Shown here in pieces: positions 1 through 64,000 of a stretch of 64,000 nucleotides of DNA. Within the stretch, counting starts at the first letter, position 1, and every line of letters begins with the position of its first letter. Under the pieces are notes generated by a model that was not told the origin of the DNA, did not search any database, and worked only from the letters and a program-made list of their open reading frames with translations. A program made the position numbers and the translations under genes. This stretch comes from Clostridia bacterium (GTDB taxonomy: Bacteria > Bacillota > Clostridia > Oscillospirales > CAG-272): NCBI GenBank assembly GCA_017646005.1, contig JAGCNJ010000041.1, positions 3,363-67,362 of the forward strand, given 5' to 3'.

Positions 1-1
1 T

Positions 2-1537
2 GCGGCGGCAACGCGTGAGGAAATGGCAGATATGCTCTACCGCATGGCTTTAAGTCAGAATAAAACAAAAAACTACGAGGACGCAAAGCTCGAATTCAAG
101 GATGCCGCAAGCGTTACCCCCGAATATACAGCAGGTATATCCTTTGCGACATACAACGGCATCATTACAGGCTACACCGACGGCAGCGTGAAACCGAAAA
201 ATACGGCAACTCGCGCCGAAGTAACTACGATGATCCGCAGATACGTTGACAGGTTCGCAGGTATCGATACCGGCTATGATGCTTTCGGCACAGCAAGTGA
301 GCCTGTAATATTTGATGCGGCGGCGATCTCTGCGATGAGTGTTCCAACCTATTGCGACAAGCTTTCGCACACCGAAAACGGTACGAGCATGTTAAAGCTT
401 GCCCCTGCAAGCATTATTTACAGCGCACCTACACTTACGCTTTTCGAAAAATTTGCGAAGATAGATTTTTCGGATTACCCGTACGGAAAAATAAGATACA
501 AAACCACAAATTCCGGCAGCTCCATACTCGTTACCTACAACAAGGGTGAAAACGGCAACAACGCATACTATCCGACATTAAGCGGTGCATGGAATTCAAC
601 GGTATTCAGCGTTTACGATTCGCTCGACAATAAGATAATTCTTGAAAACGAGGATGCGCAGGGACAGCTTAGAATATCCCCCTGGGGAACAACCTCCGGG
701 CTTCCCACGTATAACGTGGATTACGCTCTTATCGAATATATCGCGTTCTTCCCCACCAAGGCTGATGCGGAGGCTTACGAAAGTGAGCTTGAAAAAAACT
801 CTATCAACGTAACCTTTGTTTCGAACGGTAAGACCTTTGCTCAATCGACCGCGCTTATCGGAAGCACCCTTACTTATCCCAACGATTCTCCCTCTCATAT
901 AGAATATAACTTCGAGGGCTGGGATATAGCTGAGGGTACGGTTCTGACCGGTGACACAACTGTAACGGCAATACTCTCGCCAAAGGCAGGTGCCCCCAAG
1001 GTATTCTTTGACCTTTCCAATACGGTACCTAAATACAGTAATATGTACGTTGAACGGAAAAATGAGAACGGCATTGGATTCTACCGATTCATCCCGTCAG
1101 TCAAGCTTTCCGGCGACGATACACGTGCAATCGTAGTGCTGAACTCAGCCGGTTACGATGCAGCCCAAGCACCGTTTGTCAAGATCGGTTATCGCGCAAG
1201 CAACATCTCATCGTCAATCGACTTCAACATCAACCCGAGAGCTAACTACAGACTCTGGGGACCTCGCGTATCATATCCTGCAAAGGGCGAGTGGGTTGAG
1301 CAGGTGCTTGATTTTTCAAGCCTTAACTGGACAGGCGGTTTGGGAGTTGACGAAGGACTGAGCGCAAAGGAATACTTTACAAAATACATAAACGAGCAGT
1401 TATATGCGATAATGTTCAAGCCCTATGACAGAAACGGAGTGACTATCAACGACACTGACTACTTCGACGTGGCTTATATCGCATTCTTCGAATCAAAGGC
1501 TGATGCCGATGCATTCAGCTTAGGTCTCGGTAAATAA
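2..1537 (+). CDS. giant SLH-anchored surface protein paralog, C-terminal part (5' end lies upstream of the window)
   Basis: The frame is open to the window edge (codons from nt 2 read AAATREEMADMLYR), so the ORF-track ATG at 23 is internal. It contains the end of SLH2 and SLH3 (FKDAASVTPEYTAGISFATYNGIITGYTDGSVKPKNTATRAEV), a C1 module (DYALIEYIAFFPTKADAEAY), a Listeria/Bacteroides-repeat-like domain (YNFEGWDIAEGTVLTGDTTVTA) and a C2 module ending YFDVAYIAFFESKADADAF. It is collinear with the C-termini of the downstream paralogs. Confidence 0.9.
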   Translation, partial: AAATREEMADMLYRMALSQNKTKNYEDAKLEFKDAASVTPEYTAGISFATYNGIITGYTDGSVKPKNTATRAEVTTMIRRYVDRFAGIDTGYDAFGTASEPVIFDAAAISAMSVPTYCDKLSHTENGTSMLKLAPASIIYSAPTLTLFEKFAKIDFSDYPYGKIRYKTTNSGSSILVTYNKGENGNNAYYPTLSGAWNSTVFSVYDSLDNKIILENEDAQGQLRISPWGTTSGLPTYNVDYALIEYIAFFPTKADAEAYESELEKNSINVTFVSNGKTFAQSTALIGSTLTYPNDSPSHIEYNFEGWDIAEGTVLTGDTTVTAILSPKAGAPKVFFDLSNTVPKYSNMYVERKNENGIGFYRFIPSVKLSGDDTRAIVVLNSAGYDAAQAPFVKIGYRASNISSSIDFNINPRANYRLWGPRVSYPAKGEWVEQVLDFSSLNWTGGLGVDEGLSAKEYFTKYINEQLYAIMFKPYDRNGVTINDTDYFDVAYIAFFESKADADAFSLGLGK

Positions 1538-1550
1538 TAACATTAAAAAA

Positions 1551-1589
1551 GACTTCGCGGATAAAAACTGCGGAGTCTTTTGCATTTTT
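1551..1589 (+). terminator. rho-independent terminator
   Basis: GACTTCGCGG / CTGCGGAGTC stem (two G-U pairs) followed by TTTTGCATTTTT. Confidence 0.6.
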
Positions 1590-1606
1590 GCTATAAATTT
1601 CGCGTA

Positions 1607-1635
1607 TTTACATTTTTTTGATTTTATGGTATAAT
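1607..1635 (+). promoter_or_regulatory. sigma-A-type promoter of 1668-5627
   Basis: TTTACA (1607-1612), 17-nt spacer, TGgTATAAT (-10 at 1630-1635). Confidence 0.65.
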
Positions 1636-1667
1636 GAAAACATCAAAAATTACGGAAGGTAGTTTAT

Positions 1668-4600
1668 ATGAAAAAGCAAAACAAACTTTTAGCTTTACTT
1701 CTTTCGGTTCTGATGATAAGCTCATCATTACCGGTACTTACCTGTTCGGCTACGGTCGCACAGCCGGAGTTTTACATCCTGACAGCACAGGACTTCACCT
1801 TTAATCTGGCAAGCGAAAAGCTTGACGTATCGGTAAAGGAAAGCGATACGGATGGTGAATATATGCATCTCGTTGCCGCTCCCGGTACATACCAGAATCA
1901 TCAGATTATGTTTTCGGTATTCAACGATGCATTCGCTTCTCTTGAATATCCTTACGTAGTCTTTGAATACAGAACAAACTCCCAGAGCCAAAAGGTTTCT
2001 ATAGGTCAGGTAAACGCAAAGGGAGAAAACTGGATGAGCTCGGCGCAACAGCAGAATACTGCCGGCGCATGGTCAAGTATTTGTATAAATCTGAATGATA
2101 TCAACGCGAATACAACAAAAAATCTCCCGACTGCGGACGAAGTCGGTGTACAGATAACCGTGAAGCCGTGGGGGGCTCACAATAAAACTCTTGAAACTGA
2201 ACAGTATTACGACCTCCGTTTTGTAGCTTACTTCAAAACCGAGGAAGAAGCAAAAGCGTTCAAGTATGATCCGAACGGAGATTATACCTCTGCTTATGAC
2301 CCCGAATTTATCAAGTCTCTCCCCTACAATCACGCTGACAAGGCTTTGCTTGACAAATATATGAATGAAGCTCTCGCGCTTACAAAGGAGATAAGAGAAA
2401 GCAAGACCGACGTAGAATATACGGGTACTGCTTACTACATCTCACAAAAGGGTGACGACCGCAACGACGGTCTTACTCCCGCTACCGCGTGGAAGAGCGC
2501 GCTTAAGGTTTCGGATGCAAGCTTCCTTAAGGAAGGCGACGCCGTATTCTTTGAGCGCGGCGGAAGCTACAGATATGATGGTACGCTTAAAACCGTCGCA
2601 GGCGTTACCTACTCGGCATACGGAAGCGGCGCAAAGCCCAAGCTTATCGGTTCTCTCGATGCTTCTGCTCCCGCCTTCTGGGAGAAAACCGAATATCCTG
2701 ACGTATACAGATACACACGCAAGCTTTCAGGTCCATCTAACGACGTTGGCGTTATCGTATTCGATATGGGCAGAGCGTGGGGCATAAAGCTCGCTCCCGG
2801 TCTTTATGTCGGTGCTAACTCAAACGGACTTGCTACTATAGATTCGACCGGAAGCCACTCAATAAGCTCTCCTGCTGATATTGACGGAGACCTCGAATTC
2901 TGGCACGACTGGGATACGGGCTACGTATACCTTTGCTCCAAGGAGGGTAACCCCGGCGATCGCTTCAATTCAGTCGAGATCGTGGACAAGGGCAACGGAA
3001 TCGGAGGCAAGGGTAACTACGTTACGATCGACAACCTTGATCTGTTCGGCTTCGGAAGCCACGGTATCGGATACGGAAGCACGAATAACCTTACGGTACA
3101 GTATTGCAGCTTCTCCTTCATCGGCGGTTCGCGTCAGTATTCACAGCCCGATCAGGTTACCCGCTTCGGTAATGCGGTCGAAATTTACGGTTCGGGTAAA
3201 AACTTCACTATCGCATACTGCGTTGCCGATAACGTATACGACTGCTGTTGGACAATTCAGTTCCAGGGCAACTCAAACGGCAAGGACATCTGGTTTGATA
3301 ATATTGAATTCCATCATAACGTTGCATCCTACTCGAATACCGGACTTGAGGTATGGCTTAACAACAGACCCGAATACAAGAACAACGCAACCTACGGTAT
3401 GAGAGATATCTACCTGCACGACAACTACACGTATTACAACGGCTACGGCTGGAGCCAGCAAAGACCGAACAAAAACGGCAACAACTTCTACGGTGACCCC
3501 AGCATCACCACAACGGTATATGAGGGTAAAAACTCCGTTAACAACAATGTCGGAATCTTTCCGAGCTATTATGTGAATTATCTCCGCTATCTCGGAGCCG
3601 ACTATTACAACTTCAACAACAACGTATACTTCCAGCACAACGACAGATACATCGGCGGCATTCCTACAAACCCTGCGGAAAGCTCCGGTGCCGTCAAGCT
3701 GATGAAGTACGATTACAACACAATGCTCAGACTTCTTGCTACAGGCATGGAGCCCGGCTCGGTATACTACTATGCAGAGCCCGACGAGCTTGTTGTGCCG
3801 CAATACACACCCAAGGATATGTCATTTGCAGACGTATCCTTGGAGCATTGGGCATACGACTATATCAACACGGCGGTCATGCGCGGATATATGAACGGCA
3901 TCAGCACCTTGGAATTTGCGCCCGGTGCTTCTATGACCCGTGCTATGCTTGCGACGGTGCTTTCACGCATTACTACAAAGGATACAATCACAACAGACGC
4001 GCCCTATACCGACGTTAACAAGTCGGCATGGTATATAAATTCGGTAAACTGGGCTTACAGCGCAGGTCTTATCGACAAGGATGAAACCGCGTTCAGACCC
4101 GACAGCAACGTCACCCGTGAGGAGCTTGCAGATATGCTCTACCGTATGCTTCTCTCTGAGCACAGGATCAAGAGCTACGAGGGCAAGGCTCTTAGCTTCT
4201 CGGATGCGGCAAGCGTTACTCCCAAATATGCGGCAGGCGTCGCTTTTGCAACCGAAAACGGCATTATTTCAGGCTACACCGACGGAAGCGTCAAGCCGAA
4301 GAACTCGGCTACCCGCGCCGAGGTTGCGACTATGATAAAGAGATTTATAGATCTTTATCACTCGCTCGATATAGACTACAACGCGATCTCGGATGCTACC
4401 GACAGCATTATATTCACAGAAACCGCGCTTTCCGGAATAATGTCAAATCTCAACACAGACAAGCACGTTACAGGCGGATATCTGAACATATCCCCCAACA
4501 GCACGTTTACAAATTCAGACATCTCGTTCACTCTTTACGAGCGTTTATCAAAGATTGATCTTGCAAAATATCCCTTTGTAAAGATCAGAGTCAAATCAAC

Positions 4601-5627
4601 CTCGCCCGAATACAGCGTATATTTCAAGAGAAACGGAAACGACGGCTCAAAGCAGGTACAGACTACGCCGAACACTTACACAGACACGGTATTCTGTCTG
4701 TACGATCTTATCAAGCCCGGCTCTGCGTACGACACCGCCGTTACAGACGGTACTATAAAGATCACTCCCTGGCCCGACAAGGCAGATCTGGCAAGAAAGG
4801 ACACCGATCTGTTCGATATTGAATACATCGGCTTCTTCCCCACAGAGGATGCGGCAAACGCTTACGAAAGCGAGCTTGAAAAGAACGGCGTTAAGGTTGA
4901 ATATCTTGCAAACGGCGAGATTATCGACACGGTATATATGCTTCCAGGAAGCAAGCTTGAGGCTCCTGCACGCAAAACAAGCATTTTCGGCTATGAGGTT
5001 ACAGGCTGGGATGTACCGTTCGGCACCGTTATAAATACAGACACCGCGGTGAACGCTGTTCTTGAAAAGGTCGAAGGGCTTCCCGTGGCACTCTTCTCTG
5101 CAGACAAATGCACCTTCAAGGCGCTGGGTGGTCTTTCTTACGAAATGAAGACCGAGGGAACAAAGAATTACGTCCGTTTTGCTTCGCAAAGCTTCACTTC
5201 AAACGACAACACGAGAGCCTACGTGATGCTTCCCGCAGATGACTACGATATGTCAGTTTCACGTTACATGAAGATCGGCTTCAGGATCAGCAATGCAAAC
5301 TCGCAATCACTCGGGCTCAACTTCCATCCCGATGCATCCCCCCGTCTGTGGGGACCCAAGCTTCCGCTTGGAACAAAGGACGAATGGCAGGAGGTTGCAG
5401 TTGATCTCAGTGAATTCAACTACTCAGGCGGCGACGGAGGAGTTCAGTCAGGACTTACCTCAAGTGATTATTTTGCAAAGTATATGAAGGGTGATATGCA
5501 TTCTATACTTTTCAAGCCCTACAACGCAAACGGACTTCCCATGAAGGCAGACGAATACTTCGACGTAATGTATATCGCCTTCTTTAATGACCTTGCTTCG
5601 GCACAGAATTACAGCTATATGAAATAA
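1668..5627 (+). CDS. giant secreted beta-helix protein, SLH-anchored paralog (N-module, beta-helix, 3xSLH, C1 module, Lis/Bac-like repeat, C2 module)
   Basis: ATG preceded by GGAAGG. Signal peptide MKKQNKLLALLLSVLMISSSLPVLTCSA. Beta-helix cap TAYYISQKGDDRNDGLTPATAWKS and core motifs YDCCWTIQFQG, NTGLEVWLNN, YYNGYGWSQQRPNK. SLH triad at ~3822-4360. Terminal motif YFDVMYIAFF. Flanked by its own promoter and terminator. Confidence 0.88.
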   Translation: MKKQNKLLALLLSVLMISSSLPVLTCSATVAQPEFYILTAQDFTFNLASEKLDVSVKESDTDGEYMHLVAAPGTYQNHQIMFSVFNDAFASLEYPYVVFEYRTNSQSQKVSIGQVNAKGENWMSSAQQQNTAGAWSSICINLNDINANTTKNLPTADEVGVQITVKPWGAHNKTLETEQYYDLRFVAYFKTEEEAKAFKYDPNGDYTSAYDPEFIKSLPYNHADKALLDKYMNEALALTKEIRESKTDVEYTGTAYYISQKGDDRNDGLTPATAWKSALKVSDASFLKEGDAVFFERGGSYRYDGTLKTVAGVTYSAYGSGAKPKLIGSLDASAPAFWEKTEYPDVYRYTRKLSGPSNDVGVIVFDMGRAWGIKLAPGLYVGANSNGLATIDSTGSHSISSPADIDGDLEFWHDWDTGYVYLCSKEGNPGDRFNSVEIVDKGNGIGGKGNYVTIDNLDLFGFGSHGIGYGSTNNLTVQYCSFSFIGGSRQYSQPDQVTRFGNAVEIYGSGKNFTIAYCVADNVYDCCWTIQFQGNSNGKDIWFDNIEFHHNVASYSNTGLEVWLNNRPEYKNNATYGMRDIYLHDNYTYYNGYGWSQQRPNKNGNNFYGDPSITTTVYEGKNSVNNNVGIFPSYYVNYLRYLGADYYNFNNNVYFQHNDRYIGGIPTNPAESSGAVKLMKYDYNTMLRLLATGMEPGSVYYYAEPDELVVPQYTPKDMSFADVSLEHWAYDYINTAVMRGYMNGISTLEFAPGASMTRAMLATVLSRITTKDTITTDAPYTDVNKSAWYINSVNWAYSAGLIDKDETAFRPDSNVTREELADMLYRMLLSEHRIKSYEGKALSFSDAASVTPKYAAGVAFATENGIISGYTDGSVKPKNSATRAEVATMIKRFIDLYHSLDIDYNAISDATDSIIFTETALSGIMSNLNTDKHVTGGYLNISPNSTFTNSDISFTLYERLSKIDLAKYPFVKIRVKSTSPEYSVYFKRNGNDGSKQVQTTPNTYTDTVFCLYDLIKPGSAYDTAVTDGTIKITPWPDKADLARKDTDLFDIEYIGFFPTEDAANAYESELEKNGVKVEYLANGEIIDTVYMLPGSKLEAPARKTSIFGYEVTGWDVPFGTVINTDTAVNAVLEKVEGLPVALFSADKCTFKALGGLSYEMKTEGTKNYVRFASQSFTSNDNTRAYVMLPADDYDMSVSRYMKIGFRISNANSQSLGLNFHPDASPRLWGPKLPLGTKDEWQEVAVDLSEFNYSGGDGGVQSGLTSSDYFAKYMKGDMHSILFKPYNANGLPMKADEYFDVMYIAFFNDLASAQNYSYMK
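3822..4360 (+). other. SLH domain triad (internal) of 1668-5627
   Basis: FADVSLEHWAYDYINTAVMRGYMNG, YTDVNKSAWYINSVNWAYSAGLID...FRPDSNVTREELADMLYR and FSDAASVTPKYAAGVAFATENGIISGYTDGSVKPKNSATRAEVATMI. Equivalent triads lie at ~7352-7895, 12027-12565, 15571-16110, 23882-24425, 43984-44508 and (partial) 2-255. Confidence 0.85.
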
Positions 5628-5636
5628 AGCCTGAAC

Positions 5637-5667
5637 CGGTGAGCGTAACAAGCGCTCACCGTTTTTG
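5637..5667 (+). terminator. rho-independent terminator
   Basis: CGGTGAGCG / CGCTCACCG stem followed by TTTTT. Confidence 0.75.
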
Positions 5668-5715
5668 TATTATTCGATTTACTTTGACACATCTTCACAT
5701 ATTTCAATCGCCGTA

Positions 5716-5745
5716 TTGACATCATATATATATGTTTGATACAAT
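5716..5745 (+). promoter_or_regulatory. sigma-A-type promoter of 5786-9766
   Basis: TTGACA (5716-5721), 18-nt spacer, TGaTACAAT (-10 at 5740-5745). Confidence 0.6.
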
Positions 5746-5785
5746 GGATTTGTAACAGTAACGGTTACACGAAAGGAGATCAGCA

Positions 5786-8700
5786 ATGAAAAAAACAGTA
5801 TGCTTACTTTTAGCCGTGCTTTGCTTTGCAATGTCATTACCTTCGTTTATGATAAGCGCAGCAGACGGTGAAATTCCTTATTACAAGGCAGATCAGGCTA
5901 CAATAGACAAATATCTTAAAACTGCTTATGACATGAGAGATAAAATTATAAGCAGTAAAACCGATGTAAGCTTCACCGGAACGGCGTACTACGTTTCGCC
6001 TAACGGAGACGACTCAAACAACGGCCTTACTCCCGCAACAGCTTTTAAGTCTGTGGAAAAGGTTTCAAACGCAAGTTGGCTTAAACCGGGTGACGCGGTA
6101 CTGTTCGAGCGCGGTGCAACCTTCAGAACAACCGGTATGCTTCACGCAAAAACAGGCGTTACCTATTCTGCATACGGTAACGGTGCCAAGCCCAAGATCA
6201 TAGGCTCGATCAACGCTTCAAGACCCGATCTCTGGCTTGAAACCGAATACAAAAACGTATATAAATACATAAATCCTATCGACCAGAGTAAAAAGGACGT
6301 CGGTCAGATCATTTTTGATCTCGGTCGTGCGTGGGGTGTAAAGCTTGCATCGGGCGTTGGCCCCGGCACAACCTCGAACGGTCTTGAAATAATCAATTGC
6401 GGTTCTCCTCGTATGGACAGCCCCAAAAAGCTCAAAAATGACCTCGAATACTGGCACAATCCTGATGATAATTACTTATATCTCTACTCAAAGGATGGCA
6501 ACCCCGCAACCCGTTTTGCTTCGATCGAGATCGTAGACAAGGGCAACGGAATTGCTGGTGAGGGTCACAGCGTAGTATTCAATGACCTTACCATTTTTGG
6601 CTTCGGTAGCCATGGTATAGGATTTTCAAATTCCTCCAACGTTACAGTTCAAAACTGTGTATTTGAATTTATAGGCGGTTCACTTCAGACTCCTACAGTA
6701 CGTTTTGGTAATGCAGTTGAAGTATTCGGCTCTATTGACGGCTTTATAATCCGTGATTGCTTTGCTCATAACGTATACGACTGCTGCTGGACTATTCAGT
6801 GGCAGGGTGAAGATCCCGGCGAGGGAAAGTATTTCAAGAACATTCAGTTCTATAACAACGTGTCCTGCTATTCCAATACCGGTCTTGAAATGTGGTTGAA
6901 CAACAAAGGTCCTAACCCTGAAATTCCTATGGTAATAGAAAACGTTGAAATGTATAACAACTATACCTATTACAACGGATACGGATGGAGTCAGCAAAGA
7001 CCTAACAAGGGCGCAAACAACTTCTTCGGCGACCTTTCCGAAACAACTACAACCTATAAGAATGTTTCAATTCACAACAACGTAGGTCTTTTCCCCTCCA
7101 TTCAGGTAACAAAAGCCCGTAATACCGGAACACAGGCATACAACTTCAACAACAACGTATACTTCCAGCATAATAACAAGCTTTTTGGCGGCGTTGCCGA
7201 AAACCCGGAAACCGGTAAGGGCAGCATCGGAAACTTCGTATATGATCGTGAAACCATGACGAAGCTTCTCGCTACAGGCTTTGAGCCCGGCTCTGTATTC
7301 TATTATGTTGATGCAAACTACGAAATTCCGCAGTATAAGCCCGAACATATGAGCTTTGATGATATCACGGAAAAGCACTGGGCTTACGAATACGTCAAGA
7401 CCGCGGTTTTAAGAAGCTATTTCAACGGTACTTCGACAACAACCTTCTCTCCTGATACGACTATGACTCGTGCTATGCTCGTTACCGTTCTTTCGCGTAT
7501 CGCAGAAGCTGATATTTCAAAGTCAAAGCCTGCTCCCTTCACCGATGTTAACCGCAATTCATGGTACGTAGGTGCTGTTGACTGGGCTCATGAGTCCGGC
7601 ATTGTCGCAGAAAACGTAACCAAATTCAGGCCCGACGATGCGGCAACGCGTGAAGAGCTTGCAGATATGCTCTACCGCTTCACACTCAATGCTCACAGAA
7701 CATCGGCTATTACAAACCCGAGCTTCACCTTCAAGGATGCTTCATCCGTAAGTGCAGAATATGCATCCGGTATAGCGTTTGCAACAGAAAACGGCATCAT
7801 CTCAGGTTACACAGACGGCTCTGTAAAGCCCAAGAATACGGCAACGCGTGCCGAGGTCGCAACGATGATGAAGAGATTCGTTGATCTTTACTATACACTT
7901 GAAATCAACTATACCGACCTGTCCGAAAAGACAGATTCGCACGTATTCTCGGGAAATGAGCTGTCGGCTATAATGGCTACAAGCTCCTGCGATAAGCGTG
8001 TCGTTAAGTCTGACAACAACGAGGATATTGTAAGAATCCTTCCTTCAAGTGCAATTGCCGGCGAAATCAAGGTCAACATATTTGAACGCTTTACAAAGGT
8101 CTCGATTTCGGATTATCCCTTTATAAAAATCCGTTACAACGTTGATCTCAAGTCTCCGAACGTCAAAGTAACGCTTACCAAGAACGGCCAGAGCGAACAC
8201 ATAACCATCCCCAATACACAGCTCGGATGGAAAACAGCTGTAATATGTGTATACGATCTGATTGCCCCCGGTGCAGCATACGACGGTGAGCTTAACGCCA
8301 CACTTTCGTTCACTCCTTGGACAGAAGAAGCTCCTGCTTACGGCGTTGACTTTGCTGAAATCGATTACATTGGCTTCTTCCCCACTGAGGAAGCGGCAAA
8401 TGCATACAAGAGCGATCTCGAACAAAAATCGGCTACCGTAAAGTTTATGGTTAACGGCAAGCTCTTCAGCGAAGAATTGATCTTACGCGGAAACAAGCTC
8501 GTTTATCCCGAAGCAAAGCCCTCCGTTCCCGGAAGCCTCTTTACCGGCTGGAGCGTGCCCGAGGGAACGGTGATCGATTCCGATATCACAGTTGATGCAG
8601 TTTTGGATAAAAATGCAGGTGTACCTTTCGCGGTTTATAACGGTAACGAGATCGTGTTAGAGCAGGTTCATTCCATTTTCAAAACCGAAATTTCCGAGGA

Positions 8701-9766
8701 TAAGGGCAGCAAGTATCTTCATATTGAGGCTGTCGATAGCGGTACTGCAAATGACGGAACCAGAGTATATATGGTATTGCCTTCTGTCGATTACGACATA
8801 AAGGAAGCTCATTATCTCAAGATAGCGTATCGTACGAATATCAAGTCAAGTCCTTACCTTGATCTTAACTTCAAGCCCGATGCCGGATTGAGAGTATGGG
8901 GACCCAAGATCAGTTACAATGAAAGAAACAAATGGGTTGAGGCGATCGTAGACCTTTCCAAGGCTAACTTTACAGGCGGTGAGGGTGTTACTGCCGGTCT
9001 TAAGCCCGGTGATTATTTCGAGCAATACTTCTCAGGCAATCTTTACGGATTTGTCTTTAAGCCTTATTCTGCATCGGCAAACATCCAAGTCGGAGATTAT
9101 ATTGACGTCAAGTATTTTGCAGTCTTTGACAGCTTTACCTCAGCGGCAAAGTATTCTCCCGAAGCAACGCCCGAGGTAAAAACCTCTGCATCTGATAAAA
9201 CCGAAAGCAATACCTCAAGCAAAGCTCCGGCAGCATTATACAACGCAAAGGATATAACAATTGAAAAAATTTCAGATACGTTATCCTACGAGCTTAGCGA
9301 AGACAAAGGCGAAGAATTTATGCACGTATCTGTTAAGACTGCAGGCACTGCAGTCGACGGAACTCGCGTATACTTAACTCTTCCACCGGCACTCTATGAT
9401 GCATCGGAATCAAGATTTATGAAATTTGTGTACAGAACCAACATTACCTCAAATTCAAATCTGGACTTGAATTTCAGACCGGTTTCCAATATAAGACTCT
9501 GGGGTGTGCGTATTCCTTATACCGACAAAAATAAGTGGGTTGAAACTGTGGTAGATCTTTCCAAGCTGAACTATACCGGCGGCGAAGGAGTTGCTGCAGG
9601 TCTTAAGCCGGAGGAATATTTTGCAGAATATGTCTACGGCTCGTTATACGGATTTATCCTGAAGCCTTACTGGGAAGGTGCTTCAATGAAAGAAACCCAT
9701 TATTTCGACATCAAGTATATCGCATTCTTTGACAGTATGACCGCGGCGAAAGCTTACAAACAGTAA
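5786..9766 (+). CDS. giant secreted beta-helix protein, SLH-anchored paralog (no N-module; C1 plus two C2 modules)
   Basis: RBS AAAGGAG. Signal peptide MKKTVCLLLAVLCFAMSLPSFMISAA followed directly by the beta-helix cap (TAYYVSPNGDDSNNGLTPATAFKS). Core motifs YDCCWTIQWQG and YYNGYGWSQQRPNK. SLH triad at ~7352-7895. Two C2 modules (~8621-9157 and ~9229-9763) are separated by a Ser/Thr-rich linker. Confidence 0.88.
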   Translation: MKKTVCLLLAVLCFAMSLPSFMISAADGEIPYYKADQATIDKYLKTAYDMRDKIISSKTDVSFTGTAYYVSPNGDDSNNGLTPATAFKSVEKVSNASWLKPGDAVLFERGATFRTTGMLHAKTGVTYSAYGNGAKPKIIGSINASRPDLWLETEYKNVYKYINPIDQSKKDVGQIIFDLGRAWGVKLASGVGPGTTSNGLEIINCGSPRMDSPKKLKNDLEYWHNPDDNYLYLYSKDGNPATRFASIEIVDKGNGIAGEGHSVVFNDLTIFGFGSHGIGFSNSSNVTVQNCVFEFIGGSLQTPTVRFGNAVEVFGSIDGFIIRDCFAHNVYDCCWTIQWQGEDPGEGKYFKNIQFYNNVSCYSNTGLEMWLNNKGPNPEIPMVIENVEMYNNYTYYNGYGWSQQRPNKGANNFFGDLSETTTTYKNVSIHNNVGLFPSIQVTKARNTGTQAYNFNNNVYFQHNNKLFGGVAENPETGKGSIGNFVYDRETMTKLLATGFEPGSVFYYVDANYEIPQYKPEHMSFDDITEKHWAYEYVKTAVLRSYFNGTSTTTFSPDTTMTRAMLVTVLSRIAEADISKSKPAPFTDVNRNSWYVGAVDWAHESGIVAENVTKFRPDDAATREELADMLYRFTLNAHRTSAITNPSFTFKDASSVSAEYASGIAFATENGIISGYTDGSVKPKNTATRAEVATMMKRFVDLYYTLEINYTDLSEKTDSHVFSGNELSAIMATSSCDKRVVKSDNNEDIVRILPSSAIAGEIKVNIFERFTKVSISDYPFIKIRYNVDLKSPNVKVTLTKNGQSEHITIPNTQLGWKTAVICVYDLIAPGAAYDGELNATLSFTPWTEEAPAYGVDFAEIDYIGFFPTEEAANAYKSDLEQKSATVKFMVNGKLFSEELILRGNKLVYPEAKPSVPGSLFTGWSVPEGTVIDSDITVDAVLDKNAGVPFAVYNGNEIVLEQVHSIFKTEISEDKGSKYLHIEAVDSGTANDGTRVYMVLPSVDYDIKEAHYLKIAYRTNIKSSPYLDLNFKPDAGLRVWGPKISYNERNKWVEAIVDLSKANFTGGEGVTAGLKPGDYFEQYFSGNLYGFVFKPYSASANIQVGDYIDVKYFAVFDSFTSAAKYSPEATPEVKTSASDKTESNTSSKAPAALYNAKDITIEKISDTLSYELSEDKGEEFMHVSVKTAGTAVDGTRVYLTLPPALYDASESRFMKFVYRTNITSNSNLDLNFRPVSNIRLWGVRIPYTDKNKWVETVVDLSKLNYTGGEGVAAGLKPEEYFAEYVYGSLYGFILKPYWEGASMKETHYFDIKYIAFFDSMTAAKAYKQ
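8621..9763 (+). repeat. two tandem C2 modules separated by a Ser/Thr-rich linker
   Basis: DGTRVYMVLPSVDYDIKEAHYLKIAYRTNIKSS...LRVWGPKISY...FKPYSAS...YIDVKYFAVFDS is repeated as DGTRVYLTLPPALYDASESRFMKFVYRTNITSN...IRLWGVRIPY...LKPYWEG...YFDIKYIAFFDS. The linker at ~9158-9240 reads PEATPEVKTSASDKTESNTSSKAP. Confidence 0.85.
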
Positions 9767-9820
9767 TATACAATCATTTGTAATTTTTTCGATTTTTTTA
9801 TTTTGTGCATATTATTTTTG

Positions 9821-9849
9821 TTGACTAATCAACTTTTTAATGGTATAAT
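9821..9849 (+). promoter_or_regulatory. sigma-A-type promoter of 9891-13850
   Basis: TTGACT (9821-9826), 17-nt spacer, TGgTATAAT (-10 at 9844-9849). Confidence 0.7.
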
Positions 9850-9890
9850 TGCTCTGTAATACTTTTAAATTACAGGAAAGGAAAAACAAA

Positions 9891-12800
9891 ATGAAAAAAT
9901 CAAATCGCACAATTTCAATTTTCCTCTGTATAATAATGCTGCTTACATCGCTTCCCGCGATCAGCATTTCTGCAGAGGAAAGCTCGGTCGTTGCTATCGC
10001 AACCGACCTATATTATGTGTACGCATCAGGTTCAAAGCTCGATGTATCGCTTGAAAGCGATGATGACGGCGAGTATCTGCGCTTTAGTGCTGCACCCGGT
10101 ACATATGACAACAACGGACTTGTTGTCAACGTTTCCCATCACGACGTTGTAGCTCTCGATTATCCTTACATCAAGGTCGGCTACCGTACCGATTCACAGT
10201 CTGTCAAGGTAGATGTGAACATGGTCAGCTCAAAAGGTGAAAACTGGGTAAACAAACCGGCAGACCAGCTCAATAACAAGAACTGGAACGAGCTTATAAT
10301 TAATATCAATGACATCACCGGCGCAGGCGCAGACAAGATCCCCTCCCCCGGCGAAAAGGCTGTCAACCTCAGGCTAAAGCCCTGGATGAGCCATTCCAAG
10401 ACTCTTTCAACTCCTCAATACTACGACATAAGATACGTTGCTTACTTCAAAACAGAGGCTGACGCAAAGGCGTTCAAGTTCGACCCTAAAGCAGGCTACG
10501 ACGTTGCAGTTGATATGGAATTTATCAAGAGCATCCCTTACTACAAGGCAGATGACGCAACGCTCAACAAGTATATGAATGAAGCTCTTGCGCTTAAGGA
10601 TGATATCATTAGCAGCAAGACCGATGTAAAGTACACCGGCAAGGCTTACTATGTTTCATCCAAGGGTAACGACTTAAATGACGGTCTTACCCCCGCTACC
10701 GCATGGAAGAGCGTAACAAAGGTTTCAAACCAGGATTTTCTCAAGGAAGGCGATGCTGTCCTTTTCGAACGCGGCAGCATTTTCAGATTTGAAGGCGGAT
10801 TCACAACAAAAAAGGGTGTTACATACTCTACCTACGGAAGCGGCGCAAAGCCTAAGTTCATAGGCTCGATAGACGCGTCCTACCCTTCCGACTGGCTTGA
10901 AACGGGCGTTGAAAATGTATATGTTTACAAAAAGAGCCTCGGCGGTATAGAAGCTGACGTCGGACAGATCGTATTCGATATGGGCAGAGCCTGGGGCATC
11001 AAGCTCATGAGCGGCGTTTATATCGGTACAAACTCCAACGGTCTTGAAATGATCCCCTCAGAAACTCCCAAGGTAAACGGTCCCGAGGGTCTTAAGCACG
11101 ACCTTGAGTTCTGGCACGATGCTGAAAGCGGCAAGCTCTATCTCTATTCCAAGGAAGAAAACCCCGCAAAGCGCTTCTCTTCCATTGAGATTGTTGATAA
11201 GGGCAACGGCTTCTCAGGTAATGGTAACGGCGTAGTTATCGACAATCTCGATTTCTTCGGTTTCGGAAGCCACGGTATCGGCTACGGTGGAACGGTTACA
11301 AATCTCACCGTTCAGAACTGTGTATTCGGCTTTATCGGCGGCTCTCGTCAGGGTACTGACCCCAATACCACCACCCGTTTCGGTAACGCGGTTGAAATCT
11401 TCGGCGCGTGCGACGGATTTATTATAAGAAACTGCTTTGCGCACAACATTTATGACTGCTGTTGGACTATCCAGTTCCAGGGCGACCCCGGGGACAAGGG
11501 CAAGTGGTTCAAGAACGTTGAATTCTATAACAACGTAGCCTGCTATTCCAACACGGGTCTTGAAGTATGGATCAACAACAAGGGCCCCAACAGAGAGCTT
11601 TCGATGGGTATCGAAAATATGGATCTCCATCACAACTATACCTTCTATAACGGTTACGGCTGGAGCCAGCAGAGACCTAACAAGGACGGTAATATATTCT
11701 ACGGCGACCCGAGCATTACAACAACTCAGTACAAAAACTGCTCGGTGCACGATAACGTAGGTATGTTTGCTTCCAAGTGGCTCAACTATGTTCGTTATAC
11801 AGGTCTTGAGCATTATAACTTCAACAACAACGTATACTTCCAGCATAACAACAAGCTCTTCGGCGGCGTTGCCTTTAACCCTGCTAAGAGCGAAGGCACA
11901 ATCGGTCAGCACAAATACGATCAGGCAACTATGGGTATGCTTCTTGCAACAGGATTTGAGCCCGGCTCGGTATTCTACTACACAGAGCCTGATTACAAGA
12001 TCCCTCAGTACAACCCCGAAATCATGAAGTTTGATGATATAACCGAAAAGCACTGGGCTTATGACTACGTTGAAGCAGCGGTTATGAGAAATTACTTCAA
12101 CGGTACGTCCGAAACGACCTTCGCTCCCGATGCTTCCATGACACGCGCTATGCTCGTTACAGTGCTTTCGCGTATAACAGATGAAGAGATCAAGGTCGAA
12201 AAGGCTCCCTACACAGACGTTAATCAGTCCGCTTGGTATGCAAATGCGGTAAACTGGGCTTACAGCGCAGGACTTATCGCAGACGGCGTTACAAAATTCC
12301 GTCCCGACGATGCGGCGACCCGTGAGGAAATGGCAGATATGCTCTACCGCTTCACCCTCGGTCAGTACAAGGTAACGGCAATAACAGATCCTGCGCTTTC
12401 CTTCTCGGATGCGGCATCTGTTACCAAGGATTACGCGGCAGGCATATCCTTTGCTACGTCAAACGGAATCATATCGGGCTACACAGACGGTACTGTAAAG
12501 CCGAAGAATACCGCTACACGCGCCGAGGTTGCTACAATGATAAAGAGATTCGTTGATCTTTACAAATCTCTTAAGACCGATTTCAGCTACATTTCAAGTA
12601 AGACAGACTACGTTGTATTCACAGGCAACGAGCTCAACTCCATCACAGCGACCTCTCCCGGTGACAAGCGTATGATGAATACCGATACCGATTACCCGAT
12701 ATTAAGACTTATTCCTCAGCATCCCTCAAGCTCGGGCAATTACCCCAGACTTATGATGTTTGAACGTCTTTCCAAGGTAAATCTCGCTGATTATCCCTAT

Positions 12801-13850
12801 ATCAAGATCCGCCTTAAGGTTACTACCGAGGCAGACGAATTCAAGGTAACTCTTACCAAGAATGGTGAAGAAGGCGAAGCTATCGCGGAAATGACACCTA
12901 ATGACTGGGATACCGGAATCGTTTGCGTATACGATATGATCCGTCCCGGCAAGGCTTTCGACGGAAATTTCAACGGCGCACTTGCTATTTCCCCGTGGTC
13001 CGAGGGTGCAAAGCCTACCTACAACGTAGATACCGCAGATATCGAATATATCGGCTTCTTCCCCACCTATGCGGCGGCAGAGGCTTACAAGAGCGATCTT
13101 GAAGAAAATGCTGTAATGGTAAGCTTTTCTGTCGACGGCAAGGTAATAAGTGAGATTGCCGCAAAGAAGGGCGACACTCTCAAATACCCTGAGACCACGC
13201 CTTCAAAGTCCGCGAGCGTATTCAAGGGCTGGGACGTTGCAGAAGGTACGGTGATAAACGATAATCTCACAGTAAACGCAGTATTCGAAAAAACACCCGG
13301 TATGCCCTATGCTATGTTTGATGCAAGCAAGATCACGACAAAGATAAGCAATCACTTTGCCGAAAGCGTGCTTGAAGAAAACGGTAAAAAGTATCATCAC
13401 TTTGAAATCAAAGAAAATTCGGAATCTGCAGATGGTGTTCGCGTCTACACAAACTTTGCAAACGAAGCGTTTGATATAAAATCTGCGCCTGTTGCAAAGA
13501 TTGCTTTGAGAACAAATATAGCTTCATCTGATGCTCTTGATCTCAATGTATATCCTACCGCAAATCAGCGTATATGGGGCCCCAAGCCCAAATATACCGC
13601 AAAGGGTACCTGGACCGAAATGATACTCGATCTTTCTACGGCAAAGTTTATCGGCGGTGAGGGAGTTTCACAGGGACTTTCCGGCCCCGAATACTTCGAC
13701 ACATATTTTGACAACGGAGTATACGGTTTTCTCTTCAAGCCTTATCACCAAAACGGACTTGAAATGAAGGTCGGTGAATATATCGACATTATGGGCGTTG
13801 CATTCTTTGAAAGCGAAGCAGACGCAAATATGTTCTCGTTTGTAAAGTAA
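9891..13850 (+). CDS. giant secreted beta-helix protein, SLH-anchored paralog (N-module, beta-helix, 3xSLH, C1, Lis/Bac-like repeat, C2)
   Basis: I moved the start to ATG 9891 (MKKSNRTISIFLCIIMLLTSLPAISISA, RBS AGGAAAGGA). The ORF-track TTG start at 9849 is the last base of a TATAAT -10 box. Motifs are the same as in the other paralogs. SLH triad at ~12027-12565. Ends YIDIMGVAFFESEADANMF. Confidence 0.88.
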   Translation: MKKSNRTISIFLCIIMLLTSLPAISISAEESSVVAIATDLYYVYASGSKLDVSLESDDDGEYLRFSAAPGTYDNNGLVVNVSHHDVVALDYPYIKVGYRTDSQSVKVDVNMVSSKGENWVNKPADQLNNKNWNELIININDITGAGADKIPSPGEKAVNLRLKPWMSHSKTLSTPQYYDIRYVAYFKTEADAKAFKFDPKAGYDVAVDMEFIKSIPYYKADDATLNKYMNEALALKDDIISSKTDVKYTGKAYYVSSKGNDLNDGLTPATAWKSVTKVSNQDFLKEGDAVLFERGSIFRFEGGFTTKKGVTYSTYGSGAKPKFIGSIDASYPSDWLETGVENVYVYKKSLGGIEADVGQIVFDMGRAWGIKLMSGVYIGTNSNGLEMIPSETPKVNGPEGLKHDLEFWHDAESGKLYLYSKEENPAKRFSSIEIVDKGNGFSGNGNGVVIDNLDFFGFGSHGIGYGGTVTNLTVQNCVFGFIGGSRQGTDPNTTTRFGNAVEIFGACDGFIIRNCFAHNIYDCCWTIQFQGDPGDKGKWFKNVEFYNNVACYSNTGLEVWINNKGPNRELSMGIENMDLHHNYTFYNGYGWSQQRPNKDGNIFYGDPSITTTQYKNCSVHDNVGMFASKWLNYVRYTGLEHYNFNNNVYFQHNNKLFGGVAFNPAKSEGTIGQHKYDQATMGMLLATGFEPGSVFYYTEPDYKIPQYNPEIMKFDDITEKHWAYDYVEAAVMRNYFNGTSETTFAPDASMTRAMLVTVLSRITDEEIKVEKAPYTDVNQSAWYANAVNWAYSAGLIADGVTKFRPDDAATREEMADMLYRFTLGQYKVTAITDPALSFSDAASVTKDYAAGISFATSNGIISGYTDGTVKPKNTATRAEVATMIKRFVDLYKSLKTDFSYISSKTDYVVFTGNELNSITATSPGDKRMMNTDTDYPILRLIPQHPSSSGNYPRLMMFERLSKVNLADYPYIKIRLKVTTEADEFKVTLTKNGEEGEAIAEMTPNDWDTGIVCVYDMIRPGKAFDGNFNGALAISPWSEGAKPTYNVDTADIEYIGFFPTYAAAEAYKSDLEENAVMVSFSVDGKVISEIAAKKGDTLKYPETTPSKSASVFKGWDVAEGTVINDNLTVNAVFEKTPGMPYAMFDASKITTKISNHFAESVLEENGKKYHHFEIKENSESADGVRVYTNFANEAFDIKSAPVAKIALRTNIASSDALDLNVYPTANQRIWGPKPKYTAKGTWTEMILDLSTAKFIGGEGVSQGLSGPEYFDTYFDNGVYGFLFKPYHQNGLEMKVGEYIDIMGVAFFESEADANMFSFVK

Positions 13851-13860
13851 GCTTACACAA

Positions 13861-13891
13861 AAAGACCTTGCCATCGGGCAAGGTCTTTTTG
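13861..13891 (+). terminator. rho-independent terminator
   Basis: AAAGACCTTGCC-ATCG-GGCAAGGTCTTT perfect 12-bp stem followed by TT. Confidence 0.8.
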
Positions 13892-13895
13892 CATT

Positions 13896-13946
13896 CTATA
13901 TTTGTTCATCCCTCCCTATATTTGTTCACAATTCGGAGTGTATAAT
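13896..13946 (+). promoter_or_regulatory. promoter of 13981-18420 with two exact 13-nt direct repeats in place of a -35 box
   Basis: CTATATTTGTTCA at 13896-13908 and 13916-13928 (20 nt start to start). TATAAT at 13941-13946, preceded by TG. I see no recognisable TTGACA at 17-nt spacing. Confidence 0.6.
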
Positions 13947-13980
13947 CATAGTGTATATTTTTACATTGAGGAGATATTAT

Positions 13981-16900
13981 ATGAAAAGACGCGTTTGTTT
14001 GATTTTAACATTACTCGCGCTTCTCTGCCTGTTCTGCGCGATATGGGCAAGCAACGTATCCGGAACGGATGCTACACCATACTACGAAGCTGACAGTAAA
14101 ACCATTGAAAAATACACAAACGAGGCTATGGAGCTTGTAAAAAAGATCACAAACAGTCCCACCGAGGTTACCTGGACGGGTACGGCCTATTATATATCCG
14201 AAAACGGCAACGATTCAAATGACGGCCTTACTCCGACTACCGCATGGAAAAGCCCGCTTAAAGTATCGGAGGCGGATTTCTTGAAGCCCGGTGATGCAGT
14301 GCTGTTTGAACGTGGCGGCATCTATCGCTATGAAGGTACTATCACGACTGTTAAGGGCGTTACCTACTCTGCCTACGGAAGCGGCAAAAAGCCCAGGCTT
14401 ATCGGCTCTTACGATGCATCATATGAGGGTGCTTGGAAAGAGAGCGAATACGAAAACGTATATTACTTTGACAAGAGGATCGTAGGAGTACATTACGACG
14501 TTGGACAGATAGTATTCGATTTAGGCAAGGCGTGGGGTATCAAGGTACAGGATCACGTGGTTATAGGCGTTGCCTCCAACGGACTTGAAACTCTTGACCA
14601 CGGAACGCCGTCTATATCAAATCCGGGTGATCTTAAAAACGATCTTCAGTTCTGGCACGAATATGACAGCGGATACGTATATTTGTATTCAAAATACGGA
14701 AATCCCACCGACCGCTTTGACTCTATCGAGGTCGTTGACAGAGGAAACGCAATTGGCGGAAAAGGCACTGACGTTGTCATAGATAACCTTGAATTCTTCG
14801 GATTCGGAAGCCATGGCATCGGATACGGGCAGACCGAGAATCTTTTAGTTCAGAACTGCATATTCGGATTTATCGGCGGCTCCCGTATAAGAACCACCGA
14901 CGATCTCGGAAGATTCGGTAATGCGGTCGAGATATTCGGAAACGGTAACGGATATACGGTTAGAAACAACTTTGCCCACAACGTATATGACTGTTGCTGG
15001 ACTATCCAGTTCCAGGGTGATCCGGGTGAAAACGGAAAGCATTTCAAAAACGTTGAATTTGCAAACAACGTAAGCATGTTTTCGAATACAGGCCCCGAAA
15101 TATGGCTTGTAAATAATGACGGCAACCATCCCGATGCTCCTTCTTCAATGGAAAACGTGAGGGTCCACCACAACTACAATCTCTACAGCGGATACGGCTG
15201 GAGCCAGCAAAGACCTGTAAAGGACGCTAACTTCTTCTTCGGCGGTGAACGAGATGTCGGCTCAAAGAAGGAATTCATAAATTGCTCGGTAGACAACAAT
15301 GTAGTACTGTTTTCGACCAAATGGTTAAGCTACTTACGTTATCTCGGTCCCGACTATCACAACTTCAACAACAACGTATATTTCCAGCACAACGATAAGC
15401 TTTACGGCGGTATTCCCACCGATCCCGAAAACGCACTCGGCAAGCTTGTTGAATACAAGTACGATCTTGAAACCGTAAGCAATCTGCTTGAAAGCGGAAT
15501 CGAAGCAGGTTCAACCTTCTATTACGTTAACAGCGATTATGAAATAGCGCAGTACAGCCCGGAAATATTAAACTTCGAAGACATTAACAATCATTGGGCA
15601 CGCCGGAATATCCAAGCAACTATAATGCGCGGATATATGAACGGCATAAGTTCTTTTGAATTTGCGCCTAATGCTTCTATGACACGCTCGATGCTTACCA
15701 AGGTGCTTATGCGCCTTTACTACGACGATGAAGTGTTCACAGAAGCCCCTCTCTCCGATGTAAATCAGAGCTCGTGGTATTCAAGCTCGGTAAACTGGGC
15801 TTATAAACTCGGAATAATCGACAATAAACTCACAAAGTTCCGCCCCGACGAACCGATCACACGTGAGGAAATCGCTGATATGCTTTACAGACTCACCTAC
15901 AGCCGCTTCAAGTGTGAAAGCTACGAAGGAAAGGCACTTGATTTCACGGATGCGTCAAGTGTTTCTCCCGAATATGCGGCAGGTGTTGCGTTCGCAATAG
16001 AAAACGGTATTATATCGGGCTACACCGATGGACACGTAATGCCAAGAAACACTGCTACACGCGCCGAGGTGGTAACTATGATAAACAGATATTATGATCT
16101 TTACCACCAGCTTGAAACCGATTACAGCAGACTTACAACAAACAATACGACTTCCGTTGTATTTGACGCAAACGAGCTTTCCGGATTTGTTAAAGCAACA
16201 AATGGAAGCTTCTACGTGGAAAATCCCCAAACAGAAGCACCTGTACTTGTATTAAACCCGATTTACGGAAGCGGAAATTTCCCGAAGCTTGTAATAAACG
16301 AATCTACGGCAGATATAAATCTGTGCGATTACCCATATGTAAGATTCCATATTAAGCGTACAGGCAAGTCCAAGCTTTACAACGTTAAATTGGATAAAAG
16401 CAATGCTTCAAAGGACGGCGTTTACAACTTTGATTCCTCTGTATACGGCTATAACAGCTATATCTTCTGCGTATACGATATGTTCAAGCCGACAGAAATA
16501 TCAAACAGCTCAAAGGAGCTTTCGCTTACTCTTTCACCCTGGCATACGGGTGATGCTCCCGTATACGGCGTTGATACGGCAGAAATTGAATATATCGGAT
16601 TTTTCCCCTCTCTTGAAATGGCACAAAACTATGAGGGTGTATTTGAAAAGAACGGCGTAAAGGTAAGGTTCATCTTTGACGGTAAGGTCGTGGAAGAAGA
16701 ATATTTACTCTCTCAAAGCAAGTTTGAATATCCTGACATAAGCTTAAGCAAGCCCGGATATACCTTCAAGGGCTGGAGTATAGCCGAAGGTACTCTGATC
16801 ACAACCGACACCGATGTTTTTGCCGTATTTGAAAAAGCATCCGCTCAGCCCGTAGCGGTATACAATACCGATAATATGATCGTTACCGCAGGCACGGGAC

Positions 16901-18420
16901 TCGTCAGCTCGTATGAAAACGAAAACACAAAGAGCTACGTGCGCTTCAGCGTAACCGAAGACGGCAAGTCGGTTGATGGAACGTCTGCGACGATAGGACT
17001 TACAAATCTTGAATTTGATATAAAGAAAGCTCCTGTCGCAAAGGTACTTATGAGAACCAATATCGCTTCCTCGGACGTAATCGACCTGAACGTAGCAATT
17101 GCAAGCAACTGCAGGCTTTGGGGACCTAAGCCTGCATACGAAATCAAGAGTGAATGGTTTGAGCTTACGCTTGATTTTGCATCGTTAAACTATACCGGAG
17201 GTTCAAACGTTGACAAGGGACTTACCGCAAAGGAATACTATGAAAAGTACTTAAGCGGAAGCTTATACTCATTGATGTTCAAGCCCTATAAATCTGCAAA
17301 TACCGCTATGAAGAAGGGTGAGTACTTGGATATTCAAAGCATTGCATTCTTTGCAAATGAGGAAGATGCAAATGCATATTCCTTCGGTATGCCTGCATTG
17401 CTTCTTGACTCCAATAAGCTCACGGCTTTGGAAAACGACAAATTCACCGCACAGACCTTAAGCGAATTTTGCAACAGCTTTATTCGCCACACAGTTAAAG
17501 CAGACGGTAAGTCAAATCAGAACACAAGGATAACGCTCGGACTCGACAAGACCTACCGGGGAATTGAAAAAGCTCCGTTCGTCAAGCTTATGCTCAGAAC
17601 CAACATTGCATCTGCCGATAAGTTAAGCTTCGGACTTGGCAGTTCGACAGGCTCGGAGATTACAGGCACAAGCATAGAATACGGTCAAAAGGGACAGTGG
17701 TATGAGTACGTGCTTGATCTTTCAGATGCAGATTCAATTGAAGCAAGTTCGATCTTGATTTCTCCGTATTATGCAAACGAGATTGACATGAAGGCGGAAG
17801 AATATATAGATATTATGAGTATCGCTTTCTTCAAGAGCAAAAAGGACGCAATCGACTTTACCTACACATCTGTACCTACAGCGGCATTCACAGTCGACGG
17901 TATTACCCCTGTAGCAAGTGCCGATTTTACGCTCTCCACAGAAAATGAAAACGGCAAGAGATTTTACCGCTTCTATGTAAGTGAAAGCGGCAAATCGCTC
18001 GATTCAACAAGAGCTACGGCAGTATTGGATAATGCAAGCTTCAAGGTAAAGGACGCTCACATAGTCAAGCTGGCGATAAGAACAAACATTGCTTCCTCAA
18101 GTGCAATAGACTTCAATATTTACGTTGCTCAAAAAACGAGAATATGGGGACCTAAGCCCGAATACACTCGCAAGGGCGGATGGATGGAGCTCACGCTTGA
18201 TCTTTCCGCACTGAACTATACGGGCGGCGAAGGCGTCGAAAAGGGTCTTTCCCCGAATCAGTATTATGAAAAATATTTTACAAACAGTATTTATTCATTC
18301 ATGTTCAAGCCCTACTATCAGACCGGACGTGCTATGGTCAAGGGCGAATATTTCGATGTTTTGGGCATAGCATTCTTTGAGTCGCTCGAAGAAGCGGAAA
18401 AATTCTCGTTTATAAAGTAA
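13981..18420 (+). CDS. giant secreted beta-helix protein, SLH-anchored paralog (no N-module; C1 plus three tandem C2 modules)
   Basis: I moved the start to ATG 13981 (MKRRVCLILTLLALLCLFCAIWA, RBS GAGGAG). The track start at 13951 lies only 5 nt after the -10 box. SLH triad at ~15571-16110. Tandem C2 modules at 16837-17388, 17389-17871 (degenerate) and 17872-18417. Confidence 0.88.
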   Translation: MKRRVCLILTLLALLCLFCAIWASNVSGTDATPYYEADSKTIEKYTNEAMELVKKITNSPTEVTWTGTAYYISENGNDSNDGLTPTTAWKSPLKVSEADFLKPGDAVLFERGGIYRYEGTITTVKGVTYSAYGSGKKPRLIGSYDASYEGAWKESEYENVYYFDKRIVGVHYDVGQIVFDLGKAWGIKVQDHVVIGVASNGLETLDHGTPSISNPGDLKNDLQFWHEYDSGYVYLYSKYGNPTDRFDSIEVVDRGNAIGGKGTDVVIDNLEFFGFGSHGIGYGQTENLLVQNCIFGFIGGSRIRTTDDLGRFGNAVEIFGNGNGYTVRNNFAHNVYDCCWTIQFQGDPGENGKHFKNVEFANNVSMFSNTGPEIWLVNNDGNHPDAPSSMENVRVHHNYNLYSGYGWSQQRPVKDANFFFGGERDVGSKKEFINCSVDNNVVLFSTKWLSYLRYLGPDYHNFNNNVYFQHNDKLYGGIPTDPENALGKLVEYKYDLETVSNLLESGIEAGSTFYYVNSDYEIAQYSPEILNFEDINNHWARRNIQATIMRGYMNGISSFEFAPNASMTRSMLTKVLMRLYYDDEVFTEAPLSDVNQSSWYSSSVNWAYKLGIIDNKLTKFRPDEPITREEIADMLYRLTYSRFKCESYEGKALDFTDASSVSPEYAAGVAFAIENGIISGYTDGHVMPRNTATRAEVVTMINRYYDLYHQLETDYSRLTTNNTTSVVFDANELSGFVKATNGSFYVENPQTEAPVLVLNPIYGSGNFPKLVINESTADINLCDYPYVRFHIKRTGKSKLYNVKLDKSNASKDGVYNFDSSVYGYNSYIFCVYDMFKPTEISNSSKELSLTLSPWHTGDAPVYGVDTAEIEYIGFFPSLEMAQNYEGVFEKNGVKVRFIFDGKVVEEEYLLSQSKFEYPDISLSKPGYTFKGWSIAEGTLITTDTDVFAVFEKASAQPVAVYNTDNMIVTAGTGLVSSYENENTKSYVRFSVTEDGKSVDGTSATIGLTNLEFDIKKAPVAKVLMRTNIASSDVIDLNVAIASNCRLWGPKPAYEIKSEWFELTLDFASLNYTGGSNVDKGLTAKEYYEKYLSGSLYSLMFKPYKSANTAMKKGEYLDIQSIAFFANEEDANAYSFGMPALLLDSNKLTALENDKFTAQTLSEFCNSFIRHTVKADGKSNQNTRITLGLDKTYRGIEKAPFVKLMLRTNIASADKLSFGLGSSTGSEITGTSIEYGQKGQWYEYVLDLSDADSIEASSILISPYYANEIDMKAEEYIDIMSIAFFKSKKDAIDFTYTSVPTAAFTVDGITPVASADFTLSTENENGKRFYRFYVSESGKSLDSTRATAVLDNASFKVKDAHIVKLAIRTNIASSSAIDFNIYVAQKTRIWGPKPEYTRKGGWMELTLDLSALNYTGGEGVEKGLSPNQYYEKYFTNSIYSFMFKPYYQTGRAMVKGEYFDVLGIAFFESLEEAEKFSFIK
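16837..18417 (+). repeat. three tandem copies of the family C2 module (16837-17388, 17389-17871 degenerate, 17872-18417)
   Basis: Each copy has a ...[AP].VK[IL]..RTNIAS...D.N... stretch and ends EY[LIF]DI..IAFF....[DE]A..F. Copies 1 and 3 also carry R[IL]WGPKP.Y and LNYTGG..V.KGL...[EQ]YYEKY...S.YS.MFKPY. Confidence 0.85.
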
Positions 18421-18433
18421 ACCAAAGCAAAAG

Positions 18434-18466
18434 GTCTGTCGGAATTCCGGCAGACTTTTTGCTTTT
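18434..18466 (+). terminator. rho-independent terminator
   Basis: GTCTGTCGG-AATT-CCGGCAGAC stem followed by TTTTTGCTTTT. Confidence 0.75.
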
Positions 18467-18470
18467 ATAT

Positions 18471-18501
18471 CTATATTTGTTCATATTTGTTAATGTATAA
18501 T
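18471..18501 (+). promoter_or_regulatory. promoter of the beta-mannosidase gene carrying the same 13-nt motif
   Basis: CTATATTTGTTCA at 18471-18483, followed by the half-copy TATTTGTTAA. TATAAT at 18496-18501. The motif-to-TATAAT distance (25 nt) is identical to that at 13916/13941. Confidence 0.6.
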
Positions 18502-18543
18502 ATATTCACCACTTGTAAAAATCAGAAATAAGGAGTATCAAAA

Positions 18544-20931
18544 ATGTACTTAACAAAATGGAAAATGACCTACGGCACTCATAAGGATCTTCCCTGTACT
18601 GCTCCATGCAGTATGTACAGCGTTCTCCTGGATCACAAGATTATTGACGATCCCTTTTACGGTCTGAATGAAAGAAAATATATGCATCTTTCGGAAAATG
18701 GCTGCAGATTTGAATGTAGGTTTGATGTCGATCGCGATCTACTCTCAAAGGAGTATATTGAGCTTACCTTTCTCGGTCTTGACACAATATGTGATATCAC
18801 GCTTAACGGCACAAGTCTTGACAGCGTAAGGAATATGCACAGGGCGTATACCTATGACGTTAAAGCCCTGCTCAAAGAGGGTAATAATATAATCGAGCTT
18901 GACTTTGATTCTCCCGTTAAATTTTTTGAAGAGATGAACAACAAGCATTTTCTCTATACCAACGAGGACACTATTCCCGGTGCTGCTCATCTGAGAAAGG
19001 CTTTATATATGTCAGGCTGGGATTGGGGCCCGACTCTTCCCGATATGGGTATTTTCCGCCCAGTCATACTCGACGCCTATAACGAAGATAAGATAGATAA
19101 CGTAAACGTCCGCCAGCATCACGAAAACGGTGAGGTTACACTTGATATCGAGGTTGAAACCAAGCACGGCAAGAGCGTTGATATTTACACTGAGATCGAC
19201 GGCAAGGAGATCTTGCTCAAAAACGGTAAGGGTAAAATAAAAATAGAGAATCCAAATCTCTGGTGGGTAAGAGGCTACGGCGAGCAGTACCTTTATAAGC
19301 TCACCGTAAAGATGGTAAGCGAAGGCAAGATCATTGACACAGATACTAAAAGCATCGGTCTTCGCACACTTACTGTAAGCACCGAAAAGGATCCTACCGG
19401 AAGTGAATTCTGCTTTGTAATAAACGGTGTCAAGATCTTCTCTATGGGAGCAAACTACGTCCCTCAGGACAATTTGCTTTCACGTATAAATCCTCAAAGA
19501 ACCGAAGATCTTATAAGGACCGCGGTTGACGCCAACTTCAACACCATTCGTATATGGGGCGGCGGATACTATCCCGAGGATGAATTTTACGACATATGCG
19601 ATAAATACGGCATTATGGTGTGGGAGGACTTTATGATCGCCTGCATCAACGTATGGCTTACGAATGATATGAAAAAGGAGTTTATCGCTGAAGCCGAGTA
19701 TAACATAAAGCGTTTGCGTACCCATCCCTCGCTTGCACTTCTCTGCGGAAACAACGAGATGGAAGAAGGTGTTTGCAATTGGGGCATCGGAACAAGTATG
19801 CTCGTACGAGAGGATTATCTTGAGCTTTACGAGCGCATCTTCCCCGAAATTTGCGCAAGACTTGCTCCCGACGTATTCTACTGGCAGGCAAGTCCCTCTT
19901 CCGGAGGCGGCTTTGATGACCCTACCTGCGAAACCAAGGGCGACGTTCACTATTGGAAGGTTTGGCACGGCGGTGTACCCTTCACCGAATACCGCAAGCA
20001 CAATTTCCGCTTCTGCTCTGAATACGGCTTCGAATCTTTCCCTTCTTTCAAGACTATCAAGGAATTCTGTACCGAAGCAGATATGAACTGCTTTTCAAGA
20101 GTTATGGAAAACCATCAGAAATGCCCGGGCGGTAATAAAAAGATACTGATGTACATGGCAGACAACTACCTGTATCCCGTCACCTTTGAAACTATGGTTT
20201 ATGCTTCTCAGCTTTTGCAGGCAGATGCCATAAAATACGGCGTTGAGCATTTCAGACGCAAGAGGGGCTATTGCATGGGCTCGATATATTGGCAGTTCAA
20301 CGATTGCTGGCCTGTCGCTTCCTGGTCAAGCATTGACAGTAATCTCAGATACAAGGCTCTTCACTATGCGGCGAAAAAGTTCTATGCGCCGATCGAAATG
20401 GGACTTTTCCTTGAAAATGACACTCTTACCGTAAATATTTCCAACGAAACGATGAATGATTTTGAAGGAGAGGTAAGGCTTTATACAAGCACGTCTGACT
20501 TTGAAATAAAAGCCAAGAACATCTGTACGGCTTCGGTCGAAAGGCTCAAATCAGCAGATGTTATTACTGTAAAGGTCGATACAAGCGACAAGTATAACTC
20601 CTACGTATACGCAGACCTGTACGACAAGGACGGCAATTTCATTTGCAGAAACACTCAGCTTCTTACTGCGGCAAAGCACTTCGATTGGAAAAAGCCGTGT
20701 ATCAAGATCGATACACGCGACATAGACGGCGGCGTTGAGTTTTCGGTAACAAGCAACACCTTCACAAAGGGCGTAAATATTGATTTTGACGGATACGACG
20801 TTGTCCTGTCCGACAATTTCTTTGATATCACAAATGAAAACGCTTATGTTGTCACGGCAAAAACCGATCATTCAGCCGATGAGCTTGAAAAAGCAATTAA
20901 GATTATGACTGTTTACGATATCGGCAGATAA
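18544..20931 (+). CDS. GH2 beta-mannosidase, cytoplasmic (no signal peptide)
   Basis: N-terminal DPFYGLNE motif. TIM-barrel segment IRIWGGGYYPEDEFYDICDKYGIMVWEDFM. Candidate acid/base LLCGNNEMEE and nucleophile FCSEYGFESFPS. The 795-aa length is typical of bacterial GH2 mannosidases. RBS AAGGAG. Confidence 0.85.
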   Translation: MYLTKWKMTYGTHKDLPCTAPCSMYSVLLDHKIIDDPFYGLNERKYMHLSENGCRFECRFDVDRDLLSKEYIELTFLGLDTICDITLNGTSLDSVRNMHRAYTYDVKALLKEGNNIIELDFDSPVKFFEEMNNKHFLYTNEDTIPGAAHLRKALYMSGWDWGPTLPDMGIFRPVILDAYNEDKIDNVNVRQHHENGEVTLDIEVETKHGKSVDIYTEIDGKEILLKNGKGKIKIENPNLWWVRGYGEQYLYKLTVKMVSEGKIIDTDTKSIGLRTLTVSTEKDPTGSEFCFVINGVKIFSMGANYVPQDNLLSRINPQRTEDLIRTAVDANFNTIRIWGGGYYPEDEFYDICDKYGIMVWEDFMIACINVWLTNDMKKEFIAEAEYNIKRLRTHPSLALLCGNNEMEEGVCNWGIGTSMLVREDYLELYERIFPEICARLAPDVFYWQASPSSGGGFDDPTCETKGDVHYWKVWHGGVPFTEYRKHNFRFCSEYGFESFPSFKTIKEFCTEADMNCFSRVMENHQKCPGGNKKILMYMADNYLYPVTFETMVYASQLLQADAIKYGVEHFRRKRGYCMGSIYWQFNDCWPVASWSSIDSNLRYKALHYAAKKFYAPIEMGLFLENDTLTVNISNETMNDFEGEVRLYTSTSDFEIKAKNICTASVERLKSADVITVKVDTSDKYNSYVYADLYDKDGNFICRNTQLLTAAKHFDWKKPCIKIDTRDIDGGVEFSVTSNTFTKGVNIDFDGYDVVLSDNFFDITNENAYVVTAKTDHSADELEKAIKIMTVYDIGR

Positions 20932-20941
20932 AGGTTATATC

Positions 20942-21196
20942 AGACTCGATGCCGTGCTTGTTGAGGATGCTTCGACGCGATCGGTCATATTCACCGCAGA
21001 AAGCACGGAGGTTGCGGCAAATCTGAAATCGGATGAATACTTCGCAAATTATTTCAACGAGTCAATATCGCTTATCATAATAAAGCCATATAAGGCAGTG
21101 GGGATCTGAATGGATACCACGGAATATTATGATATCGCAGGCGTTGCGTTCTTCGCAAGCAAGGAGGATGCAGACAAGTATTCATTCTTCAAATAA
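20942..21196 (+). pseudogene. 3'-terminal remnant of a paralog (last ~80 codons of a C2 module) with an in-frame TGA
   Basis: Manual translation in the frame of nt 20942 reads RLDAVLVEDASTRSVIFTAESTEVAANLKSDEYFANYFNESISLIIIKPYKAVGI*MDTTEYYDIAGVAFFASKEDADKYSFFK*. It aligns to the C2 ends of the paralogs (e.g. GLSGPEYFDTYFDNGVYGFLFKPYHQNGLEMKVGEYIDIMGVAFFESEADANMFSFVK). TGA at 21107-21109. It has no start or upstream body and begins 11 nt after the mannosidase stop. Confidence 0.85.
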
Positions 21197-21204
21197 GGCA
21201 AAAG

Positions 21205-21240
21205 GCGTATCTTACAGCCATGTAAGATACGCTTTTTCTT
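21205..21240 (+). terminator. rho-independent terminator retained from the decayed paralog; now terminates the mannosidase transcript
   Basis: GCGTATCTTACA-GCCA-TGTAAGATACGC perfect 12-bp stem followed by TTTTTCTT. Confidence 0.8.
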
Positions 21241-21311
21241 CGACAAAAAAGTAATATTTCTTCGCAAAAATATTATAGCAAATTCGATTTTCGATATGAT
21301 ATAATATTTAC

Positions 21312-21565
21312 AAGCCTAATTTCCTTTTCGATCATACGCTTCCGCAACGTATATTGACGAGCGAAACGCGACCTTCGCTCACGGGTACGTTGCGGTAAGC
21401 GATGATATATTCAATAATATCACTGGTTTGACATACGTTTAAGACAGACTCACTTGAGAATAAAAAGCACGCTGTTACCATCCCTCTTGTTCCGATAAGC
21501 TAATTTCATATTTTCCTTTCCATAGAACATCCCTCCCCTGCAACATGCGGGAGGGATTTCGCTTT
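21312..21565 (+). ncRNA. candidate ~250-nt structured transcript or leader (function unknown)
   Basis: An orphan TGaTATAAT element lies at 21297-21305. A nested hairpin follows: outer stem 21337-21351 / 21386-21401 (15 bp, one bulge) and inner stem GAGCGAA 21359-21365 / TTCGCTC 21374-21380. A GC-rich hairpin (ATCCCTCCC 21529-21537 / GGGAGGGAT 21549-21557) is followed by the U-rich TTCGCTTTATCTTT. No ORF of 60 aa or more occurs on either strand in 21200-21660. Confidence 0.25.
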
Positions 21566-21664
21566 ATCTTTGATAATCTCATATCATACGTTTATATTGC
21601 AGTTTACAGTTTTCGAAATATGTATATTGAATAATATTACTCACATTCAAAATAATTTTTCTCA

Positions 21665-21693
21665 TTGACTTTAATCAAAAACTGTGTTAAAAT
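21665..21693 (+). promoter_or_regulatory. sigma-A-type promoter of 21734-25714
   Basis: TTGACT (21665-21670), 17-nt spacer, TGtTAAAAT (-10 at 21688-21693). Confidence 0.6.
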
Positions 21694-21733
21694 CAAAATG
21701 TGGAATATTATATTTTTGAAAGGACGCTCCATT

Positions 21734-24700
21734 ATGAAAAATAACGCTCGTTTTGTTTCACTGATTCTTTCACTTATTATGATTTTTTCTGCAATGCCTG
21801 CATTTTCGGCATCGGCAGAAGAAGCAAGCTACAAGATGCTCCCGGCAAGCGACTTGTTCTATTACTACGCTTCCCCGAGTGATCTTGAAACCACTCTCGT
21901 TGATACAGACGGCGGCTACGTACACTACGTTGCCGCGCCCGGCACTTACAACAATAACAACATTATGTTCACCGTAGGATACGGCGAGCTTGCAGCACTT
22001 GATTATCCTTATGCTGTCGTAGGCTACCGTACAAACTCCCAGCGTAACAGCATTGACGTCGGTCAGAATAACCGCTTGGGAGAAAACTGGATGAATAATA
22101 ATCCCGCTCAGAAAACAGACGGTTCATGGAGCACCCTTTTTATAAATATAAACGACATTAACGGCAACACCCAGCCCAATCTTCCCAAGCCGGGCGAAAC
22201 CGAGGTTACCTTGAGATTCAAGCCCTGGGGAAGCCATACCAAAACGCTCGGTGTTGAACAGTATTACGATCTGCGTTTCGTCGCTTTCTTCAAAAATGAG
22301 GCAGAGGCAAAGGCGTTCAAATTCGATCCGAACACAAAATATGAATCCGAAATATCGCCTGAGTATATGGAAAACATTCCTTACCACGAGGCAACAGATG
22401 AGCTTATAAACAAGTATTTGGCAGAAGCAGAGGCTCTTAAGGAATCTATCATAAATTCCCCCTCAAGTGTAAAGTGGACAGGTACTGCTTACTACGTTTC
22501 ACCTAAGGGTAACGATGAAAACGACGGTCTTACACCTGCTACAGCATTCAAGACAGTAGACAAGGTATCACACGCATCCTTCTTAAAGGAAGGCGATGCC
22601 GTGCTTTTCGAGCGTGGCGGCACATACAGAACCACAGGCTACCTCGCGACCAAAAACGGTATCACTTATTCCGCATACGGCTCGGGCGCAAAGCCTAAGA
22701 TAATCGGCTCGATAGATGCTTCCTACGAAGCATTATGGAGAGAGACCGAGCATGAAAACGTATATGCGTTCACGCCAAACGTCGGCGGTGCCGGATACGA
22801 TATCGGTCAGATCGTATTTGATATGGGCAAGGCGTGGGGCATCAAGCTTCAGAACGGTCTGTGGATCGGTACAAACTCAAACGGACTTGGTATAATCGAA
22901 AGCGGAACTCCCATAATCGACGGTCCTGAGGACATTAAGCACGACCTTGAATATTGGCACGACTGGGACAGAGGTACTGTATACCTTTACAGCAAGGACG
23001 GCAACCCCGCTTCGCGCTTTACATCGATCGAGATCGTTGATAAGGGCAACGGTATCAGCGGCGGTGCTAACAACGTAGTTATCGACAACCTCGAGCTTTT
23101 CGGCTTCGGAAGCCACGGTATAGGATACGGTGGTATTGGCGATGCTGCCAAGCAAAACCTTACGGTACAGTACTGCATATTCAGCTTTATAGGCGGTTCG
23201 CGTCAATATACAGACCCGTCTGTAAATACCCGCTTCGGTAACGCTGTGGAAATATACGGCGCTGCAAAGGGCTTTATCATCCACGACTGCTATGCCAACA
23301 ACGTCTACGACTGCTGTTGGACAATTCAGTATCAGTCAGACTCCGAGGGCGTTGACGTATGGTTTGAGGACGTTGAATTTTACAACAACGTAGCCTGCTA
23401 TTCAAATACCGGTCTTGAGGTATGGCTCAACAATAAGGCAGAGTACAATAACGACGCTGTCTACGGTATGAAGAATATGCGTCTCCACCACAACTACACC
23501 TACTACAACGGCTACGGCTGGAGCCAGCAAAGACCTAATAAGGACGGTAACATTTTCTACGGCGACCCGAGTGTTACAAACACGGTTTATGAAAACTGCT
23601 CGGTAGATCACAACGTAGGCTTGTTCGCATCCAAGTGGATAAATTACCTGCGCTACGTAGGCTCGAACTACTACAACTTCAACAACAACGTATATTTCCA
23701 GCACGAAAACAAGCTTTACGGCGGCGTACCTGCTAACCCCGAAAAGGGTACGGGAGCTGTCGGTCAACACAAATACGAGCGCGCTACGATGTCAAGGCTT
23801 CTTGCCACAGGCTTTGAAAAGGGCTCTGTGTTCTATTACACCAAGGAAGACTACAAGATCCCGCAGTATGATCCCGCACTTGTAAGCTTTGATGATATTA
23901 CAGAAAAGCACTGGGCTTACGATTACGTCAAGACCGCGGTTATGAGAAACTATTTCAATGGTACTGCTCCCGCAACCTTCTCGCCTGACACATCAATGAC
24001 CCGCGCAATGCTCGTTACCGTGCTTTCGCGTATCACAAACGAAAAGGCTGAAAGCAAAAAGGCTACCTATACTGACGTTAACGCATCCGCTTGGTATGCA
24101 AATGCGGTAAACTGGGCTTACAGCGCAGGGCTCGTTGCAGACGGTATTACAAAATTCCGTCCCGACGATGCAGTAACGCGTGAGGAGCTTGCAGATATGC
24201 TCTACCGACTCACGCTCAATCAGTATAAGACAAACGAATATGACGGAAAGGCTCTTGATTTCTCGGATGCATCAAGCGTATCTCCCGAATACAAGGCAGG
24301 TGTTGCCTTCGCTACAGACATCGGCGTTATTTCGGGCTACACCGACGGAAGTGTAAAGCCGAAGAATACGGCTACACGCGCCGAGGTAGCAACAATGATC
24401 TGCAGATTCGTTCAGAAGTATTACGGCTTTGAAACAGACTTCAGCAAAATGAGTGACGCGACCGACAGCAAGATATTTGCAGGCAATGAATTAAACGCAA
24501 TACTTGCAACCTCTCCCGGTGACAAGCGTATGATGAATAAGGATACCGAAAATCCCTTGGTAAGACTTATTCCTCAGCATATATCACAGTCGTCCGCAAA
24601 GCCTCAGCTGCTTATTTTCGAGCGCATCTCCAATGTGGACTTTGCAAAATATCCCTACATCAAGCTCAGAATGAAGACAACAAGCACAAGCACCGGCTTT

Positions 24701-25714
24701 AAGCTCTGGATGAACAAAAACGGGGCATCCGGCGAAATAATCGCTCCTATTGTGACCGATGAATGGTGTGACGTTGTTGTCTGCATCTACGATATAATCA
24801 ATCCTGATACCGAGATATACAATGGTGAGCTTAATGCTTCGCTTTATATCTCCCCGTGGTCCGAGATTGTCGCTCCCGGATACAATGTCGATTACTGCGA
24901 TATCGAATACATAGGCTTCTTCCCCACTAAGGCGGCAGCGCAGGCTTATCAAAGCGATTTCCAGAAAAATTCGGTAACCGTAACCTATATGTTCGGAAGC
25001 ACAGAGGTTACCTCCCTTCCCACAAAAAAGGGTCAGACCCTTACCTACCCGAACATCACACCCTCAAGAAAGGGCTACACCTTCAAGGGCTGGGATATAG
25101 CAGAGGGTACTGTTATAAACGATAATCTTACCGTAAACGCTGTATTTGAAAAGACTCCCGGTGTACCTATGGCAGTATTTACCGCTGACAACACCGAAAG
25201 CACCGCAACCGGCGGACTCAGCTCCGAAACAGTGGAAGAAAACGGCATAAAATACGTACACTTCTACGTTCCCGATGAGGTTTCCTCCAAGGATGGTACA
25301 CGCGCAAACCTTATCCTTTCGGATTCGGAAGCATACAACGTAGCCACCGCCCCCATAATCAAGATTTGCTACAGGACGAACATCGCTTCATCAAGTGCGA
25401 TCGACTTCAACCTCAGACCCGATCAAGGCAATCGCTTATGGGGACCGTTTGTTGATTATGCAGGCAAGGGCGAATGGGTCGAGCAAATAATCGACCTTTC
25501 GAAGCTTGGTTGGAACGGAGGCGAGGATGTTGTGCCAAATCTCACAAGCGAAGAATACTTCAACGAGTATTTTAAGGACACACTTTACTCCTTCATTTTC
25601 AAGCCGTACAAGTCTAACGGACTTTTGATGAGAAAGGACGAATACTTCGATTTCAAATACGTTGCATTCTTTGAAACCGAAGAGGATGCGAAGATTTATA
25701 AATTTGATAAATAA
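21734..25714 (+). CDS. giant secreted beta-helix protein, SLH-anchored paralog (N-module, beta-helix, 3xSLH, C1, Lis/Bac-like repeat, C2)
   Basis: I moved the start to ATG 21734 (MKNNARFVSLILSLIMIFSAMPAFSASA). The track TTG start at 21665 is the first base of a TTGACT -35 box. SLH triad at ~23882-24425. Ends YFDFKYVAFFETEEDAKIY. Confidence 0.88.
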   Translation: MKNNARFVSLILSLIMIFSAMPAFSASAEEASYKMLPASDLFYYYASPSDLETTLVDTDGGYVHYVAAPGTYNNNNIMFTVGYGELAALDYPYAVVGYRTNSQRNSIDVGQNNRLGENWMNNNPAQKTDGSWSTLFININDINGNTQPNLPKPGETEVTLRFKPWGSHTKTLGVEQYYDLRFVAFFKNEAEAKAFKFDPNTKYESEISPEYMENIPYHEATDELINKYLAEAEALKESIINSPSSVKWTGTAYYVSPKGNDENDGLTPATAFKTVDKVSHASFLKEGDAVLFERGGTYRTTGYLATKNGITYSAYGSGAKPKIIGSIDASYEALWRETEHENVYAFTPNVGGAGYDIGQIVFDMGKAWGIKLQNGLWIGTNSNGLGIIESGTPIIDGPEDIKHDLEYWHDWDRGTVYLYSKDGNPASRFTSIEIVDKGNGISGGANNVVIDNLELFGFGSHGIGYGGIGDAAKQNLTVQYCIFSFIGGSRQYTDPSVNTRFGNAVEIYGAAKGFIIHDCYANNVYDCCWTIQYQSDSEGVDVWFEDVEFYNNVACYSNTGLEVWLNNKAEYNNDAVYGMKNMRLHHNYTYYNGYGWSQQRPNKDGNIFYGDPSVTNTVYENCSVDHNVGLFASKWINYLRYVGSNYYNFNNNVYFQHENKLYGGVPANPEKGTGAVGQHKYERATMSRLLATGFEKGSVFYYTKEDYKIPQYDPALVSFDDITEKHWAYDYVKTAVMRNYFNGTAPATFSPDTSMTRAMLVTVLSRITNEKAESKKATYTDVNASAWYANAVNWAYSAGLVADGITKFRPDDAVTREELADMLYRLTLNQYKTNEYDGKALDFSDASSVSPEYKAGVAFATDIGVISGYTDGSVKPKNTATRAEVATMICRFVQKYYGFETDFSKMSDATDSKIFAGNELNAILATSPGDKRMMNKDTENPLVRLIPQHISQSSAKPQLLIFERISNVDFAKYPYIKLRMKTTSTSTGFKLWMNKNGASGEIIAPIVTDEWCDVVVCIYDIINPDTEIYNGELNASLYISPWSEIVAPGYNVDYCDIEYIGFFPTKAAAQAYQSDFQKNSVTVTYMFGSTEVTSLPTKKGQTLTYPNITPSRKGYTFKGWDIAEGTVINDNLTVNAVFEKTPGVPMAVFTADNTESTATGGLSSETVEENGIKYVHFYVPDEVSSKDGTRANLILSDSEAYNVATAPIIKICYRTNIASSSAIDFNLRPDQGNRLWGPFVDYAGKGEWVEQIIDLSKLGWNGGEDVVPNLTSEEYFNEYFKDTLYSFIFKPYKSNGLLMRKDEYFDFKYVAFFETEEDAKIYKFDK

Positions 25715-25719
25715 CCTCA

Positions 25720-25755
25720 AATGCCTCGGAAGCAGATGTTTCCGAGGCATTTTTA
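25720..25755 (+). terminator. rho-independent terminator
   Basis: AATGCCTCGGAA-GCAGATG-TTCCGAGGCATT perfect 12-bp stem followed by TTT. Confidence 0.8.
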
Positions 25756-25785
25756 TGCAATTTTTGACAAAAAGCAAAAAAATAG

Positions 25786-25814
25786 TTGCATATTTCTTCG
25801 CGTAGTGGTATACT
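25786..25814 (+). promoter_or_regulatory. sigma-A-type promoter of the VanY-type gene
   Basis: TTGCAT (25786-25791), 17-nt spacer, TGgTATACT (-10 at 25809-25814). Confidence 0.55.
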
Positions 25815-25861
25815 GTAATAAGTATGTAAAAGGGATAGCGGGCACCCGCACGGTTATACAG

Positions 25862-27430
25862 ATGAAAAACAAGATTAATATCGGACAAATACTTAAATTC
25901 TTAAAGCTTTTGGGAATTGAAGCCCTGCGTTTTATCAGATCAAAAACAGGTCTGCTTGTGTGCGGCATTATACTTGCGGGACTTATTATATCACTTCTCA
26001 TAGGAGCGCTTTTTTCTTCAAATAAAACGGATGAAACAAGTGAAATCACAACCGAAAGTGAAACAGTGATAACAAGTGAGTGTTTAACGTCCGAGCTCAT
26101 AACCGAATCCCCCGACTACACGCCCGAGGTACCTGAAATAACCGATTCCGAATCCGAAACCGACAGTGAGGCCGTGACCGAAAAAAGACTTACCCTTGCG
26201 GATATGGAAATACCCGACACCTCATGGGCTTACTTTATGATAAACCGTTCAAATCCTGTCCCTGACGGTTATATAAACAATATCGAATTCAAAAGCGTAT
26301 ACTCGAACTATTCAAATTTTTATCTTGATGCGCGCGTTGCTGATTTTGCAAAGTGTATGATAAACGATGCAGAGAATGACGGTGTTATTCTTCTTATCTG
26401 CTCGGCGTACAGATCGCATGAGCGTCAGACTGCCAATTTTGACAACCGCGTAAAATCTTACGCTTCGGCAAAATACAGCTTCACAAGCGCATATGCACTC
26501 ACCGCCGGATATATAGCGATACCCGGCACAAGTGAGCACGAAACAGGTCTTGCGATAGACTTCATAACCCCCGGATACACCTCGCTCGACTCAGGCTTTG
26601 AACGCACGAGCGCATACAAATGGCTTGCCGAAAATTCATACAAATACGGATTTATTCTCCGATATCCCTCCGGTACAAGCGAGCTTACCGGCATCAACTA
26701 CGAGCCGTGGCATTTCCGCTTCATAGGCTTTGAGCACGCACAAAAGATTTACGAAAGCGGACTTTGTCTTGAGGAATATATGGAAAAGGACCGTGAGACC
26801 AATCCCGATCTGAGCTTCAACACACTTGAAGCACTCAAGATCCCGGCACAGCCCGCGTGGTATGAGTATTATCTCAATCCGCCGGCAGACACCGAATCCG
26901 AAAGCGAAACCGATTCGGCTGAAAGTGACAGTACCGAAACAGAATCTGACTCTGATTCAACCGAATCCGACAGCATAGAAACAGATTCCGATTCATCTGA
27001 ATCCGACAGCACGGAGACAAATTCAGACTTAACAGAATCCGAAAACGTCGATATAGAATCTGAGTCCGACACATCCGAAAGCTACAGCGCTGATACCGAA
27101 TCAGCCATTGATACGTCCGAGACCGACAGTACAGACACCGAATCGGATACAGAATCAGATACATACGAGGATATCACCGAAGAATCCGACACAATAGCGT
27201 CGGACGACAGCGAGATCGCAGAAGAAACCGAAGCTGAAATCGAATCCGATACGGAATTTGTCTACAAGCCGATAACACTTGAGGATCTCGGTATTTCTAC
27301 CAAAGAGTCAGAAAATGATTCCGGGGACACAACAGAGTCTGCCGATACGGTACAACCGGATAACACAGACACAGATACCACAGAGAACATTGATTCCGAA
27401 ATGATCGAGGAAACAGATGAAATTATTTGA
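25862..27430 (+). CDS. membrane-anchored VanY-type D-alanyl-D-alanine carboxypeptidase (peptidase M15B) with acidic Ser/Thr/Asp/Glu-rich tracts
   Basis: Motifs SAYRSHERQ, GTSEHETGLAIDF and EPWHFRFIG. N-terminal TM segment LLVCGIILAGLIISLLIGALF. I moved the start to ATG 25862 because the track start at 25721 lies inside the upstream terminator hairpin and before the promoter at 25786-25814. Confidence 0.82.
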   Translation: MKNKINIGQILKFLKLLGIEALRFIRSKTGLLVCGIILAGLIISLLIGALFSSNKTDETSEITTESETVITSECLTSELITESPDYTPEVPEITDSESETDSEAVTEKRLTLADMEIPDTSWAYFMINRSNPVPDGYINNIEFKSVYSNYSNFYLDARVADFAKCMINDAENDGVILLICSAYRSHERQTANFDNRVKSYASAKYSFTSAYALTAGYIAIPGTSEHETGLAIDFITPGYTSLDSGFERTSAYKWLAENSYKYGFILRYPSGTSELTGINYEPWHFRFIGFEHAQKIYESGLCLEEYMEKDRETNPDLSFNTLEALKIPAQPAWYEYYLNPPADTESESETDSAESDSTETESDSDSTESDSIETDSDSSESDSTETNSDLTESENVDIESESDTSESYSADTESAIDTSETDSTDTESDTESDTYEDITEESDTIASDDSEIAEETEAEIESDTEFVYKPITLEDLGISTKESENDSGDTTESADTVQPDNTDTDTTENIDSEMIEETDEII

Positions 27431-28154
27431 GAAAATGAAATTGCTTTTTAACAAACACAGCTTTACGTCCGCGATAATCGTTGCCGGAGGCACAGGCTCA
27501 CGTATGTCAAGCGATATTCCCAAGCAGCATATGACAGTCGATGGAATAGAGCTCGTTGCACGTACCCTTATCACCTTTGAAAGCTGTGCGCTTATCGACG
27601 AAATCATCGTCGTATGTCGCGAGGGTGAAAATGATATATATGAAAACTACAAGCAGACGTATGGGATAACAAAACTGACGCGCACTGTCTGCGGCGGAGC
27701 AACACGTCAGGAATCTGTACTTTGCGGCTTTGAAGCGGTCGACAGCAGATGCAAATACGTTGCTATCCATGATGCGGTACGCTGTCTGATTGACGTTACT
27801 GACATAGAAAACACACTTAATGCGGCATATAAATACCATGCGGCAACTGCTGCTACGCGCGTTTACGACACGGTCAAGCTTGCTGACGAAAACGGATTTA
27901 TAAGCGATACTATAGACAGGGATAAGGTCTTCCTTGCTTCAACTCCTCAGGTATTCAAGCACGATCTTTATATGACCGCAGCGTATTCGGCAAAAAAGGA
28001 CGGAGCCGTTGTAACCGACGACAACGCGCTTGCAGAAAGACTGGGCTTCAAGATAAAGCTCGTTGCCTGTGAGCATCCAAATATTAAAATTACCACTCCG
28101 TGTGACATGGAAACTGCAAAAGCCATAATCGAAAGCAAAAAACGCGAGATATAA
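27417..28154 (+). CDS. ispD: 2-C-methyl-D-erythritol 4-phosphate cytidylyltransferase
   Basis: [19 protein letters not shown] nucleotide-binding motif, ~240 aa, GGATRQESV motif. The start is ambiguous (ATG 27417 overlaps the upstream gene by 14 nt; ATG 27435 is the alternative). Confidence 0.85.
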
Positions 28155-28167
28155 TCTCGCGTTTTTG
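28137..28167 (+). terminator. rho-independent terminator overlapping the ispD stop codon
   Basis: AACGCGAGAT / ATCTCGCGTT stem followed by TTT. Confidence 0.65.
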
Positions 28168-28237
28168 GTATACTTGCACGTTTGTCGGGAATAATACAGG
28201 TGCATACGCAAACGAACAAAAATATATAGGAGTAGTT

Positions 28238-29470
28238 ATGAAAAAATGCTCAATAAAGCGGGTGAGCGCGCTTGAAATACTCGATTCCCGCGGCTTTCCC
28301 ACAGTTATGGCAAAGGTTACGCTTGAGGATGGCACAAGTGCCGTCGCATCGGTCCCGTCGGGAGCCTCTACAGGCATCCACGAAGCACATGAGCTTCGTG
28401 ACGGAGATAAGAACAGATACGGCGGCAAAGGCGTTACAAAGGCACTTAAATCAGTAAGCACCATATCCGAGGCACTTCAGGGCATATGCGCTTGCGAACA
28501 GAAGGAGATCGACCGTATAATGTGCGAGCTTGACGGTAGCGAAAACAAATCAAAGCTCGGTGCAAATGCGATACTCGCGGTTTCTCTTGCCGCAGCACGC
28601 GCGGCGGCTTGCTTTTTCGGAATGCCTCTTTACAGGTATCTCGGCGGCATCGCGGATATTTCACTGCCCACGCCGATGATGAATATACTAAACGGCGGTG
28701 CGCACGCATCAAACAACATTGACATTCAGGAGTTTATGATAATGCCAAGCGGCATCGAAGCCTTTTCCGAAAAGCTCCGCGCAGGCGTTGAAATTTACCG
28801 CGCGCTCAAGAGTGAGCTTTCTCGGCACGGCTATTTGACGGGTGTGGGTGACGAGGGCGGCTTTGCGCCTGATCTTCGTGACGAGCGCGAGGCGATCGAG
28901 CTTATTCTTGAAGCGATACGCATTGCAGGCTACAATGAAAAAGAAGTATGCCTTGCCCATGATATTGCATCAAGCGAATGGTATGAAAACGGCGTATACA
29001 AGCTTCCCAAAACAGGCAAGAGCTACACGACCGACGAGCTTGTAAGCTATTACGGGAAGCTTGTAAGCGATTATCCGATCGCATCAATTGAGGATCCGCT
29101 TGCCGAGGATGATTTTGATTCCTGGGCAAGGCTTACAAGCACTCTTAAAGGAATAACGCTTGTAGGCGACGATCTGTTTGTTACAAACACCGAGCGACTT
29201 AAGCGCGGAATTGAAGCAGGTGCCGCAAACGCGATTCTTATAAAGCCTAATCAGATAGGCACACTCAGTGAAACGCTTGATGCAATAAGAACGGCAAAGC
29301 ACGCACACTACAGAGCGATAATATCGCACCGATCGGGCGATGTTGACGACACCTTTATTGCAGATTTAGCGGTCGCTACAGGAGCCGGTTATATCAAGAC
29401 AGGTGCGCCCTGCCGTATGGAGCGTGTGAACAAATACAATCGCCTTTTAAGAATAGAAGCAGGAATATAA
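28238..29470 (+). CDS. eno: enolase (phosphopyruvate hydratase)
   Basis: [54 protein letters not shown] and [14 protein letters not shown] are classic enolase signatures. Confidence 0.95.
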
Positions 29471-29495
29471 GACCCCCTGCCAAATCAACTATACA

Positions 29496-29529
29496 AAAAC
29501 AGTCGGCTTAATAACCGACTGTTTTATTA
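29496..29529. terminator. bidirectional terminator between eno and the SLOG gene
   Basis: AAAACAGTCGG-CTTAATAA-CCGACTGTTTT perfect 11-bp stem with A-run and T-run flanks. Confidence 0.75.
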
Positions 29530-29533
29530 TAGT

Positions 29534-29863
29534 TCAGATTTGAACAAGTGTAATTGGCTTATTTGTTTTTTGAGCATATTTTATTGTATATTCTGTTCCC
29601 TTGGACCGTCCGTTCCATATAACAAGTACAGCATCAGCCATATCGACCAATATCTCATTTCGTCTTAGCGGTGCGGCGCGTCCGTAAAGCTCATAACGAG
29701 GACGTATAACATATTTAGAAAGATGGTGACTATCCGCAAACTGCTCCGCCAAGGTGTCAACACCACAAGCACCGCCGCTTATAACAGTATCGACTCCAAC
29801 AGGTATATATGGAGTTAAATCAAATTCTTTTATGCTCCGCGAACCGACAATCAACAGCTTCAC
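29534..29863 (-). CDS. small SLOG-fold protein (DUF2493/YspA-like)
   Basis: GSRS...VISGGACGVDTLAEQFA...RRNEILVDMADAVLVIWNGRSKGT pattern. GTG start with AAGGAG 9 nt upstream. Divergent from an XRE HTH gene. Confidence 0.6.
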   Translation of the reverse strand: MKLLIVGSRSIKEFDLTPYIPVGVDTVISGGACGVDTLAEQFADSHHLSKYVIRPRYELYGRAAPLRRNEILVDMADAVLVIWNGRSKGTEYTIKYAQKTNKPITLVQI

Positions 29864-29887
29864 AAGCCTATTCTCCTTTTATAAGGA

Positions 29888-29905
29888 TATACTTATATAA
29901 GTATA
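29888..29905. promoter_or_regulatory. 18-bp perfect palindrome between the divergent SLOG and XRE genes (candidate operator)
   Basis: TATACTTATATAAGTATA, where each half is the reverse complement of the other. It lies between the SLOG GTG start (29863) and the HTH promoter TTGTCA-17-TAAAAT (29922-29950). Confidence 0.5.
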
Positions 29906-29976
29906 CACTCTATAACGGAAATTGTCAAGTACGGATATATACTGTAAAATGTATATATACGAAAGGGGTTATAGTT

Positions 29977-30183
29977 ATGGTAAGATTAATTTTAGACAAA
30001 TACTTGGATGAGCGCGGCATCTCACGTTATGAGGTAGCCAAGCGAACACAGGTTAAATTTGAAACAATAGATCGTTATTACAAAAACCGCGTTGTTCGTT
30101 ATGACAGTTACATCTTGAACAGCATATGTACTGTTCTTAATTGCGAATTGAGCGATATTCTTGAATATCAAAAAGATGAATAA
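29977..30183 (+). CDS. XRE-family helix-turn-helix protein (68 aa)
   Basis: LDERGISRYEVAKRTQVKFETIDRYYKN is HTH-like. RBS GAAAGGGG. I moved the start to ATG 29977 because the track extension runs antisense through the SLOG gene start and the promoter region. Confidence 0.65.
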   Translation: MVRLILDKYLDERGISRYEVAKRTQVKFETIDRYYKNRVVRYDSYILNSICTVLNCELSDILEYQKDE

Positions 30184-30205
30184 TCCCTCAATGAAGTTAG
30201 TATGC

Positions 30206-30240
30206 AAAAAGCCGATACGGAAAATCCGTATCGGCTTTTG
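30206..30240. terminator. bidirectional terminator between the HTH gene and the lipoprotein gene
   Basis: AAAAGCCGATACGG-AAAAT-CCGTATCGGCTTTT perfect 14-bp stem. Confidence 0.8.
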
Positions 30241-30242
30241 TT

Positions 30243-31733
30243 TTATCTCTTTCTTACAAAATATACCTTCGGCGAGATCTCTTCCAAGCTTTCGAGTATC
30301 TCCAATGCGTTATCTGTAAACGTATACTGAACCGCATTAGGCGAGCCTATCTTGGTAAGATTATTACCCTTTACCTGCACATAGGTATTTCCCTCAAAGT
30401 CCGGCAGCCACTTCTCCTCTTTTGCGCCAAGGTCACAGGCGTTATATCTGTCAAGAAGGAAGATATTATTCTTTATCACAAAGCCATCAGAGAGGTTGTT
30501 TGCATCCCATCCCTTTATGCTTGCCGCACGCTCGGGATTCATTCCCCATCCGTGACCCGAATAAGCAAGGATATTATCCGAATACACGATATTTTCCATT
30601 TTATGCGGGGTAAAGTATTCAATATTGTATATACACTTTTCAATTACGTTATTTGTAAAATATACGTTTTTCTGAAGAACCTCGTTCTCTCTTCCATATT
30701 GATGCGTGATACCCGCGTCATAGCACTGATATACGTAGCAATTATCTATCGTAAAATTCTCGCATCCGCCGTATATCTCAATACCGTTACCGTAGCGGAT
30801 TATGTATCCGTTAGTATAATACTGTGCCGAGCCGCCGACAAAGCCGACCTCACAGTTGCGTACCGTCACGTCATTGACAGTACCCATGCCAATTCCGTGG
30901 CTTCCCGAATATTTTATGCACAGATTATCAAAGGTACAGCCCGATGCTCCGCGTATAAGATTGCCTCTGTATGCAAGCTCGATCGAATCGTAAACCTCAC
31001 CCGGATTGCCCTCGTCACATCTTAAATAAAGGCGCGTTTTGGTATCAAGGTCTGCCGCGCTTTTTCCTACCGCGAGATATTCGCAGACAAAAAGCTCGTT
31101 TTGATAAAATGAACTTTTCAGATCAAAAGGTTTGCCATTGATCGTAACGTAAAACTTCTTGTTGTCTACGCTAAGCAACATCTTCTCTGCCGTCTTCTCA
31201 CCGCCGTTGAGTATGATATTTCCCACGTCAAGGATATGCTCCTTATACTTCCATATGTTTTCCGTGCCCTCAACCAGCTCCCATTTATCGGGATCTGCCG
31301 CATCACCGAAGGTGTTTCCGTTAAAGATCGGCTTATCGCCCTCTCCGTATGCAGAATATGTAATACCGGGGGCAGCCGTAAAACGTTCACGCCACATATC
31401 TCCGCGTCGGAACAACACAACGTCGCCTGCTTTTATCGATACTGCATTCTGAAGACTTGTAAGCTTTCTTATGGTCTTTATGGGAGTTTCGGGGCTTTTT
31501 CCGTCGTTATTGTCGTCACCGTCGTTTGATACGTAATATACCGTTCCGTTTTCGCCTACCTCATACTCGCTTTCGGTTGCGCGTATTTCAGCTACACGCT
31601 CGCGGAGCTTTTTTTCACACTCAAGTGCAAATATTTCGTCCTCTGTAGGCTCCGGATCAAGAAAAAACGCGCATCCCGCAAGCAAGATAACAGATAGTGC
31701 CAGAAAAATTGAGCAAAGCATTTTTATTCTCAT
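30243..31733 (-). CDS. lipoprotein carrying the family beta-helix core only
   Basis: Start at the second in-frame ATG (MRIKMLCSIFLALSVILLAGC, lipobox LAGC), using the GGAG inside the track extension as its SD. Motifs GTVYYVSNDGDDNNDGKSPETPIKT, GDVVLFRRGDMW, ITYSAYGEGDKPIFNG and NLCIKYSGSHGIG match the giant paralogs. Confidence 0.8.
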   Translation of the reverse strand: MRIKMLCSIFLALSVILLAGCAFFLDPEPTEDEIFALECEKKLRERVAEIRATESEYEVGENGTVYYVSNDGDDNNDGKSPETPIKTIRKLTSLQNAVSIKAGDVVLFRRGDMWRERFTAAPGITYSAYGEGDKPIFNGNTFGDAADPDKWELVEGTENIWKYKEHILDVGNIILNGGEKTAEKMLLSVDNKKFYVTINGKPFDLKSSFYQNELFVCEYLAVGKSAADLDTKTRLYLRCDEGNPGEVYDSIELAYRGNLIRGASGCTFDNLCIKYSGSHGIGMGTVNDVTVRNCEVGFVGGSAQYYTNGYIIRYGNGIEIYGGCENFTIDNCYVYQCYDAGITHQYGRENEVLQKNVYFTNNVIEKCIYNIEYFTPHKMENIVYSDNILAYSGHGWGMNPERAASIKGWDANNLSDGFVIKNNIFLLDRYNACDLGAKEEKWLPDFEGNTYVQVKGNNLTKIGSPNAVQYTFTDNALEILESLEEISPKVYFVRKR

Positions 31734-31760
31734 AACAATCTCCATTTATTATTTTTTATA

Positions 31761-31789
31761 AGTATATCACAAAACCATCTCAAAATCAA
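31761..31789 (-). promoter_or_regulatory. sigma-A-type promoter of the beta-helix lipoprotein gene
   Basis: The minus strand reads TTGATT, 17-nt spacer, TGaTATACT. Confidence 0.55.
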
Positions 31790-31791
31790 GC

Positions 31792-31823
31792 AAAAAAAAG
31801 AAGCGGTATTCCTACCGCTTCTT
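31792..31823 (-). terminator. terminator after the DUF1540-like gene
   Basis: The minus strand reads AAGAAGCGGTA-GGAA-TACCGCTTCTT followed by TTTTTTGC. Confidence 0.75.
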
Positions 31824-31829
31824 CCCTGC

Positions 31830-32015
31830 TTACTTACAGCCGCAGTTATCGCTCTTACATTCAAATGACATACAGTCGGTACACTGATCGACTGTAGGGT
31901 TTGCTTCATGAGTACCTACCTTGATTACGTCAAGAGAGCAATAGTTTACGTTCTGACAGTGATTCTTACACTGTGTTACACTGCATTCGATTGACTTATT
32001 TGCCTTATCGTTCAT
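31830..32015 (-). CDS. DUF1540-like Cys-rich small protein (61 aa)
   Basis: MNDKANKSIECSVTQCKNHCQNVNYCSLDVIKVGTHEANPTVDQCTDCMSFECK shows the repeated C-x-C pattern. RBS GAAGGGAG. Its own terminator lies downstream. Confidence 0.65.
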   Translation of the reverse strand: MNDKANKSIECSVTQCKNHCQNVNYCSLDVIKVGTHEANPTVDQCTDCMSFECKSDNCGCK

Positions 32016-32102
32016 AATGATCTCCCTTCTGCCCGCGTTTAATGCGGCACATAAAAAGTATGCCCTCACAAGCGAAATTTCATACACTTGTGAAGGCATT
32101 TT

Positions 32103-32930
32103 TTATATAATGAGATATTTTTCGCGCAAAAGCATCGCCGCGCCCGTATATTCAAGCTCTTTCGCTTTTGTATCGCTTACAGAGCTTGCGTTTATATTTT
32201 CAAGCTCAAGCTCGGAATAAACTTCATCCGCTGACAAAAATTCAATTATCGCCCCAAGCTTGATCTCAAGCTCTTGCTTATCCTTTGCACATACAGCGCC
32301 AAGCACAGGCTCACTTCCTTTATACGCAACAAGTGCACCACATCCGGCTTTGGATACGTACAAGGCAGAGGCTTCTTTGACAGCGCTTAACTTCGCAAGC
32401 TCGCTTTTACAGACCTCACTCACCTTTAATGAAAGTGAAGCGGCGATATCATCCGAAAGCCTTTGACAAAACTCCCTGTCAGCGTCTTCACTGTAAACCG
32501 AACACACGCCGACAAGTCTTCCGACAAGATTGTTTTCAAATACAAACGGCATCAACGCTTCCATAACCGCTCCTGCCGCGCCGTTTTTCTCAAACGTGAA
32601 CTCAAGCTCACCAAGCTTTTCAAGGGTAAGGCTTAAGATGACCAACTTTATCTTTTCTTTATGCAAAGCAAGAACTATCAGCTTTTTTTCGTCCGAAAGG
32701 CTTATATGCTTCGCCTTTCTTCCTACTCCGCCACCCTCTGATTTTGCGTAGGTGACCGTTCCCTTTTCAAGCAAGGCATCGGTTATCTTTCCTACGGTCA
32801 TAAGGCTGAGTCCGGTCTTTTCCGATATTTCAAGACGGCTGATATGTCGGTCTTCGGGAATGCACGAAAATATTCTTTTGATGCTCTCCTGTCTTATTCT
32901 GTCAAGACCAAAATCCTCCAACCTTACCAC
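32103..32930 (-). CDS. ROK-repressor-like protein (N-terminal winged HTH; sugar-kinase half looks degenerate)
   Basis: ISRLEISEKTGLSLMTVGKITDALLEKG...GGGVGRKAKHISL resembles ROK repressor N-termini. I could not see a DxGxT ATP motif or a Zn-Cys motif. The start is uncertain (GTG 32930 or TTG 32921). Confidence 0.5.
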   Translation of the reverse strand: MVRLEDFGLDRIRQESIKRIFSCIPEDRHISRLEISEKTGLSLMTVGKITDALLEKGTVTYAKSEGGGVGRKAKHISLSDEKKLIVLALHKEKIKLVILSLTLEKLGELEFTFEKNGAAGAVMEALMPFVFENNLVGRLVGVCSVYSEDADREFCQRLSDDIAASLSLKVSEVCKSELAKLSAVKEASALYVSKAGCGALVAYKGSEPVLGAVCAKDKQELEIKLGAIIEFLSADEVYSELELENINASSVSDTKAKELEYTGAAMLLREKYLII

Positions 32931-32951
32931 CTCGCTTTATCTTTTTTTATT

Positions 32952-34526
32952 TTATCTTTCGTTTTCGTAGCGCATATGGTGATAGAATCTGTTTTCACCT
33001 ATACAACCGCCATCGATAAGCATCTTAAGTGTTTCATCGTCATATCTGTAAAGCTTGAAGCCACCCTTGGCGTTTTCATAATCCTCACCGAGCTTTGAAA
33101 ATTCCGAATTGTACGGCTTGATTATTACGTTGTTTCTCCAATTAAAGCCGAGTCCCTGCTTTACACTTGTAGGTACTGCAAGATGCACGAAAAGTCTTAT
33201 GTACCACATAAAGTTGTTTTCGATATACGCATCCTCGTACATTGCCATAGTCTCACCGGCACCATAGAACATATTGTAATTAGCCTTCTGATGCACGTAT
33301 CCGCCAAAGCCATAGCCGGCATAACGGCAAAGATTATCGTAAAGGCGTATGTTTGTGAGTATTGCGTATGAGGTGTCTGTCTTTTCCCACGTGGTAAGCC
33401 ATACCTCCATCGGGCTGTCGCAACGCTCAATAGCATTTGCATATATCATGATATCGCGTTCGATAACAGTTTCGGGCTGATTCTGGTATTCGTTATCTGC
33501 CGTCTTAAGATGTCCCTGACACTGAATAGTAGGACCGCAATCGAATGCCTGATAGATGTAGTTGTTGTAGATCTGATAATTATCACAGCCACCGAAAATT
33601 TCGATAGAATTACCGAATCTTGTCGGCCAGTAGTTACGGATAAACTGTATCGAGCCGCCGATCCATCCCACCTCGCAGTTGCGCACAACAAGATCCTTTG
33701 CCGTGCCTGCGCCCATACCGTGCGACGCACCGTAACGGATGCAGAGGTTATCAAGAGTGATACCCGACTTACCGCTGATGACGTTGCCCTTCATACAAAG
33801 CTCTATAGAATCGAATATCTCACCGGGGTTACCGTAAAGCGAGCAGATGAAAAGCTCACTTGTATGATGGTTGAAGTAATATTCAAGGTTATATCTTAAA
33901 TCGTTGGCATCGGCAAATTTATCCTCGCCGCGCACCCAGAATTCCTTGCCGTTTGAGGTAAGTCCGTTATAGCCTCTGTGTATGCAAATATCCTTTTGCT
34001 CGTACTTCATTATACGCGCGCCAAAGTATTCACCGTGGTTAAATACGATATTACCTACGTCATTTGCAACTCTCATGTTACCGTTTTCGTCCATAGGCTC
34101 GTTTGCCGCAATAAAGCCTGTGTACTTATATATGTACGGATGTTCACCCCACTGCTTCCAGTCAGAGGGCTTCGATGCCTCGATGGAGCCGCAGATCATC
34201 GGCTTTGCGCCAAATCCGTATGCGGAATAGGTAACGTAGGGCTTTGACAGAATGCGCTCATGCCAAACGTCGCCACGCTTCATAAGAACTACGTCACCGG
34301 GGTTCAAAAGTCCGTCCGCGTTGATTTTTGCAAAGCTTGCAAAGGGCTTTTCTTCGGAGAGACCGTCGTTATTATCATCACCATCGTTGGCAATATAATA
34401 AATCTTTCCGCCCTCACCGAGAGTCCATTCGCTCTTGGTTGCAAGTATCTTATTCTTTCTTGCCTCAAATTCAGCATCAAGCACCTTTATCATTTCGCCT
34501 GAAGCAGGTTTTATTATCTGTTCCAT
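32952..34526 (-). CDS. beta-helix core paralog without signal peptide (predicted cytoplasmic)
   Basis: MEQIIKPASGEMIKVLDAEFEARKNKILATKSEWTLGEGGKIYYIANDGDDNNDGLSEEKPF, GDVVLMKRGDVW, VTYSAYGFGAKPMICGS, VRNCEVGWIGGS and YIYQAFDCGPTIQ. No hydrophobic N-terminus. Confidence 0.8.
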   Translation of the reverse strand: MEQIIKPASGEMIKVLDAEFEARKNKILATKSEWTLGEGGKIYYIANDGDDNNDGLSEEKPFASFAKINADGLLNPGDVVLMKRGDVWHERILSKPYVTYSAYGFGAKPMICGSIEASKPSDWKQWGEHPYIYKYTGFIAANEPMDENGNMRVANDVGNIVFNHGEYFGARIMKYEQKDICIHRGYNGLTSNGKEFWVRGEDKFADANDLRYNLEYYFNHHTSELFICSLYGNPGEIFDSIELCMKGNVISGKSGITLDNLCIRYGASHGMGAGTAKDLVVRNCEVGWIGGSIQFIRNYWPTRFGNSIEIFGGCDNYQIYNNYIYQAFDCGPTIQCQGHLKTADNEYQNQPETVIERDIMIYANAIERCDSPMEVWLTTWEKTDTSYAILTNIRLYDNLCRYAGYGFGGYVHQKANYNMFYGAGETMAMYEDAYIENNFMWYIRLFVHLAVPTSVKQGLGFNWRNNVIIKPYNSEFSKLGEDYENAKGGFKLYRYDDETLKMLIDGGCIGENRFYHHMRYENER

Positions 34527-34573
34527 AATTTTCCCTTTCCTTATGTCAGATTATATTTTACCGCTGTGCGGCA

Positions 34574-36154
34574 TCAGATACAGTTAAATCTCTCGTCCTC
34601 GGAGAACATATAATGGTAGAAGTTGTTTTCTCCGAAGGCACCTGTTTCGTACATTTTATCTATTATCTCATTAGTATAAGGATATGTGACCGAAGGGTCA
34701 AGTGAACGCTCAAGATCTGCTCCCATACGCGAAAATTCGGATGCGTAGGGCTTGATTATCGTATTCTTTCTCCAGTTATAGCCAAGTCCGTTACGGGTGT
34801 TTACCGGAACTGCAAGTGCTATCAAAACACGGGCGTGCCACATAAAATTATTTTCAACAAACGCGTCCTTATACGTTGCTTCGGTGTGACCTCCGCCGTA
34901 GAACATATTGAACATCGTTTTATAATGTACGTAGCCGCCGAAGCCGTAGCCTGCATATCTGCAGAAGTTGTCAGACATTACAATATCCTCAAGTATAGCA
35001 TATGTCTCTTCGTTCTGCTCTGTCTGAGTGGTTATCCATACCTCCATCGGACTGTTGCAACGCTCAATAGCATTACCGCAAACTCTTATATGGAGATTAT
35101 GCTTTCTTTTCTGATCTTCCTTTTGAGTTGTAAGATCTCCCTGCCACTGCACGGTAGGTCCGCAATCAAACGCTTGATATATGTAGTTATTAACGATCGT
35201 GTAATTCTTCGCAGTTCCGAAAATTTCAATTGAATTTCCGTATCTTGTAATATGCGTGGGGCTGATATGCTGTACAGCACCGCCTATCCAGCCGACCTCG
35301 CAGTTACGAACGGTAAGGTCAATACAGTTGCCGCCTCCGACACCGTGCTGTGCGCCGTAAAGGATCGCAAGATTATCAAGGGTCGCACCGTTTGCAATTT
35401 GCACGACGTTTCCCTTTTTTGCAAGGTCTATTCTTTCGTAGACCTCGCCGGGATTACCGTATACGCTCACAAGATAAAGCTCACCGTTTAAGATATCGTA
35501 ATAATATTCAAGGTCGTGGGAAAGATCCTGCGGTCCCGTAAATTTCGTTTGCGGCTTATACCACACCTCTTTACCGTTTGACACCATATTGCCTCTGCCC
35601 ACAAGTCTTGCGTAGCCAGGCTTTACCGGATCCTCGTATACTCTGAGTGCGTAGGCTTTGCCATCGTCAAAAATGATATTACCTATATCAAAATTTGGTC
35701 TTCCGTGTCCGTTTTCGTCAAGAGACGTGCATTTGTCAAGCGGATGCGCGTATTTATATATACAACGCTTATCGTTCCACAATACCCAGTCTTTTGGATT
35801 TGACGCATCTACCGAGCCGCAGATCTTGGGCTTATCGCCCTCACCGTATGCTGAATAGGTAACATACCTCTTGGAAATCAGACTTTCATGCCATCTGCCT
35901 CCCCGCTCGAAAAGCACGACGTCACCCTCGTTGAGAAGCCCGTCAGCGTTTATAAGCGCGAGTGTACGGAAAGCATTTTCCGGGCTTTTTCCGTCGTTGT
36001 TATCGTCGCCATTTTCGCTTACGTAGTAGATTGTACCGTTTTCACCGAGAGTCCACTCGCTTTTAGTTGCTCGGATCCTGTTTTTACGCGCTTCGAATTC
36101 GGCGTCGAGTGCCTGAATCATCTCCTGCGACGCCGCTTTGATATGCTCTGTCAA
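34574..36154 (-). CDS. beta-helix core paralog without signal peptide (predicted cytoplasmic)
   Basis: Close paralog of 32952-34526 (EMIQALDAEFEARKNRIRATKSEWTLGENGTIYYVSENGDDNNDGKSPE). I prefer TTG 36154 (giving MTEHIKAAS, which aligns to MEQIIKPAS, with GGGGG 9 nt upstream). The track ATG at 36169 has no SD and sits inside an operator-like palindrome. Confidence 0.75.
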   Translation of the reverse strand: MTEHIKAASQEMIQALDAEFEARKNRIRATKSEWTLGENGTIYYVSENGDDNNDGKSPENAFRTLALINADGLLNEGDVVLFERGGRWHESLISKRYVTYSAYGEGDKPKICGSVDASNPKDWVLWNDKRCIYKYAHPLDKCTSLDENGHGRPNFDIGNIIFDDGKAYALRVYEDPVKPGYARLVGRGNMVSNGKEVWYKPQTKFTGPQDLSHDLEYYYDILNGELYLVSVYGNPGEVYERIDLAKKGNVVQIANGATLDNLAILYGAQHGVGGGNCIDLTVRNCEVGWIGGAVQHISPTHITRYGNSIEIFGTAKNYTIVNNYIYQAFDCGPTVQWQGDLTTQKEDQKRKHNLHIRVCGNAIERCNSPMEVWITTQTEQNEETYAILEDIVMSDNFCRYAGYGFGGYVHYKTMFNMFYGGGHTEATYKDAFVENNFMWHARVLIALAVPVNTRNGLGYNWRKNTIIKPYASEFSRMGADLERSLDPSVTYPYTNEIIDKMYETGAFGENNFYHYMFSEDERFNCI

Positions 36155-36168
36155 AAAAATCGCCCCCA

Positions 36169-36216
36169 TATACTGTATATTAACTAAATTATACAGTATA
36201 ATAGGGACGATTTCAA
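36169..36216 (-). promoter_or_regulatory. promoter of the cytoplasmic beta-helix gene pair, overlapped by an 11-bp-arm inverted repeat
   Basis: The minus strand reads TTGAAA (36216-36211), 17-nt spacer, TATAAT (36193-36188). Inverted repeat TATACTGTATA (36169-36179) and TATACAGTATA (36190-36200), 10-nt spacer, spanning the -10 box to about +20. Confidence 0.55.
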
Positions 36217-36239
36217 GCCTTTTATCAAATTATTACAAT

Positions 36240-37058
36240 TTATTTTATTGAATCAAGTATAGCGTCTCTCAGCTTCATAACAAGGAGTGTTTCTGATGGA
36301 TCAAAGCTGTGCTTGCCCGTTTCAAAGAAGCATAAAATATCAGCGATAAGATTATCAAACGTGTTGGTCTGCGCATCCACGCTCACCGTTTCACCGGTAT
36401 CAAGAGCTGTGCTTACAGAAAAGCCTATGCCGGGCATATAATTAAACTCAGCCTGCTTTCCGTTTTCGAAGCTGACCAAAGCCTTGTATCCGTTTTCCGT
36501 CTTTTCTCCGTGTGCCTCTACAGGCGCGCTCTTATAAAGCTTTACAGCCATTTCGGCCTGATGTATAATGTATTCGGCGATATTCGATCCACCACCGCTT
36601 ATTACAAGCTTTTCACCCGGAGTAAAATCCGAAAGCTCATCGGCATATCTGAGTGCGGACGAAGAAAAGAAGTCAGCACCGTTTTCCCTTGCAAGCGCGA
36701 ATATCTCTTCTGCCGTTTTATAATCTGGAGCAAACGTCTTATCGATATAGGTACGCTTCTTGCTCTTGAAAACCTCTCTTGCATAACCAAGATGCTTATC
36801 GGGATCCGAGGGTGACAATACTATTATAACGTCGCTTTTATCGCAAAGCTCCTTTATGCTAAGGCATTTTTGTGCACCGAACCTTTCGCACCACTCATCG
36901 GTCGATATTCCGTCTATAGGTGAAATATCAAGCTCTGCCCACGCATAAGCGAGCGTGTATTCAAGCCCAAGCCTTTTACAAGCCTGATTTATCCATTCGG
37001 GGTAGTGGTTTGCATGCCATTCGCTAAGATAATAATCAACAAAACCTATTTTTTTCAT
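36240..37058 (-). CDS. Gfo/Idh/MocA-like protein with degenerate dinucleotide-binding N-terminus
   Basis: YIDKTFA (EKP-like motif position) and SSSALRY resemble the family. The N-terminus MKKIGFVDYYLSEWHAN lacks GxGxxG. Only 15 nt separate it from the upstream gene, so they are probably co-transcribed. Confidence 0.45.
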   Translation of the reverse strand: MKKIGFVDYYLSEWHANHYPEWINQACKRLGLEYTLAYAWAELDISPIDGISTDEWCERFGAQKCLSIKELCDKSDVIIVLSPSDPDKHLGYAREVFKSKKRTYIDKTFAPDYKTAEEIFALARENGADFFSSSALRYADELSDFTPGEKLVISGGGSNIAEYIIHQAEMAVKLYKSAPVEAHGEKTENGYKALVSFENGKQAEFNYMPGIGFSVSTALDTGETVSVDAQTNTFDNLIADILCFFETGKHSFDPSETLLVMKLRDAILDSIK

Positions 37059-37073
37059 AATTTTCCTCCGGGT

Positions 37074-40000
37074 TTATTTAAATGTTTGTCTTTTATAATA
37101 TTCGATCACCGCATCAGCTATTGCCTGGGAAGCTTTTTCTGTTCCCTGCGGGGATGATATTCTTTCATACTCCTCAACGTTTGTCATAAATCCTACTTCT
37201 ATCAGCGTTGAGGGATATCTTTCGCATCTGACCATCGCAAGCTTTTGCGTATCAGCACCTCGGTTAAGCCTTCCGAGCGCAAGCGAAAGCTTTTCTGACA
37301 TAATATTCGAAAGCGATCTTCCCGCATACTCCCAATAGAGTGCAACAAGTCCGCGTATTTTCGTTATGTCAACGCTGTAATCCATCGAATTCTGATGAAT
37401 CGATATCATCAGATCAGGGGCTAAATCTTCAACATACCCCATTCTGTCTGCAAGCGCAATGTAGCTGTCATCAGCACGCGTCAGAACCACGCTTGCTCCA
37501 AGGGCTTCAAGCTTTTCCCGTGTCAGATTTACTATGCTTAAATTTAACGCCGCCTCGTTATATATGCTCGCAGCACCCGATGCTCCGACGTCCCTGCCGC
37601 CGTGACCTGCATCAAGCACTATAACTCTGCCGTCAAGCGGGAGAGCTCCCGACGAAAGTCCGCTTGGATTTCGAAGCTTAACTACTGTTTTGCCATTCTC
37701 ATAAGCAAATTCAAATCCGAAGAAATTATCTTCGTTTTTAAGCTTGAGATGGTATCTGTAACAGTTTTTCTTGGTCGAGGTTTCCACCTTTACCGATTCA
37801 AACAATGCGTTGTCTAAAAGAGTCGGCACAGGCGCGCTTTTGGTATCCACGTTATAGAGATTTAAGATAAAATATCCATCCTCAACCCTGCCGTTAAGCG
37901 GTATATTTACGTCGCTGTCAATAATTATTTTGGTATGCGCACCGTCATTTTTGACTTCTGCACCCGATACCTTCGCTATCGGCACGTCGTTGTCAAGCTC
38001 ACGCACATCGTTTTGTGCAACATATCCGCCGACTCTGAGCAAATAATATCCGTCAGACAGACTCACGGCATTATCACGCATACCCTGCGCCTGCGAGGTA
38101 AAGTCATCGTAATAATAGCTGTCGGGCGCGATCTTCAGTCCTGTGCGCTCAGCCTTCACCTCCACGGGTATCACTGCATTCTTTCCGCCCACACGGACCT
38201 TTGCAAGCATCTCTTCTGCTCTGTAGTCGCCTTTTGTAGAAATGACCTTAAGCTCACCGAGATCAAGTATCTCTCCCTCAGCCGCCTTCGGAAGCAATAT
38301 CTTGCCCGAATACGTAGCTTCATAAAGCTTTCCCTTGTCAGATCCAGTCACTTTTTCTTCATCAACAAGCCGTACACTGTTTTTACCGAGCGTGCATACC
38401 ACCTCAGAGCCCGCGGGAGCCTTGACTTTTACGTTTATTGCTTCGCCCGCGCTTGTAAAGATATCGCCTGCAGGAGCTACGGGGACTATTTTATATTCGT
38501 CCATTACCTTATAGCTTTGCACCTGAGAACCGGATGCGGTGCTCTGACTTGTTCCGTTATATACGGTAAATATGTAATCCTTGCCGTTTTGAGTGAATAC
38601 AAGTTCGTTTTTACCCGATTCAAGCTCAAGCATATGCGAAAAATATCCGCGCTTGGTACGGCTTATTTTCTGACCGTTATAATACACGGGGTATGCAGGA
38701 TCGGATGATCCCAAAACGTAGGTTTGCTTAAGGGATGCGAGGGTCGAGCCGTTTGCGGGGCTGTTGAAAACGACCCCACTGTTATCACTTTGCGCATCCG
38801 AGTATACAATACTTTCTTCAAACGCAAGCGCAAGCTCTTCACATATTCCCTCGGTGTTTTTTGCTATCACGTCATATCCGTAAAGAAGACTTCCGCGATA
38901 GGAAAGCTCACTGCGTGCAAATTCGATCTGATTCAATATCTCATTACCTTCGCCGCTCCAGCCCTCTGCATATCTGTATGCACCGTGGCTTATAAGCAGA
39001 TCCACACCCGTGCCGTCGCACACAGCGTTCCACCAGCGTACAAGCGTGTCGTATCTTGAAGACTCTTCGGTGAATTTCCAATAAAGCTGAGGCGCTATAT
39101 AGTCGATATATCCGCCGTTTATCCACGCAAGCGCATCTCCGTAAAGCTCGCTGTAGGACTGCGTTCCCTTTGTCTTACTGCCTCCGTTTTTACCGTCGTC
39201 ATTCTGCCATATTCCAAAGGGTGATATGCCGAACAGTATTTCGCTGTCCGTTTCCTTTACAGCATCGTAAGATGCTTTAACAAGCTTGTTTATATTATCC
39301 CTTCGCCAATCGTTCAGAGCTTTTCCGTCCGAATACTTTTTATACGCATCCGAATCGTCAAAAACATCCTTTTTATCGCCCGTGTATGATACATAAGGGT
39401 AAAAATAATCGTCAAACACTATTCCGTCAACGTCATAATTTTCCGCGATCTCTCTGACTCCGCTTACTACAAGCTCTCTTACTTCGGGAATACCTGCGTT
39501 AAAATACAGCTTTCCGTCACCGTAAGCGACCGTATATTCGGGGTGTAAGCGTGCGGGATGATCCTTATAAAGCTTTGAAACATCATGTTCTGGCGAAGCC
39601 TTGCTTCCGTAAGTGACTCTGAGCGGATTTATCCATGCGTGTACCTTTATTCCCGCCAAATGGCCTTGTTTTACAAGGTATTCAAGAGGATCAAAGCCGC
39701 CCTTAAGAGCCTTGCCCTGCTCACCCGTGAGATATTCTGAGATCGGATATATCTCTGAATTGTAAAAAGCGTCTGCGTGCGCTCTTACCTGAAAGTAAAC
39801 AGCGTTAAGCTTGTTATTAACACAGTTTTCTATTATTGCATCAAGCTCATTTTTGAGCTGCGCCTCACTAAGCCCCTTTTTCGAGGGAAAGTTAATATTG
39901 TTCACCGTTGCGATCCACACGCCTCTCACCTCGGCATCGGGATCAAGTATCGCCCTTGTGCCAAGTGTATCGGCACCCTTTTCAAGCAATGTTACAATAG

Positions 40001-40160
40001 GGTTTGATCCGCTTGAATCAGGCAAAACAAGAGACGTTTCCCCGACAAGTGCAAGCATGGACACGACTACAGCCGCTGCACTTAAAAGTGCAACGACAGC
40101 AAAAAGTATGCCTGTTCCCTTCCTATTTATATCAAGATTAAAGCCAATCGCCATGTCCAT
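37074..40160 (-). CDS. membrane-anchored fusion: GHL10 (YngK-like glycosyl-hydrolase-like) domain plus C-terminal N-acetylmuramoyl-L-alanine amidase (Amidase_3)
   Basis: N-terminal TM segment GILFAVVALLSAAAVVVSMLALV. GHL10-like RGVWIATVNNINFPS...NAVYFQVRAHADAFYNS...GIKVHAWINPLRV. C-terminal VIVLDAGHGGRDVGASG...MISIHQNS...IEVGFMTNVEEYERI. Confidence 0.75.
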   Translation of the reverse strand: MDMAIGFNLDINRKGTGILFAVVALLSAAAVVVSMLALVGETSLVLPDSSGSNPIVTLLEKGADTLGTRAILDPDAEVRGVWIATVNNINFPSKKGLSEAQLKNELDAIIENCVNNKLNAVYFQVRAHADAFYNSEIYPISEYLTGEQGKALKGGFDPLEYLVKQGHLAGIKVHAWINPLRVTYGSKASPEHDVSKLYKDHPARLHPEYTVAYGDGKLYFNAGIPEVRELVVSGVREIAENYDVDGIVFDDYFYPYVSYTGDKKDVFDDSDAYKKYSDGKALNDWRRDNINKLVKASYDAVKETDSEILFGISPFGIWQNDDGKNGGSKTKGTQSYSELYGDALAWINGGYIDYIAPQLYWKFTEESSRYDTLVRWWNAVCDGTGVDLLISHGAYRYAEGWSGEGNEILNQIEFARSELSYRGSLLYGYDVIAKNTEGICEELALAFEESIVYSDAQSDNSGVVFNSPANGSTLASLKQTYVLGSSDPAYPVYYNGQKISRTKRGYFSHMLELESGKNELVFTQNGKDYIFTVYNGTSQSTASGSQVQSYKVMDEYKIVPVAPAGDIFTSAGEAINVKVKAPAGSEVVCTLGKNSVRLVDEEKVTGSDKGKLYEATYSGKILLPKAAEGEILDLGELKVISTKGDYRAEEMLAKVRVGGKNAVIPVEVKAERTGLKIAPDSYYYDDFTSQAQGMRDNAVSLSDGYYLLRVGGYVAQNDVRELDNDVPIAKVSGAEVKNDGAHTKIIIDSDVNIPLNGRVEDGYFILNLYNVDTKSAPVPTLLDNALFESVKVETSTKKNCYRYHLKLKNEDNFFGFEFAYENGKTVVKLRNPSGLSSGALPLDGRVIVLDAGHGGRDVGASGAASIYNEAALNLSIVNLTREKLEALGASVVLTRADDSYIALADRMGYVEDLAPDLMISIHQNSMDYSVDITKIRGLVALYWEYAGRSLSNIMSEKLSLALGRLNRGADTQKLAMVRCERYPSTLIEVGFMTNVEEYERISSPQGTEKASQAIADAVIEYYKRQTFK

Positions 40161-40191
40161 TGTTTTACCACCTTTATATCTTTATATTAAG

Positions 40192-40220
40192 AGTATACCA
40201 AAACAGATCATATTTTGCAA
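40192..40220 (-). promoter_or_regulatory. sigma-A-type promoter of the GHL10-amidase gene
   Basis: The minus strand reads TTGCAA, 17-nt spacer, TGgTATACT. Confidence 0.55.
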
Positions 40221-40271
40221 GTACAATTTCTTACAAAAAAGTAAATATTTCCCTATTGTCTACCAAACAAC

Positions 40272-40305
40272 GAGAAAAAGCATACCGCTCACAACGGTAT
40301 GCTTT
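40272..40305 (-). terminator. terminator after the small-ORF pair
   Basis: The minus strand reads AAAGCATACCG-TTGTGAG-CGGTATGCTTT followed by TTCTCG. Confidence 0.65.
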
Positions 40306-40323
40306 ATACTCTATTCAGTAAAA

Positions 40324-40482
40324 TTAAATGTTTGGCCCCATTTCATCCTCCCACAGCACGGGCGGATTTCCTCCGTCCACACCGGGGCGATAGTGTTCCT
40401 CATCCGACGCAGAAGCAGTGATTATATCAACAGCCTCAAAGCCGAACAACTCCACGGAAGGAAGTAAATATTCCTTTTTCAT
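40324..40482 (-). CDS. small acidic ORF (52 aa), not in ORF track
   Basis: Manual translation: MKKEYLLPSVELFGFEAVDIITASASDEEHYRPGVDGGNPPVLWEDEMGPNI. GGAG lies upstream. It is a paralog of the adjacent 41-aa ORF and is followed by a terminator. Confidence 0.5.
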   Translation of the reverse strand: MKKEYLLPSVELFGFEAVDIITASASDEEHYRPGVDGGNPPVLWEDEMGPNI

Positions 40483-40507
40483 TCACCAAACTCCAAACTA
40501 CAAAAGA

Positions 40508-40633
40508 TTACTTTTCGATCTTGCCTGTATCAATTCCGGGAAGATAAGAATCCTCATCGGACGAATAGGTGATAACGTCAACAACATCAAAAAGCATTAC
40601 CTCGACAGTGGGATCTTCATAAAACATCTTCAT
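40508..40633 (-). CDS. small acidic ORF (41 aa), not in ORF track
   Basis: Manual translation: MKMFYEDPTVEVMLFDVVDVITYSSDEDSYLPGIDTGKIEK. Strong RBS AAAGGAG 9 nt upstream. A near-consensus promoter lies ~55 nt upstream. Confidence 0.55.
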   Translation of the reverse strand: MKMFYEDPTVEVMLFDVVDVITYSSDEDSYLPGIDTGKIEK

Positions 40634-40693
40634 TACAAGTATCTCCTTTCGCAGTAATCAAACTAATTCACCGAATTTGCTTTTACACGGATT

Positions 40694-40722
40694 ATGATAT
40701 CATATTTTTTCTCGCTTGTCAA
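40694..40722 (-). promoter_or_regulatory. near-consensus promoter of the two small acidic ORFs
   Basis: The minus strand reads TTGACA (40722-40717), 17-nt spacer, TGaTATCAT (-10 at 40699-40694). Confidence 0.6.
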
Positions 40723-40822
40723 GATGTTTTTTCAATATTTTTTATTTTTTTCTTAAAAAGCATTTTTTGTGCAAAAAAACACACAAAACAGTTCGTAGAA
40801 AACAGGTGTGTCCCCATACTTT

Positions 40823-41623
40823 TCACTTACTTCGTGATCTTTTCACTACAGACGGAGGCTTACCGAAGGTCTTTTTATATTGCTTGAAAAATCCCGAATA
40901 ATCACAGAAACCGCATTCAAGAGCCGCCTCGGTAGGAGATTTGCCGTCAAGAATTTTTTCATTTGCAAGCGCAAGCCTTTTCTTTAGCACGTACTTATAA
41001 AGAGATATATTCATTTCACGTCTGAAAGCGTGAGAAATTCCCGACTCCGAAATATTAAGATCAGCCGACATCAGCTCAAGTGTTATCCGCTCGTGTATGT
41101 TCGCTTCTATCCATTCAATGCATCTCTGTACCGTATCCGACCTGCCTGAAAAATCCCCATCTAGCCTCTTAGCACGCCTTATTTCATATACAAGAAGCGC
41201 GCCTGCGGCAAAAGCAAGCGTTTCTGCCGTTTTATCATTTTCAAACTCACGGGCTGTATTTATAAGTCTTTCAAGAATAGGGCTTATCTGCTCGTTTATC
41301 TCGCATATGAAAGTTTTTTCAAAGCTGCCTGCGAAAAGCTTATCAAGCTCGGATTCACTATCAAAATGTATCACCAGCCTGTGATATTTTTCAACATCCC
41401 TCGTGACATTAAGCTGATGATAACACTGCTTAGGTATGACCAAGAGCGTTTTCGGTTTAAGTTTGAGATGAAGATTATCAGAAACAAAATCAGCCTCTTC
41501 TCCTATGAAATATATTATCTCATTGTACGGATGAAACTCCCGTCCCACAACGTCGCTTGCGCCCTTTGCATATTTGACGGATATCCGGTCGCTTTTTATA
41601 ATTTTCTTAAAGCCGTTGCTCAT
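40823..41623 (-). CDS. AraC-family transcriptional regulator (cupin-like N-domain plus C-terminal HTH)
   Basis: SESGISHAFRREMNISLYKYVLKKRLALANEKILDGKSPTEAALECGFCDYSGFFKQYKKTFGKPPS. I moved the start to ATG 41623 because the track TTG start at 41683 is the first base of a TTGACA -35 box. Confidence 0.85.
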   Translation of the reverse strand: MSNGFKKIIKSDRISVKYAKGASDVVGREFHPYNEIIYFIGEEADFVSDNLHLKLKPKTLLVIPKQCYHQLNVTRDVEKYHRLVIHFDSESELDKLFAGSFEKTFICEINEQISPILERLINTAREFENDKTAETLAFAAGALLVYEIRRAKRLDGDFSGRSDTVQRCIEWIEANIHERITLELMSADLNISESGISHAFRREMNISLYKYVLKKRLALANEKILDGKSPTEAALECGFCDYSGFFKQYKKTFGKPPSVVKRSRSK

Positions 41624-41654
41624 TATTTCCCTGCCGCCTACAAAAGTTTTTTTA

Positions 41655-41683
41655 ATTATACACGCCTTTTGCAGTAATGTCAA
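41655..41683 (-). promoter_or_regulatory. consensus promoter of the AraC-family gene
   Basis: The minus strand reads TTGACA (41683-41678), 17-nt spacer, TATAAT (41660-41655). Confidence 0.65.
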
Positions 41684-41783
41684 TGTTTTTTATATAGGTA
41701 GTCCATTTTCTATTCAAAATCTGTCAAAATAAACTTTGTTCATTTCCTACAATGTGACCGTGTATTTTCGGCATTTTTAACAA

Positions 41784-41812
41784 TTGTCAGGATTAGACTT
41801 TTATGCTATAAT
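41784..41812 (+). promoter_or_regulatory. sigma-A-type promoter of 41875-44511
   Basis: TTGTCA (41784-41789), 17-nt spacer, TGcTATAAT (-10 at 41807-41812). A 9-bp stem-loop at 41821-41843 follows at the predicted 5' end of the transcript. Confidence 0.6.
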
Positions 41813-41874
41813 TTATGCATACGCGGCTGTTACACAGCCGCGTACAGTATCCTTAAAAACCGGAGGAAAATTAA

Positions 41875-44511
41875 ATGAAAAGATTTTTTGCCATGCTGCT
41901 TGCCATTATCATGATCGCAACAGCCACACCGATGATGTCTCATGCGGATGAGGCTCCCGAAAAAACGCTCTTTTCGGCGTATGACATCTACTACGATGCA
42001 CAGATCGCGAACTTCACCACCGTTCAGCCCGTGCTTGAAATTTCGGACGGCGTACCCTACGCTTCCATGAAGGCTGAGCCCGGCACCTACGGCAACGGCG
42101 CACTTATGATGACGATAAAATCAAGCGCGCTCAAATTCAACGTGACCGAATATCCGTTCATTGCCGTCGGATACAAAACAGATGCGGTAACTCCCGGTGT
42201 CGATATCACTATGATGTATGACAACAATGAAACCTGGAGAAAAGAGGGCGGTTCAAGATACAAGATAACAAGCAACGGAAAGCTTGAAAAGCTTATATGC
42301 AATGCGCTCGATCTCAACGCCAAGGTGGAAATCAAGCCCGATTATCAGGGCATTGATATCAGACTGAAATTCTGGGGCGGTCATACGCAGGTGCTTTCAA
42401 CCAACCAGTATTTCGACGTTGCTTACATAGCCTTTTTCAAAACGCTTGATGAGGCAAATGCTTTCGTGTACAATCCCATAACCGAAGAAGAATACTTTGC
42501 AGAAAGTGACCTCAAAATAGTAAATAAGACCGTCACTGACGTTGATGAAAATACACTTCTCTCTTATCTTGCTCAGGCAGAAGCGCTTAAGTACGATATC
42601 ATCAACACCCCCAACACAGAATTCCCTCAGGCTAAAAAGACATATTACGTTTCGCCCGACGGCGATGATAACAACGACGGTCTTTCACCCGAAACAGCCT
42701 GGAAATCGCTTGAAAAGGTCGGAAGCGCAACCTACGGAAAGGATGACGTTGTACGCTTTAAGCGCGGCGGGATCTGGCGCGGTACTCTTAATCTTAAAAA
42801 CGGTGTGATCTACTCGGCTTACGGCGAGGGTCCCAAGCCCGAAATTTGGGGCTCTATCCCCGGCGAGGGCGCAGAAAATTGGGAGCTCACAGATGCTCCC
42901 AACGTATGGGCGTTCACAACGCCCCTTGAAAACGACAAGCACCCCGGAAACATCGTATTTAACGAGGGCGAAGCCTGGGGCATCCACGTTTACACCGACG
43001 GCAAGGGCAACAGACACGATCAGGGTACTGTTTTCAACGGAATCGAAACGGTTGAATGTCCCCCTACCCCTTACACAGGCTACAAGGATATCTTCCACAA
43101 CAATCTTGAATTCTGGTACGACGAAGAAGCAAAGACCGTGTATATGTACTGCGAATACGGCAACCCCGGAGAGTATTTTGATGACATCGAATTATCCCTT
43201 CGCCCCGATATGGTCAGCGGAGGAGGAAAATATATCATTTTCGATAACATCTGCCTTAAATATGGCGGCGGTCACGGAGTATCCGTTATGAACAGCGAAA
43301 GCGTCACGGTGCAGAATTGCGTGTTCGGCTGGCTCGGCGGAGGCGGACTCGGTAACGCCGTTCAGAACTGGGACAACTGCAAGGACTTCACGATCAATCA
43401 CAACTACGCTTATCAAATATACGACTGTGCGTGGACCACGCAGTCAAGCGTTACCTATGCCGACAGAACGATGGTGGACGTTGTTATGACAAACAACATC
43501 TCAGAGCGCTGCAACACGGGTGTTGAGATATGGCTGAGCGGTGACAACACCGACAAAAAGGGACTCCTTAAAAACTTTACCGTAGAAAACAACTTCACTC
43601 TCTACGGCGGGTGCGGCTGGAGCCATCAGCGCCGCCGCGATATCAAGGACGGCAACTTCGTTTTCGGAGGCACGGGAATTGACAGAGTCGTTTCGCGTGA
43701 AAATATGCATTTTGAAAACAACGTAAACATCCACGCAACACATATCGGACTTTATGCACGCTTCATAGGTCCTGCCGGCTTTATGTTCGACAACAACGTG
43801 TATATGATGCAGAGAGGCAAGTCGATGGCTTCTGCCGCATCAAATCTCAAGGACGGAAGCGGCTCGCTTATCAGATATCCCTACGATGAAAAGGGGATTT
43901 CCACGCTTGCCACGCTCGGCAACGACGTAAACTCCACCTTCTACTATCTCGCCGATGACTTTGAGCCGCACACAGACTCAAAGCTTCAGGACTTCACAGA
44001 CGTATACGGGCATTGGGGACTTGAAAATATCAGCTTTGCAGTAATGAAGGGACTCTTCTCGGGCACTACCGATACGACCTTCTCACCCAACGCGCCTATG
44101 ACGCGTGCAATGCTCGTAACCGTGCTTTCTCGCCTTGCAGGTGACGTTGATACCAATGCTGTATCGGGCTTCTCCGACGTAAAGGCTGACGCATGGTACA
44201 CATCTGCGGTAGCATGGGCAGAGGCTAAAGGCATCGTTGACAAGGGCGCTTCCTTCAGACCCGATGCCAACGCTACCCGTGAGGAAATGGCTGATATGCT
44301 CTACCGTTTCGCAAAAGCTTACGGTAAGGACACAAGCAAAAAAGCTGAACTTAAATTCACGGACGCTTCAAGCATCAAATGCAAGGACGCCGTCGCTTAT
44401 TGCGTAGGTGCCGGCATCATCGCAGGCTATAGCGACAACACCGTCAAGCCCGCAGGCGAGGCTACACGCACCGAGGTAGCTACGATGCTTAAGAGATTCA
44501 TCTTCGCTTGA
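41875..44511 (+). CDS. secreted beta-helix paralog with N-module and C-terminal SLH triad (no C modules)
   Basis: RBS GGAGG. Signal peptide MKRFFAMLLAIIMIATATPMMSHA. N-module ending YFDVAYIAFFKTLDEANAF. Cap motif TYYVSPDGDDNNDGLSPETAWKS. SLH triad at ~43984-44508 ends the protein. Confidence 0.88.
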   Translation: MKRFFAMLLAIIMIATATPMMSHADEAPEKTLFSAYDIYYDAQIANFTTVQPVLEISDGVPYASMKAEPGTYGNGALMMTIKSSALKFNVTEYPFIAVGYKTDAVTPGVDITMMYDNNETWRKEGGSRYKITSNGKLEKLICNALDLNAKVEIKPDYQGIDIRLKFWGGHTQVLSTNQYFDVAYIAFFKTLDEANAFVYNPITEEEYFAESDLKIVNKTVTDVDENTLLSYLAQAEALKYDIINTPNTEFPQAKKTYYVSPDGDDNNDGLSPETAWKSLEKVGSATYGKDDVVRFKRGGIWRGTLNLKNGVIYSAYGEGPKPEIWGSIPGEGAENWELTDAPNVWAFTTPLENDKHPGNIVFNEGEAWGIHVYTDGKGNRHDQGTVFNGIETVECPPTPYTGYKDIFHNNLEFWYDEEAKTVYMYCEYGNPGEYFDDIELSLRPDMVSGGGKYIIFDNICLKYGGGHGVSVMNSESVTVQNCVFGWLGGGGLGNAVQNWDNCKDFTINHNYAYQIYDCAWTTQSSVTYADRTMVDVVMTNNISERCNTGVEIWLSGDNTDKKGLLKNFTVENNFTLYGGCGWSHQRRRDIKDGNFVFGGTGIDRVVSRENMHFENNVNIHATHIGLYARFIGPAGFMFDNNVYMMQRGKSMASAASNLKDGSGSLIRYPYDEKGISTLATLGNDVNSTFYYLADDFEPHTDSKLQDFTDVYGHWGLENISFAVMKGLFSGTTDTTFSPNAPMTRAMLVTVLSRLAGDVDTNAVSGFSDVKADAWYTSAVAWAEAKGIVDKGASFRPDANATREEMADMLYRFAKAYGKDTSKKAELKFTDASSIKCKDAVAYCVGAGIIAGYSDNTVKPAGEATRTEVATMLKRFIFA

Positions 44512-44575
44512 GATTTGTGCTTTACGGTTTAAAGCGGGCTTCTTCAAAAAAATGCTATAATTATTAACAACTTAA

Positions 44576-44623
44576 CAGATGCTGCCAATGCGTTAAGCAG
44601 GCAGCGTCTGTTTTGTTTATTTT
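44576..44623 (+). terminator. rho-independent terminator after 41875-44511
   Basis: CAGATGCTGCC / GGCAGCGTCTG stem followed by TTTTGTTTATTTT. Confidence 0.7.
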
Positions 44624-44660
44624 GACTACTATTTCAATTATAATATGTGCAAAATACGAA

Positions 44661-44689
44661 TTGACCGTAAAGAACGCATATGATATAAT
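44661..44689 (+). promoter_or_regulatory. distal promoter upstream of 44872-49752
   Basis: TTGACC (44661-44666), 17-nt spacer, TGaTATAAT (-10 at 44684-44689). Confidence 0.55.
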
Positions 44690-44799
44690 ATTGTAGCTAT
44701 TATGGTAATTTATGCTTTATCGTGCCCGTCCGTTCCGATCCGGTCAGTTCGGGTGCTTCAATAGTGTACTATTTGCAATAATAAAGTCACTTTTTCGCA

Positions 44800-44829
44800 T
44801 TGTTTGTCCACACGGCAGTATGATATAAT
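44800..44829 (+). promoter_or_regulatory. proximal promoter upstream of 44872-49752
   Basis: TTGTTT (44800-44805), 18-nt spacer, TGaTATAAT (-10 at 44824-44829). It has the same extended -10 as the distal promoter. Confidence 0.5.
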
Positions 44830-44871
44830 GCAGTTACCATAGTTCAAGTAAAACGTGAAAGGAAACCACCA

Positions 44872-47800
44872 ATGAAAAAAGTCTTTTCCCTACTCCTCGT
44901 GATATGTATGCTCGTGTCGGCTCTGCCCTACACAGGCGCGGCTATCACATACGACAAATTTGACACGGTCTTTACAGCATTCACTCCGCTCAACTTCGAG
45001 CACAGTGTAACCGCGAAGATCCAAAAGTCAACCGAAAAAAACGGCTCTGTTCCGTATTTTCATTACGTTGCCGAACCCGGCGAATACACCAACACCGATC
45101 TCATAATCAAGCTGAAGGCAAAGAATATCAAGCCCGATGAATATCCGATCATAAAGGTGGAATACAAAACCAACTCGCCCAGCAGCATACTTGACGTATC
45201 AATGACATCTCCCAAGGGTGAAAACTGGCTTTCAAAGCATCCTGCACTCAATTCGGACGATCAATGGAATTCTGTTACCTTCAACTACAATGACATCACC
45301 GCAGCAGGAACACAGTATATCCCTAACAAAGGCGAAAGCAACATAACCTTCTGCTTCAAGCCCTTCGGATCACAGAAGGTCACTCTTGATAAGCAGTACT
45401 ATTTCGACCTCCATTATGTCGGATTTTTCAAAACCGAAGAAGAAGCCGCAAGCTTCAAGGGCTTCAACATGAATACGGCAAGCTATAAATACCCCGTAGT
45501 CACTCCCGAAGCATTGTTCAACAACTTTGCAGGCGGAAATGAAGTCAATTCCATAAACTACTTCAAGGTCGACGACACAAGCTCTTTTGTAAGATTCACC
45601 GTTGAACCCGGCACATACGGTAACAATCTTCTGATATCATTTACGCACTCTGCATTCCCTATTGTAGAGCGTCCGTATATAAAGCTTGCGTACAAAACCG
45701 ACTCCAAGGCGTCAAAGCTCGACATTTCAATGACCAGTGACAAGGGTGAAAACTGGCCGGCAGGTTCAAAAAAGCCGTCACTTGTCGGCACAGGCGAGCT
45801 TACCGAGCTTATATTTACAATAAACGATTTCACCGCGGCAAACGGTGTTGAGGCACCCGATGAAAACAGCTACGTAAACATCAGACTCAAGCCCTGGGGC
45901 GCACAGTCGGTAACTATTACCGAGCACTCTTATTTCGACCTCTATTACGTTGCCTTCTTTGAAACCGAAGAAGAAGCACGTTCATTCTCGTATCCCGGCG
46001 ATGACAACTATACGCACGATTATTCACAGGAGCTCTCGGCTGTAGATTATTCTTTCGCTTCCAAGGCAACTGTACGTGACTATATTGACGACGCAGATGC
46101 GCGCATCAACGAGGTTATCCACACAACCAACACGGTCCCCTATATGCAGCATCTTACTCTCACCGGACTTACAGGTGCTTACGGCTCCTCTGACGAGAAG
46201 GACAACAAAACCTTCTATACCATGACGATTCCGAAGGGCAAGCATGAGGCGGGCGCACTTAAATTTGCATTCACCCAGAACGACGTTGCTCTCTCATCCT
46301 ACCCGTTCATCAAGCTTTCTTATAAGAGCGAGGTTTCTTCCACCGCACTTGCAACTCTCAAATCAAGCAACGGAAGCGCATCGCTTGAATTTCCCATTTC
46401 AACATCAACAAACACCTATACCCAGAAGCTCTTCGATCTTTCAGACTTCGCAAACTACCAGTCGATCCTTCAGGGAAGCAACGTAACCTTTGAGGTGTAT
46501 CCTCTCGGAAACAACGCCAAGACGCTTATCAGCTCAAGAAGCCTTACACTTGAATATATAGGTCTGTTCAAAACGAGATCTGCGGCAAGCAACTTCGTCT
46601 ATGCCGGTGAACACGGCGCGAATATGACCTCCAATACGATCATATATACAGCCAAGCTCCTTGATCCTGCAAGAATCCCTTCAGGCAGAAAGGTATTCGT
46701 TGCTCAGAACGGATCAAGCAGCAGCTCAAACGACGGTTCAAATATAAACAACCCGATAAGCTTTGCAAGATTCAGATCCATTAACAGTTCACTTCCCCAA
46801 GGAACTGTAGTATTCTTCAAGCGTGGCGACAGCTTCCGTTATGACGGTTTGGTCTACGCACACGGATACGTTACATATACCTCCTACGGTGTCGGTGACA
46901 AGCCTAAGTTCATAGCTTCCATCGATGGTACGGGCGCAAGCAAGTGGACAAAGACTGAGCACAAGGACGTTTGGGTGTTCAACCAGTCTCTTAAAACACT
47001 TAACAACGACGTCGGACACATCCGTATCAACGACGGCGAGCTCTGGGGAATCAAGGTTTCCGCAAAGAACTATACCGATAACCGCGTAAACAACGGTGCA
47101 GTATTCAACGGACGTACCCATATCGAGGGCATGAACGGCACCCTCGAAAACGGTAAGGGACTTGTTAATGACCTTGAATTCTGGCATGATTATGACAATG
47201 GCAAGCTTTATCTTAACTGCGCCGACGGAAACCCCGGCGAGGTGTTTGACAGCTTTGAGATCGCCAATAGGGGTAACGCGATCAGCGGTTATTCCAATAC
47301 GACTGTGGATAACATCTACATCACAGGATGCGGAAGCCACGGTATCGGTATGGGTACCGTAAATAACGTAACCTTATCAAATCTTCACCTTGAGTGGATC
47401 GGCGGCTCCATACAGACTCTCGCGCTCAACGCAACTCCGACGGAAGGCGGCACTCCTACACGCTTCGGTAATGCTCTTGAAGCATACGGCGGCGCTGTAA
47501 ACGTTACAATGAAAAACAGCTTCTGTGACCAGGTATACGACTGCTGCTACACCGTCCAGAATCAGGGCGCTGTAAACTTCGAAAACGTATTTATGTATGA
47601 CAACGTCGCACGCTACAGTAACTCCGGTCTTGAGGTATGGCAGTCGGGCGGTACTACCACCAATATGCTGCTCTATGACAACTATACCCTCTTCGGCGGC
47701 TACGGCTGGAGCCATCAAAGACCTAACAAGGACGGTAACTTCTTCTACGGCGGTCTCGGCATAAGAACCACCGTCTTCACACAGAACTCTGTTCACAACA

Positions 47801-49752
47801 ATGTAAACATTCTAGCTTCCGCTGTAGCACTTCAGGTGAGCGAAATCGCATCAACAAGATACAACTTCAACTCAAACGTCTATATCATGGGTGAAAACAA
47901 GATCTATTCAAGAGCTCCCGTTAATCCCGAAGGTTCCGGCGCAACATCATCACACACCTATAATTACACTTCCATTTCCGCATCGCAGAGCAAGGGAACA
48001 GACCTCAACTCAAAATTCCTCTTTATCCCCACGGATCAGTTCAATATCGGCGATGATCCCTACGAGATATTCAAAGCAGGCAATAACCCGATATACGATA
48101 TCGAACCGAACGTTGACGAGATCGTTCTCGGTGTCGGAGATAAGTTCAACATATCATCCAAGGTTTATCCCGAAAGCGCAGAAAACAAGGAATTATATTA
48201 TTCAAGCGATCATCCCCTTGTCGCATCTGTAAACCAGGAAGGACAGATCACTGCTAACTGCAGCGGTTCTACCACAATCAAGCTTATATCCGTTGAATCG
48301 GGCGTTACCGCCAAAATAAAGGTTTCGGTAATCAACGTTGCTGACCGTCCGAGCATTTGGTCAAAGGATACGGCAGGCAAGGACTCTTATACGGCAAACG
48401 TCCTCTTTGTAGGCGACGATTTCTTTAGCGGTGAGCATAATCTTCCCTCTCTGTTCAATGAAAGCTTTTACGTTAACACTGAAACTATTGCGCAAAACGG
48501 TATGAGCTTCACATCCAATACTTATTCGGTAGCAGATGCGTTGGCAGATACCAAATCCAATTCCGCAGTGACCTTCATTTCAGCAGGATATAACGACTAT
48601 CTTGCAGGTGCTTCGCTTGCAGAATTTGAAGCGAGCTTAAAGGAAACATTCTCCAAGGCTCGCTCAACTCAATCCAAATCTACAATAGTTTACGTAACAC
48701 CTCTTAATCTTACCAAGGCTAAAAACTCACAGGGGCTTACCATCGGAGATTACGTAGAAAGCGCCAAAAGGATAGCTGCTACACAGCTTATCCGTGTTGC
48801 AGACATCTACACCAACCCCAAAAAGCCGTTTACCACCTTTGACAATAACGGGGACCCTGCATACATTTATTCAACTCTTATAAGCACGGACCTTTCATTT
48901 ACCGAAAAGGGTGTAGACAGATACCTTACCAACATAATCGCAGAAATAAGAGAAAACGCGCTTATATACGTTTACGGTATAGTTGAATACGCTCATACCT
49001 TTACAGCTGATATGCTTATAGGTGACGTTATTCATACAACCCATTTCCTTGCACCTGAGCCGGTTGCCGAAGCCGGAAACTCATACATCAGAATGAAGCC
49101 GGCGTACGTATTAACGGGTGCAGACGGCACGTCGTTTGATATCAAGTTTGTTAATTCAAGCCTGCCGATCAAGGAATATCCGATAATCAGAATCGATTAC
49201 CGTTCAAATATTTCAAGTGCAAATGCGAAGCTCGACCTTAATATGGGTGTCATATACAGTTCAGGCAACGCAAGGCTTTGGGGTCCCAATCATAGCTACA
49301 ATAAAAACGGTGAGCTTTCAACGCTCATCATTGACGCAACAAAGGCATTCACGGGCGGTGACAACATAAGCTCTCTTGCACAGGCAAATGACGATTCTCC
49401 CGTAACCTACTTAAGATTCAAGCCTTATGCAGGCGGTCAGACAAATACCGACGGCGATTACTTCGACATCATGTCCATTTCATTCTTCAAAACGGTTGAG
49501 GATGCCGAAAAGGGCGTTGCAGACGAGGAAGAGGAAATCCTCGTTCTCCGCGGCGATATCGACGGAAACGGCGTTATAGAAACTACAGACAGTGTCGCTC
49601 TTTCAAGATACTTTGCCAAGTGGACAGGCTACACAGATATCGATGAAGCAACTGCCGATATCGACGGAAACGGTCTTGTTGAAACAACAGACAGCGTTTC
49701 GTTCTCAAGATACTTCGCAAAGTGGACAGGTTACACAGACCTGTTCGACTGA
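44872..49752 (+). CDS. 1626-aa secreted beta-helix paralog with three N-modules, Big_2, degenerate SGNH-like domain, one C module and a C-terminal dockerin (no SLH)
   Basis: Signal peptide MKKVFSLLLVICMLVSALPYTGAA. Three modules end YFDLHYVGFFKTEEEAASF, YFDLYYVAFFETEEEARSF and LTLEYIGLFKTRSAASNF. Beta-helix motifs CGSHGIGMG, YDCCYTVQNQG and FGGYGWSHQRPNK. Dockerin repeats GDIDGNGVIETTDSVALSRYFAKW and ADIDGNGLVETTDSVSFSRYFAKW. Confidence 0.88.
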   Translation: MKKVFSLLLVICMLVSALPYTGAAITYDKFDTVFTAFTPLNFEHSVTAKIQKSTEKNGSVPYFHYVAEPGEYTNTDLIIKLKAKNIKPDEYPIIKVEYKTNSPSSILDVSMTSPKGENWLSKHPALNSDDQWNSVTFNYNDITAAGTQYIPNKGESNITFCFKPFGSQKVTLDKQYYFDLHYVGFFKTEEEAASFKGFNMNTASYKYPVVTPEALFNNFAGGNEVNSINYFKVDDTSSFVRFTVEPGTYGNNLLISFTHSAFPIVERPYIKLAYKTDSKASKLDISMTSDKGENWPAGSKKPSLVGTGELTELIFTINDFTAANGVEAPDENSYVNIRLKPWGAQSVTITEHSYFDLYYVAFFETEEEARSFSYPGDDNYTHDYSQELSAVDYSFASKATVRDYIDDADARINEVIHTTNTVPYMQHLTLTGLTGAYGSSDEKDNKTFYTMTIPKGKHEAGALKFAFTQNDVALSSYPFIKLSYKSEVSSTALATLKSSNGSASLEFPISTSTNTYTQKLFDLSDFANYQSILQGSNVTFEVYPLGNNAKTLISSRSLTLEYIGLFKTRSAASNFVYAGEHGANMTSNTIIYTAKLLDPARIPSGRKVFVAQNGSSSSSNDGSNINNPISFARFRSINSSLPQGTVVFFKRGDSFRYDGLVYAHGYVTYTSYGVGDKPKFIASIDGTGASKWTKTEHKDVWVFNQSLKTLNNDVGHIRINDGELWGIKVSAKNYTDNRVNNGAVFNGRTHIEGMNGTLENGKGLVNDLEFWHDYDNGKLYLNCADGNPGEVFDSFEIANRGNAISGYSNTTVDNIYITGCGSHGIGMGTVNNVTLSNLHLEWIGGSIQTLALNATPTEGGTPTRFGNALEAYGGAVNVTMKNSFCDQVYDCCYTVQNQGAVNFENVFMYDNVARYSNSGLEVWQSGGTTTNMLLYDNYTLFGGYGWSHQRPNKDGNFFYGGLGIRTTVFTQNSVHNNVNILASAVALQVSEIASTRYNFNSNVYIMGENKIYSRAPVNPEGSGATSSHTYNYTSISASQSKGTDLNSKFLFIPTDQFNIGDDPYEIFKAGNNPIYDIEPNVDEIVLGVGDKFNISSKVYPESAENKELYYSSDHPLVASVNQEGQITANCSGSTTIKLISVESGVTAKIKVSVINVADRPSIWSKDTAGKDSYTANVLFVGDDFFSGEHNLPSLFNESFYVNTETIAQNGMSFTSNTYSVADALADTKSNSAVTFISAGYNDYLAGASLAEFEASLKETFSKARSTQSKSTIVYVTPLNLTKAKNSQGLTIGDYVESAKRIAATQLIRVADIYTNPKKPFTTFDNNGDPAYIYSTLISTDLSFTEKGVDRYLTNIIAEIRENALIYVYGIVEYAHTFTADMLIGDVIHTTHFLAPEPVAEAGNSYIRMKPAYVLTGADGTSFDIKFVNSSLPIKEYPIIRIDYRSNISSANAKLDLNMGVIYSSGNARLWGPNHSYNKNGELSTLIIDATKAFTGGDNISSLAQANDDSPVTYLRFKPYAGGQTNTDGDYFDIMSISFFKTVEDAEKGVADEEEEILVLRGDIDGNGVIETTDSVALSRYFAKWTGYTDIDEATADIDGNGLVETTDSVSFSRYFAKWTGYTDLFD
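44944..46600 (+). repeat. three tandem N-type family modules at the N-terminus of the dockerin paralog
   Basis: Three successive units each contain [YE]P[IYF]IK[VL].YK[TS], GENW (units 1 and 2), KP[FW]G and Y[FL].L.Y[VI]G[FL]F[KE]T...A..F. Confidence 0.75.
48395..48960 (+). other. SGNH-like domain with substituted catalytic Ser and His
   Basis: Block I VLFVGDDFFSG (GDS replaced by GDD; codon 48418-48420 is GAT), block III ISAGYNDY, block V-equivalent STDLSFTEKG (Asp-x-x-Phe; codon 48898-48900 is TTT). Confidence 0.5.
49543..49749 (+). other. dockerin (two Ca-binding repeat segments)
   Basis: GDIDGNGVIETTDSVALSRYFAKWTGY and ADIDGNGLVETTDSVSFSRYFAKWTGY form a D-x-D-x-N-G EF-hand-like duplicated segment at the extreme C-terminus. 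Confidence 0.8.
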
Positions 49753-49782
49753 TAAAGATTTTTATTCTATGTTCCTGATGCA

Positions 49783-49826
49783 TTTTGGGACAGATTTGAA
49801 ATCCGGTTTTCAAATCCGTCCCAAAA
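49783..49826 (+). other. long intercistronic hairpin between the two dockerin genes
   Basis: TTTTGGGACAGATTTGAAA-TCCGG-TTTCAAATCCGTCCCAAAA forms a 19-bp stem with one A/C mismatch. No T-run follows on the plus strand, and I see no promoter in the 103-nt gap. Confidence 0.5.
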
Positions 49827-49855
49827 GCAAAAATATAAATTAATGGAGGAAAACT

Positions 49856-52800
49856 ATGAAAGCACAGACACTTCGCAAAACCCTTGCTATCGTTCTCTCG
49901 GTGCTTATGCTCGTTAGCGTAATGCCCCTTTCAATGATGGCAGCAACAACCGAAGACTGGCAGATCGACGGTGATTACGTCATTCTTTCCGGTCAGGCAC
50001 TTATCGATGCCACCACAGCAAATAGTGGTGTATCATCGGTCAATCTTATTTCCGAACCGGGTAAAACCTATGCGAAATATAACCTTACCGTAGGAAGCAC
50101 AAACTCTATGGTATCCGTTTCGCAGGAAAAATCCGGCATCAACCTTGCTGAATACGATTACTACGTATTCAAGTACTTCCAGTCTCAGAATCAAGGCAAT
50201 CTTGATACAACCTTCTCGGCATCCTGGGATGCTTCTGCTTATGAGCAGAGCGATCTTTGGGGCTACACCTTCTACGAGCAGTGGTCAAAGCTCGGTCATC
50301 CGGCGGCATCCAAAGGTCAGTGGAAGACAAAGACTATGACAAGAACCGAGTTCTACGGCTGCGCAGGCAAAAACGGAACACCCGATCCCGTAGACCATTT
50401 TGCTCCCGTTCCCGCACTCACAAAACAGCTTTTCAGATTCAAGCCCGCTAAGCAGAATGCAGCTACAGACGGCTCTTACTTCGGTCTTGAATACTTCGCT
50501 TGCTTCAAGACAAAGGATCAGGCTGATGCATTCATCGAAATGCAGGAAGCCGGCCTTATCCCCGTTACCTCCTTTGACGTTGAAACCGGCAGCGCAACAG
50601 ATAAAGTAACAACATCTGTAGGAAACATTATTCCCGTAACCGTGACAGTTGCCCCCGCTTATGCGGCAAGCGCAGTTAAGGTTGCTGTTACAGGCGACAG
50701 CATTACTTACGCAAACAATAAGTTAACAGCAATTAAGAACGGTACTTCAACCGTTACCATCACTGCTAACGACGGAATTGACGGCGCTGAAAAGTTCAGC
50801 GAATCGTTCACTGTTGAGGTAGTAGCTCCTCAGTCTGTTACCATCACAGGCGCTGAGCTTGCAGACAAGGTTAAAACTGCAGCTCTTGTAATGTCTCACG
50901 AGGTCGTCAACGATGCAAAGTACGGCAGAAGAATGCTCAAGAGCACAGCTACTGCTGCCGTTGCAGGCGGTGATAACTCCTATATCCAGTACGACCTTTC
51001 TTCGTTCGGAGTTCTTGCAAAGACCTTCCCCTATATGCAGATCGGTTATGCTGCAAAGACAACAAGTGCAAGCTTTACAGATATAAACGTTGCTATTGAC
51101 GGCTATCAGGTTCTTGGCACTCAGGCGCCTGTCATCAACAGACTCTGGGGACCTAAGCCCACAACAGTTCAGGAAACCTTCAGTAAGTGGAACATTCCTT
51201 ACACCCAATATGCGACCGGCGAAAAGAACTATAATATGACTGAGGATCCCTGGGTACACTACGGACACGACTGGAACTGGATCTCGGATACCGGTACATA
51301 TGAGTATCTCAGAATCAAGCCCTGGCCAGCAAACACAAACGCAAGTGCTGTAGGCGATTACATTGCTATTGAATACATCGCATTCTTCTCAAGTGAAGAA
51401 GCTATGAACAACTACGTTTTTGCTGTAGAGCTTGACAGCATGGAGGTTCCCGAAGCTCTCACAGTTCCGAAGAACTCCACCAGAAAGCTTGAAGTAGCAG
51501 TTGAGCCCGAGGGCGCATACGTTAAGCTTGAGTACACAGTAGAAGATCCTTCGATCGTATCCGTTTCCGAAACAGGTAACGTTCTCGGTCTTAAGGAAGG
51601 ATCGACAAAGGTAACCGTAAAGACCCCCGACGGCAAGTTCAGCGGTGTTTGCACGGTTACAGTTACAGCTCCGCAGGAATCCTCTTGCATCGTAATCGGT
51701 GCACAGGATCTCATTAGCGGTATTTCCTACGAGGGCGGTCTCACAGGATCGACTTCACTTGTTGACGATGACACACTTGCTATGCGTCTTGTAAAGTCAG
51801 AGATCCTTGCAAGCTGCACAGGCGGAGACTCTATTGCTATCCAGTACGGTGTAAAGGATGCAAACGTTCTTGCTAAGCAGTATCCGATAGTTCAGGTAGC
51901 ATACAAGGCTCATATCAATAATAAGTCAAGCATAGACCTTAACTTCGGTATTGATAAGTATTACGCTAACGGAGACAAGAACAATATCAAGGCCGTTCGT
52001 CTTTGGGGTATCAGACCTTCATACGTAAACGACCAGTTCACAACACTTTACTGGGATTCATCAAAGGCAACAGGCGGTGACCCCGTTGGCTCGAACTATT
52101 CCTGGAACAACGTTACAGACGACGGTATTTACTCCTACTTAAGACTTAAGCTCTGGGGTGGACAGGGCGGTACCAATCCCACAAAGGGTGACACATTTGA
52201 GGTACAGTACATCGCTTTCTTCCCGGACGTTGCAACTATGGAATCCTTCGTATATGAAACAGACCTCGCCGGAATAGAGGTTCCAAGCGGATTTGATATC
52301 CAACAGGGTACAACAGCCAAGCTTCCCGTTAACCTTGTTCCTTCCACGGCTTATGCAAAGCTCGTTTACGAAAGCCAGAACGAATACGTTGCACGCGTAA
52401 CCGCAGACGGCAAGATAATCGCTCTCAATCCCGGTCAGGTTGCAGTTGACGTCAAGACACACGATGGTAAGTTCTCCGGCACGTGCATCGTAAACGTAAC
52501 CTATCCCGAAAAGGATTACAGCCAGTATATCTTCGATCGAGACAATCTTGAAAACCTCGTTTACAAGGTTAACGTAGAAAAGAAGCTCAACGTTGTATAC
52601 CTCGGCGGCTCTGTTACCGCAGGTGCAGGCGCAAGTGCTGCCGACTCCACATCCTGGAGAGGTCTTACCGGCTTGTGGCTCAAGAATATGTTCCCCGACG
52701 TAGAAGTTAACCTTCACAACTCCGCAATGGGCGGCTCGGGCTCGATGCTCGGTGCGTTCAGAACAGACGTTGACGTTCTTGCACACGATCCTGACCTTGT

Positions 52801-53881
52801 ATTCGTTGAATTCGCAGTTAACGACTCCTACAGCAAACATTATGCAGACGGCACAGTTCAGTTCTACTATGAATCGATCCTCCGTCAGATCAGAGAAAAA
52901 TCTCCCGATACAGAGATCATTTCGATCTTCGTAACAGACCAGGGACTCTTACATCAGACAGATATGAGCCCGATCGCAAAGCTTCATAATGAGGTTGCTG
53001 CTCACTACGGTGTAACCGGTATCGACGTTGGACGTGCTATGAACAATCATATCACTTCCACAGGCGGAACATGGGGCGAATACGTATCCGACTCTGTTCA
53101 CCCCGGTGACAAGGGCTATGCGATCTACGGCGACGCTATCAAGCAGTATCTCTTCGCTAAGCTCTTCGGTGCTGATGAAGTACCCGAAAAGCCTATCGAG
53201 CATACAGTTCCCGAAACTTACATCGACGAAAGAAATATTGATTTCGTTCCCACATACGTTAAGGTTACAGAAAACACCTTCACAGATGTAAAGGGCTGGA
53301 CATACAGCGCAAACAAGGTTTACAACAACCTTGATACAGCCGGCTACGTTTACCCCTCTGCTAATGATAACAGCATCACCTACAAGTTCAAGGGTACCGG
53401 TATCGCGTTCTTTATGGAATTTAACGGCGGCGGATACTACGTTAACTGGTCACTTGACGGCGGCTCTACTCAGTCGTTTAAGGTAACAGATACAAACCAC
53501 GCATTTAACTATATGTACAAAACAGGTGTACTTGAGGATACATGGCACACTCTCACCTTCTCTTATAAGGGTGCAAGCAATACGGGCGGAACAAACCCGA
53601 ACGTAAAGCTTACAAGACTTCTTGTTTCTCAAGTAGCTTCCGAAGAACCCGAAGTTCTCCTCGGTGACGTAGACGGAAACGGCACTGTTGAGCCTACAGA
53701 CGCAGTTGCACTTGCACGCTACAATGCTAAGTGGTCAGGCTATAGCGAAGACGACATCAACCTTGCAAACTCCGACGTAGACGGCGTAGGCGGTGTTGAC
53801 GCCACAGACGGCGTTATCCTCTCCCGTTACTTTGCAAAGTGGGCAGGATACGAAACTCTCCCCTACGTTCCCGCTGAATAA
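49856..53881 (+). CDS. 1341-aa secreted dockerin protein: three family modules alternating with three Big_2 domains, then an SGNH/GDSL hydrolase, a beta-sandwich-like domain and a dockerin
   Basis: RBS GGAGG. Signal peptide MKAQTLRKTLAIVLSVLMLVSVMPLSMMAA. Module ends YFGLEYFACFKTKDQADAF, YIAIEYIAFFSSEEAMNNY and FEVQYIAFFPDVATMESF. Big_2-like domains at ~50559-50825, 51427-51675 and 52274-52507. SGNH blocks VVYLGGSVTAG, NSAMGGSGS, EFAVNDS and DSVHPGDKGY. Dockerin GDVDGNGTVEPTDAVALARYNAKW and SDVDGVGGVDATDGVILSRYFAKW. Confidence 0.88.
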   Translation: MKAQTLRKTLAIVLSVLMLVSVMPLSMMAATTEDWQIDGDYVILSGQALIDATTANSGVSSVNLISEPGKTYAKYNLTVGSTNSMVSVSQEKSGINLAEYDYYVFKYFQSQNQGNLDTTFSASWDASAYEQSDLWGYTFYEQWSKLGHPAASKGQWKTKTMTRTEFYGCAGKNGTPDPVDHFAPVPALTKQLFRFKPAKQNAATDGSYFGLEYFACFKTKDQADAFIEMQEAGLIPVTSFDVETGSATDKVTTSVGNIIPVTVTVAPAYAASAVKVAVTGDSITYANNKLTAIKNGTSTVTITANDGIDGAEKFSESFTVEVVAPQSVTITGAELADKVKTAALVMSHEVVNDAKYGRRMLKSTATAAVAGGDNSYIQYDLSSFGVLAKTFPYMQIGYAAKTTSASFTDINVAIDGYQVLGTQAPVINRLWGPKPTTVQETFSKWNIPYTQYATGEKNYNMTEDPWVHYGHDWNWISDTGTYEYLRIKPWPANTNASAVGDYIAIEYIAFFSSEEAMNNYVFAVELDSMEVPEALTVPKNSTRKLEVAVEPEGAYVKLEYTVEDPSIVSVSETGNVLGLKEGSTKVTVKTPDGKFSGVCTVTVTAPQESSCIVIGAQDLISGISYEGGLTGSTSLVDDDTLAMRLVKSEILASCTGGDSIAIQYGVKDANVLAKQYPIVQVAYKAHINNKSSIDLNFGIDKYYANGDKNNIKAVRLWGIRPSYVNDQFTTLYWDSSKATGGDPVGSNYSWNNVTDDGIYSYLRLKLWGGQGGTNPTKGDTFEVQYIAFFPDVATMESFVYETDLAGIEVPSGFDIQQGTTAKLPVNLVPSTAYAKLVYESQNEYVARVTADGKIIALNPGQVAVDVKTHDGKFSGTCIVNVTYPEKDYSQYIFDRDNLENLVYKVNVEKKLNVVYLGGSVTAGAGASAADSTSWRGLTGLWLKNMFPDVEVNLHNSAMGGSGSMLGAFRTDVDVLAHDPDLVFVEFAVNDSYSKHYADGTVQFYYESILRQIREKSPDTEIISIFVTDQGLLHQTDMSPIAKLHNEVAAHYGVTGIDVGRAMNNHITSTGGTWGEYVSDSVHPGDKGYAIYGDAIKQYLFAKLFGADEVPEKPIEHTVPETYIDERNIDFVPTYVKVTENTFTDVKGWTYSANKVYNNLDTAGYVYPSANDNSITYKFKGTGIAFFMEFNGGGYYVNWSLDGGSTQSFKVTDTNHAFNYMYKTGVLEDTWHTLTFSYKGASNTGGTNPNVKLTRLLVSQVASEEPEVLLGDVDGNGTVEPTDAVALARYNAKWSGYSEDDINLANSDVDGVGGVDATDGVILSRYFAKWAGYETLPYVPAE
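52585..53175 (+). other. SGNH/GDSL hydrolase domain, catalytic residues present
   Basis: Block I VVYLGGSVTAG (Ser), block II MGGSGS, block III FAVNDS and block V SDSVHPGDKGY (Asp-x-x-His). Confidence 0.7.
53657..53878 (+). other. dockerin (two Ca-binding repeat segments)
   Basis: GDVDGNGTVEPTDAVALARYNAKWSGY and SDVDGVGGVDATDGVILSRYFAKWAGY at the extreme C-terminus. Confidence 0.8.
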
Positions 53882-53923
53882 TAGCAGGTAACATCGCTAT
53901 ACTGATGCTGATACAAGCATAAG

Positions 53924-53963
53924 AAAATCCCCGAAAGAGTAAAATCTTTCGGGGATTTTGTTG
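53924..53963. terminator. bidirectional terminator between the dockerin gene and spoIIIAH
   Basis: AAAATCCCCGAAAGA-GTAAAA-TCTTTCGGGGATTTT perfect 15-bp stem. Confidence 0.85.
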
Positions 53964-53988
53964 TTCTGGGATATTAGTAGCTCATGCC

Positions 53989-54624
53989 CTAATTCTTTTC
54001 AACTATCTTGATATTGACAGGATCTATTCCTGCCTGCTCGTATACGATCTCCTTTATCTGCGAAAGCTCGTTTTCCATAAGTCCGTCCGATTTTACGATA
54101 ATGTTCGCATTCGATCCTGTAACTACCGCGATGCATTCTTCAAAGCCCTTGCTCTTTATAAGCGTTTCAATATTTGCCTCTGTTTCGATTTCGCCCGCGA
54201 TACGTGCGATGTCTGTAAGAGCCGATTCCTTTGCTCCCTCAAGCGCGGCTTCGTTATTGACTACAGTCTTGAGCACCTCTATCGCCTCGTCGCGTGCCTG
54301 ATCGCGGCTGAGAATTGACGAAGCAAAATACGTGTCGGCAACGCTTAAGCTTTCGTCCTCACCTACTGCGATAACAGGCTCAAGCATCGGTGTGTCACCG
54401 CCTTCTCCGGCAAGCGCATAGTTAAGTATCACCGCAAGTCCGATAAGTAAAACCGAGCATACAACTACAACCGTACGCGTGCCGACAGATACGACCGCGC
54501 TTTTGATCTTGCCCGCCGCACGCTTGTATAACGGGGCATCCCTGACCTCTTCGATTGGCAGATTCTCAGAAGCGGGTCTTACGCTTTCAAGCTTCTCATC
54601 AAATTTTTCGTTAAAGTTTTCCAT
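53989..54624 (-). CDS. spoIIIAH: stage III sporulation protein AH
   Basis: Last gene of the spoIIIA cluster. N-terminal TM segment. C-terminal ECIAVVTGSNANIIVKSDGLMENELSQIKEIVYEQAGIDPVNIKIV is typical of SpoIIIAH. Confidence 0.7.
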   Translation of the reverse strand: MENFNEKFDEKLESVRPASENLPIEEVRDAPLYKRAAGKIKSAVVSVGTRTVVVVCSVLLIGLAVILNYALAGEGGDTPMLEPVIAVGEDESLSVADTYFASSILSRDQARDEAIEVLKTVVNNEAALEGAKESALTDIARIAGEIETEANIETLIKSKGFEECIAVVTGSNANIIVKSDGLMENELSQIKEIVYEQAGIDPVNIKIVEKN

Positions 54625-54683
54625 ACCTTTTCTCCTTATATTAAATTACACTTAATTATATTCGTGTCCGACCGTTTATATGA

Positions 54684-55025
54684 CTATTTTGCCCCAACGT
54701 ATATCCGCGAGCTGGGGATGCCATACAGAGTTGAGAGCATTTCTGTAAGCTCAAGCTTCAATTTTGCGTTTTCTTCCTTATTCAGTATGAGCGCAATTCC
54801 GACAAGTTCGCCGGCAACGTCGGTGTTGACAGAGACGTACACTCCATCCCCTGCAAGCTCAATGCACAGTCTTTCGATTTTTTCTTCGAGCCTTGTCTCT
54901 CCCGCTCCGCTTTGAAGCGGCACAGCCTCAAATGTGCACAACAGCACGCCGAGTACAAGAAGTGCCGATATAAGCCCGATATTTTTAACACGCTTTAAGC
55001 GCAAAAGCATTTCGGATATTTTCAT
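54684..55025 (-). CDS. spoIIIAG: stage III sporulation protein AG, unusually short (113 aa)
   Basis: Its position lies between the AF and AH genes. N-terminal TM segment. LEEKIERLCIELAGDGVYVSVN and GELVGIALILNKEENAKLKLELTEMLSTLYGIPSSRIYV resemble the two conserved ends of SpoIIIAG. Confidence 0.55.
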   Translation of the reverse strand: MKISEMLLRLKRVKNIGLISALLVLGVLLCTFEAVPLQSGAGETRLEEKIERLCIELAGDGVYVSVNTDVAGELVGIALILNKEENAKLKLELTEMLSTLYGIPSSRIYVGAK

Positions 55026-55040
55026 TCCATCCCCCCTTTT

Positions 55041-55580
55041 TTATTCAACGCAGACCTTGATTCCAAGCTCGTTTTCAAGATAGCTTTTTATGTCGCTTGC
55101 AATATACCCCTCAACATCCGACACCCACAGACTTGTAATTTCGATATTTTCCATATTGCTTATATCAAGCGATACCCCTATATCCGCACCTCTGCCGAAG
55201 CGCAGACACAGCTTCTTATTTATTTCTTCTGTCATAGAGCGCACCACCTCAAGCAAGTACATATCACAAGGTACGGGCTTATCCGAGATCCGATTTCCAC
55301 CATCATCAGCCTTGTAAGCTACCGAGTTTTTAATGTACACGTATTTGTAATTAAGCACCGAGGCCTCATTAAGCTTAATTTTATCAAGCGCATCCGTTAG
55401 AGACGCAGTATTTTCCCCCCACACACTCAACATAGGAGTTATAATTGATATCACCAGCACAAGCGCAAGCAGATAACGCAGATATTTGGCAAGCGCACCA
55501 TTGCTTTTCGGCAAAATAAAAGCGCAGATATATTCTACAACCGCCGCGCCTATAACGGTCGATACAAGCTCTTGTTTCAT
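55041..55580 (-). CDS. spoIIIAF: stage III sporulation protein AF
   Basis: Assigned from its position after spoIIIAE and its two N-terminal TM segments. I moved the start to ATG 55580 (RBS AAAGGA) because the track extension overlaps spoIIIAE by 136 nt. Confidence 0.6.
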   Translation of the reverse strand: MKQELVSTVIGAAVVEYICAFILPKSNGALAKYLRYLLALVLVISIITPMLSVWGENTASLTDALDKIKLNEASVLNYKYVYIKNSVAYKADDGGNRISDKPVPCDMYLLEVVRSMTEEINKKLCLRFGRGADIGVSLDISNMENIEITSLWVSDVEGYIASDIKSYLENELGIKVCVE

Positions 55581-55594
55581 TTTTATCCTTTCAT

Positions 55595-56692
55595 CTATCC
55601 GTAAGCAGACGAGCATTTGAGCAACAGCGTGAGAAAATACACGAACATAAAAGCGCAAAGCGCAACAAGCGCGATAAGCACATTTATAAGCGATGACGCC
55701 TGCTTTAGCACCTGCGTTTCCCTTTCGCATCCGAGTATGTCTGAAAGCGACGCACCAATGACTAAGTTGATCCGCACTATCATAAGGCTTATAAACACCG
55801 GAAGTGTTATAAGTATCACTACCGCGATACCGACACCGCCAATACTCGCGCGTATATAACCCACACTTCCTGCTACCATACGTACTGCCTCGCTAACCGC
55901 CGATCCGACTATGGGTATAAAGCTTGATGCAGCAAATCGCACGGCTCTTGCGCCGAGCGTATCCGCGGCTCCGGCAAGCGTATGCTGTAGGCTCATTATA
56001 ACCGATATGGAAGTTACGGTAAAGCTTATGCCGAGCATCATAACTCCGCGCAAAAAGCCTATCAGCGTACCTATTCTTATTTTAGGCGAAAGTGAGGAGG
56101 CTATAGTCAACGCCGCAACAAGCGAAAGCAACGGATACAACAGATACGCACAGATATTTTCCACGACCGCAATACTAAGCATAAGTCCGCTTGTACTGAC
56201 CGTTGCCGCACTTATGTTTCCGCCTGCTGCGTAGGCTATTGATATGGCAGGCGTTACAGCCGTTGCAAAGGATGCAAGTGTCCCAAGATATTCTGACACC
56301 GCTTCAAAAAGTGTTGCTACTACCGTAAACACATAGACACATACGCAAAGTGAGCTTACAGATGAAAATGCTCCTTCAAGCTCTCCCTTCGTACTCTGCG
56401 ATAAGAGATGAAACAATGACGATACTATAAGCAATGCCGCAAGTGTATACAGATCTGCCGTATACTTTCCTGCTACAGATCTGAATGATTTTTTTATACT
56501 TTCAAAAAAATATGAAAACGAAAGCTTGTCTGCTATATTTGCATTGTCATCAAATATTCCGTCGGGCAAGGCTTGCTTTACCTCATCAGGTATATATTCA
56601 CCAATGTCAACCGATTCAAGCGCAGCTGCATTAAGAGAAAGCAAGGACAAAAATACGAGTATTATCGCTATAACAGATACGGCGCGCATCAC
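55595..56692 (-). CDS. spoIIIAE: stage III sporulation protein AE (polytopic membrane protein)
   Basis: 365 aa with a signal-like N-terminus and multiple TM segments. Its position between the AD and AF genes fits. Confidence 0.8.
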   Translation of the reverse strand: MMRAVSVIAIILVFLSLLSLNAAALESVDIGEYIPDEVKQALPDGIFDDNANIADKLSFSYFFESIKKSFRSVAGKYTADLYTLAALLIVSSLFHLLSQSTKGELEGAFSSVSSLCVCVYVFTVVATLFEAVSEYLGTLASFATAVTPAISIAYAAGGNISAATVSTSGLMLSIAVVENICAYLLYPLLSLVAALTIASSLSPKIRIGTLIGFLRGVMMLGISFTVTSISVIMSLQHTLAGAADTLGARAVRFAASSFIPIVGSAVSEAVRMVAGSVGYIRASIGGVGIAVVILITLPVFISLMIVRINLVIGASLSDILGCERETQVLKQASSLINVLIALVALCAFMFVYFLTLLLKCSSAYG

Positions 56693-57069
56693 AAAAGCCC
56701 CCGCGCAAGCTTTATAAGCTCGCTTACAAGCGGAAGCGCGAGCAACAAAAGCTCTGCTTTACCCAAAAGCTCTATCCTGCCCGCAAGACTTGTCTCGCCC
56801 AGATCCTTACACAGATCGGCGCAAAAATCTACGGCAAGCGACACGCCCAAGGCCTTTATTAGTGTGGTAAAATATCCCGCAAGCACCGTTTCCCCAAGAA
56901 GCTGTTTTACAACTGTAAACACCGGCACCAATTTGCCTATAGCCGCAACAAGCAAGGCAACACCTGCGCATATTCCCACAAGCTTGCCGATATCTCGCTT
57001 AAGCTCGCTTGTCAACAGCACTGTAAAGAGCGCAAAGATAACAAGTCCGCAATATCTTATTATGCTCAT
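56689..57069 (-). CDS. spoIIIAD: stage III sporulation protein AD
   Basis: 126-aa membrane protein with ...GVSLAVDFCADLCKDLGETSLAGRIELLGKAELLLLALPLV, characteristic of SpoIIIAD. Overlaps its neighbours by 4 nt. Confidence 0.88.
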   Translation of the reverse strand: MSIIRYCGLVIFALFTVLLTSELKRDIGKLVGICAGVALLVAAIGKLVPVFTVVKQLLGETVLAGYFTTLIKALGVSLAVDFCADLCKDLGETSLAGRIELLGKAELLLLALPLVSELIKLARGLL

Positions 57070-57263
57070 AACAATCCGAACACCGAGCCTATAAGCGCAA
57101 AAAGCTCCTTCATTTTTCCAACCAGCATAAGTAACACCACGAGGATTCCGGCAAGCGTTACAAGCGTTGATTGCTCGTCCCTGCCGTATTTACCGAGTAT
57201 CTGTGTTGCCACGCTCACAATTATGCCTATCCCGGCAATCTTAAGTATAAAGCTAACGTCCAT
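57066..57263 (-). CDS. spoIIIAC: stage III sporulation protein AC
   Basis: 65 aa: MDVSFILKIAGIGIIVSVATQILGKYGRDEQSTLVTLAGILVVLLMLVGKMKELF, characteristic of SpoIIIAC. Confidence 0.9.
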   Translation of the reverse strand: MDVSFILKIAGIGIIVSVATQILGKYGRDEQSTLVTLAGILVVLLMLVGKMKELFALIGSVFGLL

Positions 57264-57295
57264 TCTTACTCCAAGCCTTGATCATTCTTAATTAT

Positions 57296-57781
57296 TCACA
57301 GCACAAGCACTGCGGCAAGCAATGCACTCATAAAGCCTATGCTTTTATAAAGCCTTGAGCGAAGCGGAAGCTCTGTCTTTGCTTCACTTAAGCGCTCGGC
57401 ACATTTGTTTTTATAATAGTTACATCTTTTAACCTCCTGCTCGGCGCTTATCGCGCCGAGTCCGTCTGCAAATTCACACAAAAGTGAAATATCGCCGTCG
57501 TTAAGAAAAAGCGCATCCGCACACAGCCTTAACGCATCCGAAAAGCTTTTTTTCTCACGCAGATGCTTAAGAAATCCGCATTCTTCAAGATACTCGTCGC
57601 AATAGCTGTCAAAGAACTCACCGGTCGGGGTTAAAAACGCCGATATTTTCGACGTAAGCGACTCTATAAGCCTCAGGATCGCTTCGAGCGAACGCAAACG
57701 GCATTTTAACATTGACGCATACTCAAAGCCCCAGGCTCCCGTTGCAAGCGATATAAACATTATTCCTATAAGCTTTGTCAC
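57296..57781 (-). CDS. spoIIIAB: stage III sporulation protein AB
   Basis: 161 aa with an N-terminal TM segment, a helical body and a C-terminal TM segment. Overlaps the spoIIIAA stop by 4 nt. Confidence 0.75.
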   Translation of the reverse strand: MTKLIGIMFISLATGAWGFEYASMLKCRLRSLEAILRLIESLTSKISAFLTPTGEFFDSYCDEYLEECGFLKHLREKKSFSDALRLCADALFLNDGDISLLCEFADGLGAISAEQEVKRCNYYKNKCAERLSEAKTELPLRSRLYKSIGFMSALLAAVLVL

Positions 57782-58632
57782 GCTTTACTCACCTCAAAGC
57801 TGTAAACGCTTTTTTCGCGCTTTATCCCTACGTATCTTTCAAATACGTTATATTCGTGAAGCCTTGCTATCTGCGGTCGCTTCAAGAGTGCTTCAAGTGT
57901 ATCTGCGTGCGCGCTTGCTATAAGCGGAACGCCTGTATTTTCAGCGGCAAGGATAGCATCCGCATCTGCGCCAAGCCCTATCTCATCGCAAAATACCACC
58001 TGAGGCGAAAGCGTCCGCACCGCAAGCTCTATCCCCTCTCCCTTTTCATATCCGAAAAGATAGTCGGTCAGAGTATCGTAGGATAGGCTTTTCAAAAAAA
58101 GCTCGCCTCTTGTATCTATAACCGCGCCGCGCATAGCATTTTCGCCCGAGCATAAACGCTTTATCAAAAACCTGAGAACCGTGGTCTTGCCTACGCCCGG
58201 AGGCGAATATAAAAGCGTCGAAACCACCCTGTCCTTATCTGTGCAAAGCTCACTTATACCGTCCGGCTCACTCCGTTCCCACGGTAGCCTTATGCATATT
58301 GAGGAAACCGATTCAATGCTCGCACGCGACCCCTTGGCCGGGCATACGCCACACCGCACACCGTTTTTCTGTGGTATGTATCCGCGCTCTATCGCATCTG
58401 CGAATGCATACGGCGACCCGTCACACAAGGCAAGCAACACTCCCCGCATCTCTGATACGGTACATCTCAGATCAAGCACGATATTTTCTCTGTCTACACT
58501 AAGTGAAGCAGGCCTGTCTGTACGCAGGCGTATCTCATCCACTCTTCCGTTATACCTGTTGCACTCTTCTCTTATCGCATTTGCTGCCCTATCGGGCATA
58601 AGCGAAATTATTCTTTCAAGCTCTTTGTTCAT
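57778..58632 (-). CDS. spoIIIAA: stage III sporulation protein AA (ATPase)
   Basis: Walker A motif SPPGVGKTT and Walker B-like VVFCDEIG. I prefer ATG 58632 (AAGGAGA 8 nt upstream) over the track GTG 58638 (2 nt from the SD). Confidence 0.85.
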   Translation of the reverse strand: MNKELERIISLMPDRAANAIREECNRYNGRVDEIRLRTDRPASLSVDRENIVLDLRCTVSEMRGVLLALCDGSPYAFADAIERGYIPQKNGVRCGVCPAKGSRASIESVSSICIRLPWERSEPDGISELCTDKDRVVSTLLYSPPGVGKTTVLRFLIKRLCSGENAMRGAVIDTRGELFLKSLSYDTLTDYLFGYEKGEGIELAVRTLSPQVVFCDEIGLGADADAILAAENTGVPLIASAHADTLEALLKRPQIARLHEYNVFERYVGIKREKSVYSFEVSKA

Positions 58633-58653
58633 AGTCACATTCTCCTTTGTTGA

Positions 58654-58682
58654 TGTATATGCAAATGTAATAACAAATATTC
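58654..58682 (-). promoter_or_regulatory. sigma-E-like sporulation promoter of the spoIIIA operon
   Basis: The minus strand reads GAATATT (58682-58676), 14-nt spacer, CATATACA (58661-58654). Compare the Bacillus sigma-E pattern (-35 containing ATA, 14-nt spacer, CATACA-T). Confidence 0.4.
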
Positions 58683-58786
58683 ATCACAGCATCTTTATAA
58701 ACGCCGAAATTTTTTCGGCTTTTGGGAAAAACCAGATTAAAAAGCACTTTTATTATAACTTGCATATCAAAATATATAAAAAACTC

Positions 58787-58815
58787 TTGCAAACATATTT
58801 TTGTTATTGTATAAT
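58787..58815 (+). promoter_or_regulatory. sigma-A-type promoter of the TasA-like gene
   Basis: TTGCAA (58787-58792), 17-nt spacer, TATAAT (58810-58815). A stem-loop at 58821-58845 follows at the predicted transcript 5' end. Confidence 0.6.
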
Positions 58816-58911
58816 TAAAGACCCTACATCGAAATTATGTAGGGTTAACTTAACAAAAGCGTACAAACGCACGCTTGTTTGTCTCAATACTAATTTAAGG
58901 AGGACTAAACA

Positions 58912-60651
58912 ATGACAAACACAAAACGCTCATTGCTTTTAAGCGTTGTTTCGATGTTCCTTTGCGTAGTTATGCTTGCAAGCACGACCTTCGCGTGGTT
59001 TACAGACAGCGTTGAAAGCACGGGCAACATCATCAAAACAGGTACACTCGAAGTCACAATGGAATGGGCAAACGGTAAGGTTGATCCCGCATCTGCTGCA
59101 TGGACGGATGCATCAACAGGTGCAATCTTTAACTGGGACAAGTGGGAACCCGGTTATACCGAGGTAAGACACATCAAGATCGAAAACGAGGGCTCGCTTG
59201 CTCTTAAGTATCAGTTAAGCATCATTCCTACAGGTACGGTTTCCGAGCTTGCAGACGTTATCGACGTATACTACGTTGATCCCGCAGTTCAGGTAGCAGA
59301 CCGTGCGGCACTTAACGGTGTAGCTAAGCTTGCTACGCTCACCGAAGCTATTGCAGGTATGGGCAATACCGCATCGGGCAACCTTGCGGCAGGTGAAAAT
59401 CATACTGTCACAATCGCACTCAAGATGCAGGAATCTGCAGGCAACGAGTATCAGAACAAGGCAATCGGCTCTGACTTCAAGATCAGACTCCTTGCTACTC
59501 AGCTTACACGCGAAAGCGACAGCTTTGATAATCAGTATGACGCAGGCTCTGAATTCCTGCTTCCTGTCGATACCTGGGACGGTACTGCCGATCTCGCCTG
59601 GTATGACGATACTCAGACAGAATTTATGCTAAGCTCTGCTGAAGAATTTGCAGGTCTTGTAGAATTGGTTGACGACGGAAACACCTTTGAAGACAAAACA
59701 ATCACACTCAGCTCAAGCGTAGACCTTGAGGGAAAACTCTTTGACCCCATCGGATCCTACAGAAACGATACGGCATTTAAGGGAACCTTCGACGGACAAG
59801 GATACACGATTGCAAATCTTTCCCAGAACACATGGGAGTTAGATAACGGTTACTACTACAGCGACTGCGGTCTCGGTCTGTTCGGAGCAATTGAGGACGC
59901 TACTATCAAAAACCTTAACATAGACAATGCATCTATTTCCGGAGAATCAGCTCTTGTCGGTATCATTGCTGCTGTTGCCTCAGGTAATTGCACCTTTGAA
60001 AACATTAATGTTACCAACGCCAAGGCAGCAGACTATCAGTACTACGCAGGCGGCATCGTTGGTTGGGCAAGCGGTGAACACGAGTATATAAATTGTAATG
60101 TAGATGCTTCTACAACAATTGCAGCTCAGTGGGGCGACTTTGACAACTCTACAGGCGGTCTTATCGGAGGATCAAGCGGAAGTGCTGAGATTCTGGTTAA
60201 GGATTGTAACATTGCCTGCAGAATCGACGCATACAACGACGTTACATCTTCTTATCAGTGGTATGCATACCGCCGTTGCGGTATGATCATCGGTAATTCC
60301 GGTAAAACAAAGGTTATAGACGGAAAAACATATGCGGATGCTCCTCAGCTCACCTGTGAAAACGTTACCGTTACATACGGTCCTTGGGCAAACTACACTT
60401 ACTGTGAATTTGCCGGAACAAGCTGGCCTTACGTAAGAGTTCAGGCAGGTGTAAGCAACTCTGCTTATTCAAACCCCAGATACGGTCATCCGAAGGATGC
60501 TAACGGCAATGAGGTTGTAGACGATAATCATGTACACAACGATGGTGAAGACCATCAGATCCTCTGCCAGTTCGATCAGCTTTACGGCGGCGGACAGGGA
60601 GTATACGGTTATCCGACACATCCCGGTGTTACTGTAATTTACAATAACTGA
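58912..60651 (+). CDS. secreted protein: SipW-type signal peptide and TasA/camelysin-like N-domain fused to a ~370-aa C-terminal repeat domain with GLUG-like motifs
   Basis: MTNTKRSLLLSVVSMFLCVVMLASTTFAWFTDSVESTGNIIKTGTLEV matches the SipW-cognate signal/TasA family pattern. C-terminal motifs GLFGAIEDATIKNLNIDNASISGESALVGIIA and YAGGIVGWASGEHEYINCNVD. RBS AAGGAGG. Confidence 0.7.
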   Translation: MTNTKRSLLLSVVSMFLCVVMLASTTFAWFTDSVESTGNIIKTGTLEVTMEWANGKVDPASAAWTDASTGAIFNWDKWEPGYTEVRHIKIENEGSLALKYQLSIIPTGTVSELADVIDVYYVDPAVQVADRAALNGVAKLATLTEAIAGMGNTASGNLAAGENHTVTIALKMQESAGNEYQNKAIGSDFKIRLLATQLTRESDSFDNQYDAGSEFLLPVDTWDGTADLAWYDDTQTEFMLSSAEEFAGLVELVDDGNTFEDKTITLSSSVDLEGKLFDPIGSYRNDTAFKGTFDGQGYTIANLSQNTWELDNGYYYSDCGLGLFGAIEDATIKNLNIDNASISGESALVGIIAAVASGNCTFENINVTNAKAADYQYYAGGIVGWASGEHEYINCNVDASTTIAAQWGDFDNSTGGLIGGSSGSAEILVKDCNIACRIDAYNDVTSSYQWYAYRRCGMIIGNSGKTKVIDGKTYADAPQLTCENVTVTYGPWANYTYCEFAGTSWPYVRVQAGVSNSAYSNPRYGHPKDANGNEVVDDNHVHNDGEDHQILCQFDQLYGGGQGVYGYPTHPGVTVIYNN

Positions 60652-60660
60652 TCCACCACA

Positions 60661-60699
60661 AAAGCAACGGCGAATCACGCCGTTGCTTTTTCTTTTTTG
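60661..60699 (+). terminator. rho-independent terminator
   Basis: AAAGCAACGGCG-AATCA-CGCCGTTGCTTT stem followed by TTCTTTTTT. Confidence 0.85.
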
Positions 60700-60806
60700 C
60701 TTTTATTGTAAACTTTTAGAAAAGCTATTGAAAAAAGCTGACAAATGGTATATAATAGCATTAATGTCCGCTAACGCGGAAAAACATACCAAAAGGAGAT
60801 CAAAAA

Positions 60807-61145
60807 ATGCTTTATTTACTCGATGCGGCAGCTGCAGGTGCTGAAGGTGCAGTTCCCTCTGCCGGCTCAAGCGGTCTTATGACTATCATTATGCTCGTTC
60901 TTATGCTCGTTGTTTTCTACTTCTTTATGTACAAGCCCCAGAAGAAGCAGGAAAAGGAAACCGCTAATATGCGTAACAGCCTCGCTGTCGGAGATGAAAT
61001 CACCACTATCGGCGGCATCATCGGCAAGATCATCAGCATCAAGGACGAAACCATCCTTATCGAAACAAGCGGCGACAGAACCAAGATCAGACTTCTCAAG
61101 TCTGCCGTAAGATGTGTTGACGTTAAGGCTGAAGACGCTGAATAA
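60807..61145 (+). CDS. yajC: preprotein translocase subunit YajC
   Basis: LVVFYFFMYKPQKKQEKETANMRNSLAVGDEITTIGGIIGKIISIKDETILIE is the classic YajC pattern. RBS AAAGGAG. Confidence 0.9.
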   Translation: MLYLLDAAAAGAEGAVPSAGSSGLMTIIMLVLMLVVFYFFMYKPQKKQEKETANMRNSLAVGDEITTIGGIIGKIISIKDETILIETSGDRTKIRLLKSAVRCVDVKAEDAE

Positions 61146-61245
61146 TGTAATACTTCGTACCCGTTTTATCATATACTTTACCGTATATGAAGAGCGGGTA
61201 CACGACTGTACCCGACTATGCTCAAGAAAGGTCAGGTAGGTCACT

Positions 61246-61680
61246 ATGAAAACAAAAAACAAATTTGTGCCAAAGGATACGCGAGAAAACAGTTCAAATC
61301 CATTTAAGCCCGCACTGATCGGTGCTTTATCCGCAGTTATCTGCACGCTTTTACTTTCTCTGTTAATTACATTACTCATTCTTCGCTCACCCGATCCCGA
61401 TAATCTTACAAAGCCATCCGCTTATCTGATACTTGCTTTAAGCCTGCTTTGCGCCGGAATTGTTTCATCGCGCATATCAAAGCGCAATCTTGTATCATGT
61501 GCGCTTTCAGGCGGTATTTTTGCTCTTATTGGGTTGTTTGTACATATCGCAATAAACGGAGGCACCGGATTTTTTTCGATCTTGTATCTTTCATTCCCGT
61601 TGATCAGTACGCTAAGCGGAATGATCGCAGGTCCGAAAGATAAAAAAAGAGGCACTAAATTCACTAAAAGGAAATTCTAA
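61246..61680 (+). CDS. small integral membrane protein (3-4 TM), function unknown
   Basis: Hydrophobic segments ALIGALSAVICTLLLSLLITLLIL, AYLILALSLLCAGIV, GGIFALIGLFVHIAI and FFSILYLSFPLISTLSGMIAG, followed by a basic C-tail. Confidence 0.6.
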   Translation: MKTKNKFVPKDTRENSSNPFKPALIGALSAVICTLLLSLLITLLILRSPDPDNLTKPSAYLILALSLLCAGIVSSRISKRNLVSCALSGGIFALIGLFVHIAINGGTGFFSILYLSFPLISTLSGMIAGPKDKKRGTKFTKRKF

Positions 61681-61694
61681 ACGAGGAAAAAACA

Positions 61695-62237
61695 ATGCTT
61701 TACACATATAAGCTCGGCTCAAAGCATATCGCGTTTGACAACGATAAGCTTAAAATATTTGCTCTTTCGGAGCTTGAATGGCAGATATCCGATTTTGTTG
61801 GAAATGATATGCCGCCCGTATGTCCGTCGGCACTCAGATACGCGCTTGCCAAATACGACAGCGCGGCAACAGATGCCGCTTACAAGCGAGTATATGCTAT
61901 ACATAGCGGTAATGAATCGGGCAAGGATATAAGCTTTGACAATACATCCGATTTTAACCCTTGCGTGACACAGTCGCAGTCACTTTTCAAGGATGTAGTT
62001 GCACTGGCCGATGTCGGTCACAAATACATTTCAATTGAGCTTGAAGGTGATATCAATACCACCGCGCTCTCGCTTGAATATGAAAAACTTGCGCGTGAAA
62101 TGTACAAGCGAATACGTCAGTCAAAGCCCTTTGTACTCAAACAGTTTTTGGTTACAAAAGACGATATCAGTGGCTATGCTTTGCTTTCAGAAACCGAAAA
62201 AAAACGTGTAGAATGCGCTTTGTTTTTACAATTATGA
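61695..62237 (+). CDS. hypothetical protein (180 aa)
   Basis: ORF with GAGGAAAA upstream and a strong terminator downstream. I recognised no motif. Confidence 0.5.
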   Translation: MLYTYKLGSKHIAFDNDKLKIFALSELEWQISDFVGNDMPPVCPSALRYALAKYDSAATDAAYKRVYAIHSGNESGKDISFDNTSDFNPCVTQSQSLFKDVVALADVGHKYISIELEGDINTTALSLEYEKLAREMYKRIRQSKPFVLKQFLVTKDDISGYALLSETEKKRVECALFLQL

Positions 62238-62241
62238 CGCA

Positions 62242-62276
62242 AAAACTCCTTTCGTGCAAAGAAAGGAGTTTTTCTT
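62242..62276 (+). terminator. rho-independent terminator
   Basis: AAAACTCCTTTC-GTGCAAA-GAAAGGAGTTTT stem followed by TCTT. Confidence 0.8.
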
Positions 62277-62319
62277 ATGAAAAAAATTCAATTTGCGTAA
62301 AAATAATTCAATATTGCTA

Positions 62320-62348
62320 TTGACTTTTGGGCAATTAACATATATAAT
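62320..62348 (+). promoter_or_regulatory. sigma-A-type promoter of the oxidoreductase gene
   Basis: TTGACT (62320-62325), 17-nt spacer, TATAAT (62343-62348). Confidence 0.65.
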
Positions 62349-62401
62349 TTAGATAAAGTATATTACTTTGCAAAATATATATTCTAAAGGAGAAAACCAA
62401 A

Positions 62402-63580
62402 ATGGCAAAGAGTAACAACGATGCTATGCTCGACTTTGACGTTGCCGCTTCCGGCAAGGCAGTTGACACTAGCAAAAAGTTAAGAATCGGTATCATCGGT
62501 ACCGGTTGGATCGCTGAAGCACACATCACAAATTATCAGAAGATGCCCGACGTTGAAATCGTGGGTCTCGCTGACCTCGTTCCCGGCAAGGCTGAGGCTT
62601 TTGCTAAGAAGTGGGGCGTTGAGGGTGCTAAGTACTATCTCAGCCACAAGGAAATGCTCGATGACGAGAGCCTTAAGCTTGACGGTGTAAGCGTTTGTAC
62701 ATACAATATGACTCACGCTGAATGTACAATCTACGCTCTTAACAAGGGTGTTAACGTACTTCTCGAAAAGCCTATGTGCGTTACTATGGAAGAAGCAGTT
62801 GAAATCTGCAAGGCTGAAAAGGCTTCCGGAAAGATCCTTTCCATCGGCTTCCAGCCCAGATTCGACCCCAACATGATCATGCTTAAGCAGGTAGTAGAAT
62901 CCGGCGTTCTCGGTAAGATCTACTACATCCAGACAGGTGGCGGTCGCCGCCGCGGTATCCCGACACCCTTCGGTACAACATTTATCGAAAAGGCAACAGG
63001 CGGTCTCGGCGCTCTCGGCGATATCGGATGCTACTCTCTCGATATGCTTCTTAACGCTATCGGCTATCCGAAGCCCCTCAGCGTAACAGGCTACACCTCC
63101 GATTACTTCGGCAAGGATCCTAACTATGTAGGCTACAAGAAGTCCGGTCACCCCGAATATGCAGAAAAGTTCGGCGTAGACGACTTTGCAGCAGGCTTTG
63201 TTCGTCTTGAAGGCGATATTATCCTCGACTTCCGTATCGCGTGGGCGATGAATATCGACACTCCCGGTGATGCTATCATCCTCGGTACAAAGGGCGGTCT
63301 CCGTATTCCTTCTACCGACTGCTGGAATGGCTCGATCGGCGGCAACCTCAAGCTCTACACAGAAGTAGGCGGCGAGCAGGTTATCACAGAAATTCCTATG
63401 AAGAAGAGCGACGTTCCCTGCTTCGAGGTTAAGATCCGTTCGTTCCTTGACGCTATCAAGGAAAACGGCACAGCTCCCGTTCCTGCAAGCCAGATTCTTT
63501 ACAATCAGGCTATCCTCTCCGGAATCAAGAAGTCCAACGACCTCGGTCACGAGATCGAAATCGAAATTCCCGAGATCTGA
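62402..63580 (+). CDS. Gfo/Idh/MocA-family NAD(P)-dependent oxidoreductase
   Basis: LRIGIIGTGWIAEAHITNYQKMPDVEIVGLADL Rossmann motif and LLEKPMCVTMEEA (EKP motif). Its own consensus promoter and terminator flank it. Confidence 0.88.
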   Translation: MAKSNNDAMLDFDVAASGKAVDTSKKLRIGIIGTGWIAEAHITNYQKMPDVEIVGLADLVPGKAEAFAKKWGVEGAKYYLSHKEMLDDESLKLDGVSVCTYNMTHAECTIYALNKGVNVLLEKPMCVTMEEAVEICKAEKASGKILSIGFQPRFDPNMIMLKQVVESGVLGKIYYIQTGGGRRRGIPTPFGTTFIEKATGGLGALGDIGCYSLDMLLNAIGYPKPLSVTGYTSDYFGKDPNYVGYKKSGHPEYAEKFGVDDFAAGFVRLEGDIILDFRIAWAMNIDTPGDAIILGTKGGLRIPSTDCWNGSIGGNLKLYTEVGGEQVITEIPMKKSDVPCFEVKIRSFLDAIKENGTAPVPASQILYNQAILSGIKKSNDLGHEIEIEIPEI

Positions 63581-63594
63581 GTTTAATAAGAACT

Positions 63595-63626
63595 GCCCGA
63601 AGCGGATGCTTCGGGCTTCTTTTTTG
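63595..63626 (+). terminator. rho-independent terminator
   Basis: GCCCGAAGC-GGAT-GCTTCGGGC stem followed by TTCTTTTTT. Confidence 0.85.
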
Positions 63627-63769
63627 CTTTCATTACACTATAGTATCCTCTTATTACGTTATAGTTACATTTTGAGACTAAATTTGGCAAAATCGGTTGA
63701 CATTTTTGTCGGCAGGATTTATAATTGAAGTATCAATAAATCGCCGGATTCGGCGGAATGGAGATTATT

Positions 63770-64000
63770 ATGAGTGACGTTGTTCTCAGTAACTACACAG
63801 AGCTTGCTAACGCAAAGCCTGCAGAAGTAAAGAAATTCAGAGTCGGTATCATCGGTACCGGCGGTATCGCACATCCCCACCTTGAAAATTACCTCAAAAT
63901 GCCCGACGTTGAAATCGTTTGCGGTGCGGATCTTGTTCCCGGCAAGGCAAAAGCATTCTTCGAGGAATTCAAGCTCGACGGTGTTCGCTGCTATACAGAT
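63770..64000 (+). CDS. Gfo/Idh/MocA-family oxidoreductase, paralog of the preceding gene (3' end outside window)
   Basis: Manual translation: MSDVVLSNYTELANAKPAEVKKFRVGIIGTGGIAHPHLENYLKMPDVEIVCGADLVPGKAKAFFEEF. RBS GGAG. The frame is open to the window end. Confidence 0.85.
   Translation, partial: MSDVVLSNYTELANAKPAEVKKFRVGIIGTGGIAHPHLENYLKMPDVEIVCGADLVPGKAKAFFEEFKLDGVRCYTD

Follow-up and report, generated by a model that had tools for sequence, protein, structure and literature searches.

A 13-nt sequence, CTATATTTGTTCA, sits at the -35 position of two promoters in the genome of an uncultured gut Clostridia species: promoter A, upstream of a gene for a large SLH protein (gene E), and promoter B, upstream of a GH2 beta-mannosidase gene. 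Judging by its sequence setting, this box is very probably functional as a promoter element, and it is a fresh instance of a well-known kind of element. The reading that we favour, and hold with moderate confidence, is that of a lineage-specific box, most likely for an activator that binds direct repeats, through which gene E and the mannosidase would be co-regulated. If functional, the box defines a minimal two-gene regulon that couples one SLH-anchored member of an array of beta-helix proteins to an intracellular beta-mannosidase, and this regulon hints at the substrate of the array enzyme family, a glycan containing beta-mannosides. It would also be a clean natural case of regulatory rewiring by promoter capture, in which a gene with a canonical promoter in sister species inherited the activator-type promoter of the paralogue that it ousted. 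The box touches no long-standing open question.

The window (the whole stretch of DNA analysed, 64,000 nt) comes from the MAG of this Clostridia organism, which encodes a spoIIIA operon and dockerin proteins. Near-identical contigs (>=99.95%) recur in several gut-type metagenome assemblies; their ENA assemblies include ERZ28653731 (scaffold_41) and ERZ28653801 (scaffold_72). The available contigs represent one strain (99.95% identical) and carry no population signal.

Anatomy of promoters A and B

The box occurs three times on the plus strand, each time as an exact match: promoter A has a distal copy at 13896-13908 (about -57 to -45) and a proximal copy at 13916-13928 (about -37 to -25, at the -35 position), and promoter B has one copy at 18471-18483 (about -37 to -25). 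An earlier note made from the letters of the window had reported an exact 13-mer starting at 13896, 13916 and 18471, and all three copies are there, against a mean of 0.00 matches in 100 dinucleotide-preserving shuffles. The window holds 101 different 13-mers with at least three copies, in about 24 clusters. CTATATTTGTTCA is the only one that is wholly non-coding; Markov-3 simulations expect 0.5 such words across the window. Every other cluster is represented in coding sequence, chiefly where the SLH paralogues are conserved. Once hairpins are set aside, two 15-mers are the longest direct matches in the 4.5 kb of intergenic DNA: one is the box plus one base on each side (TCTATATTTGTTCAT, identical at 13895 and at 18470, where it spans 18470-18484) and the other an extended -10 common to two promoters. 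The identity of the box breaks off sharply after these 13-15 nt, and the flanks are unrelated. The box is not palindromic and has no dyad symmetry; its centre lies near -31.

A near-perfect inverted copy exists as well, at 13506-13521 (15 of 16 positions against 13916-13931, 394 bp apart), so placed that the 3' end of gene D and the gene's terminator lie between the two arms. It is probably coincidental, because this arm lies in the codons of an RTNI motif conserved among the paralogues. An invertible element or MITE built on the 13506/13916 repeat was rejected on the same ground, the left arm being conserved coding sequence.

Gene E and the mannosidase gene are separate transcription units, as judged from the fact that a very stable predicted terminator precedes each of them on the plus strand. 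Upstream of promoter A lies the terminator of SLH paralogue D (gene 9891-13850; terminator 13858-13891), with a 15-bp stem and a fold of -24.4 kcal/mol (z = -8.1); upstream of promoter B lies that of gene E (18424-18465), with 21-nt arms that are 90% complementary and a fold of -29.3 kcal/mol (z = -8.9).

Downstream of the box both promoters carry the same -10 region, TGTATAAT, at 13939-13946 in promoter A and 18494-18501 in promoter B, each on the plus strand and each with a perfect TATAAT (13941-13946 and 18496-18501). As the earlier note stated, and as direct reading confirms, the proximal box begins 25 nt ahead of TATAAT in both; the end of the box is 12 nt from TATAAT and 10 nt from TGTATAAT. 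Promoters A and B thus align as box-N10-TGTATAAT, with 13/13 and 8/8 identities in the two conserved blocks and only 4/10 in the spacer, and the rest of the two intergenic regions is unrelated save for generic terminator and ribosome-binding-site features. A conserved site that overlaps -35 at a fixed distance from the -10 is present in both member promoters (n=2).

A promoter scan requiring at least 4/6 matches to the -35 found no sigma-70-type -35 for the TATAAT of either promoter, and the hexamers at 16-18 bp from the -10 are TATTTG, ATATTT and TATATT. The TG of both promoters abuts TATAAT directly and is out of TGn register. The absence of a TTGACA-like -35, unlike in most other promoters of the window, had been claimed before and holds: the promoters read for five other paralogues combine an identifiable -35 with an extended -10. 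These are TTTACA-N17-TGG-TATAAT (paralogue B), TTGACA-N18-TACAAT with TGA (C), TTGACT-N17-TATAAT with TG (D), TTGACT-N17-TAAAAT with TG (F) and TTGTCA-N17-TATAAT with TGC (G). The exception is the promoter of gene H, a dockerin/GDSL gene, which has TGA-TATAAT and no good -35. At 44798-44829 it reads CATTGTTTGTCCA-N13-TATAAT, matching the box at 9/13 positions and at nearly the same place; it was not retained as a further box site, because about 0.3 such matches are expected among about 25 promoters.

Two side observations concern these other promoters. The TTTGTCCA of the H promoter recurs in the AraC/SLH intergenic regions of two related species (L091 at about 14935, L124 at about 3990). The second intergenic 15-mer, the extended -10 ATATGATATAATATT, is identical at 21294-21308 and 44678-44692; its promoters sit about 370 nt upstream of SLH gene F and about 190 nt upstream of dockerin gene H, distances that imply long leaders with hairpins (e.g. 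21342-21395). The leaders have no Rfam match and do not align with each other, and an Rfam search of the whole window returned zero RNA families.

How are the repeats arranged? Promoter B contains a perfect tandem of period 10, ATATTTGTTC/ATATTTGTT, at 18473-18491 (TRF: 1.9 copies, 100% matches), which the earlier note did not list. Its first 10-bp unit, ATATTTGTTC, occupies 18473-18482 on the plus strand; the second, ATATTTGTTA (18483-18492, same strand), abuts it and fills the spacer at about -25 to -16, reaching up to 3 nt before the -10. The natural unit of the box may therefore be 10 bp. Such units start 42 and 22 nt before TATAAT in promoter A and 22 and 12 nt before it in promoter B, and because all these starts are in 10-bp register with the -10, the units lie on one face of the helix. 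A direct repeat two helical turns apart, as the earlier note proposed for the motif, is thus found in promoter A, where the period is 20 bp, but not in promoter B, where it is 10 bp: the sequence 20 bp upstream of the box in promoter B matches it at only 6/13 positions, and the second unit lies instead 10 bp downstream. The broader idea, that a box on the -35 position with repeats on one face is the expected anatomy of an activator-dependent promoter, stands.

In the reading that we favour, the core of the box would be the 10-bp unit ATATTTGTTC, conserved as a 13-15-mer, (T)CTATATTTGTTCA(T), and the box would substitute for the -35 hexamer of two sigma-A-type promoters that retain a perfect TATAAT. 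A factor that reads direct repeats on one face would bind at about -37 to -25, with its second unit at -57 to -45 in promoter A and at -25 to -16 in promoter B, and would recruit or position RNA polymerase in place of the contact between sigma region 4 and the -35. Gene E and the mannosidase would thereby be switched on together.

Could the box be the operator of a repressor instead? The protein, a repressor that binds direct repeats, would then obstruct polymerase at a promoter for which the perfect -10 alone suffices. The box does overlap the core promoter, and the second unit of promoter B fills the spacer, a usual position for steric repression; indeed, this placement (-25 to -16) is more typical of repression. 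However, a promoter with neither a -35 nor a correctly placed TG would be weak for a Firmicute even when derepressed, whereas other promoters of the window combine a -35 with TGn, and the copy at -57 to -45 in promoter A falls outside the core promoter. On this evidence we regard a repressor as unlikely, although, given the unit that fills the spacer of promoter B, it is the foremost functional rival.

The SLH array, the mannosidase and the replacement scar

The box lies within a tandem array of large paralogues that spans 1-25.7 kb of the window: A (partial), B (from 1668), C (5786), D (9891), E (13981) and F (21734). Paralogue G lies at 41875, and H and I are dockerin-bearing domain relatives. 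Protein identity among the paralogues is 40-60%, and about 45-50% for those that flank promoters A and B; Pfam hits within them are restricted to SLH repeats. Gene E (13981-18420, plus strand) encodes a secreted protein of 1479 aa with a Pfam SLH hit, made up of an N-terminal glycanase-like domain in the form of a right-handed beta-helix, three SLH repeats and C-terminal repeat modules. An AlphaFold model of its residues 26-530 (pLDDT 92.6, 34 homologues used) has GH120 XylC, GH138 BT_1002 and GH136 (lacto-N-biosidases) as its top Foldseek matches among solved structures. Because the model of E is a beta-helix with glycoside hydrolase matches, the array most likely encodes glycan-degrading enzymes anchored to the cell wall.

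The family comprises at least seven tandem paralogues of 1100-1480 aa (window 1-25714 and 41875-53881; locus L117 10001-13426), with an architecture in which an N-terminal right-handed beta-helix without a Pfam family is followed by SLH repeats in mid-protein and by C-terminal repeat modules. The beta-helix domain is closest in fold to GH120, GH138 and GH136, and this catalytic-like domain is also found fused to dockerin and GDSL esterase domains (genes at 44872 and 49856). At locus L118 (17178-17300) one metagenome scaffold seems to carry a 155-bp insertion between paralogues B and C; it was rejected as a polymorphism, being a scaffolding gap with a run of N and duplicated sequence on either side.

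The gene behind promoter B (18544-20931, plus strand) encodes a GH2 beta-mannosidase with the Pfam domains Glyco_hydro_2_N2, Mannosidase_ig and Ig_mannosidase. It has no visible signal peptide, and the enzyme is predicted to be cytoplasmic. Both genes linked to the box are glycan-active, the one as a GH2 mannosidase and the other, going by the model, through a beta-helix GH-like domain.

Directly after the stop codon of the mannosidase lies the remnant of an SLH paralogue. This pseudogene (20933-21195, plus strand) comprises 88 codons with an in-frame stop (...KPYKAVGI*MDTTEYYDIAGVAFFASKEDADKYSFFK*), and frame translation and alignment identify it as a C-terminus, with 24-29 identities over 57-62 columns to that of every paralogue. 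In five related species the mannosidase (75-80% identity) is located among nagA-, ROK- and GH1-type genes or elsewhere, and these five orthologues are preceded by TTGAAT/TTGAAA-N17-TATATT promoters with TGn, in which the box is absent. Because of the remnant and of this different locus in sister species, the mannosidase gene appears to have moved into the array and ousted most of an older paralogue. It is probably now driven by a foreign promoter, through promoter capture: the mannosidase would have gained control by the box while replacing most of the SLH paralogue.

The array clearly evolves by duplication and bears a gene replacement scar, and short sequences may be copied in it without any function. 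Under such a reading the box is a relic of short-patch copying, by gene conversion or slippage, between the intergenic regions of a rapidly rearranging array. All three copies are perfectly identical, the tandem in promoter B (a perfect 10-bp one) looks like slippage, and the box is absent from each related genome examined. Three perfectly identical 13-mers are indeed more uniform than most transcription factor sites, a uniformity that could reflect recent copying. Yet the identity extends over only 13-15 nt, with no decaying similarity in the flanks, and a 20-bp duplication in promoter A should also have copied the 7 intervening bases, of which 2 match. The distance to TGTATAAT is constant in both promoters despite the differing spacer, and promoters A and B are otherwise without a -35 element, so something must supply its function. 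Copying alone is, in our judgement, quite unlikely.

Constraint on the box and on its position is favoured over neutral decay or simple tandem duplication, because the paralogues are old and their divergence is saturated, the identity of 13-15 nt is abrupt, and the distance to the -10 has been kept while the spacer has diverged. The flanking paralogues are about 45-50% identical, so neutral DNA between them should be randomised.

Further copies and candidate regulators

No other promoter in the window has a copy of the box with two or fewer mismatches, and the neighbouring sequence of this genome, 12 kb on the left and 10 kb on the right (about 22 kb, for 86 kb covered in total), contains no copy either. 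The box is absent upstream of the five mannosidase orthologues at 75-80% identity, which give no conservation signal, and from the related SLH arrays L091-L093, L123 and L124. Within the 86 kb and the related loci examined, it thus marks neither further genes nor orthologues. The 80 mannosidase loci taken from GTDB are too distant for footprinting, and the closest homologue of gene E in the protein collections has 52% identity. The frequency of the 10-mer unit across about 1.6 Mb of related loci is that expected by chance. The pattern box-N12-TATAAT has 23 hits in JGI metagenomes, all on unrelated AT-rich contigs and at about chance level. A search of the literature with the motif string gave no relevant paper, and none of the known operators of Rex, Cheo/LexA, TnrA, CtsR, SinR, 0A box or CRP type fits. 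No candidate regulator adjoins gene E or the mannosidase gene, and no Response_reg gene was found within the 86 kb of this genome.

Could a sigma factor read the box directly? The box would then be the -35-type element of an alternative sigma (SigE, SigK or a carbohydrate-responsive one) and TGTATAAT its -10, and conservation in two parts at a fixed spacing is what a single holoenzyme would leave. The putative SigE-type spoIIIA promoter on the minus strand (about 58650-58690), GAATATTTGTTAT...CATATACA, has ATATTTGTT in common with the box, and AC-N17-CATAGTGTA in promoter A resembles a SigK promoter. But the 10-mer shared with spoIIIA is at chance level, dozens of 10-mers recurring among intergenic regions; the -10 has the perfect TATAAT of sigma-A promoters, not the CATA found in those of SigE and SigK; ATATT stands 2-4 nt further from the -10 than it does in the spoIIIA promoter; and the SigK-like CATAGTGTA match is missing from promoter B. 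Moreover, 13-15 conserved bases exceed a -35 element, and the fixed-spacing pattern is, as noted, no more frequent than chance in metagenomes. The two promoters do not share a SigE- or SigK-type -10 at the correct spacing. SigE, as suggested by the ATATTTGTT in spoIIIA, was rejected on the sequence of the -10, on the spacing and on the chance-level sharing of the 10-mer, and we hold an alternative sigma in general to be highly improbable.

It seems just as improbable to us that box-N10-TGTATAAT is the signature of an uncharacterised sigma that serves surface glycanase genes in an Oscillospirales-like lineage and was recruited to the relocated mannosidase. SigI/RsgI of cellulosome producers follow a logic analogous to that of such a sigma; the promoter sequence here differs from theirs.

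The spoIIIA promoter is an observation in its own right: GAATATT-N14-CATATACAT on the minus strand (58650-58690), shortly before the ribosome-binding site of spoIIIAA (57778-58638), is a putative SigE-type promoter.

The earlier note had also looked to an AraC-family gene on the minus strand (40823-41623), on the strength of the 8-mer TTTGTTCA between it and paralogue G. The 8-mer is present, one position further on than the note had it (41735-41742, not 41734-41741), but it is not significant: the window has 7 copies of TTTGTTCA against 3.3 expected, and three of the seven are the boxes themselves. The copy at 41735 lies about 70 bp upstream of the canonical G promoter, TTGTCA-N17-TATAAT. As this 8-mer, at chance frequency, is the sole evidence, a link between the box and the AraC-family gene is unsupported.

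The wider proposal is that either the AraC-family protein or the ROK-like HTH protein (32103-32930) binds the box in the manner of AraC/XylS. The AraC-family gene does lie in the same SLH/dockerin neighbourhood, AraC-family genes are found inside the SLH arrays of related species too, and TTTGTTCA occurs once in the AraC/G intergenic region. Against this, the 8-mer is at chance frequency, the full box matches at only 9/13 positions there, some 70 bp above a canonical promoter, and the gene is 22-27 kb away from the boxes. Related arrays lack the box, and their AraC genes are not orthologues of this one. The classical AraC/XylS half-site would be placed about 10 bp further upstream than the box. 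As for ROK-type regulators, they recognise palindromes, and the box has no dyad symmetry. Binding by either protein is thus very unlikely.

At least three related genomes have AraC-family genes inside their SLH-paralogue arrays (window 40823-41623, minus strand; L091 14023-14874; L124 3120-3965), and these genes fall into two or more non-orthologous lineages. The window protein and its counterpart in a related array share 26% identity over the HTH only. An apparent conservation of TTTGTYCA between the AraC/SLH intergenic regions of the window and L091 was dropped, the AraC proteins being non-orthologous. In NCBIfam the window protein comes closest, below cutoff, to a family of regulators annotated as neighbours of YSIRK surface antigens.

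Comparison with known systems

An instructive clostridial case is XydS/XydR of Clostridium cellulolyticum, where two CAZyme loci carry identical short blocks on and just upstream of the predicted -35 (PMC3572039). Both loci are under the control of a single regulator responsive to a plant polysaccharide, XydR; it is an AraC-type response regulator with EMSA evidence (PMC3572039). The likeness to the present case is that two separate clostridial CAZyme loci have blocks in common in the -35 region (PMC3572039). The XydR blocks differ in sequence from the box and lie far upstream of the start codons.

Sites of the LytTR family, also at home in Firmicutes, include the VirR boxes of C. perfringens and those of AgrA, ComE and PlnC. 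They resemble the box in being direct repeats of 9-13 bp, with a period of about 21 bp and a GTT core, next to a weak -35 in a Firmicute. LytTR repeats, however, lie upstream of the -35, whereas the box lies on top of it with a period of 20 or 10 bp, and no LytTR gene was seen within the 86 kb of this genome.

Class II promoters of AraC/XylS proteins, for example araBAD with I1-I2 and Pm of the TOL plasmid, have a proximal half-site at about -35 to -51, which ends at or just inside the -35. They and promoter A share two direct half-sites about two turns apart (21 bp for AraC/XylS, 20 bp for the box), and in both cases the proximal site reaches into the -35 region and the -35 itself is poor. 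There are differences too: the box, at -37 to -25, is shifted towards the start by about 10 bp relative to I2 or the proximal XylS site, promoter B has one full box plus a 10-bp tandem, and the neighbouring AraC gene has no demonstrable link to either promoter. The AraC/XylS layout put forward in the earlier note is not supported: the box reaches to -25, a full helical turn nearer the start. A protein of the AraC/XylS or LytTR type is a less likely reader of the box.

The Pho-box type is represented by the sites of E. coli PhoB at pstS and phoA, the TT(A/T/C)ACA repeats of B. subtilis PhoP and the F/C sites of OmpR. As in these OmpR/PhoB-type sites, the direct repeats of the box keep a 10-11-bp register on one helical face; like a Pho box, in both promoters the box takes the place of the -35, with about 10-12 bp between its end and a good -10, and in promoter A its upstream units follow in 20-bp steps. 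Within the unit, TGTTCA/TGTTAA is similar to half-sites of the TGTWAH/TGTTTA type, such as those of WalR and enterobacterial PhoP. There are differences: the period is exactly 10 (promoter B) or 20 (promoter A) where that of the Pho box is 11, the intervening units of promoter A are unrecognisable, there is no response regulator nearby, and the second unit of promoter B extends further downstream, to -16. By analogy, the position and periodicity of the box resemble the Pho-box type more than the sites of AraC/XylS or LytTR proteins, and the probable reader of the box would be an OmpR/PhoB-type response regulator with a winged helix.

Follow-up and report, generated by a model that had tools for sequence, protein, structure and literature searches.

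GH2 exo-beta-mannosidases (BtMan2A; PDB 2je8, 2vjx, 6byc, 5n6u) combine a five-domain architecture with two conserved catalytic motifs, and the surface proteins that Firmicutes anchor through SLH domains usually carry a signal peptide and three SLH repeats. The displacement of a gene in situ, or the capture of a promoter or terminator by a relocated gene, is a general concept for how genes of unrelated function come to share expression signals. Mira, Ochman and Moran are said to have described in 2001, likewise as a general concept, how deletional bias produces the pseudogene relics of bacterial genomes. Features that recall all four are found in the stretch of DNA analysed here (64 kb, hereafter the window), which comes from the metagenome-assembled genome of an uncultured gut member of the Clostridia.

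Within the window, a beta-mannosidase gene stands where a sister genome has a gene for a giant surface protein, which is a clear yet ordinary case of gene turnover. The segment around the mannosidase gene is probably the scar of such turnover inside a tandem array of genes encoding giant SLH-anchored surface proteins with CBM-like modules, of which A to E are referred to below by letter, as is X, a lost member. The relevant features, all on the forward strand, are as follows:

13897-13946, +, promoter of paralog D in the C-D intergenic region, with two exact copies of TATATTTGTTCA and the extended -10 element TGTATAAT
13981-18420, +, paralog D (1479 aa), in which the SLH repeat and the C-terminal module each occur three times, from domain search and family comparison
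18424-18465, +, intrinsic terminator of D, a 19-bp stem followed by a U-run (dG -29.3 kcal/mol, z -8.4)
18472-18501, +, putative mannosidase promoter, its function deduced from TATATTTGTTCA, CATATTTGTTAA and TGTATAAT
18530-18535, +, ribosome-binding site AAGGAG, read from the sequence, 8 nt before the mannosidase ATG
18544-20931, +, intact GH2 beta-mannosidase gene (795 aa), from Pfam domains, the BtMan2A alignment and the C-terminus of orthologs
20930-21010, +, first piece of the X relic, ~27 codons of the initial part of the C-terminal module, matching 'NGDLKVNAVLVKDESTRSLVFTADNLEV' of X in a closely related species
21011-21196, +, second piece of the X relic, the last 61 codons and the stop (80% nt and 84% aa identity to the copy in that species)
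21200-21237, +, intrinsic terminator of the lost paralog X, a hairpin and U-run (dG -22.7 kcal/mol, z -7.7)
21342-21479, +, two-piece remnant of a GDSL-lipase/dockerin gene, from its match to a 786-aa protein of a relative
21525-21575, +, orphan terminator-like hairpin with a T-rich tail (dG -20.4, z -4.0)
21665-25714, +, promoter (TTGACT, 17 nt, TGTTAAAAT) and gene of paralog E with its ATG at 21734, the synteny anchor

The mannosidase shares the five-domain architecture and both catalytic motifs of the GH2 exo-beta-mannosidases. Glyco_hydro_2_N2, Glyco_hydro_2, Mannosidase_ig and Ig_mannosidase (PF22666, PF00703, PF17786 and PF17753) were all detected above their cut-offs, and BtMan2A matches over the full length (E 1e-141; mannosidase residues 4-785 aligned). 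In this alignment, the catalytic acid/base lies in 'lcgnnemee' opposite 'wcgnneile', with the 'CGNNE' motif conserved, and the nucleophile in 'fcseygfesfp' opposite 'fmsefgfqsfp', with SE(Y/F)GF conserved. The gene is complete to its native C-terminus, ...VYDIGR*, which is conserved in orthologs. Unlike BtMan2A, it has no apparent signal sequence: its N-terminus, MYLTKWKMTYGTHKDL, contains no hydrophobic stretch on inspection, and residue 4 already lies opposite residue 15 of the BtMan2A chain, so the enzyme is presumably cytoplasmic. Manno-oligosaccharides or Man-beta-1,4-GlcNAc are candidate substrates of the predicted enzyme. A compositional test for foreign origin gave no signal, as both GC and GC3 (0.515 vs 0.47-0.56) fit the neighbouring genes, and the mannosidase gene would be native to the clade, albeit placed elsewhere in relatives. 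The gene contexts of its orthologs vary between genomes; some adjoin NagA-like, ROK, GH1 and GH20 genes.

The giant paralogs (1,320-1,490 aa) are encoded by at least six genes in tandem, an array with fast turnover between species. They resemble the SLH-anchored surface proteins of Firmicutes in their signal peptide and three SLH repeats (PF00395, E about 1e-30), but differ from the usual representatives in that the SLH triplet is internal and the CBM-like modules are repeated. Although the C-terminal module has no Pfam or NCBIfam assignment, its AF2 model is a beta-sandwich (pLDDT 96.3) for which Foldseek found CBM11, CBM29, CBM30, CBM4 and, as the best match, CIA30/NDUFAF1 (E 1e-5 to 1e-3, TM ~0.5); the folds are alike, but sequence identity is only 9-15%. 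The module is thus modelled as a generic CBM-like beta-sandwich with nothing specific to mannose in its fold, and the suggestion of the first-pass annotation that the family may act on a mannose-containing substrate does not find a foothold in it. No copy of this module was present around mannosidase orthologs (up to 80% identity) in the 83 loci compared, which span 1.25 Mb.

Directly downstream of the mannosidase lies what is left of X. An HMM built from the C-termini of six paralogs in the window matches 21005-21193 (E 9.5e-24, HMM positions 138-200 of 200), and the final TAA (21194-21196) occupies the same position as the stops of A, C, D and E. The remnant had previously been described as some 80 codons of a family C-terminus (20942-21196) with an in-frame TGA at 21107-21109; family and nonsense codon are borne out, but 20942-21004 is not continuous with the block of the last 63 codons. 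Its counterpart in the closely related species, 'NGDLKVNAVLVKDESTRSLVFTADNLEV', lies ~195 codons before the X stop, so the two pieces of the relic are joined across an in-frame internal deletion of ~324 nt (~108 codons). The relic also does not begin 11 nt after the mannosidase stop codon, as had been thought: homology starts at 20930 and overlaps that stop codon by two bases in a different frame. Such direct contact with the mannosidase stop codon ties the relic to this junction and speaks against a longer independent pseudogene unrelated to it.

About 90 of the ~1,320 codons of X are left, and nothing remains of the signal peptide and the SLH repeats of an intact ORF; with the 108-codon deletion and the TGA at 21107, which is TGG (Trp) in the copy of the related species, this makes the segment a pseudogene relic rather than a member gene. 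Values of dN/dS against that copy are low (0.06 for the second piece and 0.10 for the first), from which the truncation of X is probably recent. A search of the 87-aa relic against 5.8 billion proteins returned only its own 51-aa ORF, so this database holds no close intact copy of X, and among 91 family members there was no ortholog either (best identity 47.5%). In its truncation, internal deletion and nonsense codon, its open copy in a sister genome and its neighbour gene in fragments, X resembles the relics attributed to deletional bias; unlike typical relics of this kind, its 5' end falls on the stop codon of a functional gene that has moved in, and its terminator seems to have been put to a second use.

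The order of genes in relatives confirms that a paralog once stood here. The key copy is on a contig of a closely related species (L089; 82% nt identity across gene E): the region preceding an 87%-identical homolog of E there contains the 3' end of an open paralog X, separated from the E ortholog by 311 nt and, over the last 62 codons, 80% identical to the relic at the nucleotide level. This contig starts inside X, of which only the last 304 codons are visible there, and two metagenome scans, one with the X peptide of L089 and one with the back-translated MDTTEYYDIAGVAFFA pattern, returned no match; neither the 5' end of X nor its promoter was recovered from any relative. X is closest to S1329 of a second relative, L086 (48% vs at most 40% for other paralogs), which occupies the same slot between the ortholog of C and a GDSL/dockerin gene followed by the E ortholog (72% aa identity). 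The mannosidase therefore does sit at a former paralog place, as the first-pass annotation had proposed.

The GDSL/dockerin gene that is intact in L086 has decayed at the syntenic place in the window. Positions 21342-21435 correspond to residues 564-593 of the 786-aa protein (60% aa, 70% nt) and the frame-shifted positions 21441-21479 to residues 667-679. The hairpin at 21525-21575 is possibly the terminator of this lost gene. Gene G of the window was considered as a relocated GDSL/dockerin gene and rejected, being only 53% identical and hence a paralog; an AraC gene of the window (40823-41683) was likewise rejected as the relocated AraC gene of the L086 array (26% identity).

Both the D terminator and the hairpin at 21200-21237 follow directly after a stop codon, and no shuffled sequence folds as well as either. 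The latter, a strong hairpin and U-run that bears out the earlier description of a paralog-style terminator after the relic, has its homolog, by both form and position, in the X terminator of L089 and is the first terminator downstream of the mannosidase. Rfam searches of 18300-21800 gave nothing meaningful (one sub-threshold IS128 match, 19.7 bits vs a gathering score of 80), with no riboswitch or sRNA in the mannosidase leader or spacer.

Upstream of the mannosidase, the likeness to D is specific. The 64 kb contain the 12-mer TATATTTGTTCA as three exact copies, at 13897-13908 and 13917-13928 in the D promoter, where TGTATAAT follows at 13939-13946, and at 18472-18483 before the mannosidase, where it overlaps a degenerate copy with two mismatches (CATATTTGTTAA, 18482-18493) that adjoins TGTATAAT at 18494-18501. 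The putative mannosidase promoter thus has no canonical -35 element and instead a direct repeat before an extended -10, an arrangement otherwise found only before D, with a repeat spacing of 10 nt vs 20 nt at D. A 15-nt block, TCTATATTTGTTCAT, is identical upstream of both genes within otherwise diverged intergenic regions. The region between D and the mannosidase aligns significantly with the C-D intergenic region (z 6.9, 0/300 shuffles), whereas comparisons with other paralog promoters, intergenic regions of L086 and L089, and upstream regions of mannosidase orthologs all gave z <= 2.0, so the upstream similarity is real but confined to the promoter of D. A generic promoter scan did not list the mannosidase promoter, which is a consensus-level call.

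The remaining paralogs A, B, C and E have ordinary promoters of the TTGAC(A/T)/TGnTAnAAT type that lack the motif. Because exact copies occur only before D and the mannosidase, TATATTTGTTCA belongs to the promoter of D and not to the whole family. The earlier reading of the upstream signals accordingly holds in part: a terminator and a motif-bearing promoter like those of D precede the mannosidase, but the motif is absent from the rest of the family, and regulation of a family type does not follow from a promoter common to D only. No candidate regulator binding the element was identified within the window. The LytTR, SigE and SigK consensus sequences, compared by eye, were also considered for the motif, and none fits consistently, notably in view of the differing repeat spacing (20 vs 10 nt).

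From sequence comparison, we infer the following order of events, promoter use and transcript ends. The ancestral order of the lineage would have been ...C - (AraC) - X - GDSL/dockerin gene - E - VanY - IspD - enolase, and in the lineage of the window a complete cytoplasmic GH2 exo-beta-mannosidase gene would have come to lie in the place of X. X would have been stripped of its promoter and ~1,130 5' codons, with the breakpoint falling on the mannosidase stop codon, and would further have lost ~108 internal codons and gained the TGG to TGA change, while the neighbouring GDSL/dockerin gene decayed into two short fragments. A mannosidase transcript would start at the promoter at 18472-18501, carry the X relic as its 3' UTR and end at the old X terminator at 21200-21237. 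This resembles in-situ displacement, with an unrelated gene in the slot of a paralog and framed by signals typical of the array; capture of X's own promoter would be a further, conjectural step, and the motif before the mannosidase is common to D only.

A less likely course has two steps and involves no promoter capture: the mannosidase would first have inserted next to D, ahead of an X that was still intact, perhaps bringing expression signals along or settling behind the downstream region of D, and a deletion of ~3.5 kb would later have extended from just behind the mannosidase stop codon into X. Deletional decay is certainly active here, given the second internal deletion in X and the two deletions in the GDSL/dockerin relic; the S1329 promoter of L086 lacks the motif, and some mannosidase orthologs have a leader similar to 'AATCAG...AGGAG'. 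However, a deletion that came later and independently would have its junction exactly on the stop codon only by coincidence, the region upstream of the mannosidase -10 is demonstrably of the D type, and its alignments with the upstream regions of mannosidase orthologs fell short of significance.

It is improbable that one recombination event brought in D, the intergenic region behind it and the mannosidase as a block from elsewhere in the genome, at the expense of the AraC gene and the 5' portion of X. Compared with L086, AraC and the 5' portion of X are indeed missing between the C and E orthologs in the window, which has gained D and the mannosidase there. The two could have arrived together, since D has no clear ortholog in L086, nor one among the 91 family members (best 52%), and they have the motif in common. 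The adjacency of D and the mannosidase was nevertheless found nowhere else, including the 83 ortholog loci, and the scenario requires the C-D intergenic region to act as the left junction and also to supply the motif. D was also considered as a chimera with the 5' part of X and rejected, as it is least similar to S1329, the relative of X (45%).

The displacement scenario regards the X relic itself as being without function. If the relic still had a function, whether as the 51-aa ORF (20954-21109) that public annotations call or as an element of the 3' UTR under selection, the low dN/dS would be accounted for and the in-frame deletion would fit, but this is very unlikely: most of the beta-sandwich module is gone, there is no RBS or signal peptide, a nonsense codon lies inside, the sole database homolog is the ORF itself, and low dN/dS is expected anyway if the truncation is recent. 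An assembly or binning chimera joining unrelated contigs at the mannosidase, conceivable since the source is a metagenome-assembled genome, can practically be dismissed, because the sequence of 18421-21733 is 100% identical in five assemblies made independently from different samples and both flanks are syntenic with relatives.

D and the mannosidase may be co-regulated through the shared element. We consider it rather doubtful that the TATATTTGTTCA repeat is the operator of a dedicated activator that wires the mannosidase into the circuit of D, with the modules of D recognising a beta-mannoside glycan. If so, this glycan would be plant mannan or the N-glycan core, and gene relocation in the array would represent an adaptive route by which a Gram-positive anaerobe of the gut assembles a new unit for glycan utilisation. 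As it stands, a direct-repeat promoter element common to one surface protein gene and a mannosidase gene is a small testable lead, and no new kind of system is revealed.

The locus provides a base-level, dated example of turnover in the tandem giant surface-protein arrays of uncultured gut Clostridia. In three related genomes, one slot is held by a paralog, a GDSL esterase gene or a mannosidase gene, and its occupancy looks opportunistic because the GDSL esterase gene held the same slot in relatives. The annotation can be corrected as well: the 'hypothetical protein' of 51 aa annotated behind the mannosidase represents only a fragment of a gene.

The stretch derives from an uncultured, spore-forming gut bacterium of the Clostridia/Oscillospiraceae type (spoIIIA genes at 54-58.6 kb), public copies of which are labelled “MAG: Clostridia bacterium”. 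Its first 26 kb are occupied by a same-strand array of giant paralogs, after which come VanY-like, IspD, and enolase genes. Paralogs A-E each combine an N-terminus that resembles a signal peptide by inspection with three internal SLH repeats and a conserved C-terminal module:

1668-5627, paralog A
5786-9766, paralog B
9891-13850, paralog C
13981-18420, paralog D
21734-25714, paralog E

Between D and E lies M (18544-20931), a complete GH2 beta-mannosidase gene with four mannosidase-type Pfam domains, whose product has no visible signal peptide, aligns over its full length with the known exo-beta-mannosidase BtMan2A (E 1e-141), and conserves the NE acid/base and SE(Y/F)GF nucleophile motifs. As a GH2 beta-mannosidase it is unremarkable. 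The nearest homologs are 75-80% identical, about as divergent as E is from its orthologs, and GC3 matches that of the neighbouring genes; M appears to be the clade's own gene, moved to a new place, and not of foreign origin. Because these homologs occur in varied and unrelated contexts (NagA-like/ROK/SDF/GH1 genes, a PGA_cap gene, or housekeeping genes) and the family C-terminal module was found near none of 83 M-ortholog loci (1.25 Mb searched), the placement of M within the array is specific to this lineage.

The sequence downstream of M is the relic of a lost paralog, X. An HMM of the six C-termini from family members in the window matches 21005-21193 in one frame (E 9.5e-24, HMM positions 138-200 of 200), and BLASTX identities to every paralog C-terminus are 39-49%. 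The relic ends exactly at the paralogs' end position, with a TGA at 21107-21109 and a TAA at 21194-21196, followed at 21200-21237 by a hairpin and U-run (dG -22.7, z -7.7) of the same form as the terminators after C and D. Family homology, stop codons, and a paralog-style terminator had all been described in the first-pass annotation, which also placed the remnant as a single block from 20942, 11 nt after the M stop codon; this last part does not stand. L089, a 5.9-kb contig with 82% nucleotide identity to the window over E and VanY, starts within an open X frame of 304 codons, the stop of which lies 311 nt upstream of the E ortholog. Window positions 21011-21196 match the last 62 codons of this copy (80% nucleotide, 84% amino acid identity); where L089 reads '...KAVGIWMDTTEYYDIAGVAFFA...' the window has 'GI*MDTT', so the window stop arose by a TGG to TGA change. 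Positions 20930-21010 ('KGYIRLDAVLVEDASTRSVIFTAESTEV') are discontinuous with this piece and match 'NGDLKVNAVLVKDESTRSLVFTADNLEV' of L089, ~195 codons before the stop, which means that ~324 nt have been deleted in frame from within the relic, at a junction near 21005-21013. The homology reaches back to 20930, where it overlaps the M TAA by its final two bases; since M retains its native C-terminus (...VYDIGR*), as in all its orthologs, it is at the stop codon that the incoming gene meets the truncated paralog.

Compared with the L089 copy, dN/dS is 0.06 for the second piece (24 synonymous, 12 non-synonymous differences) and 0.10 for the first, which suggests that nearly all of the relic's divergence accrued under purifying selection and that the truncation is recent. 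Deletional decay of an ordinary kind accounts for the relic, and a sister genome documents it unusually well; the whole arrangement around M (18421-21733) is 100% identical in five independent assemblies. A 51-aa “hypothetical protein” in public annotations (20954-21109, NCBI locus tag J6V93_02675) is the front part of the X relic, ending at the TGA, and would be better annotated as a pseudogene fragment. In L089, gene calling splits the E ortholog (1229-5212) into two ORFs of 1054 and 241 aa, yet its DNA aligns with E of the window throughout; it is either a frameshift/nonsense pseudogene or an assembly error.

The informative relatives, L089 and the contigs L086/L093, were reached via orthologs of E. 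The latter belong to a related species (E 72%, C ortholog 75% identical) in which the L086 order is SLH1357, SLH1318, S1320 (the C ortholog), AraC (minus strand), S1329, a 786-aa Big_2/GDSL-lipase/dockerin gene, E' (the E ortholog), VanY, IspD, and enolase. The X fragment of L089 is clearly nearest to S1329 (48% over 304 aa versus ≤40% for all other paralogs), and neither a mannosidase nor a D-like gene is present in the L086 array. Relatives thus hold a paralog at the position of M, X in L089 and S1329 in L086, and the earlier structural reading, of a paralog replaced by or deleted around the mannosidase, was right: L089 has an open X at the site, and the relic adjoins the M stop. The AraC-family regulator gene of L086 (2216-3067, minus strand), between the C ortholog and the X relative, is absent from the window array; the window AraC gene at 40823-41683 was ruled out as its ortholog (26% identity).

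The 537-nt spacer from the relic terminator to E holds what is left of a GDSL/dockerin gene, of which L086 has an intact copy at that position:

21342-21435, fragment matching residues 564-593 of the 786-aa protein (60% amino acid, 70% nucleotide identity, E 6e-8)
21441-21479, fragment matching residues 667-679, in another frame
21525-21575, orphan terminator-like hairpin, 3' of the fragments

The M-E spacer thus reads as a small gene graveyard, in which X 3' end, terminator, GDSL/dockerin fragments, and E promoter follow one another as their intact counterparts do in L086. The window also encodes two large GDSL-esterase proteins with dockerins, F and G (44872-49752, 49856-53881), in a part of the genome where SLH proteins abound; the L086 gene represented by the relic upstream of E shares 53% identity with G.

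On its 5' side, intact M is preceded by the D terminator and by a promoter element of D type. Between D and M lie 123 nt, which comprise this terminator (18424-18465, dG -29.3), TATATTTGTTCA at 18472, an overlapping degenerate copy at 18482, TGTATAAT at 18494, and a 42-nt leader that includes AAGGAG (18530-18535). The C-D region is arranged in the same order, with a terminator, two exact copies of TATATTTGTTCA at a distance of 20 nt, and TGTATAAT, and the similarity of the two regions is significant (z 6.9, 0/300 shuffles). The exact 12-mer TATATTTGTTCA occurs at three sites only in the 64 kb (two in C-D, one in D-M) and, among 92 fetched loci, in same-species contigs only. The D-M region showed no similarity to the promoters of A, B, C, and E, relatives' intergenic regions, or eight M-ortholog upstream regions (all z ≤2.0); the first-pass claim of a promoter shared with the neighbouring gene therefore holds for D and not family-wide. 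As the D and M promoters lack a TTGACA-like -35 at proper spacing and have a direct repeat in its place, we infer that they may depend on a shared DNA-binding factor. The two promoters differ by 10 nt in repeat spacing and by 20 nt in the distance from first repeat to -10, values close to whole helical turns, which is weak evidence.

On its 3' side, M is without a terminator of its own and is followed by ~270 nt of dead paralog sequence and then that paralog's terminator. Transcription would start a few bases after TGTATAAT (18494-18501) and end at 21238-21245. Re-use by M of an array-type promoter and a dead gene's terminator would be a plausible case of regulatory capture, and nothing in the arrangement is categorically new. 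The junction at the M stop codon favours two histories: D and M may have been imported as one block that took the place of AraC and the 5' X sequence, or the M ORF may in one step have replaced the 5' 85% of X and captured its promoter, against which the motif-less promoter of S1329 in L086 argues mildly. Alternatively, M may have been inserted between D and X, followed by a ~3.5-kb deletion.

Family-type regulation of M and a mannose-containing family substrate, both proposed earlier, are hypotheses. No Pfam or NCBIfam model covers the conserved ~185-aa module (17866-18417 in D; equivalent ends of Z, A, B, C, and E). Its AF2 model, of excellent quality (pLDDT 96.3), is a beta-sandwich, the best structural matches of which are CIA30/NDUFAF1, CBM11, CBM29, CBM30, and CBM4 (TM ~0.5, 9-15% identity); the predicted fold is of a glycan-binding-like type that gives no indication of specificity. 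At the slot of M, one relative has an esterase gene and another a paralog. Since the fold gives no specificity and the slot occupant varies among relatives, the position of M is weak evidence on the family ligand. In some paralogs the module is duplicated, with internal copies in D (aa 1084-1145 and 1266-1305) and B (aa 1068-1124); a related but shorter motif is found again near the N-termini and in the dockerin proteins F and G.

Variation was also seen around the array. The VanY-domain protein 3' of E (25721-27430, and loci L081-L084) has called lengths of 558, 564, 569, and 613 aa in otherwise near-identical strains, suggesting a variable repeat or a variable start/stop. Between two assemblies of the L086 species, an array member is an intact 1318-aa gene in one (L093, 5672-9725) and split 241- and 1128-aa ORFs in the other (L094, 3482-7438), which suggests a within-species inactivation polymorphism. 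A 1028-aa protein (37074-40160, minus strand) carries a GHL10 (glycosyl-hydrolase-like 10) domain and, at its C-terminus, an N-acetylmuramoyl-L-alanine amidase domain.

Follow-up and report, generated by a model that had tools for sequence, protein, structure and literature searches.

Among the closest described systems are the GH136 lacto-N-biosidases, which are documented inside the cell in R. hominis and outside it in B. longum and R. inulinivorans, the leaderless enzymes being active intracellularly (PMC7335108). In Gram-positive polysaccharide-utilisation loci, such as the HMO and mannan loci of Roseburia/Eubacterium, a surface enzyme is combined with an ABC importer, cytoplasmic glycosidases and a local regulator. 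The window, which is the whole 64,000-nucleotide stretch analysed here of contig JAGCNJ010000041.1 from an uncultured gut member of the Clostridia, contains ten ORFs with a common right-handed beta-helix core of ~500 aa (Table 1). It also includes a spoIIIA operon.

The ten cores are paralogous. In BLASTP searches against all window ORFs, the three short proteins (the lipoprotein and the two leaderless copies) gave E values of 1e-40 to 1e-75 across 350-530 residues. The leaderless copies 32952-34526 and 34574-36154 share 54% identity (BLASTP), and the core alignment puts their identity at 35-36% with the lipoprotein and at 27-33% with the SLH and dockerin cores. The module starts with an N-terminal helix, followed by a YYVS..GDD.NDG cap and a right-handed parallel beta-helix. 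An earlier sequence-only reading had proposed four common motifs; a motif search found all four, but not each of them in every copy. YY[VI]..[DN]GDD.NDG is present in the three short proteins and 41875-44511, whereas GD.V.F.RG, [VI]TYSAYG.G.KP and GSHG[IM]G each occur in seven of the ten copies, the leaderless proteins having ASHGMG and AQHGVG at the position of the last motif. The family-invariant residues are retained in all ten cores; D329, Q335, E374, N398 and the remaining invariants are intact in both leaderless copies and in ~100 leaderless homologues. Loss of conserved residues from the short proteins, which that reading had named as evidence against itself, did not occur, and since the leaderless copies keep every invariant, they are not obviously pseudo-enzymes.

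The proposal that one homologous core occurs in four localisation formats was borne out, with six SLH triplets, one dockerin, one lipoprotein and two leaderless proteins. Localisation was assigned from hydropathy (the maximum 12-residue Kyte-Doolittle value within the first 50 residues), the lipobox pattern and orthologue starts. All five array proteins, and also 41875-44511, have three SLH repeats each, and the type I dockerin of 44872-49752 scored 26.9 bits against a cutoff of 22.9. The lipoprotein N-terminus, MRIKMLCSIFLALSVILLAGC, comprises a charged n-region, a hydrophobic core and an L-A-G-C lipobox. Maximum hydropathy was 0.6-0.8 in the two leaderless proteins (0.61 for 32952-34526) versus 2.8-3.2 in the eight exported copies (2.82 for the lipoprotein).

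Signal peptides missed through wrong starts or frameshifts would make the leaderless format an annotation artefact, which we regard as barely credible. With the longest-possible ORFs taken, stop codons occur in frame 8 and 22 codons ahead of the leaderless ORFs, the intergenic gaps around these genes are just 47 and 70 nt, and orthologues in at least 12 other, independent assemblies begin at the same conserved helix. The ATG of 32952-34526 is preceded by a ribosome-binding site (GGAAAGGG), and its orthologues (65-89% identity) have the identical start. No support for an artefact was found, the sole ambiguity being the start of the second copy (ATG 36169 or TTG 36154); neither start yields a signal peptide, and TTG is favoured by the alignment to orthologue L012_b (81% identical) and by a GGGGG motif located 8 nt ahead of it. 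With stop codons in frame close upstream, and with a start residue shared by the orthologues, the pair has no room for a signal peptide. Revision of the starts exposed no upstream in-frame signal peptide, and as judged from their sequences both copies are genuinely leaderless.

Table 1. Beta-helix proteins and neighbouring features of the window
Feature	Coordinates	Strand	Evidence
SLH-array beta-helix protein 1	1668..5627	+	core homology (BLASTP), three SLH repeats
SLH-array beta-helix protein 2	5786..9766	+	core homology (BLASTP), three SLH repeats
SLH-array beta-helix protein 3	9849..13850	+	core homology (BLASTP), three SLH repeats
SLH-array beta-helix protein 4	13951..18420	+	core homology (BLASTP), three SLH repeats
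Leaderless GH2, beta-mannosidase-type domains, within SLH array	18544..20931	+	Glyco_hydro_2_N2 E 4e-44, Ig_mannosidase, Mannosidase_ig
SLH-array beta-helix protein 5	21665..25714	+	core homology (BLASTP), three SLH repeats
Lipoprotein beta-helix protein, 496 aa from MRIKM...	30243..31733 (ORF to 31745)	-	lipobox LAGC
Hairpin + T8, terminator-like, after HTH gene	31792..31825	-	read directly from sequence
Winged-HTH protein, 275 aa, last gene of leaderless unit	32103..32930	-	HTH_24 E 1e-5
Leaderless beta-helix protein 1, 524 aa, predicted cytoplasmic	32952..34526	-	
Leaderless beta-helix protein 2, 526 aa from TTG 36154	34574..36154 (longest ORF: ATG 36169)	-	
Sigma-70-like promoter match TTGAAA-17-TATAAT, 11/12, before leaderless gene 2	36188..36216	-	consensus match only
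Short Gfo/Idh/MocA-like protein, 272 aa	36240..37058	-	Pfam 26.3 bits vs cutoff 24
Membrane-anchored GHL10 + Amidase_3 protein, 1028 aa	37074..40160	-	GHL10 E 3e-62, Amidase_3 E 3e-35
AraC-family regulator, divergent from SLH beta-helix gene 41875	40823..41683	-	HTH_18 E 4e-16
SLH-anchored beta-helix protein, 878 aa, core ~210-704	41875..44511	+	three SLH repeats, core E 1e-44 to 1e-49, signal peptide
Dockerin beta-helix protein, 1626 aa, core ~564-1065	44872..49752	+	type I dockerin, Big_2, GDSL-like below Pfam cutoff

The AF2 model of 32952-34526 is a beta-helix (pLDDT 94.2, pTM 0.94). Its best Foldseek matches were all beta-helix glycoside hydrolases (GH120, GH141, GH136 and GH110), with E values of 9e-11 for XylC 3vst, 1e-8 for BT_1002 5mqp and ~1e-7 for the GH136 enzymes LnbX/ErLnb136/TnX, and with low TM-scores (0.26-0.48). 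The label "pectate-lyase fold" given previously to the module is correct as a fold name, but these matches are hydrolases and not lyases. No Pfam family covers the beta-helix module, none of the Pfam pectate-lyase families matched, and no characterised member of its family was found in Pfam, NCBIfam, PDB or literature searches. Most likely the module cleaves glycans, more probably as a glycoside hydrolase than as a lyase. We infer catalytic activity, with D329 and E374 as putative catalytic carboxylates.

A PL9-like polysaccharide lyase acting by beta-elimination, which we consider rather unlikely, would parallel the classical pectin pathway with its exported endo-lyases and cytoplasmic exo- or oligo-lyase; this alternative concerns the chemistry and is compatible with an outside-to-inside model. 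For the rhamnogalacturonan lyase 5olq there is a profile match to the N-terminal cap (E 2e-3), and Foldseek retrieved it (E 4.6e-4) as well as Pel9A 1ru4 (2e-3), both with probability 1.00, although the eleven best Foldseek matches are all hydrolases. The invariant basic residues R84, K108 and R303 would fit a lyase, but R84 and K108 fall within the region common to GH136 hydrolases and are therefore probably structural. Likewise, Bacteroidota homologues adjoin UxaC (7 loci) and KduI (3 loci), KduI being present also in locus L002. However, most of the UxaC cases come from a single synteny block conserved in Alistipes that also includes FKBP and DUF3127, a pattern pointing to inheritance and not to function, and UxaC is apparently on the opposite strand in the gene tables examined. 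No Ca-binding Asp cluster was identified in the module.

The module family is widespread in gut bacteria, and its commonest architecture is the leaderless single-domain protein with the core at residue 1 (102 of 273 members, ~37%). Leaderless and exported copies are mixed in 14 of the 19 multi-copy Firmicutes loci, and the NJ tree requires at least 47 exported/leaderless switches versus a mean of 89 with shuffled labels. With identities of 27-39%, the formats belong to separate old clades. The syntenic orthologue of the window lipoprotein in the sister species is an SLH-anchored protein of 895-909 aa with a 62% identical core, and in GCA_052836505.1 SLH and dockerin proteins with cores 38-43% identical to the window leaderless copies stand beside a leaderless copy. 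Neither these counts nor the two forms of GH136 bear out the claim that it is unusual for surface beta-helix enzymes to have paralogues in the cytoplasm. The four-format mix is real, yet it is a normal habit of the module family and its nearest known relatives, not an oddity.

We incline to the reading that the module is a glycan-cleaving enzyme working in the ordinary glycan-utilisation logic of Gram-positive bacteria, with exported and cytoplasmic copies, and a sequential outside-to-inside catabolic pathway is plausible. The six SLH-anchored copies, the dockerin copy and the lipoprotein would be deployed at the surface and cut the polymer outside the cell, the fragments would presumably be imported, and the two cytoplasmic leaderless copies would finish them together with the leaderless GH2. 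As the formats are old subfamilies of separate descent, they probably do not duplicate a single activity but prefer different linkages or chain lengths. The GH2, GH3, GH36, GH127 and GDSL esterases found alongside are a hint that the substrate may be an acetylated heteroglycan of plant type.

The pathway is supported by the position of the leaderless GH2 (N-terminus not hydrophobic, hydropathy 1.27) inside the SLH array, by the 14 mixed multi-copy Firmicutes loci, and by the same-strand clusters of L069 and L074, in which two leaderless copies and lipoprotein copies accompany ABC permeases, a solute-binding protein, an aldose epimerase and GH36. Among other relatives, L001 contains GH3, GH2 and AraC, and L002 contains GDSL esterases. 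Several observations argue against the pathway. A Pfam scan of window ORFs of at least 200 aa (and one 124-aa ORF), together with the 10 kb that follow the right end, detected no sugar importer of the ABC, PTS or MFS type. The formats fall into separate old clades, which leaves the single glycan class of the sequence-only reading a conjecture. The leaderless pair belongs to a conserved gene cluster behind the GHL10-Amidase_3 gene in this species and its sister, and close orthologues of the leaderless gene are often solitary, surrounded by housekeeping genes: some lie near enolase/IspD/VanY, others between EamA and an AI-2E transporter. A neighbour-gene census of 21 Firmicutes loci revealed no single conserved partner of leaderless copies.

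The sequence-only reading had placed three further genes with the leaderless copies. The AraC regulator is solid, and AraC regulators are also found near family members in L001, L002 and L008. The "ROK-like regulator" 32103-32930 does have a winged HTH and a NagC/ROK-like N-terminus (NagC match limited to residues 10-118; PDB 2hoe match N-terminal only), but a ROK sugar-binding domain is missing; L012 and L008 have a homologue after the leaderless gene (40% and 28% identical, respectively). Similarly, the Gfo/Idh/MocA-like assignment of 36240-37058 stands barely above the Pfam cutoff, but covers profile positions 41-114 only, with the N-terminal GxGxxG loop absent and weak PDB matches; an unrelated 523-aa protein replaces it in the sister species. 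The GHL10-Amidase_3 protein, the first gene product of this minus-strand cluster, has an N-terminal hydrophobic anchor. The terminator-like hairpin has the sequence AGAAGCGGTA-GGAA-TACCGCTTCT-TTTTTTT and was absent from the consensus-scan list.

In three species the HTH gene is conserved immediately after the leaderless gene, which might point to leaderless copies that are not cytoplasmic enzymes but non-catalytic binding or regulatory partners of the HTH protein. Signal-peptide-independent surface or spore proteins, such as coat proteins made by the mother cell of a spore-former, would fit the spoIIIA operon, as well as the DUF1540 gene and spore-related genes of related loci. Both versions are very unlikely: D329, Q335, E374, N398 and the other invariants persist in these copies and their homologues, the promoter match is of the vegetative sigma-70 type, relatives' leaderless copies lie within sugar-importer clusters, and leaderless GH136 enzymes act intracellularly (PMC7335108).

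The same neighbourhood would also suit a wall-glycan turnover or recycling module composed of GHL10-Amidase_3, the leaderless beta-helix genes and the NagC-like HTH, and aimed at a peptidoglycan-linked or secondary cell-wall polysaccharide, the cell's own or its neighbours'. The membrane enzyme would free fragments for uptake and cleavage by the cytoplasmic beta-helix enzymes, and the wall instead of the diet would be the target of the SLH, dockerin and GDSL proteins. In the sister species, the order GHL10-Amidase_3 (75% identical, same position), two to three leaderless copies and HTH is conserved; VanY is nearby, GHL10 adjoins family members in two Bacteroidota loci, pyruvyl transferase and glycosyltransferases occur near some homologues, and the regulator N-terminus is NagC-like. 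Also on this side, the GHL10 protein Cwp19 of C. difficile acts on peptidoglycan as a lytic transglycosylase, and the esterases for O-acetyl-peptidoglycan belong to the SGNH/GDSL enzymes. We nevertheless find wall turnover unlikely. Genes typical of dietary-glycan use, namely GH36, GH127, GH2, GH3, aldose epimerase and sugar ABC importers, stand beside other relatives, no MurNAc/GlcNAc catabolic genes (nagA/B, murQ) were present among the scanned ORFs, and the sigma-70-like match in the 70-nt gap suggests that the leaderless unit may be transcribed apart from GHL10-Amidase_3.

In structure the module is matched best by the beta-helix glycoside hydrolases XylC (GH120, 3vst) and BT_1002 (GH141, 5mqp), but they show no detectable sequence similarity to it (TM-scores 0.34-0.48, identity 9-12%). 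XylC is a cell-associated or intracellular exo-enzyme with an extra beta-sandwich domain that the window module lacks. PL9/PL1 pectate or rhamnogalacturonan lyases share the fold class and the weak cap match to 5olq (E 2e-3); their Foldseek matches (4.6e-4 to 2e-3) are weaker than those of the hydrolase families, and the lyase catalytic machinery is not identifiable in the module.

GH136 lacto-N-biosidases (LnbX of B. longum, ErLnb136, RhLnb136, RiLea/b136, TnX and BsaX) share with the module the right-handed beta-helix fold and a homologous N-terminal helix, cap and first coils (YYVS..GDD.NDG, GD.VL..RG, YG.G.KP). The family profile matched GH136 structures with E values of 6e-20 to 5e-14 across the N-terminal 100-210 positions (phmmer E 5e-9), and the homology is confined to the N-terminal third of the module; the NCBIfam LnbX model likewise matched N-terminally only, at 21-31 bits against a cutoff of 2500. 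In contrast, the C-terminal two thirds, where GH136 has its catalytic Asp pair (D568 and D575 in ErLnb136), show no alignment; the module family conserves no two Asp residues at a spacing of 7, and its invariant acids in that region are D329 and E374. No GH136-I/LnbY-type helical partner gene was recognised beside the module, which models confidently alone. In both systems intracellular leaderless and extracellular anchored forms are found, for GH136 in ABC-importer loci of gut Firmicutes/bifidobacteria (PMC7335108).

Like Gram-positive polysaccharide-utilisation loci, the window has surface-anchored and cytoplasmic enzymes, an AraC-type regulator and a leaderless GH2. It differs from them in that no importer was found among its scanned ORFs, whereas its relatives L069 and L074 show the full layout including the ABC importer. 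It differs also in that its cluster is headed by a GHL10-Amidase_3 wall-hydrolase-like protein, and in that a single family, expanded to ten copies, supplies both the outer and the inner enzymes.

The ~500-aa right-handed beta-helix core is common to ten ORFs of the window, as found by BLASTP of the three short proteins against every large ORF (E 1e-40 to 1e-75 over 350-530 residues). In core alignments, the two leaderless proteins share 54% identity with each other, 35-36% with the lipoprotein copy and 27-33% with the SLH and dockerin cores; the five-member SLH array is 54-68% identical internally. Ten paralogous cores in four localisation formats had been claimed from the sequence alone, and this claim is borne out by BLASTP, Pfam, hydropathy and lipobox analysis. 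The four short motifs then quoted for the core are present in the copies for which they were cited, but not all four occur in each copy.

Coordinates of the beta-helix genes and neighbouring features in the window
Feature	Position	Strand	Remarks
SLH array, five proteins	1668-25714	+	~1320-1490 aa
GH2 protein	18544-20931	+	between 4th and 5th array genes; beta-mannosidase-type domains, no signal peptide
VanY-IspD-enolase	25721-29470	+	
Lipoprotein copy	30243-31745	-	500-aa ORF; lipoprotein at 30243-31733
Winged-HTH protein	32103-32930	-	275 aa
Leaderless 1	32952-34526	-	~525 aa
Leaderless 2	34574-36169	-	~525 aa
Gfo/Idh/MocA-like protein	36240-37058	-	272 aa; Pfam
GHL10 + Amidase_3 protein	37074-40160	-	1028 aa; N-terminal membrane anchor; GHL10 E 3e-62, Amidase_3 E 3e-35
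AraC regulator	40823-41683	-	Pfam; divergent from SLH gene at 41875
Sixth SLH protein	41875-44511	+	
Dockerin copy	44872-49752	+	
Second dockerin protein	49856-53881	+	1341 aa
spoIIIA operon	53989-58638	-	AA, AE, AF-like and AH recognised
Full-length Gfo/Idh/MocA pair	62402-63580	+	tandem, at and just past right end (window 62402-63580 and L093 11369-12520)

Six proteins carry a signal peptide (N-terminal hydropathy 2.8-3.1) and three tandem SLH stretches each (Pfam SLH, E 1e-29 to 6e-34). In the array proteins the SLH triplet lies mid-protein, from about residue 600-800, and the several hundred residues C-terminal to it show weak matches only (Flg_new, SGBP_B_XBD); three of the five have an extra ~200-aa N-terminal domain ahead of the core. 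The dockerin copy bears a type I dockerin at residues 1561-1614 (Pfam Dockerin_1, 26.9 bits against a cutoff of 22.9) and a sub-cutoff GDSL match. The second dockerin protein has no beta-helix core; it shows a solid GDSL esterase domain, Big_2 and a weak match to the hyaluronate-lyase N-terminal beta-sheet, and GDSL esterases recur beside family members elsewhere (L002 and two Bacteroidota loci). The lipoprotein copy starts with MRIKMLCSIFLALSVILLAGC, a textbook lipoprotein leader (hydropathy 2.82) composed of the n-region MRIK, the h-region MLCSIFLALSVIL and the lipobox L-A-G-C, which fits the pattern [LVI][ASTVI][GAS]C.

The eight exported copies reach a maximal 12-residue hydropathy of 2.8-3.2, the two leaderless proteins one of 0.6-0.8. 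Upstream extension of the leaderless ORFs is blocked by in-frame stops 8 and 22 codons 5' of the gene starts, and more than 12 orthologues from independent assemblies start at the same conserved helix (IIKPAS.EMIKALDAEFEARKN.IL.TKSEW). The stops and the matching start residue of the orthologues rule out missed signal peptides, and the leaderless assignment of both copies therefore survives revision of their starts. For leaderless 2, the orthologue alignment favours the proposed TTG at 36154, and neither candidate start yields a leader. The 60-sequence family alignment contains 23 invariant columns (including R84, Y103, K108, W123, R303, D329, Q335, E374 and N398), all of which are kept in nine of the ten window copies, the exception being the SLH protein at 41875 with Gly in the R303 column. 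Both leaderless proteins are among the nine, so the short proteins retain the residues conserved in the giant cores and, at the sequence level, their interpretation as degenerate pseudo-enzymes is rejected.

AlphaFold2 modelling with the family alignment produced a confident monomer (pLDDT 94.2, pTM 0.94) in which an N-terminal helix precedes a long beta-helix, with regular short strands at residues ~240 to 495. Every significant Foldseek match is a beta-helix protein, which identifies the fold as a right-handed parallel beta-helix. The Pfam Beta_helix model scores below its cutoff (23.3 bits against 25.9 for the lipoprotein; E 0.12 for leaderless 1), and leaderless 2 has no Pfam match even at E<=10. 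The best Foldseek matches in the PDB are beta-helix glycoside hydrolases throughout: XylC (3vst, E 9e-11) and BT_1002 (5mqp, E 1e-8), members of GH120 and GH141, respectively, several GH136 lacto-N-biosidases (E ~1e-7) and several GH110 structures (E ~1e-5). The rhamnogalacturonan lyase 5olq and Pel9A (1ru4), both PL9 lyases, matched with E 4.6e-4 to 2e-3 and TM-scores of 0.27-0.44. None of the Foldseek matches is a close relative, because their TM-scores are low (0.26-0.48). With regard to PL9 and PL1, the N-terminal cap alone matches 5olq, weakly (profile E 2e-3), and hydrolase chemistry appears a better guess for the family than lyase chemistry.

When 1.84 billion cluster representatives were scanned exhaustively with HMMER, 4172 matched the family at E<=1e-3 and 427 did so at E<=1e-30. 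Homologues in the databases bear the names 'hypothetical' or 'right-handed parallel beta-helix repeat-containing protein'; no Pfam family, NCBIfam name or solved structure was found for the family, and a full-text literature search revealed nothing relevant on its characterisation. In a leaderless subgroup of homologues (P0015-P0018, about 752-755 aa), the core is preceded by ~240 additional N-terminal residues (MINLITEQSKRKNADGILY...), without signal peptide or Pfam match.

It is routine for Gram-positive gut bacteria to use members of a single enzyme family at the cell surface as well as inside the cell. In a census of 273 members (263 database proteins and the ten window copies), the commonest architecture was a single-domain protein whose core begins at residue 1 and which lacks a hydrophobic leader (102/273). 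Exported and leaderless forms are intermixed on a rough NJ tree, which requires at least 47 switches against a mean of 89 for shuffled labels and places the window copies in no fewer than four separate clades. Among GTDB species genomes, 559 relatives were identified by scanning; the best 79 loci are mostly from herbivore hindguts and Hadza gut samples. Their hosts are uncultured Clostridia, Eubacteriales, Oscillospiraceae and Acutalibacteraceae on the Firmicutes side and, for example, Alistipes, Rikenellaceae and Prolixibacteraceae on the Bacteroidota side. Among these 79 loci, the Firmicutes copies comprise 54 exported and 31 leaderless forms, and 14 of the 19 Firmicutes loci with at least two copies (within ±8 kb) mix both; 25 of the 28 Bacteroidota copies have a leader, the other three being borderline. 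A format switch is seen in the sister species (MAG RGIG4639, roe-deer rectum), where the syntenic counterpart of the window lipoprotein is SLH-anchored (895-909 aa, core 62% identical). In GCA_052836505.1, SLH and dockerin proteins with cores 38-43% identical to the window leaderless copies lie beside a leaderless copy. The sequence-only reading had called cytoplasmic paralogues of surface enzymes unusual; the 102 leaderless members, the 14 mixed loci and the spread of GH136 enzymes over both compartments refute this, and the localisation pattern itself is ordinary.

The leaderless genes belong to a minus-strand block of seven genes (30243-41683), in which gaps of 15, 70, 47 and 21 nt separate the five genes between 40160 and 32103. 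The HTH gene is followed by a hairpin with a T8 run, and the last gene, encoding the lipoprotein, has its own promoter-like site and terminator. According to Pfam, the leaderless pair is adjoined by the HTH protein and the Gfo-like protein. The former had been labelled ROK-like, a name that does not hold: apart from an HTH_24 domain, the protein resembles NagC over its first ~118 residues only (26 bits, cutoff 650), and with just 275 aa it has no ROK domain. The Gfo-like protein scores 26.3 bits (cutoff 24) over profile positions 41-114 only, GxGxxG is missing from its N-terminus MKKIGFVDYYLSEWHAN, and a C-terminal domain was not matched; it is unrelated to the tandem full-length pair at the right end of the window. 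In the slot of this gene, the sister species (L012, 4962-6533, +) encodes a 523-aa leaderless protein (MGEKLYNNIELPDVWPPQYPTE...) with no Pfam match, no PDB sequence match and no window homologue.

The GHL10-Amidase_3 protein heads the leaderless-gene cluster and has an Ig-like region between its domains; its nearest NCBIfam model, CwlD, is below cutoff, and its sister-species counterpart is 75% identical and identically placed. The leaderless genes follow this gene in both species (with three leaderless copies in the sister species, not two), and three species share the downstream HTH protein. This conserved cluster leaves room for a role in wall-glycan turnover, with which the presence of GHL10 beside family members in two Bacteroidota loci is also in line. 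However, the 70-nt gap between the Gfo-like gene and the first ~525-aa gene contains a strong sigma-70-like match (TTGAAA-17-TATAAT), which weakens the link to GHL10-Amidase_3. We consider improbable the full version of this idea, in which the leaderless pair, GHL10-Amidase_3 and the NagC-like HTH protein would constitute a conserved unit that turns over or scavenges the wall glycopolymers of bacteria, all ten copies together with the GDSL esterases and VanY would target bacterial cell-wall polysaccharide and not dietary fibre, and the beta-helix module would be the first member of an enzyme family that is new, has its root near GH136 and differs from it in its catalytic centre.

VanY-IspD-enolase is a conserved chromosomal anchor (the window, L007, L008, L011 and L012) around which the beta-helix genes vary by species, from one leaderless gene, through leaderless and dockerin proteins, to the full expansion of the window. 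The closer orthologues of the leaderless gene keep a syntenic position near enolase, IspD and VanY, often standing alone among housekeeping genes, and the surroundings look like a variable island at a fixed site. The spoIIIA operon follows directly after the dockerin genes, and the organism is therefore a spore-former. A spore-coat role for the leaderless copies, suggested by this operon, is rejected, as nothing speaks for it and the promoter match is of the vegetative type.

For the locus as a whole, the proposed outside-to-inside glycan pathway is reasonable by analogy, as it fits the general logic of Gram-positive glycan utilisation. Surface enzymes would cut the polymer outside, an ABC system would take up the fragments and cytoplasmic enzymes would complete their breakdown. 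Two loci from Oscillospiraceae and Acutalibacteraceae (L069 and L074) encode on a single strand two ABC permeases, a solute-binding protein, aldose 1-epimerase, two leaderless copies, a PGA_cap protein, GH36 and lipoprotein copies. Other leaderless homologues adjoin GH3, GH2 and AraC (L001), or GDSL esterases and AraC (L002), and the GH2 protein of the window is predicted to be a second cytoplasmic glycosidase within a locus of surface proteins. Neither the scanned ORFs of the window nor the 10 kb beyond its right end yielded a sugar importer. A Pfam census of neighbour proteins (107 from Firmicutes and 109 from Bacteroidota) revealed no single conserved partner gene beside leaderless homologues. 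The Bacteroidota signal in this census (FKBP, DUF3127 and UxaC) looks like Alistipes synteny: the Alistipes/Rikenellaceae homologues (among loci L029-L089, e.g. L033, L037, L042, L047, L071), all ~495-aa lipoprotein or signal-peptide forms, share a conserved gene neighbourhood that contains FKBP isomerases, DUF3127 and the glucuronate isomerase UxaC (7 loci). KduI was found in three loci, and the UxaC/KduI adjacency is either a weak hint of uronate-containing substrates or synteny only. Because the formats are only 27-39% identical to one another and fall into different clades, the proposed action of all formats on one glycan class is a guess.

The value of these results lies in the family, which is large, unannotated and strikingly expanded here, with ten copies in 64 kb, and whose hosts are uncultured herbivore- and human-gut Clostridia and Bacteroidota. 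If it represents a new glycoside hydrolase or lyase family, this would provide a function for thousands of 'hypothetical' or 'right-handed beta-helix repeat' proteins and would also indicate a glycan in which these uncultured organisms specialise. The small, confidently modelled leaderless copies are the easiest entry to biochemistry.

Among known systems, GH136 bears the clearest resemblance to the family, whose profile matches GH136 structures with E 6e-20 to 5e-14 over the N-terminal 100-210 positions. The GH136-like stretch comprises the helix, the YYVS..GDD.NDG cap, GD.VL..RG and YG.G.KP. However, only profile positions ~19-250 of 484 are similar, not the whole domain, and the NCBIfam LnbX model scores 21-31 bits against a cutoff of 2500, at the N-terminus only. 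In ErLnb136, the catalytic pair D568/D575 consists of an Asp acid/base and an Asp nucleophile 7 residues apart (PMC7335108). The GH136 region bearing this pair does not align with the present family, and the invariant and nearly invariant columns of the 60-sequence alignment include no two Asp at a spacing of 7. In the corresponding region, D259, E309, D329 and E374 are the acidic residues that are conserved, and of these D329 and E374 are the invariant carboxylates. For the obligatory helical partner of GH136, a subunit or domain (GH136-I/LnbY), no gene was recognised beside the leaderless pair, where Pfam shows the HTH and Gfo-like proteins, and the beta-helix protein models confidently without one. 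GH136 membership is rejected in view of homology limited to the N-terminal third and the absence of a conserved D-x6-D pair, and on these sequence grounds we treat the module as a putative uncharacterised family that shares its N-terminal region with GH136 but lies outside it. In localisation, GH136 offers a parallel: the R. hominis enzyme has no signal peptide or transmembrane segment and degrades imported substrate intracellularly, whereas those of B. longum and R. inulinivorans are extracellular (PMC7335108).

Follow-up and report, generated by a model that had tools for sequence, protein, structure and literature searches.

The window analysed here, a stretch of 64,000 nucleotides from a Clostridia bacterium, carries on its minus strand two tandem, very short open reading frames between the gene of an AraC-family regulator and the gene of a GHL10-amidase. 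We asked whether these frames are genes, to which family their products belong, and with which enzymes and partners the products would work. The original prediction had described them as paralogous acidic micro-ORFs of 41 and 52 aa in a transcription unit of their own, absent from the ORF track. It had placed them in no known family, and had suggested, among other roles, that of small regulatory or anti-regulator proteins.

Both ORFs, here named pepA and pepB, were present with translations exactly as quoted in that prediction (Table 1). Their products were paralogous, with 20/39 residues identical (51%, E = 2e-11 in BLASTP), and both were acidic and free of Cys, with a net charge of about -7 for pepA (41 aa) and about -8 for pepB (52 aa). 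Neither product has the hydrophobic core of a signal peptide, because the longest uncharged run within residues 1-24 is only 5-6 residues and is broken by Asp and Glu. The other predicted elements were also found in place: a near-consensus promoter with TG, matching 11 of the 12 consensus positions; the RBS AAAGGAG (40649..40643); a hairpin terminator of 13 pairs, with a folding energy of -20.1 kcal/mol (z = -4.8 against shuffles); and, as flanking genes, those of the HTH_18 and the GHL10+Amidase_3 proteins. One detail of the prediction differed: two NCBI MAGs list homologues as 'hypothetical proteins' (MBQ7822246.1 and MBO7148753.1), so that the ORFs are not missing from all annotations. The second promoter-like site in Table 1 would drive the GHL10-amidase gene separately from the peptide unit, and similar sites were present in the related loci L001 (8983..9011) and L007 (501..529). 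An Rfam search of the peptide region gave a chance-level match only and no family, Pfam and NCBIfam scans of pepA and pepB gave nothing meaningful, and no match was found among plasmid records.

Table 1. Features of the peptide locus and its neighbours, in positions of the window.
Feature	Position	Strand	Evidence
pepA, 41 aa	40508..40633	minus	ORF and translation; family HMM E = 5.8e-16
pepA leader-like residues 1-24	40562..40633	minus	ORF and translation
pepA acidic tail, 17 aa, SDEDSYLPGIDTGKIEK	40511..40561	minus	ORF and translation
pepB, 52 aa	40324..40482	minus	ORF and translation; family HMM E = 7.1e-15
pepB leader-like residues 1-24	40411..40482	minus	ORF and translation
pepB acidic tail, 28 aa, ASDEEHYRPGVDGGNPPVLWEDEMGPNI	40327..40410	minus	ORF and translation
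Sigma-70-type promoter, TTGACA-17-TATCAT, extended -10 TG	40694..40722	minus	11/12 consensus positions
RBS AAAGGAG of pepA, 9 nt 5' of ATG	40643..40649	minus	Direct sequence reading
Intrinsic terminator, 13-bp hairpin (40305..40277) and T-rich tail	40267..40305	minus	Sequence and folding
Second promoter-like site, TTGCAA-17-TATACT (+TG)	40192..40220	minus	Sequence reading
GHL10 + Amidase_3 membrane-anchored protein, 1028 aa	37074..40160	minus	Pfam GHL10 3e-62, Amidase_3 3e-35
AraC-family regulator gene, upstream neighbour	40823..41683	minus	HTH_18 4e-16

Against the orthologous locus L001, pepA showed pS 0.36 and pN 0.061 (pN/pS 0.17), and pepB showed pS 0.42 and pN 0.045 (pN/pS 0.11, range 0.11-0.13). 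For the leader, that is the first 24 codons, pS was 0.2-0.68 and pN 0-0.13 in more distant orthologues. The reading frames were unbroken in all related loci examined. This pattern of substitution indicated that pepA and pepB are genuine coding genes under purifying selection. The frames are short and belong to no database family, as chance ORFs or a decaying non-coding duplication would, but low pN/pS at pS of about 0.4, intact frames, hundreds of relatives (below), conserved expression signals and the lack of an Rfam family at the region contradict such an origin, and we regard its probability as negligible.

The signals around the genes were conserved together with the frames. The promoter was identical 5' of the peptide gene in L001, L007 and L011, the RBS was invariant in L001 and L009, and RBS, promoter and terminator were all kept in L001, L007 and L011. 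The stem of the terminator in L001 carried paired substitutions of CC..GG to TT..AA (GCATACCG/CGGTATGC to GCATATTG/CAATATGC) with pairing preserved, and hairpins equivalent to that of the window were found in L007 and L011. Because promoter, RBS and terminator are conserved and the stem changes are compensatory, the independent transcription unit is well supported by comparison.

The failure to place the peptides in a family did not hold. A word-indexed protein search with both peptides returned only 7 close clusters, and a narrow-pattern genome scan only 4 loci. Searching 1.84 billion representatives exhaustively with HMMER gave 209 at E <= 1e-3, nearly all of 32-65 aa. When a degenerate DNA pattern for the leader was used to scan viral contigs and metagenomes, 118 matches were obtained in metagenomes, all of which (118/118) were family peptides by HMM, and 0 in viral contigs. 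The HMMER search and the metagenome scan together gave about 360 distinct relatives. Three long HMM matches (P0018, P0019 and P0025) were rejected as relatives since they were translated CRISPR arrays. No Pfam or NCBIfam model exists for the family, 10 typical members matched no NCBIfam model, and no family member carried a name in the sources checked. By profile match and residue pattern, pepA and pepB are members of this large unnamed Clostridial peptide family.

Family members share a 24-residue N-terminus, MKKxYExPxhEhxxFxxxDVIT[AT]S, followed by a hypervariable, acidic and almost Cys-free tail. D19 and S24 were invariant, M1, P8 and T22 were conserved in more than 90%, and the motif ended at residue 24 in 112/134 peptides. 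Both window peptides fit the family pattern M-K-K-x-[YF]-x-x-P-x-h-E-h-x-x-[FL]-x3-D-[VI]-[IV]-T-x-S and retain Y5, P8, E11, F15, D19, T22 and S24. The residues that the original prediction had noted as common to the two paralogues, MK..Y..P.VE...F..VD.IT.S, turned out to be the high-information positions of the whole family. In 134 peptides the tails contained 25% D+E (13.7% D and 11.2% E) and 13.5% G, with a mean charge of -4.3; their median length was 17 aa, and Cys occurred in 8/134 peptides. Over the family the median tail length was 17-20 aa, and Gly, Ser or Ala was common at tail position +1. The window tails, of 17 and 28 aa, net negative and Cys-free, are of this type. A universal tail motif was sought across the family and only weak subfamily motifs were enriched (ETP, [DE][LT]P[IFLV] and PG[IVL]). 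At one locus, L127, the same leader was found before Cys-rich tails, beside an rSAM/SPASM enzyme. AlphaFold2 predicted residues 1-20 with pLDDT 82-87 but without secondary structure, and the tail with pLDDT 52-68; no sequence relative of the peptides was found in the PDB.

The family members look like precursors of exported, enzyme-modified peptides. Their N-terminus behaves as a leader would: in the window lineage it is better conserved than the adjacent amidase (below), and throughout the family it is tied to one set of genes. For 14/39 distinct peptides with enough flanking sequence (about 1/3), at least two genes of one cassette were found within 8 kb. The cassette consists of an HPr-kinase-fold kinase, a PqqD protein, a signal-peptidase-I-like protease, an ABC exporter and an NTP_transf_5 nucleotidyltransferase. 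In L013, L019 and L023/L024 the order was, by precomputed Pfam annotation, large secreted protein, peptide(s), PF27840 kinase-like protein, PqqD, 140-165-aa protein, ABC exporter (not always present) and NTP_transf_5, and the kinase gene usually started 4-180 nt after the peptide. The link also held in reverse, since both loci picked via the kinase alone (L145 and L148, 2/2) had family peptides beside the cassette. The peptides are thus linked to the cassette at the level of the family. About 2/3 of the members with enough flank had no adjacent cassette, and in the 64-kb window no cassette component was found even at E <= 10; pepA and pepB are orphan members of this large, undescribed family of precursor-like peptides. 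Leader residues were equally conserved in cassette-linked and unlinked members, a comparison limited by the retrieval pattern, which fixed most of the compared positions.

The cassette proteins were characterized one by one. The PqqD protein matched its Pfam model at E = 5e-17, and its nearest NCBIfam models were lasso PqqD chaperones. The kinase has the Walker A motif SGTGKST, is assigned to PF27840 in precomputed annotation and matched ScmC/HprK sequences weakly. No sequence relative of it was present in the PDB, and its predicted structure (pLDDT 88, pTM 0.85) matched structures of HPr kinase/phosphatase (HPrK/P) and PEP carboxykinase (PEPCK). The 140-165-aa protein matched signal peptidase I TIGR02228 at 3.7e-8, SipW at 3.5e-5 and Peptidase_S24 at 9e-5, has the boxes GxSMxPL, YVLHR and GDN, and lacks an N-terminal membrane segment. 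From these weak profile matches and motifs, it is probably a signal-peptidase-I-like peptidase. In L040, L061 and L082 it formed the N-terminal part of a single 685-aa ORF that continues into the ABC exporter (ABC_membrane 162-431, ABC_tran 490-638). No asparagine-synthase or transglutaminase-core3 gene was found in any annotated cassette, and neither the peptide family nor a cassette lacking a cyclase was described in the searched literature, of incomplete coverage.

The cassettes resemble the clusters of Firmicutes lasso peptides such as paeninodin and pseudomycoidin, whose operons unite a stand-alone PqqD (B1) with an HPr-kinase homologue, a nucleotidyltransferase and an ABC exporter. There, a phosphate placed on the precursor by the HPr-kinase homologue is extended with a hexose by the nucleotidyltransferase (PMC8498205). 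The leaders are also similar: those of Firmicutes lasso peptides, such as MKKDWTIPTLEVLDINMTMA|G (PMC7533575), are short, with M-K-x-[WY]-x-x-P-x-h-E-h and a Thr near the cut site. That pepA and pepB are lasso-peptide precursors is nevertheless contradicted on several points, and we find it barely credible. Neither a cyclase of the asparagine-synthase type nor a B2 protease of the transglutaminase type was present in the window or in the annotated cassette loci, and the protease slot is taken by the signal-peptidase-I-like domain. The family leader is 4-5 residues longer than a Firmicutes lasso leader and ends in T-x-S. Set against the lasso pattern of Y-x-x-P-x-L and a penultimate Thr, the window leaders give a mixed picture, with Y5-x-x-P8-x-V10 in place and the Thr at -3 as counted from Ser24. 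The tails lack a ring-forming Asp/Glu. Tail position 1 of the window peptides is S or A, as tested for a lasso core, but positions 7-9 read LPG and YRP without Asp or Glu, and over the whole family D/E at positions 7-9 was no commoner than tail composition predicts. A C-terminal Ser, the acceptor of the characterised lasso kinase, occurred in only 8/254 tails.

The fused peptidase brings the cassette near to the PCAT exporters of double-glycine systems, in which a fused peptidase domain couples cleavage of the leader to export. As in these systems, the peptide has leader and core without a Sec signal, and the ABC exporter has a cytoplasmic peptidase domain fused N-terminally. The fused domain is, however, S26/S24-like, with motifs of the Ser-His type, instead of a C39 cysteine peptidase. 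The leader ends in T-[AT]-S, and not in GG, GA or GS, and is accompanied by an RRE protein and two tailoring enzymes. If our reading of the whole system is right, peptidase-coupled ABC exporters would come in two kinds, this one serine-type and the PCATs cysteine-type (C39).

Two further systems share single components with the cassette. SipW-type signal peptidases of Bacillus (TasA/TapA) are likewise small ER/archaeal-type signal peptidase I homologues beside a presumed dedicated substrate, but the cassette domain, which lacks a membrane anchor and would sit in the cytoplasm, either is fused to an ABC exporter or lies next to one, and its substrates have no hydrophobic signal sequence. The kinase recalls the SynChlorMet ScmC and HprK-related families (TIGR04249, TIGR04355, PF27840), in that it is assigned to PF27840 and weakly matches TIGR04249 and HPr kinase models. 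Its scores are far below the curated cut-offs (26.1 against 125 bits for TIGR04249, and 13 against 200), and, as far as they could be tested, the definitions of those families include no peptide family, peptidase or pairing with surface proteins. No gene of an ScmC-type kinase was found in the window.

From these comparisons, the peptides appear to work most like RRE-dependent leader-core precursors. Our best reading, to which we give an even chance, is that they are leader-core precursors related to lasso-type systems but without a cyclase or a lasso core. Family peptides would be substrates of the kinase/PqqD/S26-like peptidase/ABC exporter/NTP_transf_5 cassette. Residues 1-24 would be the leader, in which Y5-x-x-P8-x-h-E-h may dock as an extended strand onto the PqqD-type peptide-binding protein; the confidently predicted but unstructured leader in AlphaFold2 fits such a docking strand. 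Type I signal peptidases follow the rule of small residues at -3 and -1 of their substrates. T22-x-S24 fits this rule and could be the -3/-1 site of the signal-peptidase-I-type protease, with the cut after Ser24. If the kinase and nucleotidyltransferase act as their counterparts in Firmicutes lasso clusters do, which is our best guess, the tail would be phosphorylated and perhaps glycosylated, and lasso-cluster tailoring enzymes would work in the absence of a lasso; the acceptor known from those clusters, a C-terminal Ser, is, however, rare in the tails. The leader would be removed during export, and the peptidase-exporter fusion argues for cleavage coupled to export in a PCAT-like manner.

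At the window locus, the products leaving the cell would then be two acidic peptides, one of 17 aa and one of 28 aa, and outside they would meet the secreted GHL10-amidase encoded next to them, on which they might act. Because the window is cassette-free, pepA and pepB would have to be matured in trans. Whether this full leader-core mechanism holds at the window locus is, in our judgement, evenly poised.

The proteins encoded beside family peptides suggest where the mature peptides might work. For 106/139 peptides with upstream sequence (76%), an ORF of 100 aa or more in the same direction ended no more than 120 nt upstream, with a modal gap of 12-24 nt. The partner proteins have signal peptides. 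They include S8 and C1 peptidases, and others have Flg_new, Big_2, Glug, LRR_5, NPCBM or cohesin domains. A shared C-terminal domain of the partners was considered, and some groups do have a helical Y..Y..AA..Y ending in common. By their C-termini, however, the partners formed 26 unrelated groups, and no Pfam domain was common to them. Some peptide tails resembled the C-terminal tail of the adjacent lipoprotein. The tight pairing of precursor genes with genes of secreted surface proteins or cell-wall hydrolases points to an extracellular partnership, suggesting that the mature peptide works with its partner protein outside the cell.

The window peptides break this family rule. They have their own strong promoter, their secreted partner, the GHL10-amidase, is encoded downstream, and none is encoded within 120 nt upstream: the co-directional gene on that side is that of the cytoplasmic AraC regulator, 190 nt away. 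Both copies, pepA and pepB, were found in the close relatives L001, L005 and L009, and a single pepA-type copy in the more distant L006, L007, L011 and L012. The GHL10-amidase gene lay directly downstream of the peptide gene(s) in L001, L006, L007, L011 and L012, and the adjacency was kept in 6/6 related loci. The constant neighbour of the peptides in this lineage is therefore the downstream amidase, unlike in the rest of the family. The amidases of the related loci were only 61-75% identical to the window enzyme. The first 24 peptide residues were about 85-92% identical across the lineage (22/24 against L006), so that the peptide N-terminus is better conserved than the adjacent amidase in the same loci. 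The tails within the lineage varied in length and sequence around a loose motif of an acidic run and [YF], often with x-P-G-[IV]-D, and some had LWEDE or N-[PL]-[WF]-E farther along.

Because the window is cassette-free and its lineage atypical, the main rival explanation does without the cassette. The peptides would be small acidic proteins tied to the GHL10-amidase, which they might for instance inhibit, chaperone or dock onto, and their N-terminus would be a binding strand and not a removable leader. The persistence of peptide-amidase adjacency down to 61% amidase identity, the loose motif of the amidase-clade tails (acidic-[YF]-x-P-G-[IV]-D) and the N-terminus predicted as extended, not folded, would all fit this explanation, as would the family-wide position close behind genes of secreted surface proteins and the tails that resemble a lipoprotein terminus. 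However, the partners are secreted or membrane-anchored with outward-facing domains, and the peptides lack a signal peptide. Some way out of the cell is thus required, and the family is linked to no other than the ABC exporter of the cassette. The 26 unrelated partner groups offer no common domain to receive one conserved strand, and the equal conservation of the leader with or without the cassette, at positions mostly fixed by the retrieval pattern, also counts against this explanation. We consider a cassette-free amidase partnership rather unlikely.

The neighbouring AraC gene invites another explanation, in which pepA and pepB are pheromone-type signalling pro-peptides under the adjacent regulator or feeding back on it. 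They are small and acidic, lie in a strongly promoted unit of their own next to a regulator gene, and an exported, processed peptide would be compatible with the cassette model too. The AraC adjacency was, however, confined to the closest relatives. In L001 the AraC gene is near the peptides, with an inverted gene between, and in L011 and L012 only a different, unannotated 150-aa ORF on the opposite strand was found upstream of the peptides, with no AraC gene; this comparison rests on L001, L011 and L012, since the contigs of L006 and L007 end just upstream of the peptides. In contrast to AgrD and RRNPP pro-peptides, pepA and pepB have neither Cys nor a signal peptide, and the annotated window genes include no AgrB- or RRNPP-type neighbour; no RRNPP, Agr or two-component receptor-type gene of the window adjoins the peptide genes. 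The promoter, of an ordinary near-consensus sigma-70 type, shows no obvious operator. Signalling through the AraC regulator is thus improbable, and the regulator or anti-regulator role offered in the original prediction found no support. Of that prediction, the paralogous acidic micro-ORFs in their own unit stood, and the search for homologues and neighbourhoods that it had proposed found frames conserved in related loci; its view on family placement did not stand.

Extended to the whole family, the leader-core reading would amount to a RiPP-like system of gut and rumen Clostridia that is very widespread and had gone undescribed. Linear acidic peptides would have a leader read by PqqD, be tailored by the HPr-kinase-fold kinase and the nucleotidyltransferase, owe their release to a signal-peptidase-type domain that is joined to an ABC exporter, and act with the paired secreted protein. 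We propose this tentatively, at somewhat less than an even chance. Gut and rumen Firmicutes seem rich in this system: in the kinase family alone, clustering at 90% identity gives at least 7,996 clusters. If the proposal is true, hundreds of small genes now annotated as 'hypothetical', or missed, would be candidates for encoding the precursors of a new class of modified, exported peptides. The window would then present the case of an acidic peptide made beside a peptidoglycan amidase in a spore-former.

The tails also bear on the origin of the two copies. The pepB tail motif, Y-x-P-G-[IV]-D...LWEDE, was common to P0001, P0009, P0010 and P0013. In P0009, a pepA-type N-terminus was joined to a pepB-type tail, which suggests that pepA of the window may be a shortened copy.

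When the two acidic peptides of the window (pepA and pepB, 40324-40633) were compared with the database entry P0009, the N-terminus of this entry was found to be of the pepA type and its tail (…YFPGIDDDILWEDQLSPNS) of the pepB type. This pairing suggests an ancestral long tail, of which the window's pepA lost the distal part after duplication.

Other tail types also occur behind the leader of this family. At L127, an rSAM/SPASM enzyme gene is directly followed by two peptides with the family leader and Cys-rich tails, indicating that the leader type is common to two different maturation chemistries. A subfamily with long His/Gly/Pro-rich tails (for example ...HEHENHGHHYGWGDPQPGHGNDHGHGHNHGGH) was observed in L042, L051, L053, L113 and L135; these tails sometimes contain a Cys cluster, and the peptides look like metal-binding peptides. 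At four loci, a small lipoprotein gene lies between two peptide genes, and the C-terminal tail of the lipoprotein (DDGLNWSPLVPVE; IELPFIPVD) is similar to that of the adjoining peptide. Three database entries, P0018, P0019 and P0025, were rejected as relatives: their sequences come from the translation of CRISPR arrays, in which the repeats read CDLMNFCIFDVITYS, and their match to the peptide profile is due to chance.

In L040, L082 and L061, one ORF, about 685 aa long, encodes an ABC exporter with an N-terminal signal-peptidase-I-like domain carrying the boxes GxSMxPL, YVLHR and GDN. The fusion protein looks like a serine-peptidase analogue of PCAT exporters, which have a C39 domain instead. 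A full set of peptide, PqqD, NTP_transf_5, kinase, peptidase and ABC genes was found in a Hadza gut metagenome (L145:1-16729), with serine recombinases, a relaxase and MobC in its flanks; this cassette appears to be carried by a mobile element.

Paralogous proteins with a common region of about 450 aa surround the peptide locus, in the window and in L001. Two of them (524 and 531 aa, 54% identical) are without signal peptides. The others do have a signal peptide: one protein of 878 aa carries three SLH domains, and one of 1626 aa has an end that is dockerin-like. Pfam gave nothing for these paralogues beyond a faint Beta_helix match. The presence of a spoIIIA operon indicates that the organism is an endospore former, which bears on the peptidoglycan amidase neighbouring the peptides. 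The N-terminal region of a 579-aa protein is of the camelysin/TasA type (Peptidase_M73), the class of protein on which SipW-type signal peptidases act in Bacillus.

Coordinates of the features in the window and related loci
Feature	Location	Strand	Content
Peptidase-ABC exporter fusion	L040:82-2142	-	signal-peptidase-I-like domain + ABC exporter
Peptidase-ABC exporter fusion	L082:2090-4147	-	signal-peptidase-I-like domain + ABC exporter
Peptidase-ABC exporter fusion	L061:3-1457	-	signal-peptidase-I-like domain + ABC exporter
Cys-rich-tail peptides and rSAM/SPASM gene	L127:47-398; L127:385-1353	both -	
Small-lipoprotein loci	L035:3862-4490; L056:2705-3506; L057:10621-11199; L115:7863-8495		
~450-aa-region paralogues	window 32952-36169	-	
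~450-aa-region paralogues	window 41875-49752	+	
~450-aa-region paralogues	L001:5823-8279		
spoIIIA operon	window 53989-58638	-	SpoIIIAA, AB, AE, AH
579-aa protein	window 58912-60651	+	Peptidase_M73 region
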